Virus record (IMG/VR): IMGVR_UViG_3300027892_000017
Coordinates: 112,441-132,440 of that record
Length of the DNA stretch: 20,000 nt
From: an uncultured virus (IMG/VR IMGVR_UViG_3300027892_000017)
Taxonomy: Duplodnaviria; Heunggongvirae; Uroviricota; Caudoviricetes
Reading direction: 5' to 3' (one strand)
Numbering within the stretch: the first letter of the stretch is position 1; every line of letters begins with the position of its first letter. The notes below the pieces were generated by a model, which did no database searches, was not told the DNA's origin, and saw nothing but the letters and a program-made list of their open reading frames with translations. Positions 1-20,000 of the stretch are shown piece by piece. A program made the position numbers and the translations under genes.

Positions 1-457
1 ATGGTATTAACAATTTTTGGAACCAAGTTTGATCAATTCCTTCGTTAAATGTTTTGCGATGCATTTTAAATTTACAAGGACTATATGCATATCTTTCATG
101 ATATGTATGTCCTTTTACAAAATAGCTCAATGTATCTACTGTAAAAAAGTGAACATGTGTTGGATCAACGCAGGCCCATTTACTGCGGAAATACGGCACA
201 ATAATAGTAACAGTAGCACCTGGTTTGGTTATGCGATGAATTTCTTCCATTGTTTTAACAATGTTGTTTAAATGTTCTAATACATTGTCTAAATGTACAA
301 CATCAAACTCACCACTCTCAAACGGCCATGGAAATACATCTAAGTTGTGTACTACATCAGCACCAACATTTTCGTTAATGTCTACAGTAACAATAGTATC
401 TCCAGGATTTCCTGGACGTTCTTTCTTACCACATCCGAGTACTAGTAATTTTGCCAT
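1..457 (-). CDS. Class I SAM-dependent methyltransferase (Methyltransf_11-like); 3' end runs off the window
   Basis: Not in the ORF track; translated by hand. ATG at 457 overlaps the queE stop (TAATG). Reads MAKLLVLGCGKK...VTVDINENVGADVVHNLDVFPWPFESGEFDVVHLDNVLEHL...MEEIHRITKPGATVTIIVP...DPTHVHFF with no stop to position 1. Contains motif I (LVLGCG), WPF..FD and LEH...RI.KPG motifs. Confidence 0.85.
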   Translation of the reverse strand, partial: MAKLLVLGCGKKERPGNPGDTIVTVDINENVGADVVHNLDVFPWPFESGEFDVVHLDNVLEHLNNIVKTMEEIHRITKPGATVTIIVPYFRSKWACVDPTHVHFFTVDTLSYFVKGHTYHERYAYSPCKFKMHRKTFNEGIDQTWFQKLLIP

Positions 458-1323
458 TAGGTACCCCACTCATTTTTAAATAGTGGCACTTGTAATCTGT
501 CACTATAACGCCATCCACGTTTCATAGCAAGATCGGCCACCTTACGATTGTTTAATGCATACACACTTTCTACACCGCCAACTGGCATTAGATAAACATG
601 TCCAGTGAAACCTGCTTTACGATATTCTTCAGTAGCACGTTCTGCATCGGCAAAGTCTTGTTCTGTAGCAATAACAAATTTTAAATATGCTGTACCATAC
701 TCTTCGTACTCACATACAATCTCAGGACAGATTGCTTCTTCCCACTTCTCGCCACTACAAGGAAGTTTAGCACTTACACTAAATGTAATCTCACGCCAAA
801 AATCTTGATCATGATGACTTTTCCAAGTATGCAAATATGAAGCAAATTCTGGAGTTAATTTTTGAGTACCGTTTGTTTCAAAAGTAATTTCTCTAAGACG
901 CCACATACTAGGATGATCTAACAAATCTGGATAAGCACGTTGCCAACCTAACAACGGCTCTCCGCCTGTAATAACTAGATGCTCATCTTCCCAACGCTTG
1001 TGCGGAAGTATCTCCATAATACGATTTACAATAGCGTTACTTTCTAACATTGGACTTAGATCTTTAAACTCTGGCATCCATGATGCATAGCTGTCACAAC
1101 CTGTGCTTACAAGCGGCAAGTCTTCATACTTTTGAAAAGACTCAATCATTTTGTGTGTTGCCGCAATGTCAGTAGCTTCGTGACTGACTTCACCACGTGG
1201 CATGCCAAAGCCTGCGCATTTAAAGTTACACCCAAATGTACGCAGAAACACAGACGGGACACCCATGTAGCGTCCTTCACCTTGGATACTGTAAAACAGT
1301 TCCGCTATTTTAATTTTACTCAT
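457..1323 (-). CDS. queE: 7-carboxy-7-deazaguanine synthase QueE (radical SAM), atypical CX3CX39C motif
   Basis: ELFYSIQGEG..G.PSVFLRTFGCNFKC...GCDS, VITGGEPLL, FETNGT, SVSAKL, LKFVI, YLMP, RLQVPL motifs. Start placed at ATG 1323 (ATGA overlap with the upstream gene). Confidence 0.93.
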   Translation of the reverse strand: MSKIKIAELFYSIQGEGRYMGVPSVFLRTFGCNFKCAGFGMPRGEVSHEATDIAATHKMIESFQKYEDLPLVSTGCDSYASWMPEFKDLSPMLESNAIVNRIMEILPHKRWEDEHLVITGGEPLLGWQRAYPDLLDHPSMWRLREITFETNGTQKLTPEFASYLHTWKSHHDQDFWREITFSVSAKLPCSGEKWEEAICPEIVCEYEEYGTAYLKFVIATEQDFADAERATEEYRKAGFTGHVYLMPVGGVESVYALNNRKVADLAMKRGWRYSDRLQVPLFKNEWGT

Positions 1324-1709
1324 ACACAATCCTGTTCTTTTGCCATTTTTGTTATTATAGCACGTTCTTCTTTATTTTGTCTAGTATTACGAAACTCTTT
1401 AACGTCTGCTGATGCAGTTACAAGAGTTTGAGCATAATTAATTGTTTGTTGCTCTTTCAAACAAATAGTCGATTCGGTATCAATATACCCTTTGGTAAGT
1501 AATGTCCAAATATGTGTCCAGCGTGACTTTGACCAAAAGTTTGTTCTAGTAGTAACATAGATGTTAACAGAAATACCTGTATCATCAGACTCTACCCAGA
1601 CATTGTGATCACAATCTGTATTAGAACATTCGCAAGCAACTCGATAAACTTTTGAATCGCCCCAATCGTTTTGCTTCAAAATACCTTCTGCTGGAGTTTG
1701 GGCTTTCAT
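1320..1709 (-). CDS. Hypothetical protein with CxCx4CxH cluster (possible metal binding)
   Basis: 129-aa ORF with ATGA overlaps at both ends; contains ACECSNTDCDH. Confidence 0.75.
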   Translation of the reverse strand: MKAQTPAEGILKQNDWGDSKVYRVACECSNTDCDHNVWVESDDTGISVNIYVTTRTNFWSKSRWTHIWTLLTKGYIDTESTICLKEQQTINYAQTLVTASADVKEFRNTRQNKEERAIITKMAKEQDCV

Positions 1710-2038
1710 TGTTTGAACATCTCTAAATTAATAATTTTAGCAACACGCTCACCGACATTTTCACCAGTGGGAATAACATAAGTTTGTTGATCGTGTCGAT
1801 CCTTACGGTCATCATAATGTCGAACATTGAGAATCTTACCACCAACTGCATTGCTTAGTTCAAATGTAATGCGACCTTCGCCTTCTGCACGGCCACGTTC
1901 TACCATTGCTGTTCCCATACCAATTGCCATTTTATGTTTATCCTGTAACCATACTGTTGAATTTATTTGATCGTAGTGGTCTCTATTTTCCCACATGTCT
2001 CGAACTTTGGTATATAACCATTTATCAAACCATTTCAT
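1706..2038 (-). CDS. Hypothetical phage protein
   Basis: 110-aa ORF with ATGA overlaps to both neighbours. Confidence 0.75.
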   Translation of the reverse strand: MKWFDKWLYTKVRDMWENRDHYDQINSTVWLQDKHKMAIGMGTAMVERGRAEGEGRITFELSNAVGGKILNVRHYDDRKDRHDQQTYVIPTGENVGERVAKIINLEMFKQ

Positions 2039-2253
2039 TCTACATCTTCCTCAAACCATTCGTCAACCATTGTTTCTGCTTCGTCTTGCGTTAACGCCGG
2101 AACAAAAATACGTGCTGGATGTCCAACTGTATGTTGTATATCAAATTTAACCACACCTGCTGGTATGTGATCGAATTCTCTCTCTACAATAAATTCTTGT
2201 AAATTCTTTGCACGGAAAATTAATTGATCAGTTAAGTCTTTAGCTGTTGTCAT
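2035..2253 (-). CDS. Hypothetical phage protein
   Basis: 72-aa ORF; its ATG overlaps the folE stop (ATGA). Confidence 0.7.
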   Translation of the reverse strand: MTTAKDLTDQLIFRAKNLQEFIVEREFDHIPAGVVKFDIQHTVGHPARIFVPALTQDEAETMVDEWFEEDVE

Positions 2254-3020
2254 CTTGGGGCAAACTCCTGTTGTAATTTAATGTTATCAAAAAACTCTTT
2301 CTTAGCACCTGGATCAGTTTTAAATGAACCAGTAAGTACAGTTGTCTGTGTTAATGAACTATGTGCCATAATGCCGCGATTCTCACAGCAACCGTGTGTT
2401 GCTTGAATGTATACTGCTACGTTTTTGGAATTTGTTGCTCGGCTGATTTCCCTAGCAATGTCATTGCAAAGTTCCTCCTGGAGAGTACCTCGACGGGCAC
2501 ACCACTGAGCGATCCTTGTATACTTGCTAAGTCCGATGAGTTTCTCAGCCGCAATAATACCAATATAAGCAACGCCAGTAACGGGTTGGTGATGATGGCT
2601 ACACATACTGCGAAGCTCGCTACGAACAACCAGCATGCCTTCATAACGGTCCGCCGAATCATTTGGAAAACATGTTGCGTCTGGTGCTGATTCATATCTA
2701 CCTGCCATAATTTCGTTAAAATACATCTTAGCAAGTCTACGTGCTGTGCCTTTGCTATTAGGATCGTTTTCTCTATCAATAAGTAAACTATCAAGCACTT
2801 GCTCAAATGCAGGTGTTGCTTCGTCAATTAATTTTTCTATATCACCTTCGTGCAAGTATTCACTGATGTTATCACCTGCCCAAAAACGTTTACCTTCACG
2901 TTTCATCTTAAAACGAATATGATCGCCTAAGTATGCTTCTTTGTAATCTTTGTTGTCGTCGCCTTGTTGTTCTGCACCGGTAAGTGCGTTCTTCAAGTCT
3001 TCTGTTGTAAATGTTGTCAA
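2250..3020 (-). CDS. folE: GTP cyclohydrolase I FolE
   Basis: TARRLAKMY, SMCSHHHQP, GLSKYTRI, LQEEL, HGCCENRG motifs. TTG start with GGAG ribosome-binding site upstream. Confidence 0.95.
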   Translation of the reverse strand: MTTFTTEDLKNALTGAEQQGDDNKDYKEAYLGDHIRFKMKREGKRFWAGDNISEYLHEGDIEKLIDEATPAFEQVLDSLLIDRENDPNSKGTARRLAKMYFNEIMAGRYESAPDATCFPNDSADRYEGMLVVRSELRSMCSHHHQPVTGVAYIGIIAAEKLIGLSKYTRIAQWCARRGTLQEELCNDIAREISRATNSKNVAVYIQATHGCCENRGIMAHSSLTQTTVLTGSFKTDPGAKKEFFDNIKLQQEFAPR

Positions 3021-3043
3021 GTTAATTCTCCGATCATTTGTAC

Positions 3044-3072
3044 ATTATATAGATTATTTAGGCAAATGTCAA
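3044..3072 (-). promoter_or_regulatory. Sigma70-consensus promoter upstream of folE
   Basis: Minus strand TTGACA (3072-3067), 17-nt spacer, TATAAT (3049-3044): perfect consensus. Confidence 0.9.
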
Positions 3073-3176
3073 CTAAAGTATCCATAAGATACAACAAACC
3101 CTATACCAAACCAGAAAATTACATATTCTAACCAATATTTTTCAAGTAAATTTTCTATCTTATTTTTAAGAGTCAT
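3069..3176 (-). CDS. Small putative membrane protein (35 aa)
   Basis: Below the ORF-track cutoff: MTLKNKIENLLEKYWLEYVIFWFGIGFVVSYGYFS. Fills the gap between genes and has a hydrophobic C-terminal half. Confidence 0.55.
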   Translation of the reverse strand: MTLKNKIENLLEKYWLEYVIFWFGIGFVVSYGYFS

Positions 3177-3188
3177 ATGTTGTTTCCA

Positions 3189-3386
3189 TCAAATTATGTT
3201 GCGATCTTTTTTATAGTTTTCGTAGTGCCGCTTGCGGCATTCTTCTTTAACTGATTGCGGAATATCTGGATGCCATTCTGCCATTCCGCAATCGTAATAT
3301 CTACCTTGAGGTTGATTTTGTATAATCATATATCCAAAGATACTCAATATTGTAACGGCAAGTATGACAATGATAATATCCTTCAT
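3189..3386 (-). CDS. Small protein with N-terminal transmembrane helix
   Basis: MKDIIIVILAVTILSIFGYMII followed by a soluble part with two Cys; ATG 3386 overlaps the upstream stop (ATGA). Confidence 0.7.
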   Translation of the reverse strand: MKDIIIVILAVTILSIFGYMIIQNQPQGRYYDCGMAEWHPDIPQSVKEECRKRHYENYKKDRNII

Positions 3387-3592
3387 AGTCGTTCGCTCAA
3401 AAGTATACGACATAAATCAGCATCTTTTTTATTTTTAAATGTAAAGGTCATGCAATCTTCTTCAGGATGAGATTCGTATCTGTTTCCAGGCAATCCAAAT
3501 ACTTCTAGTACTAGAGCACATGTTTCATTCCACCAAAAACCATTTTGGTTGTCCCATAATACTGCTACTTGATTCTCATTTGTCGCTAACAC
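3383..3592 (-). CDS. Hypothetical phage protein
   Basis: ORF-track frame 3383..3652. Likely start is GTG 3592, preceded by AAGGA; start position uncertain. Confidence 0.65.
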   Translation of the reverse strand: MLATNENQVAVLWDNQNGFWWNETCALVLEVFGLPGNRYESHPEEDCMTFTFKNKKDADLCRILLSERL

Positions 3593-3956
3593 GATAGTTT
3601 CCTTTTTCTGGAATAACATGTCTAACACCTCCACGTGGATCTTCCATATCACCCTTGCGTCTAGGAATCATATGTACATGTGGATACATTATTGTTTGTC
3701 CAGCAGCCTCGCCACAGTTTTGTCCGACATTAAAAGCGTCCCACCTGCCCGACTCGACGCCCATGTAACCAAATTTGTATGCGGCTTTGTAACAATCCCA
3801 GAGATGGTCCCAGTCTTCTTTGGTAGGCACAAATAACAGATGTCCTTCCGTAACTGGGTATGCATCTCGGAAGACCCAATAGTCTTTAGTTCGGTATTCA
3901 ATACCGGTCCACGGTGCTCGTTTTTCATCAAGTGCCCTTTCAATATCAGTTGTCAT
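3576..3956 (-). CDS. HIT-family nucleotide hydrolase
   Basis: D.YPVTEGHLLFVP, FNVGQNCGEAAGQTIMYPHVHMIPRR; the first His of the HxHxH triad is replaced by Tyr. Confidence 0.9.
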   Translation of the reverse strand: MTTDIERALDEKRAPWTGIEYRTKDYWVFRDAYPVTEGHLLFVPTKEDWDHLWDCYKAAYKFGYMGVESGRWDAFNVGQNCGEAAGQTIMYPHVHMIPRRKGDMEDPRGGVRHVIPEKGNYRVSDK

Positions 3957-4497
3957 TGCGCCAAAACTCTTCCCAAGGATAAACTAACCAACAGTCCTCT
4001 TCTGCTTTGTTGACTTCCCAAACAGAGTAGTCAACAGTTTCTTTACTTGCCATATTGTTAGTTAGTGTAGCAAATCGAACATTGCCTCCCCACACGTGAT
4101 TCCAAAAATCGTGATCGGGATGACAGCCACTTGGCCAGTCTTGTTTGATCCAGGCAATAGTGCTACCTTGATCATTAATGTCGTCTACAATAAGAATTTT
4201 TTTTCTGTAAGCCGGATCAACAAACGTGCCAGTGGATTCTCGTATTTCACTAGGGACACAACCAAATGCATCTTCAGCCATGCCTAAGTCGCTTACACAA
4301 TCTCCACCATCACGTAAACTTACTTGTAATGGACGCATGGGAATTCCCATATATTGACTAAGCAGTACTGCTGGCACAGCACCGCCACGTGTGATACCTA
4401 CAATATAATCTGGACGCCAGTTGTCTTGCTGTAGCTGTCTAGCAATATCTAAACAAGCACCTTCAATTTGACTCCAGCTATAGTAAACCTTTTTCAT
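3946..4497 (-). CDS. Type I phosphoribosyltransferase (Gpt/HPRT-like purine PRTase)
   Basis: PDYIVGITRGG, PRPP-binding loop ILIVDDINDQGST, C-terminal WLVYPWE as in Gpt-like enzymes. Confidence 0.88.
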   Translation of the reverse strand: MKKVYYSWSQIEGACLDIARQLQQDNWRPDYIVGITRGGAVPAVLLSQYMGIPMRPLQVSLRDGGDCVSDLGMAEDAFGCVPSEIRESTGTFVDPAYRKKILIVDDINDQGSTIAWIKQDWPSGCHPDHDFWNHVWGGNVRFATLTNNMASKETVDYSVWEVNKAEEDCWLVYPWEEFWRNDN

Positions 4498-4505
4498 TAA
4501 GTGCC

Positions 4506-4733
4506 TTACTGTAAATTACGATTATCATCTTCTTCTGAACGCATAATTGCTTCAACAATGTCTTCATCTAAATCTTCTATATCTACCTCATGGGAGTTTT
4601 CTTCAAGTTCTCCACTTTTGAACATACGATGAATTTCAGAAACAAGTTCGTCAAGTTCTTCTTGTGTGCCATCAAAATTATCAAAGCAGCCTGGTGCAAA
4701 TTCGATTTTAGTTGCTTTTGGTTTATCAGTCAT
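4506..4733 (-). CDS. Small acidic hypothetical protein
   Basis: MTDKPKATKIEF...EELDELVSEI...EVDIEDLDEDIVEAIMRSEEDD; start at ATG 4733, with a GG-containing purine run (AAAGGCG) just upstream. Confidence 0.72.
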   Translation of the reverse strand: MTDKPKATKIEFAPGCFDNFDGTQEELDELVSEIHRMFKSGELEENSHEVDIEDLDEDIVEAIMRSEEDDNRNLQ

Positions 4734-5094
4734 GATCGCCTTTAATTGATTCAAATGTTCTATACTTACCCAATGCATTTATGTATTCGTCATACATCTT
4801 TTTTAGTTTTGGATATTTCTTTTCAAGTATAACATCTCTTTCGGGAATTTGCAAGACTTTTTCAATTGTGTTTAACCGTTCTTCCAAGTCACGGCCGTTA
4901 ATAACCATTCGACCTTTAACTTCTAATTCTGGCGGAGTTTGTTTAACAATCATAACATTGTCATTTGGATTAGTCCACGTTGTACCGTTAGACCCACTTG
5001 TTAAAAACTGTCCTGATGTATTGGTAGTTGTATAAACGTAGCCACCACTAGTAGTATTAGCTATGTTGTTTGCGTTCTTCAAGATATAGCTCAT
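4726..5094 (-). CDS. Hypothetical protein, T/S/N-rich N-terminus and C-terminal YPxLK helix
   Basis: ORF-track frame 4726..5118; ATG 5094 preferred (uncertain). Confidence 0.7.
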   Translation of the reverse strand: MSYILKNANNIANTTSGGYVYTTTNTSGQFLTSGSNGTTWTNPNDNVMIVKQTPPELEVKGRMVINGRDLEERLNTIEKVLQIPERDVILEKKYPKLKKMYDEYINALGKYRTFESIKGDHD

Positions 5095-5512
5095 TATGTA
5101 TCCATTTATTTTTAACAAGGAATCCCCATTCTTGTTTTTGTGGACCTGGCATGAACAATGTCCACGCAGTTACGTTAGGATCAAGCTCAATACGATGATA
5201 GCTGTTAGCACTACATATACGAAAATGTCCTGGACCTCGCCATTTACACATTTCACCTGACATATTACCTTGCTCGTCAAATAACGGAATCCATTCATAG
5301 TATCCGCCTTTTAAAATCAGTGTAGCATAAGGCCACGGATGATCATGTACATCGCCAGGATCTGACTGATGAAACTTGTGTAAAAATATGTTAAACGGAA
5401 ACCAGTTACGATCCTTTAGGAACAAATAGTAACGTGTGATAAGTGGAGCACCGTTTTGGCGATCCATAATAATACGTTTACGTCCAATGTGTTCTAAAAA
5501 TTTAAGAAGCAT
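5057..5512 (-). CDS. Cupin-fold metal-binding protein
   Basis: LHKFHQSD...HDHPW..TLILKGGYYE and YHRIEL...AWTLF: two-part cupin His motif. Start at ATG 5512. Confidence 0.8.
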   Translation of the reverse strand: MLLKFLEHIGRKRIIMDRQNGAPLITRYYLFLKDRNWFPFNIFLHKFHQSDPGDVHDHPWPYATLILKGGYYEWIPLFDEQGNMSGEMCKWRGPGHFRICSANSYHRIELDPNVTAWTLFMPGPQKQEWGFLVKNKWIHNELYLEERKQHS

Positions 5513-5867
5513 ATTTATTGCCTTTCTTTGCTTCCCAATCGTCCTCAATCATTGCATAAGTTTGTTTGAATTTTTCAAATGCAATTTTTAAAGCAGGATA
5601 TTCCTTACACATTTTTTCAACTTCTGAGTAGCTAGGGAAACTATCAACCCATTCAATTGGTAAATTAAAACTCCAATTATCTGATCCACCAATAGTAATA
5701 GTATCTAAAGGAGAGATTGTACTAATACTTCCGCTTGCAAGTGTATAACTTCCAGCAAACACGGAAGTGTCTATAGTTACAGTATTGGCACTTGTTATTG
5801 ACGACAAGTCAATTGTGTCACTGTTTAATGTTATTGAGTAAGTCTCTGGCGCTAAAGAACTGTTCAT
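5502..5867 (-). CDS. Hypothetical protein, T/S-rich N-terminus and C-terminal YPxLK helix
   Basis: 121-aa ORF overlapping both neighbours. Confidence 0.7.
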   Translation of the reverse strand: MNSSLAPETYSITLNSDTIDLSSITSANTVTIDTSVFAGSYTLASGSISTISPLDTITIGGSDNWSFNLPIEWVDSFPSYSEVEKMCKEYPALKIAFEKFKQTYAMIEDDWEAKKGNKYAS

Positions 5868-6891
5868 TTAAGATATCCTTTTGTTTTCTAATTTGTGGAA
5901 TCCTAGTTCTGTAATTATCCATATGCTGTATAATTTCTTTACACAAATTAGGACGATATACATTATATGCGTCCCAGCTTTCGGTCCACTTACTTGGATA
6001 CTTAAATGTGTCCAAGTACATTTCTTTGTAACTTAGTCTGTCAGGAACCATTGGAATTGCATCTACAACAGTGCCTTCATAACAACTAATGCCTAATGTT
6101 TCTTGCAAATTAGCACTAAACACTAGTTTTGCCTCACCCAATAAATTATGATATTCATTTTTAGTCAGTTGTTGATCTTGACATACGACAAATTCATATT
6201 GTGGTAAGTGTTCTTTTAAATCTCTAAAAATATTAACTTGTTTTTCTGGAGCAATACGATGTGGGAATAAGATAAGATCACGCTTGGGCATGTTCTTATA
6301 CATTGTTAACGTATCTTCCATATACTCCATGGGCCATCCTGTGCGTATAATTTTACTTTGATTAGTATAATAGTTTGGTGGAGTAAGAGTATCATGGAAC
6401 AAGTTTTCAGTAAACATGTTAATATGAAACTCTGTAGCAAAGTAGTTATAATCAAATGAATGGAAGAAACTTTTCTCAGCATGTCTAACCCAAGGTTTAG
6501 CACCAACCAAGCGTCCAAGAAAGTCTTGTGGATCATATGATCCAGCATGCCATAAGCCGTGTGTAGTTACCGGAATACCTAGCAACTCACTCATGTACTT
6601 TAAGTTTATGATACCAGGATGCCAAGCATCAGTAAAGATAAAGTGATCGCCGGAATGAACGGCTCCGTTACAAAATAAACGACCCATCTGCTCAACTTGA
6701 CTAGCCTTGTATATATTAGTCCCGCCAAAGTTAAGAAACGCTCCTGGAGTGGTAGCACTAGGTATGTCCATAGGACCAGAGATAATTTGAACATTGTGTC
6801 CTGCCTTTTTAAGTAGTTTGGGTACACTAGTTTTCCATTGACCAGTGTACCGTGTGTCAACTGCTTCAAGGTCGACTAAAAAGACTTTCAT
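5818..6891 (-). CDS. GT-B fold glycosyltransferase (GT4-like)
   Basis: 357 aa; FPHRIAPEKQ donor-binding motif, EX7E signature ETLGISCYE, and WHAGSYD in the N-terminal domain. Confidence 0.85.
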   Translation of the reverse strand: MKVFLVDLEAVDTRYTGQWKTSVPKLLKKAGHNVQIISGPMDIPSATTPGAFLNFGGTNIYKASQVEQMGRLFCNGAVHSGDHFIFTDAWHPGIINLKYMSELLGIPVTTHGLWHAGSYDPQDFLGRLVGAKPWVRHAEKSFFHSFDYNYFATEFHINMFTENLFHDTLTPPNYYTNQSKIIRTGWPMEYMEDTLTMYKNMPKRDLILFPHRIAPEKQVNIFRDLKEHLPQYEFVVCQDQQLTKNEYHNLLGEAKLVFSANLQETLGISCYEGTVVDAIPMVPDRLSYKEMYLDTFKYPSKWTESWDAYNVYRPNLCKEIIQHMDNYRTRIPQIRKQKDILNEQFFSARDLLNNIKQ

Positions 6892-7130
6892 CAGTCTTTG
6901 AACCTTGGTTTGCTGTTAAAATTTGGATTATGTGGACGAGGATTCTTGCCCAAATAAGGTTTACGTTCACCGTTCCATGCCTTCTTAGGTCGACGGCTGT
7001 ACTCAAAATCTCGCCAATTTTGACTTTCCCTATTATAAAGGTCGGCTGGGTTATAGTTACGCAACTCAAAGCGACAAAAGTCGAGATAGTTGTCCAGGTC
7101 ATCAAAAATCTTAACGACTTCGTTTTTCAT
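6891..7130 (-). CDS. Hypothetical protein with basic, Pro/Asn-rich tail
   Basis: MKNEVVKIFDDLDNYLDFCRF...; ATG 7130 with AAGGA upstream; its stop overlaps the GT start (TGATG). Confidence 0.72.
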   Translation of the reverse strand: MKNEVVKIFDDLDNYLDFCRFELRNYNPADLYNRESQNWRDFEYSRRPKKAWNGERKPYLGKNPRPHNPNFNSKPRFKD

Positions 7131-7149
7131 AGGAGTATTTCCTTTAATT

Positions 7150-7545
7150 TTAGTACTTAATAAATGAACCATTTTCTCCGTCTTCGGAGACCTCAATCCA
7201 AACCTCACGGCCTGGATACTTATTGGAAATAGTGTCGTACAATTCGTCCGACATCATTTCGCAACTCTTATGATCTAGCGACAAAACACCTTGTGCGCTA
7301 GAATACAGTTGTTCAAGCCATCGCTTGAATTGTATGAATTCCACATCTCTGTCATTGTGGGTGACACTAAGCCATACCCTAAAATGGAAAATATGACGAT
7401 GAGGATTAGCAAGAAACGATACATCATATTGATCTCCTGTTGCTAGGTTAGGGTCTGTTGCGGCCGCAGGATAGCAATGGATGCCTTCCTTTTGAAATGT
7501 GACCCAAATCATTTTAAGCGGCCGTATATCTTGTTTAAGAATCAT
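7150..7545 (-). CDS. QueD-like T-fold protein with LxxxHRHxF motif (DpdL-like)
   Basis: EGIHCYP...FLANPHRHIFHF, DRDVEFI, SCEMMS, IEVSEDGENG: PTPS/QueD layout but lacking the canonical CxxxHGH. Start at ATG 7545 (ATGA overlap). Confidence 0.8.
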   Translation of the reverse strand: MILKQDIRPLKMIWVTFQKEGIHCYPAAATDPNLATGDQYDVSFLANPHRHIFHFRVWLSVTHNDRDVEFIQFKRWLEQLYSSAQGVLSLDHKSCEMMSDELYDTISNKYPGREVWIEVSEDGENGSFIKY

Positions 7546-8078
7546 AGTGTTGTATCTTGTGTGTACTGATCCCAATGAGTGTACTTGTCTTTACTCATCA
7601 AGCTCTGTAAGTGATGTGTCCACACACCTGGATTTGTAGCACCCCAAGTTCGGTCGTCCAGTTTAAGTGTGGCATTATAGTTGAGTTGATTAATGTAAGG
7701 TAACTTGACACTAATCATGGGAACAAATCGAGGATATTCGTTATATGCTGATTCCAATACACCTTCAATGTGTTCAACACCAAAGTCTAAAGTAACCCAA
7801 TAGTCTGCTTTTAAACAGCCAATAATAACTTCATCCCATGCTTTATATTCTTCGTGGCTAATACTTTTAGGATTAAAACTTTGACTAGTGCCAAAGTAAA
7901 TATGTTTAATACGTTTGCTTTCGTCCAAGTATGCTTGTGTATCCCCTGCCTTACGAAGTATGTCTTCTAAAGGAGGTGTGCCTACAACAAACAAAGTGAA
8001 CATGCCATGACAAACAGTATGCTCTACTTCGTAGCCTGTAAAATATGTGACGTCTTGTCTTTGTTGTGTATCTAACAT
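7542..8078 (-). CDS. Hypothetical protein, possibly a degenerate QueE-fold paralogue without the Fe-S motif
   Basis: 178-aa ORF (solid). Five short colinear matches to the QueE in this window, seen by eye (see findings). Confidence 0.6.
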   Translation of the reverse strand: MLDTQQRQDVTYFTGYEVEHTVCHGMFTLFVVGTPPLEDILRKAGDTQAYLDESKRIKHIYFGTSQSFNPKSISHEEYKAWDEVIIGCLKADYWVTLDFGVEHIEGVLESAYNEYPRFVPMISVKLPYINQLNYNATLKLDDRTWGATNPGVWTHHLQSLMSKDKYTHWDQYTQDTTL

Positions 8079-8084
8079 GTTGTA

Positions 8085-8113
8085 AGTATATAATAATTAA
8101 TATATAAAGTCAA
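8085..8113 (-). promoter_or_regulatory. Sigma70-type promoter, probably giving a leaderless transcript
   Basis: TTGACT (8113-8108), 17 nt, TATACT (8090-8085); only 6 nt separate the -10 from ATG 8078; no Shine-Dalgarno. Confidence 0.78.
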
Positions 8114-8121
8114 ATCCAATT

Positions 8122-9015
8122 TTACCAAAGTAAGTAGCCTCTGCTTTGATTGGCTTTTCGATTAATACTTTCTTCAAATGCTTGTTCCCACTGTGATACT
8201 CTAGGATATGCGTTTGACCAAAATCTATCAACAATTATGTCACCGTTTTCAATCCAAGTAGCCGCATCTTGCATACATTTATAAAAACCTTCAGTTCTTG
8301 GACTAGGGAACATAATAGTACATGCTTTCCAAAGTAAATTACCAAAATCAGTGTTTACTTGCTTTTGATTTCCAAACACAATTAACGCTTCGTTGTTTAC
8401 GATTGGTTGATCAAATACATCTGGGCCTGAACCCAAATCAATAATAACGTCAAAGGTTCCAGTGTATTCTTCAGAAAGCAGTTCTCCCCACTGACGTTTA
8501 TTGCTTTTACCTTTTACTGTGATTTCAAAATCTAAATGATTTAGTTTAATTGTATGATACGCAACCCAAGCAAGGAAGCCACTGCCTATAATCAGCAATC
8601 TCTTACCTGGCCCACTTCGTTCTGCAATTTCTCTAATGGGTTGATGAATAATATTAATCCCGCATGCTACTGGTTCTAGTATGTATTTAGGATCAGCTTC
8701 GGGTACCTTAACATATTCTCTAGCACGTACATTATATACATCCGCATACGCAGGCTCGCCACGTGTTGCCACAAGGTCTCCTACTTTAACATCAGTTACT
8801 TTATTACCAATTTCAATAATTTGACCCAATCCTTCGTGACCATGCATATTTGATGGCAATAACGCAAACTTTCCTTGCATCATATCAATGTCACTTCTAC
8901 AAATACCAGTCATAACCGCTGCTACTTGGATTTCTGTTTCTCCAGGAGGCTGTACATCGTACTTTGCTTCAAAGAAAGCACCTTTACCGTCTGTTTGTAA
9001 TGTATCTACTATCAT
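8122..9015 (-). CDS. Zn-dependent medium-chain dehydrogenase (MDR family)
   Basis: GICRSD, GHEGLG, VKVGD, LEPVAC, Rossmann IIGSGFLA; lacks the structural-Zn four-Cys lobe. Confidence 0.88.
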   Translation of the reverse strand: MIVDTLQTDGKGAFFEAKYDVQPPGETEIQVAAVMTGICRSDIDMMQGKFALLPSNMHGHEGLGQIIEIGNKVTDVKVGDLVATRGEPAYADVYNVRAREYVKVPEADPKYILEPVACGINIIHQPIREIAERSGPGKRLLIIGSGFLAWVAYHTIKLNHLDFEITVKGKSNKRQWGELLSEEYTGTFDVIIDLGSGPDVFDQPIVNNEALIVFGNQKQVNTDFGNLLWKACTIMFPSPRTEGFYKCMQDAATWIENGDIIVDRFWSNAYPRVSQWEQAFEESINRKANQSRGYLLW

Positions 9016-9896
9016 AAATCTTCTATCCTTTCATGTATCCAAAAGTCTTGTTGTAATTGTTCTTGCCAAAAATTGTTGTTAGTTAGGTTTTCAATAGTAT
9101 CAACAATCATATTATGATATGCTTCTTCTGGGCACCAACCTAGTTCAAAACGTTCTACGCTACCATCTTCCATTGTAAATTTAATAGAGCTATCGTCTTC
9201 ATGCATATTAGCCCAATCTGCTAGTAAAGTCCATTTATTACCAAATAACAGATGGCAACGATCATCCACATCGTATGTCCCATTAGGATTTATAGTTCCA
9301 TATTCAGTACTTTTAATATTTTCCAGATTATGACATTGTAGTGAGTGTCTTCCAGTTTGTTGTTCTTTTAGCCAGTTTGGATTCATAGCAACATAAAGAC
9401 TTAGTAAGTGTGGCATTAGATCTCTACTAACTCCGCCAAACGCTAATTTTTTAGTAGTAAACCAGCTGCCTGGATTGGGAATACAATTTTTCCTACTCCA
9501 AAATATGTCTACAGTCTTTGCTTTAGCGGCTAATTCCTTTAATTCACTTATATTACTACGCCACATGTTATTTTTAACCATCATGAAGCGTGTATTGCTA
9601 AATGTTTGAACCAATGTAGCCCAGTTTTCTGATCGAGCAACACCAGGTTTTTCAACAAATACAATTTTACTTACAGGTGCAACTCGGGTTGCAATGTCAA
9701 AATGTGTAAAGTTAGGTGTACAAATATGTACAGTATCAAACGGAGCATACAATAGTATAGCAGAATCAATACTGGGTAACATTGCACCTTTTGTAATATC
9801 CTGATCCACAGTAATAACTTCGTGGCCAAGTTTGTCTAGCACAGATTTGTACAAGTTTCCAATACCCATACCAATGACTAGACTACGCTTGCTCAT
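9012..9896 (-). CDS. Gfo/Idh/MocA-family NAD(P)-dependent oxidoreductase
   Basis: LVIGMGIG, VHICTPNFTH, VFVEKP, GGVSRDLMPH motifs. Confidence 0.88.
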   Translation of the reverse strand: MSKRSLVIGMGIGNLYKSVLDKLGHEVITVDQDITKGAMLPSIDSAILLYAPFDTVHICTPNFTHFDIATRVAPVSKIVFVEKPGVARSENWATLVQTFSNTRFMMVKNNMWRSNISELKELAAKAKTVDIFWSRKNCIPNPGSWFTTKKLAFGGVSRDLMPHLLSLYVAMNPNWLKEQQTGRHSLQCHNLENIKSTEYGTINPNGTYDVDDRCHLLFGNKWTLLADWANMHEDDSSIKFTMEDGSVERFELGWCPEEAYHNMIVDTIENLTNNNFWQEQLQQDFWIHERIEDL

Positions 9897-10128
9897 TTTT
9901 CTTTTCCTCGTAGGATTTAAACATTCGAGTTACCTCTTCCATGCGTTTGGCAAACACATGCGGGCTTGCTTCTGCGGCCTGCTCCATATCCCAGTCGCTA
10001 GGATAATGACGCAAACAACTTCTAGCGCCGTCTTTAATTGCTTTTGGAACTCGAGGAGTAGTTAGAATCTCAAGTAAAAACTTTTGAGTCTGCAATACTG
10101 CTCGATATCTTTCATCAGGTAGCGTCAT
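9883..10128 (-). CDS. Small conserved hypothetical protein (resembles the BPSL0761 family)
   Basis: MTLPDERYRAVLQT..FL...VP..I...AR..LRHYP pattern, recognised from memory. Confidence 0.65.
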   Translation of the reverse strand: MTLPDERYRAVLQTQKFLLEILTTPRVPKAIKDGARSCLRHYPSDWDMEQAAEASPHVFAKRMEEVTRMFKSYEEKKNEQA

Positions 10129-11692
10129 CTTCTTTCTCGATTTCAGTTTCTAGTTCATCAAGTTTGTTAATTTCATCTTCACTAAATTCATCGCTATGTT
10201 CAACAACTGGTTGTGCAACAACTGGAGCAGTTTCTACAACCTCAAACAAGTTTTCAAAATTTGTATGAGCATTGATAGCTTTCTTACCACTTGCGCCACG
10301 TGTACCAATAACACGATTCCAAAAGAATCTAAATTCATCGATAACTTTTAACGCAGTACCTTTGTCGCTTGTAGCAAACAATGCTTCAACAATGTCTTTA
10401 AAGAATATCTGATCAAAACGTTCGTCAACTAACATATTAGGGCAACGACCAGCATCATATTGTCTGTTGGCTTCTTGAACAGCGTTCAAATGCATCCAAA
10501 CATTATGACCCATCATAATGCCATAACTAAAACTATCCCACGATGTTTTATTAACTTGTCCAAACTTGTTAGTATCGCCTGGGCCGTAAATGCAAATTTC
10601 ATTGAGTTTAATCTGATCAATAATGGGACTAGATTCAAATACTTTTAAAATGCCATCTTGAATAACTGCGTCTTTATACAAACGTGTATCGTTAGCATAC
10701 TTCTTGTCATCAGCACTTGATGTCATTCTGTATGTCCATTTTTTACGATCTTCTGTTTCTGTTTGAATATAAATCTGTCCGTTAGCAGTTGCTAAGAACG
10801 GGCTTGCACAGTCAAAGCTGATACTAAAGTTTTCGTTATGATGTTTGCGAACAACACGTTGAATATCTGTAAGTAATACTGCCCATTCTAATTTACTTGT
10901 ACCTAAAAAGTGCATCCAATCTTGATGACCTTTTTCTAACAATCCATCAAAACGTAATTCAACTAATCGTCTTAGTACAAGCTCGACATCACACATGTTC
11001 TGGCCACCCATACCCCAGCCATTAAATGCACGATCACCGTATTGCTTTGGATCACAATACTTTTTCATGCGATCATACCAGTCATCTGCTTGACCGTGAT
11101 TCTCGCCTTGTAATACGTTTAAGAACTTGCAATTGCCGTTTCGATTATTAACAAAGTAATCATTATTAATATATGTGCCATTAACTGCATCAGCATAACT
11201 GCTAATGCCGATTAGTTTAGGACTTTCTGGATTTTTAGCAGTCCAACTTGGAATATCAAGACACATACCATAGTCCATTAAGGTATCCATCCAAGCTAAA
11301 ACTTGTTTACGCTTTTTCATTGCACGTGGACAGTTGGGATCTTTCCAATCACCAGTCCATTTGCCTTTACCAATTTGGAAACCACCAGAGTCACCTAACA
11401 CCCAAGATGTATTGCGATCTCTGTTACGGAACATATCCTCTTTTGGATCAAACTTATTCAAGTCTAAGTTAGCATGTCCAGCACTATACAAGCACCAGTG
11501 ATAATAAAATGCACCCTTGTCTGGATCCAAATAGTTGAGACTCTCCGCACCGTGTGCAAATGATGGCGGAATACGAGTGGGGTCTACATAATTAAAATGA
11601 CGTTGTTTACCAACAAACGTCGAATAAAATGTCGACGTTGCTGGCAAAAACTTTGCGTAATCGCTTTGTGTAGCCGTTAAGTTTGTATTCAT
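10115..11692 (-). CDS. dpdA: TGT-superfamily guanine transglycosylase, probably DNA-acting (phage DpdA/DpdA2-like)
   Basis: GDSGGFQ, LDIP, VLQG, GWGMGG, HFLG, SFDCASP and GHN appear in TGT order. No CxCxxC zinc motif. Adjacent to replication and preQ-pathway genes. DNA rather than tRNA substrate is inferred from context. Confidence 0.82.
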   Translation of the reverse strand: MNTNLTATQSDYAKFLPATSTFYSTFVGKQRHFNYVDPTRIPPSFAHGAESLNYLDPDKGAFYYHWCLYSAGHANLDLNKFDPKEDMFRNRDRNTSWVLGDSGGFQIGKGKWTGDWKDPNCPRAMKKRKQVLAWMDTLMDYGMCLDIPSWTAKNPESPKLIGISSYADAVNGTYINNDYFVNNRNGNCKFLNVLQGENHGQADDWYDRMKKYCDPKQYGDRAFNGWGMGGQNMCDVELVLRRLVELRFDGLLEKGHQDWMHFLGTSKLEWAVLLTDIQRVVRKHHNENFSISFDCASPFLATANGQIYIQTETEDRKKWTYRMTSSADDKKYANDTRLYKDAVIQDGILKVFESSPIIDQIKLNEICIYGPGDTNKFGQVNKTSWDSFSYGIMMGHNVWMHLNAVQEANRQYDAGRCPNMLVDERFDQIFFKDIVEALFATSDKGTALKVIDEFRFFWNRVIGTRGASGKKAINAHTNFENLFEVVETAPVVAQPVVEHSDEFSEDEINKLDELETEIEKEDDAT

Positions 11693-12423
11693 TACTTAGA
11701 TTGAGCTGGAAGAATATAGTTGTATTCTGTAATACCACTATCAACTGTAATTTGCATAGCGCCTTGATCACTAATGCGTACTGTGCTCTTACCATCTAAG
11801 TTAAGAATACTAATAACAGCGTTAATTGGCCATGACCATGTGTGTTTCAATTTACCAACAACATTTGGTTGGAATACAAAGTTACCAGCGTGTGTACTTG
11901 CATCACCAAAACTTACAACTAAATTGCCATTGTCTGTTTTGACTTGGAACACGTTTTCTTCTGTATGTGCAGCCGCTTGCAATTTCAAACGACTGATTGA
12001 GCTCAGTGAAGGTTCAAATTCAATGTCCCAACCGTTGCCTTTGTACTTGACGCTTTTTAACTTTTCGTTAATAACTTCAGTACTCATAAATCTATAATCG
12101 TTAACAAAGTCGCCAGTTGCATTTTCAAAGTGCAAACTTGTTGGAATATCTACGCCGTTGCGTTGACTAGTAACAACATTAATCTTTGCGTTTTCTTTAT
12201 ATTCTGGATTCTTCAAGTGTAGTGCTAATTTGTCTAAGTTAGGCATACCAAATACGCCTGCAAATTCAGTAACTACCTTGTGTGTTTTAGCATTAACAAT
12301 AACGCTACGGTCTTCTGCCATTGATTCAATAGTTGTTTCTCCGTTCTCACCAGAAACTTTAACTGTTGGCAAAAAGCCTAGGCTATGTGTATGTGCTACG
12401 ATGTCTTGTAAAATGTTTTTCAT
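11692..12423 (-). CDS. Putative DNA polymerase sliding clamp (gp45/PCNA-like)
   Basis: 243 aa; two-domain beta/alpha pattern ending in a YNYILPA strand; close to polB. GGAGA RBS before ATG 12423. Fold assignment is by pattern only. Confidence 0.62.
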   Translation of the reverse strand: MKNILQDIVAHTHSLGFLPTVKVSGENGETTIESMAEDRSVIVNAKTHKVVTEFAGVFGMPNLDKLALHLKNPEYKENAKINVVTSQRNGVDIPTSLHFENATGDFVNDYRFMSTEVINEKLKSVKYKGNGWDIEFEPSLSSISRLKLQAAAHTEENVFQVKTDNGNLVVSFGDASTHAGNFVFQPNVVGKLKHTWSWPINAVISILNLDGKSTVRISDQGAMQITVDSGITEYNYILPAQSK

Positions 12424-12441
12424 ATGGGTCTCCAAGTTTGT

Positions 12442-12470
12442 ATTTTAACTGATATTGACGCTTGTGTCAA
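12442..12470 (-). promoter_or_regulatory. Sigma70-type promoter for the clamp-dpdA operon
   Basis: TTGACA (12470-12465), 17 nt, TAAAAT (12447-12442); overlaps the end of the upstream gene. Confidence 0.82.
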
Positions 12471-13239
12471 CACCTTTTTTTACTTTTTTGTTGTACTCTA
12501 TTACCGTTTCCAATAAATCAAATTTTTGATCTAATGAATTAATGTAATGAATAAACGCCGATGTATCTTTTGGAAAGCAATGCCCTCCCCAACCTCTTTC
12601 ACCATCAGGTCCGGGAACCATGCTGTGACTTGTGCCAATTCGGTTATCTTGGCAAATTAAGTGTCTAACAATATCAAAGTCATGTCCACTTGCCTCACAT
12701 ATATCATATATGTGATTAAAGAACGATACTTTCATTGCTAAAAAACTATTTGTTGCGTATTTGATAATTGCAGCTTCTTCAATTGAACACTTGTGTACTA
12801 CTAACAAGTTTGGCATTGCTCCCCTAAAAGCACAGTGCCAAAAATCCAACGGATCATCACCGCCAATAATCATATACTTTTGCTTGGCAAAATCTTCAAT
12901 TGCTGACTTTGCTCTTAAAAACTCTGGACTATACGCAATGCTATGTTCAGAATATTTTTCTGTAATAGCTTTAAGTTTGTCTGGACTTACTGTGCTTTTA
13001 ATTAAGATTGGCATATGAACTGGTGTTTGACTAATAACGTCTAACACGTTGCTGATATCACAATCCCCATTATCGTCACTAGGGGTATTAACACAGATAA
13101 TAATTCCAGCGGCATCATAATGATCTGAAATTTTAACTTCAGTGAGTGCTGGATCAACTACTTCAGTTTCATAAGTGTATTTTAAAGCAGCCTTAACTGC
13201 CTTACCTACAAATCCGTAACCTGCAATAATAAATTTCAT
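12445..13239 (-). CDS. UDP-glucose/GDP-mannose dehydrogenase family protein lacking the C-terminal domain
   Basis: GYGFVG, ICVNTP, IKSTV, SPEFLR, KYATNSFLAMKVSFFN, catalytic GGHCFPKD; only 264 aa. Confidence 0.9.
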   Translation of the reverse strand: MKFIIAGYGFVGKAVKAALKYTYETEVVDPALTEVKISDHYDAAGIIICVNTPSDDNGDCDISNVLDVISQTPVHMPILIKSTVSPDKLKAITEKYSEHSIAYSPEFLRAKSAIEDFAKQKYMIIGGDDPLDFWHCAFRGAMPNLLVVHKCSIEEAAIIKYATNSFLAMKVSFFNHIYDICEASGHDFDIVRHLICQDNRIGTSHSMVPGPDGERGWGGHCFPKDTSAFIHYINSLDQKFDLLETVIEYNKKVKKGVDTSVNIS

Positions 13240-13240
13240 A

Positions 13241-15907
13241 TTAAAATTCGAACAGTTTATTAAACGTGTTCTTCTCCTCTGTACTTTGCACGTCCCACTT
13301 CAATACACCAATCAAGTTATCAAGTTTATTATCAATAATTGATTGTTCCATTTCTGCGTGGTCAAAAGGCAAATCTTTAAACCATTGCGGCAAACGCAAT
13401 TCATCTACTGGGTAAGCAACGCTAGTATACCCTAATGGATTTTGTTTTACTTTACAAACAATAACTTTCATACCGTCTACAATTTGTTGACTGTACTTGT
13501 CGTCCATCATACGCTTTAGAGTATTCCAGTTAATGCTTGCTCGAACGTGACCAGGCATATTAGCTTTACCAGCTTTCTTTTCTTTCTCTTGATATTCCGC
13601 AATGTTGTTAGCACGTTTGGGACTACCCTTCTCCCAACCTGGACGTGCTTTAAATTCACTTCTAAATTGAGTAATATTTTCTAGTACTTCTTTTTCAGTT
13701 GCACCAGTTAGTACTTTTTCCAATACATCGCTTAAGAAGTTTTGAATAAACACGGGAGTGTCACTACGTTTCAAATCCAAACCCATAGCTTTAATCTTAC
13801 CAGGTTTGCCATCTATATCACTACGTTTGCCTTCTTTATCATAGTAAAGAACAGCATAACGTTTCTTAGTAATAAACAAACCTTTACTAGCAACAATTTC
13901 ACGTCCAGCTTTGATAACTTCTCCACGTGACTTTGGACAATGGAATGAGTCAAGCATAAACTGTGGGAATGTACTGTTTACTTCTTCTCCAATTTGATCA
14001 TATAATGAAACAACAGTTTCTTTACTCCATGGTAATGATCCGTTATCAATATCTTTCTTCAAAGTTTTATACGCTGAGAAATAGCAACTATCAGTATCAC
14101 CGTAAATAATAGCTTTACCCACATGGTCGTAATCGCCTGTAATAATTTCATTTACCTTGCCAGCCATGTGTTTACAAATGGTGCGTCCAGTCAATGTAGT
14201 TGACTGCCCAATACGATTGTCAAAGAATCTACAACCACTGTTAAGAATAGCACCATATAAACTATTTAGGTTAATCTTCTTAACCAGTTGTCTTTTATCC
14301 CAATATTCTTCTTCAATTTTATTACCAGCTTTGATAGCGTCTTTTAGTTTGGCTTGCATTTCCTTACGTTCACTATACCACCGCTTTAACAAGCCAGGAA
14401 TAATACCTTCTTTTTCGTAAGTGAAGATTGTACCATTTGCACTCAGCACCCAAGGCTGTTTACTTTCAAAAATTAGTCTATAAACTTCGGCAGCACTTAG
14501 TACATCACTGTCTCCGTTTTCCCAATCAATTGTAATTTCGGTGCCTACTTCTTGATTCATTACTGCGGTATATTCCAAAGCCGCAAACACGCCTTCCCAA
14601 CTACCAGCAAAACTTTTACCTTTGGCCATTAAACTGTCAATATAGTTTTGTGTCATTGTTTGACGTAACTGCCCAACAATAGTTTCTGGTCCCATATTAA
14701 GCGCACGAATTGCAGACGGATACAGTGAATTAATATCCAGTGAGCCGATCCAATCTTGCAAGCCTTCTTTTGGATGTGCAACATACGCACCAGCTGCCGC
14801 AGTATTTTCACGTTCAGCCATCTTAACACGATTGGGTACAACCATGCCTCTACGATGTGCCTCGTTGATAATGGCCTGTTCAGTAACAGCCACAGCACCC
14901 ATAATTGTTTGTAACAATACTGTGTTTTCGTGTGCCAGTGTATTGGCAAGATCCATAAACTTTAACTTCTTATCCATCTTGTCCAACAAGGCAGTATCTT
15001 GTCTGTTGTATTCAATAAACTTGCGGAAATCATGATTATAAAGTTGATCCAAAGTTCCTTCATATGGAACTTTGTTTTCACCAACTTCGATTTCACCAAT
15101 AGCATCTAGTCTATATGTGTGACGTTCTTCATATGTGTATTTGCGATACAATTCTAAACTGTCCAAGTGTACACGACCAATGAGATCATAAGTTACAGCA
15201 CTTTTTCCAAACTTCTCATACTCTCTGCGTTTTGGGAATTGATTAAACAAACAAAAACGTCTAGTGTCTTCTTTGCTTAGAGTTTTGGTCACACGATTAA
15301 CGGTGTACGGGATATCAAATCCCTCGCTGTTCCAGCCACTTAAAATGTCTGCATCTTGAATGATATCTAAGAATGTGTCTAACATTTCTGCTTCTGTTTC
15401 AAACAGCATAGTGTCTGGAATGTCTTTGATTGATTCTTTAGCCTGCTCCATTGTCATTGTCTTTGGAGGCACTGCTAAACAAACCATTGTATCTAACCAT
15501 TGTAGGTGAACAGCAATCGCAGTAATTGGCATAAACGCATCATCTGGACTTGCGTAGCCTCTTTCTGGATCAAAGTCCACCTCAATGTCGAACCATGCTA
15601 CGTGTAGCTTTGGTGGTTCGGCATTGATATAATTCTCACTCAAACATACAAATACTTGGTTAATATCTGCTTCGTATAGTTTCTTGTTGGAGTGGATTGC
15701 CATTTCCTTGCGGAAATCTTTTTGTGTTTTACAAACAACTTTGCTAACTGGAGTACCGTGTATACTTTGGTGTTTTCCTCTTGCATCATCGTAGTAAAAT
15801 GAGTAACGGGCCGGGATATCTTTAAATTCCCTCTTGCCGTCTTTATTGCGTTCGACAACTTTGACAACGTCATTGTCTCTGTCGAACCATGCGTCTACAT
15901 AGCTCAT
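13241..15907 (-). CDS. Family B DNA polymerase (T4 gp43-like) with 3'-5' exonuclease
   Basis: Exo DIEVD, GWNSEGFDIPY, YNRQD; Pol DINSLYPS, KKINLNSLYG, YGDTDS, KKRY. AAGGAG RBS before ATG 15907. Confidence 0.97.
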   Translation of the reverse strand: MSYVDAWFDRDNDVVKVVERNKDGKREFKDIPARYSFYYDDARGKHQSIHGTPVSKVVCKTQKDFRKEMAIHSNKKLYEADINQVFVCLSENYINAEPPKLHVAWFDIEVDFDPERGYASPDDAFMPITAIAVHLQWLDTMVCLAVPPKTMTMEQAKESIKDIPDTMLFETEAEMLDTFLDIIQDADILSGWNSEGFDIPYTVNRVTKTLSKEDTRRFCLFNQFPKRREYEKFGKSAVTYDLIGRVHLDSLELYRKYTYEERHTYRLDAIGEIEVGENKVPYEGTLDQLYNHDFRKFIEYNRQDTALLDKMDKKLKFMDLANTLAHENTVLLQTIMGAVAVTEQAIINEAHRRGMVVPNRVKMAERENTAAAGAYVAHPKEGLQDWIGSLDINSLYPSAIRALNMGPETIVGQLRQTMTQNYIDSLMAKGKSFAGSWEGVFAALEYTAVMNQEVGTEITIDWENGDSDVLSAAEVYRLIFESKQPWVLSANGTIFTYEKEGIIPGLLKRWYSERKEMQAKLKDAIKAGNKIEEEYWDKRQLVKKINLNSLYGAILNSGCRFFDNRIGQSTTLTGRTICKHMAGKVNEIITGDYDHVGKAIIYGDTDSCYFSAYKTLKKDIDNGSLPWSKETVVSLYDQIGEEVNSTFPQFMLDSFHCPKSRGEVIKAGREIVASKGLFITKKRYAVLYYDKEGKRSDIDGKPGKIKAMGLDLKRSDTPVFIQNFLSDVLEKVLTGATEKEVLENITQFRSEFKARPGWEKGSPKRANNIAEYQEKEKKAGKANMPGHVRASINWNTLKRMMDDKYSQQIVDGMKVIVCKVKQNPLGYTSVAYPVDELRLPQWFKDLPFDHAEMEQSIIDNKLDNLIGVLKWDVQSTEEKNTFNKLFEF

Positions 15908-15918
15908 ATCTCTCCTTA

Positions 15919-15968
15919 TGTCATTTGCGGCTGACAAACACCCATGTTGCGGTTTATGGCCCGCCGAC
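15919..15968 (-). promoter_or_regulatory. Tandem stem-loops in the polymerase 5' leader (putative translational operator)
   Basis: mRNA sense: GCGG-GCCAUAAA-CCGC, then UGUCA-GCCGCAAA-UGACA immediately before the AAGGAG RBS. Confidence 0.6.
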
Positions 15969-15986
15969 CTTTCCTAGCAATATTTA

Positions 15987-16244
15987 TTAGATACGCTTGG
16001 TGATATCAAGAATTGCTTCAATCTCTGCCCAATCTTCATTGTGCGCTGACCAATCGCCTTTATGTGCAATTTTGATAGCACGATTAATGACGCTGGGTTT
16101 TACATTGAGTTCTTCTGCTACTGCCTTAACTGTTTCTTTCAAGCCTTCTGATAAATCTTCAATTTCACGAAGTACTGTAGAACCTTCACTAATCAAACGC
16201 TCCAATTTTGCCTTTTCTTCTGCACCGTAATTACGACCTGACAT
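15987..16244 (-). CDS. Small helical dsDNA-binding protein (T4 DsbA/GapR-like)
   Basis: 85 aa; L..LI.E......IE.L.E.LK......AEEL.V....INR.I...HK pattern resembles T4 DsbA; AAGGAG RBS. Confidence 0.65.
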   Translation of the reverse strand: MSGRNYGAEEKAKLERLISEGSTVLREIEDLSEGLKETVKAVAEELNVKPSVINRAIKIAHKGDWSAHNEDWAEIEAILDITKRI

Positions 16245-16267
16245 ATTGATTCTCCTTTACATAGCCT

Positions 16268-16296
16268 ATTATATATTAATTATCATCCTGTGTCAA
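16268..16296 (-). promoter_or_regulatory. Sigma70-consensus promoter for the dsbA-like/polB operon
   Basis: TTGACA (16296-16291), 17 nt, TATAAT (16273-16268): perfect consensus. Confidence 0.9.
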
Positions 16297-16311
16297 CACC
16301 TAAGAAATTTT

Positions 16312-16343
16312 AAAGACAAAAATGGCAGAATAAATCTGCCATT
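16312..16343 (-). terminator. Rho-independent terminator ending the upstream (structural) transcript
   Basis: 9-bp stem AATGGCAGA/TCTGCCATT with a 5-nt loop (16321-16343), running into TTTTTGTCTTT on the minus strand, 15 nt after stop 16359. Confidence 0.82.
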
Positions 16344-16358
16344 AATGCTTATACTTGA

Positions 16359-17990
16359 TTACTTCTGTAGTGAGTATTTGAAATCACTATATTGTTTTTG
16401 TAATCCTAAGATTTCTTCATCTTCGCTGTCATTAAAAGATCGAGCTAATGTGTCTAACTCTTTCATTTCTTCATCGCTTAGTGCGCCAGTTGATGGAGTT
16501 GGTTGTGGAGTTGGTTGTGGAGTTGGTTGTGGAGTTGGACGTGTACCTCCGCCACCTCCGCCACCACCACCTGGTACCGGAGTAGCGGTTGGAGTTGGCG
16601 GAGTTTCTGGAGTTTCTGGACTACCACTTAAACCGTAACCTAACGTTGCTCCAGCTGCTGTTGCGGCAAGTGCTGTTTTGCCTGGATTATTTTTTACAAC
16701 TTTAGCTGCTTGATAAGCACCACGTTGAGCAGCTGGCATTGTTGCCAATTGCTTTGCAAATTTCTTTGAACCTTGACCAGTCATTTGTGCAGCACCAGTT
16801 GATGTTAGTTTACCAGTTGCAACTGGTGCACCTGATAAACCTGTCTTGGCAGCTTGGTAAATACCTTTACCAGCATTCCATGCACCTTTAACTAAGTCTA
16901 ATGGACCTTCGTCAACTCTTGATTCAATTGCTTCTAAACGATCACGTAAAGCTGCATACTTTTCTGCTTCACTCATATTTTCCTTTTTAGGAGCTGCATT
17001 GGCAGTAATTGAGTCTGCTGATAAAGGATTAGAACCAGAAGCTCGATTTTGTGCTGCCCTTAATGTTGCTGCATTGGTTGCCGCTGGCGCACCACCTGCC
17101 GCCGCAGCCGCAGGTTTTCCATTTGCCTTTGCTAGTAGCTCTTTAAAACGTTGTAATTTTTTACCTACAACTTCGCCTGCTTCTCCAGCTGCTTTTGTTA
17201 AGTCTTGAGTTGATGGACTACCTGGTGTTGGTGTTGCTGTTTGACCCGGAGTTGGAGTTGCTGTTTGACCTGGAGCTGTTGCAGTCTTGTTCATAGAATT
17301 TTGTAACTCTGAATATTGTTGCGCAATGGCTAACATTTCAGGGTCTTCTGTAGATCCAAAACCCTGTACAATTTTTCCAAGTTCTGCCATTAATGGCTTT
17401 GCTTCTTCAACACCTTCTACTAACTGATACCCAAAACTTTCAGCTAACTGGCGAGCAATTGCTCCTTTGAAGTTTAAAGTTTCATTAGTAGCGTTGCCAA
17501 CTGATCCAGTATAACTACTTCCGCTATTTGGACTTCCAGTATTTGGTGTGCTGATTGCTGCCTTAATTTTGGTAATTAATTCTTTAGCTTTTGCAATAGT
17601 TTTCTTGTGTTCCGCATCACCAGTAGCTTGTTGAGTATTAACGCTAGTTCCCTTATCAAAATTGCCAAGGCCCTTAATACCAAATAACCCACCTTTTTCT
17701 TGTGAGCCATAAGCAGATCCAGTAGCACCTTGTGCCGCTATTGCTGCTGCCAAATCTGGAGCATAACGTTTGATCCAGTCACTTGGCATAACTTTAATTT
17801 GAGGTTCGCCACCCCCCATACGTGCATTAGTTTGATCCATGTATTTGACCTTGCCATCCTTTGGGTCAATAAATGCTGGCATGTCTACTGTGGGCTTTTT
17901 ACCCATTTCTGTATATTTTGCAATAACTGCTGTTGGATCTTCAGCTTCTGAAAGCTGATCCATTTTGTTGATAAGTGCTCGTAAGTCCAT
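16359..17990 (-). CDS. Ala/Gly/Thr/Pro-rich protein, probable virion internal/head protein
   Basis: 543 aa; low-complexity linkers, repeated hydrophobic-x-E/(A,G,S) sites and a hydrophobic segment ALAATAAGATLGYGL. ORF is solid; function is inferred. Confidence 0.6.
   Translation of the reverse strand: MDLRALINKMDQLSEAEDPTAVIAKYTEMGKKPTVDMPAFIDPKDGKVKYMDQTNARMGGGEPQIKVMPSDWIKRYAPDLAAAIAAQGATGSAYGSQEKGGLFGIKGLGNFDKGTSVNTQQATGDAEHKKTIAKAKELITKIKAAISTPNTGSPNSGSSYTGSVGNATNETLNFKGAIARQLAESFGYQLVEGVEEAKPLMAELGKIVQGFGSTEDPEMLAIAQQYSELQNSMNKTATAPGQTATPTPGQTATPTPGSPSTQDLTKAAGEAGEVVGKKLQRFKELLAKANGKPAAAAAGGAPAATNAATLRAAQNRASGSNPLSADSITANAAPKKENMSEAEKYAALRDRLEAIESRVDEGPLDLVKGAWNAGKGIYQAAKTGLSGAPVATGKLTSTGAAQMTGQGSKKFAKQLATMPAAQRGAYQAAKVVKNNPGKTALAATAAGATLGYGLSGSPETPETPPTPTATPVPGGGGGGGGGTRPTPQPTPQPTPQPTPSTGALSDEEMKELDTLARSFNDSEDEEILGLQKQYSDFKYSLQK
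16493..16538. repeat. 12-bp coding tandem repeat (Pro-Thr-Pro-Gln)
   Basis: TGGAGTTGGTTG x3 plus a partial copy, adjacent to a poly-Gly tract. Confidence 0.9.
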
Positions 17991-18011
17991 GATAGTTTCC
18001 TTGAATTCTGT

Positions 18012-19547
18012 TTATTTAGTTAATGCTTGTCTAGCTGCCGCACCGGCAACTGGAAGGGCCGCTGTAACTGCTGATGCTATTTTGCCGCCAGGACCAGGAG
18101 TTGCTGCTTGTTGAGGTAATGCAGCGCCATCAGGACCAAAACCATATTTTGCTGCTACTGTGGGATTCTTAGCAATTGCTGCTTTAGTTAATGGGCCAAT
18201 TATGCCATCAGCATCAACACCTAATTCTTTTTGCATTTGCTTAACTCCCAAATTTCCTTGAGGTTTAGCTGCGGCAGTTGCTGGAGCTTTTGGATTAGGA
18301 GTCATTGCGCCTGGAGCCGGAGTTGCCGTTTGACCAGGAGCTGCTGCCTTTTTATCTTTAGCTGCCGCTGCTAATTGTTCTTCTTCGCTTGGAAGGAAAC
18401 TACCAGTACGTGCTTTATCTCTACCTAGCTGTGCTGCGGTCAATCCCATTGCTGCCGCTGTGCCAACAACTGGAACAAAACTTGCTAAACCAGCACCGGC
18501 TGATAGTGCAGCACCAGTGTAATCACCTTTCTTAATTCTATCGTAAGCATCAACACCGCCAGCTATTGCGCCAAGTCCTGGTAAAAATCTACCTGCCAAC
18601 TTACCTGCTCCCGCTAACATGCCTGGTGCTGGTGCTGGAACCGTTGCTGCTTCTTTCAATTGAACAGCGTCAATTGGGTGTCCCATGATAATTTTTGTAT
18701 TATCATATTGAACATAAGCACGACCTTCTCTAAGTTTAACAACTTTGCCAAATACTGCTTTCTTTAGTACGTTGCTGTATACTTTAACTGGTGCGCCAAC
18801 TTCTACACTACCATAGCTTTCTGCTATGCTTTCTTTCTTAGCTGTCTTGGCAGCATCCTTCCATGCTTGTGCTGTGGGTGCTTTTGGATGGCTAGCTGGT
18901 CTACTAGTACCTGCAGCCTTGCGCTTGTTTACATTATAGTAAAGACCTTTTTTGGCTGCTTCGTCAATATCTTGTTCTTTCTTAGACAACTTCTCTGTTT
19001 CACGACGTGCTTTGTCACTTAGGTTAGTAACTTTGCCACGACCATCTTTATTAGCAGTGGACTTTTTCCACTCGCCTTCATCTTTCCAACTTGTGACTTT
19101 ACCATCTTTATCTTTTACTTCAGTACGTAACTCAGCTAGTTCCAATGCTTTGGCTTTGTGCTTAACATCGCCTTGCTTGTCAGCTTTCTTTTTATCTTTG
19201 TGTGCGCCAGCGCCACTTGTTGTTGCGTTTTTAGCTACAAAGTTGCGTGGCTTAGGAGCTTCAGCTTTAACAGTTTTGCCCTCGTCCATACGAGTCAAAA
19301 CACGATTGACAATCTTTTTAACTTGTATCTTTTTCTGCTCTTGCTGTTCTTGTAGCGCACCTAGCATTTCATTATTGACTACTTTTAAATATTCATTAAT
19401 GTTGCTTTTGAACTTAGGAGTAGTTTGTTGAGGTTTAGAGTACTGTTGCATGACCATTTGTTGAGCCATGTTAGTACCTTCAGTGATTATTGTTTTTTCT
19501 TTAGTTCCACTGTTATCAACAATGGATAGGAGTTTCTTCATGTCCAT
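18012..19547 (-). CDS. Modular Lys/Ala-rich protein with C-terminal peptidoglycan-binding-like motif; probable virion internal protein
   Basis: 511 aa; VKQMQKELGVDADGIIGPLTKAAI (18174-18245) matches the PG_binding_1 DGxxGxxT pattern; Gly/Ala hydrophobic hairpin; many hydrophobic-x-E sites. Confidence 0.65.
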   Translation of the reverse strand: MDMKKLLSIVDNSGTKEKTIITEGTNMAQQMVMQQYSKPQQTTPKFKSNINEYLKVVNNEMLGALQEQQEQKKIQVKKIVNRVLTRMDEGKTVKAEAPKPRNFVAKNATTSGAGAHKDKKKADKQGDVKHKAKALELAELRTEVKDKDGKVTSWKDEGEWKKSTANKDGRGKVTNLSDKARRETEKLSKKEQDIDEAAKKGLYYNVNKRKAAGTSRPASHPKAPTAQAWKDAAKTAKKESIAESYGSVEVGAPVKVYSNVLKKAVFGKVVKLREGRAYVQYDNTKIIMGHPIDAVQLKEAATVPAPAPGMLAGAGKLAGRFLPGLGAIAGGVDAYDRIKKGDYTGAALSAGAGLASFVPVVGTAAAMGLTAAQLGRDKARTGSFLPSEEEQLAAAAKDKKAAAPGQTATPAPGAMTPNPKAPATAAAKPQGNLGVKQMQKELGVDADGIIGPLTKAAIAKNPTVAAKYGFGPDGAALPQQAATPGPGGKIASAVTAALPVAGAAARQALTK

Positions 19548-19551
19548 GGTA

Positions 19552-20000
19552 TTATTTCTTTGCCATTATGTCTTTTTTAACTTTGCCAGCAATCTTGTTA
19601 GCAACTTCAGTTGAATAACCAGATTTTTTAGCACTAGTAACTACACCTTTGAAACCTTTGTTCCCACCAGTGTTAGGCTTGCCTACATCACCAGTTCCTT
19701 TTTTAGCTTCCATGTATGTGCCACATTCTTTTAAACCGTGGACTGGACATGCTTTACCTTTAGGTGTATGGTTGCATTTGCCTTCACCAAGTGCCGCACT
19801 GGCATTTGCTTTCTTTAAATCTGCGCCGGTAGCTTTCATTCCAGGCACTGTAGTCTTTGCTGTTGCCGATATACCAGATTTTTGTGGTGCACCACTTACT
19901 GCGGTTTCTTTAACTTTCTTATCTTTGCCGCCTTTTTCATCTTTACCAAGGCGACCAGCAATAACGTCACCACGTGTAATTTTGTCATATGGTTTAGCAT
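19552..20000 (-). CDS. Lys/Gly-rich protein, 5' end outside the window; CxHx6CxxHx4C motif
   Basis: Frame stays open from 19552 to the window edge (AKPYDKITRGDVIAGRLGKDEKGG...), so the ORF-track start at 19848 is internal; contains CNHTPKGKACPVHGLKEC. Confidence 0.75.
   Translation of the reverse strand, partial: AKPYDKITRGDVIAGRLGKDEKGGKDKKVKETAVSGAPQKSGISATAKTTVPGMKATGADLKKANASAALGEGKCNHTPKGKACPVHGLKECGTYMEAKKGTGDVGKPNTGGNKGFKGVVTSAKKSGYSTEVANKIAGKVKKDIMAKK

Follow-up and report, generated by a model that had tools for sequence, protein, structure and literature searches.

A glycosyltransferase gene tightly linked to a DpdA3/DpdL-type 7-deazaguanine gene cluster in an uncultured tailed phage

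We asked what DNA modification is encoded by a phage locus in which 7-deazaguanine genes are interleaved with genes for sugar-handling enzymes. The locus lies in a stretch of 20,000 nucleotides, here called the window, from an uncultured virus of the Caudoviricetes (IMG/VR record IMGVR_UViG_3300027892_000017, positions 112,441 to 132,440). A preliminary description of the window had proposed a 7-deazaguanine pathway that branches at 7-carboxy-7-deazaguanine (CDG), or a product of it, and ends in a base decorated with a sugar. The genes that it listed on one strand proved to be real, with three corrections, and every long open reading frame (ORF) between positions 1 and 13239 is on the minus strand (Table 1). 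When the longest-ORF starts are used, 19 of the 24 gene junctions overlap, four of them by 4 bases and two by a single base, in line with the start/stop coupling described earlier; part of the longer overlaps is probably an artefact of over-long start choices. A Gpt-like phosphoribosyltransferase (PRTase), a HIT protein and the conserved unknowns o178 and o105 had been missed.

Table 1. Gene products of the cluster and its flank, with positions in the window and the number of loci carrying each gene among the 34 related loci with a complete DpdA3-to-QueE interval.
Product	Length (aa)	Position	Strand	Evidence	Loci (of 34)
Class I SAM methyltransferase (accessory)		2..469, cut by window start	-	PF13489, PF08241	3
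QueE-like radical SAM protein (CDG synthase)	290	457..1329	-	phrog_2076, E 1.9e-49	34 (by construction of the set)
GTP cyclohydrolase I FolE	256	2250..3020	-	PF01227, E 7.4e-40	33
HIT-family protein	126	3576..3956	-	PF01230, E 2.3e-8	22
Phosphoribosyltransferase, Gpt-like N-terminus	183	3946..4497	-	PF00156, E 4.5e-12	26
Cupin (PHROG "cysteine dioxygenase" family)	163	5057..5548	-	phrog_4786, E 4.4e-35	24
GT-B (GT4-like) glycosyltransferase (GT)	357	5818..6891	-	Fold of model	34
o105, small conserved protein between DpdL and GT		6891..7208	-		34
DpdL (QueD paralog, proposed CDG decarboxylase)	141	7150..7575	-	LANPHRHIF; phrog_17812, E 7.6e-33	34
o178, conserved, function unassigned	178	7542..8078	-		34
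MDR zinc-type dehydrogenase (accessory)	297	8122..9015	-	ADH_N, E 9e-12	15
Gfo/Idh/MocA oxidoreductase (accessory)	294	9012..9896	-	PF01408, 27.7 bits (cut-off 24)	15
BPSL0761-family small protein	81	9883..10128	-	NF041728, E 7e-19, over its cut-off	22
DpdA3-type DNA guanine transglycosylase, TGT fold	525	10115..11692	-	Fold, motifs, PA5oct homolog	34
o247, probable sliding clamp (replication context)		11692..12435	-	phrog_12062, E 1e-33	
UDP-glucose/GDP-mannose dehydrogenase-like (UGDH-like), truncated (accessory)	264	12445..13239	-	PF00984, E 1e-24; PF03721, E 4e-11	20
Family B DNA polymerase (context)		13241..15937	-	PF00136, PF03104; phrog_262, E 1e-198	

The DpdA3 ORF gave no significant match in Pfam and none in NCBIfam or among PDB sequences. 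Its AlphaFold model (pLDDT 90.1, pTM 0.90) retrieved tRNA-guanine transglycosylases as all 50 Foldseek matches listed, and VIA-align superposed it on the TGT fold with Z scores of 16.6-18.1 over ~300 residues. Because of this fold, and because D101 (in DSGGFQ) and D294 (in FDC) do not vary across 58 diverse relatives, we assigned the ORF to the TGT type; the earlier TGT-family assignment thus stands on the fold and not on a significant Pfam match. Over 98% of its length the protein is 32% identical to QCG76197.1 of Pseudomonas phage PA5oct, which is entered as DpdA3 in supplement DS1 of PMC10516641, where the supplement names the neighbouring gene product DpdL. The ORF previously called QueD-like is DpdL, since its segment LANPHRHIF matches the signature LxxxHRHxF, not CxxxHGH; it is 56% identical to the DpdL of ACP17 and 32% identical to CGPG_00067 of phiST. 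FolE matched the NCBIfam FolE models at E 4e-39, under their cut-offs, and the QueE-like ORF gave partial matches to the NCBIfam QueE models, also under their cut-offs.

FolE, QueE, DpdL and DpdA3 with no QueC on the contig make this a known kind of system, already described, whose predicted product is 2'-deoxy-7-deazaguanosine (dDG). Family or fold assignments of the core, together with the DpdL signature, uphold the proposal of a 7-deazaguanine system that stops before QueC. CDG itself is probably not the branch point, as DpdL, a proposed CDG decarboxylase, points to 7-deazaguanine. According to PMC10516641, E. coli given only dpdL and dpdA2 of ACP17 made no dDG; its authors raise the possibility of a need for further enzymes, which counts in favor of the proposal made below. 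QueC, QueF and ArcS, reported as missing from the window, were also missing from the whole 132-kb source contig; with an estimated completeness of 38%, and 62% of the genome unseen, this absence applies to the contig and not to the whole phage. QueD was likewise not found on the 132-kb contig and is encoded elsewhere on related contigs. One relative has a QueC-like PP-loop protein, a marginal match that scores 24.7 bits where the cut-off is 150.

The closest described system is the DpdA3/DpdL system of Cellulophaga phage phiST, whose DNA is given as 100% plain dDG (Cui, Hutinet et al., NAR 2023, PMC10516641). Like the window, phiST has FolE, QueE, a DpdL with LxxxHRHxF and a divergent TGT-fold DpdA, lacks QueC, and carries the system next to its DNA polymerase. 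Unlike the window, it has no homolog of the GT, Gfo, MDR or o178, and its DpdA3 is 259 rather than 525 aa long, matching the profile of the window family with 85.6% probability over only 82 columns. The GT is therefore dispensable for making the base, since phiST arrives at plain dDG with DpdL and DpdA3 but lacks a GT homolog. The jumbo phage PA5oct (Wroclawvirus) has its genes in the order seen here (DsbA, DNA polymerase, o247, DpdA3, GT and DpdL, followed by PRTase and QueE) and has the Gfo-MDR-o178 trio; it differs in that the trio lies 26 kb away and in that identities to the window are 32-50%. No homologs of the UGDH-like protein, cupin or HIT protein were found in the two PA5oct stretches examined. 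PA5oct DNA resists cutting at several G-containing restriction sites and a modified G is suspected; its chemical nature is not published in the literature searched.

What is new relative to the known dDG core is the GT-B glycosyltransferase. The GT ORF has no significant Pfam match and its sequence-level signals of a glycosyltransferase are weak, so of the earlier GT-B assignment it is the fold that stands, in a model of moderate confidence (pLDDT 74.3) whose low-confidence stretch at residues 261-266 touches the E-x7-E motif. Foldseek matches in the PDB were glycogen synthase, BshA, MshA, PimB' and PglA (E 1e-8 to 1e-6), and the closest viral structural match was the GT of ACP17 (E 1e-25, TM about 0.8). 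E264-x7-E272 is invariant in 33 relatives. T4 DNA glucosyltransferases were absent among the 50 Foldseek matches listed; the structural neighbours are small-molecule or polymer glycosyltransferases, and none of the nearest solved structures is an enzyme acting on DNA.

The preliminary description had suggested asking whether the GT and the other sugar genes co-occur with dpdA across related phages. For the GT they do: all 46 related loci that extend 4.5 kb or more downstream carry it, and so do all 34 whose DpdA3-to-QueE interval is complete, together with DpdL, o178 and o105. All 80 related loci come from relatives of 63-100% identity, and PA5oct and Phosso share the polymerase lineage (about 50% identity), so these counts amount to about six independent lineages, not dozens. 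In four other cultured lineages the GT directly adjoins DpdA (PA5oct, ACP17, X1) or DpdL (Phosso), and it accompanies DpdL whether the transglycosylase is DpdA2 (ACP17, BUDD) or DpdA3 (PA5oct, the window). Every one of the 17 cultured-phage records in which the GT homolog is full-length also has DpdL, and 12 of the 29 cultured-phage DpdL records, phiST among them, had no GT match. The GT is thus tightly and specifically linked to the deazaguanine cluster.

The remaining sugar-activating and tailoring enzymes of the earlier description are accessory, not core. Gfo and MDR occur always together, in 15 of 34 loci, and their full-length cultured-phage homologs are confined to 11 PA5oct-like records; Gfo has an EKP motif at residue 82 and MDR the motifs GICRSD, HGHE and GSGFLA. 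The NDP-sugar dehydrogenase matches its families and keeps the catalytic-Cys motif GGHCFPKD (residue 218) but lacks the C-terminal domain, and its gene takes two alternative positions in the 20 loci that have it; UGDH-like genes occur in 103 phage records, mostly unrelated to the deazaguanine system, and adjoin glycosyltransferases in Microbacterium phages. The methyltransferase, complete at 186 aa (genome 112349-112909), is in only three loci. The cupin has no Pfam match, and the best model for the PRTase, also found within the PA5oct cluster, was the xanthine PRT model PRK09177 (E 3.5e-12, under its cut-off). A regular expression for the H-x-H-x-[H/Q/M] triad did not match the HIT protein, whose segment PHVHMIP holds two histidines. 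For o178 there was no match in Pfam, PDB-sequence profiles or the protein atlas, and for o105 none in Pfam, PHROG or NCBIfam; o178 has homologs directly after Gfo-MDR in PA5oct (38% identity) and directly before DpdA2 in ACP17 (30% identity).

We propose, with a probability of about one half, that in this cluster a dedicated glycosyltransferase has been added to a 7-deazaguanine DNA-modification system of the DpdA3/DpdL type. From the enzyme families, folds, conservation and linkage observed here we infer the chemical steps, the DNA target and the sugar as follows. FolE would convert GTP to H2NTP, a QueD would make CPH4, QueE would make CDG, and DpdL would convert CDG to 7-deazaguanine, a step that is proposed in the literature and as yet putative. 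DpdA3 would then put the deazapurine in place of guanine in the phage DNA, and the GT would add the sugar of a host NDP-sugar, acting on the base once it is in the DNA or on the free base at an earlier stage; no NDP-sugar-forming enzyme was identified. The Gpt-like PRTase may recycle released guanine to GMP, feeding the first step, and Gfo-MDR (with or without o178), the truncated UGDH-like protein, the cupin and the methyltransferase may provide optional tailoring that varies among relatives. That the Gfo-MDR-o178 trio is contiguous in PA5oct too, and that the PA5oct cluster holds a PRTase and a short epimerase/dehydratase-like protein, favors this proposal. The constant company of the GT suggests an undescribed sugar-decorated form of 7-deazaguanine in DNA; that the sugar ends on the DNA base is what we infer from it.

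Literature searches turned up no glycosylated deazaguanine in DNA, in keeping with the earlier remark that no such modification is characterized. In T-even phages, alpha- and beta-glucosyltransferases glucosylate 5-hydroxymethylcytosine (hmC) in DNA, and the likeness extends to a phage GT-B enzyme, a non-canonical DNA base, a host NDP-sugar and counter-defence. The base differs there in being a pyrimidine with a hydroxyl handle; 7-deazaguanine has, to our knowledge, no obvious hydroxyl for O-glycosylation, which argues against the proposal. There is precedent for glycosyltransferases with 7-deazaguanine derivatives as acceptors. In RNA it is glycosylated queuosine (galQ/manQ) of eukaryotic tRNA, with the sugar on the cyclopentenediol; among free bases it is the N2-glycosylated 7-deazapurine natural products dapiramicin and huimycin, with the sugar on N2. 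We know of none of these in DNA.

Alternatively, the modification might simply be dDG (or dCDG) as in phiST, with the GT inert, or with the GT and dehydrogenases serving another process (glycosylation of virion proteins or host surface glycans), and with a placement that reflects conservation of the replication module. The complete dDG content of phiST, the spread of UGDH-like genes through unrelated phages, the non-DNA enzymes nearest to the GT in structure and the distance between Gfo/MDR and the DpdA3 cluster in PA5oct all fit such a separation. It sits poorly with the presence of DpdL in every cultured record with a full-length GT, with a GT that keeps its place next to DpdA or DpdL through rearrangements and across two DpdA subfamilies, and with the invariance of E264 and E272, and we consider it unlikely.

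Far less credible is a pterin glycoside separate from DNA modification, in which FolE, the PTPS-like T-fold DpdL and the reductases MDR and Gfo would make a tetrahydropterin for the GT to glycosylate as does cyanobacterial BGluT. FolE and a PTPS-family protein are common to pterin and deazaguanine routes, the top structural neighbours of the GT have small-molecule substrates, and a tetrahydrobiopterin glucosyltransferase (9v0l; E 2.8e-6) is among the GT matches; at rank 44 it does not stand out from generic GT4 matches, 19 of the 34 loci have the GT but neither MDR nor Gfo, and QueE and the DpdA3 transglycosylase are left unexplained. According to the supplement of PMC10516641, the DpdL pocket accommodates CPH4, CDG and DG alike, which also speaks against the pterin reading. 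We give equally little credence to a PRTase that turns CDG or DG into a nucleotide, to be reduced, phosphorylated and incorporated by the polymerase, with the TGT-fold protein acting on tRNA: the PRTase, the dNMP kinase and NUDIX protein on the contig, the primary role of the TGT fold in tRNA enzymes and the PRTases that act on CDG or preQ0 in the tubercidin/toyocamycin pathways would suit it, but eight of 34 loci lack the PRTase, whose best (xanthine-guanine PRT) model fits guanine salvage equally well, the 132-kb contig has no tRNA genes, and the view published in PMC10516641 is that every deazaguanine phage inserts the base post-replication via DpdA.

The family B DNA polymerase flanks the cluster in all lineages. 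The o247 homolog of Phosso (32% identity) is annotated by its depositors as a sliding clamp, and that of PA5oct as a "structural protein". The phage itself is widespread in freshwater.

The contig is 132,440 bp long, with the window as its final 20 kb; it is 38% complete (CheckV), lacks a terminal repeat and ends within an ORF. Every long ORF in positions 1-13239 lies on the minus strand, in agreement with the preliminary description, and the overlapping, coupled genes noted there reflect a tight packing, since overlaps occur at 19 of the 24 gene junctions when longest-ORF starts are used. The cluster sits downstream of a DsbA-like regulator and a family B DNA polymerase whose nearest relatives are jumbo-phage polymerases (49% for Phosso, 47% for Atu_ph07), and the remaining contig encodes ThyX, a NUDIX protein and a dNMP kinase alongside T4-like structural genes (gp23, gp20, terminase, sheath). 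FolE (PF01227, E 7e-40) and the methyltransferase, MDR, Gfo/Idh/MocA and UGDH-like ORFs were confirmed as real genes, as was the cupin, by PHROG only. The QueE-like gene is likewise real; it matches phrog_2076 ("QueE-like", E 1.9e-49) over its full length, and its matches to the NCBIfam QueE equivalogs are partial, at 38-52 bits against cut-offs of 200-300. No match to the cluster was returned by megablast against 50,697 phage records.

Positions of the features discussed, in the window, elsewhere on the contig and in other phages
Feature	Source	Positions	Positions in numbered locus	Strand
QueE-like	window	457-1329		minus
FolE	window	2250-3020		minus
PRTase	window	3946-4497		minus
GT (predicted glycosyltransferase)	window	5818-6891		minus
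o105	window	6891-7208		minus
DpdL	window	7150-7575		minus
o178	window	7542-8078		minus
MDR dehydrogenase	window	8122-9015		minus
Gfo dehydrogenase	window	9012-9896		minus
BPSL0761-family protein	window	9883-10128		
Transglycosylase (candidate DpdA3)	window	10115-11692		minus
o247 (probable sliding clamp)	window	11692-12435		minus
UGDH-like	window	12445-13239		minus
Family B DNA polymerase	window	13241-15937		
Three large paralogs	contig	29021-36151	L004:10021-17151	minus
4,437-aa ORF	contig	70513-83826		plus
Radical-SAM run	contig	95686-103857	L008:686-8857	plus
Marginal QueC-like PP-loop ATPase	contig related to this phage		L095:1054-1692	
PAPS-reductase-family PP-loop ATPase	Xanthomonas phage X1		L091:6197-6730	
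EST35_0320	PA5oct		L001:15416-15934	

The ORF previously read as QueD-like is instead DpdL: it carries LANPHRHIF, the sole LxxxHRHxF motif on the contig, has no CxxxHGH, and is 56% identical to the DpdL of ACP17 and 50% identical to that of PA5oct. In the sections of PMC10516641 that treat it, DpdL is defined by LxxxHRHxF in place of the CxxxHGH of QueD and is put forward as a decarboxylase of 7-carboxy-7-deazaguanine (CDG), a function that stands there as a proposal, heterologous expression having failed. Searches of PDB sequences with DpdL, as a single sequence or a profile, returned nothing significant. On this 38% complete contig DpdL is accompanied by DpdA, FolE and QueE, without QueC. 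The reported lack of QueC and QueF in fact extends across the 132-kb contig (38% of the genome), from which tRNA genes and any Pfam TGT match are also absent. A true QueD was sought on the contig by motif (CxxxHGH), by tblastn with ACP17 QueD and by PF01242, and none was found; two related contigs carry one, tens of kilobases from their clusters. For these systems it is not certain that a QueC-like step is absent, because PP-loop ATPases could activate the CDG carboxylate. One such ATPase, marginally QueC-like, is encoded on a contig related to this phage, and another, of the PAPS-reductase family, lies within the FolE-GT-DpdA-DpdL-QueE cluster of X1.

For the transglycosylase, the assignment to the TGT family stood as regards the fold and both Asp motifs but found no significant sequence-family match. 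The AlphaFold model of the 525-aa protein (pLDDT 90.1) is a TGT (TIM) barrel; all 50 Foldseek matches listed were tRNA-guanine transglycosylases (E about 1e-7 to 1e-6), and VIA-align comparison with TGTs gave Z of 16.6-18.1 over ~300 aligned residues (rmsd 4.1-5.2). D101 (DSGGFQ) and D294 (FDC) are invariant among 58 relatives of 26-80% identity, in motifs whose counterparts in the aligned DpdA proteins of ACP17 and X1 are DSGGLQ and SYDS; we take these residues to be the counterparts of the catalytic D102 and D280 of Z. mobilis TGT. Pfam, NCBIfam and PDB sequences yielded no match even with a 58-sequence profile, and Pfam TGT (PF01702), which does not match the protein itself, was matched by 2 of the 58 relatives (best E 0.043). 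Bacterial TGTs have a zinc-binding CxCxxC...H subdomain, and the CxCxxC motif is absent from the transglycosylase and all 58 relatives. The family profile aligned with the DpdA2-type proteins of ACP17 and X1 at ~96% probability, and with the short phiST DpdA3 (CGPG_00065) at 85.6%, over 82 columns only. A PA5oct homolog, QCG76197.1 (32% identity over 98% of the length), is entered as DpdA3 in supplement DS1 of PMC10516641, and by homology to it the window transglycosylase is a candidate DpdA3; the notion that its family is an unclassified DpdA clade was dropped because this member already has that designation.

The GT (357 aa) was modeled, with a pLDDT of 74.3 and a pTM of 0.72, as two Rossmann-like domains in a GT-B fold. 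All PDB matches listed by Foldseek were GT-B enzymes (best E 7.7e-9, TM about 0.6), the model was nearest to GT4/GT5-type enzymes in the PDB and to the ACP17 GT, and its BFVD matches were glycosyltransferases; T4 AGT and BGT were not among the 50 PDB matches listed and may rank lower. An E-x7-E motif in the C-terminal domain is a mark of GT4-like GT-B enzymes, and E264 and E272, which form this motif, are invariant in 33 relatives, in a stretch that the model renders with low confidence at 261-266. In Pfam searches with 33 family members, Glyco_transf_4 was matched by three (best E 0.021) and Glycos_transf_1 by one (E 0.23), while Glyco_transf_61 was marginal in 22 (best E 0.019); neither the single sequence nor a profile had a significant match among PDB sequences. 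The modeled fold thus points to a GT4-like GT-B glycosyltransferase.

To judge conservation, we mapped all window proteins onto 80 related viral loci whose transglycosylases are 63-100% identical. In the 34 loci that hold the complete transglycosylase-to-QueE interval, GT, DpdL and the ORFs o178, o105 and o247 were always present, followed by FolE (33), the ORFs o121 (28) and o130 (27), PRTase (26), the cupin (24) and HIT (22). GT was also found in all 46 loci whose downstream flank extends for 4.5 kb or more. An 81-aa BPSL0761-family protein (NF041728, above cut-off), encoded between the transglycosylase and Gfo, occurs in 22 of the 34.

Because these 80 loci are close relatives, we looked more widely, at five cultured lineages. 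The gene order is DpdA3, GT, DpdL, then PRTase and QueE in PA5oct; o178-like, DpdA2, GT, DpdL and QueE in ACP17; GT, DpdA, DpdL and QueE in X1; and DpdL, GT and FolE in Phosso, and both GT and DpdL are present in BUDD and BCSR5. Every cultured-phage record with a full-length GT homolog (17 of 17) also has DpdL; five more GT matches, in Xanthomonas and Erwinia phages without DpdL, are partial (65% coverage, 27% identity). No GT match was obtained in 12 of the 29 DpdL records, including five Cellulophaga records and RHph_I1_18, where a macro-domain gene comes next after DpdL. Plain dDG, the deoxynucleoside of 7-deazaguanine ([M+H]+ 267.109), is given for the DNA of the Cellulophaga phages phiST, phi19:2 and phi13:1 in the relevant part of PMC10516641; phiST DNA is naturally 100% dDG. 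The GT tracks DpdL whether the transglycosylase is DpdA2 or DpdA3, which is the pattern that GT action on the DpdL product would predict. In the PA5oct cluster, EST35_0320 (172 aa) lies between DpdL and PRTase and has a partial, N-terminal NAD-dependent epimerase/dehydratase match (E 6e-7), which again hints at sugar-nucleotide chemistry in a DpdL system that bears a GT.

The dehydrogenases behaved differently from one another when the possibility was considered that the sugar genes occur independently of dpdA in relatives: linkage was not refuted for GT, Gfo and MDR, but UGDH-like genes are widespread outside. Gfo and MDR occur in 15 of the 34 loci, never apart, and among phage records their full-length homologs are confined to 11 PA5oct-like ones, in which a Gfo-MDR-o178 trio lies 26 kb from the DpdA3 cluster. 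They are a conserved yet optional module; the methyltransferase is in 3 of the 34 loci. The UGDH-like gene is found in 20 of them, at two alternative positions, and is not specific to the system, because homologs are present in 103 phage records, including 56 from Microbacterium phages and 15 from Campylobacter phages. Its reading as an NDP-sugar dehydrogenase holds for the NAD-binding and central domains (PF03721, E 3.6e-11; PF00984, E 1.1e-24) and the catalytic-Cys motif (GGHCFPKD, aligned with GGSCFPKD of 3gg2), but the C-terminal domain is missing: the protein stops at 264 aa, its alignment covers residues 79-301 of 3gg2 (a 450-aa chain), and it has no match to that domain. In UDP-glucose/GDP-mannose dehydrogenases the C-terminal domain is the UDP-binding one. 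Of 36 distinct relatives extracted, 35 are also 256-268 aa long, and the remaining ORF has 514 aa. Campylobacter phages are described, in the part of PMC10516641 that covers them, as having DpdA3 and ADG-modified DNA.

The ORF o178 (178 aa) is a candidate for a missing part of DpdL-type systems: besides its presence in all 34 loci, it lies after Gfo-MDR in PA5oct and before DpdA2 in ACP17. PDB sequences searched with the single sequence or a profile gave nothing significant, and the protein atlas gave no usable match. A 177-aa "glycosylase" of Phosso and CGPG_00066 of phiST were considered as relatives and rejected.

We tentatively propose, at a probability of roughly 40%, that a glycosylated 7-deazaguanine takes the place of guanine in the DNA of these phages. 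DpdL and DpdA would make the base, and a dedicated GT4-like enzyme would then attach the sugar, for instance at N2 or, as a C-glycoside, to the pyrrole ring; the optional Gfo-MDR-o178, UGDH-like, cupin and methyltransferase genes would vary the sugar between strains. Such a system would occur in a freshwater lineage of jumbo phages that is very abundant, as well as in the culturable PA5oct, ACP17, X1/BUDD, Phosso and BCSR5. In the likeliest mechanism, the deazaguanine core would run along the published DpdA3/DpdL scheme, the GT would add a sugar to the deazaguanine before or after its insertion into DNA, and PRTase could plausibly salvage the guanine set free by base exchange. The case for glycosylation is weakened by several points. 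7-Deazaguanine offers no obvious hydroxyl handle, the structural neighbors of the GT are small-molecule or polymer glycosyltransferases, and the modeling of the GT reached moderate confidence. In the sequence analyzed no NDP-sugar synthase could be identified, which also counts against glycosylation, as do the 62% of the genome that is unseen together with the marginal QueC-like protein of one relative, and the small number of independent lineages, about six. With the DpdL-GT pair present in at least five cultured phage lineages, the question is open to direct testing.

The core is of an already described kind, and what is new is the constant GT with an optional dehydrogenase module. Sugar decoration in phage DNA is known on modified pyrimidines, and we know of no sugar-decorated purine there, nor did the literature searched yield one. 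If the GT acts on deazaguanine, this would be the first case of glycosylation on a purine analogue in DNA. Such a modification would add a layer to the contest between phage modification and host defence (restriction enzymes, type IV enzymes, DNA glycosylases, END nucleases), and could account for the finding that ACP17 dpdL and dpdA alone yielded no product in E. coli. No description of glycosylated deazaguanine in DNA was found in the full-text literature, a scope that leaves subscription-only papers aside; in the available text and supplement of PMC10516641 "glycosyl" occurs solely in the description of chemical synthesis, and a 2026 review (PMC13282480), in its available part, still calls deazaguanine incorporation merely "predicted."

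Both enzyme families are large. At E <= 0.001, the scoring limit of the cluster search, which makes the counts lower bounds, the protein clusters at 90% identity numbered at least 7,874 for the transglycosylase and at least 8,000 for the GT; when clustered at the 50% level, the transglycosylase is left with 938 representatives. Near-identical DNA was present in 20 runs from 16 studies, mostly labeled freshwater (lake or river).

Elsewhere on the contig, a run of eight consecutive genes that includes six for radical-SAM proteins lies just upstream of the window and is followed by ThyX; two of the six products are "twitch-domain" radical SAM proteins of full length (NF033640, E 1e-123 and 1e-114). 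This run was set aside as a part of the deazaguanine cluster, being on the opposite strand and containing no deazaguanine-specific family. Three large paralogs (716, 800 and 701 aa), each with an N-terminal CBM5/12 carbohydrate-binding module and RCC1-like beta-propeller repeats, may be receptor-binding or fibre proteins, and a single ORF of 4,437 aa lies amid baseplate and tail genes.
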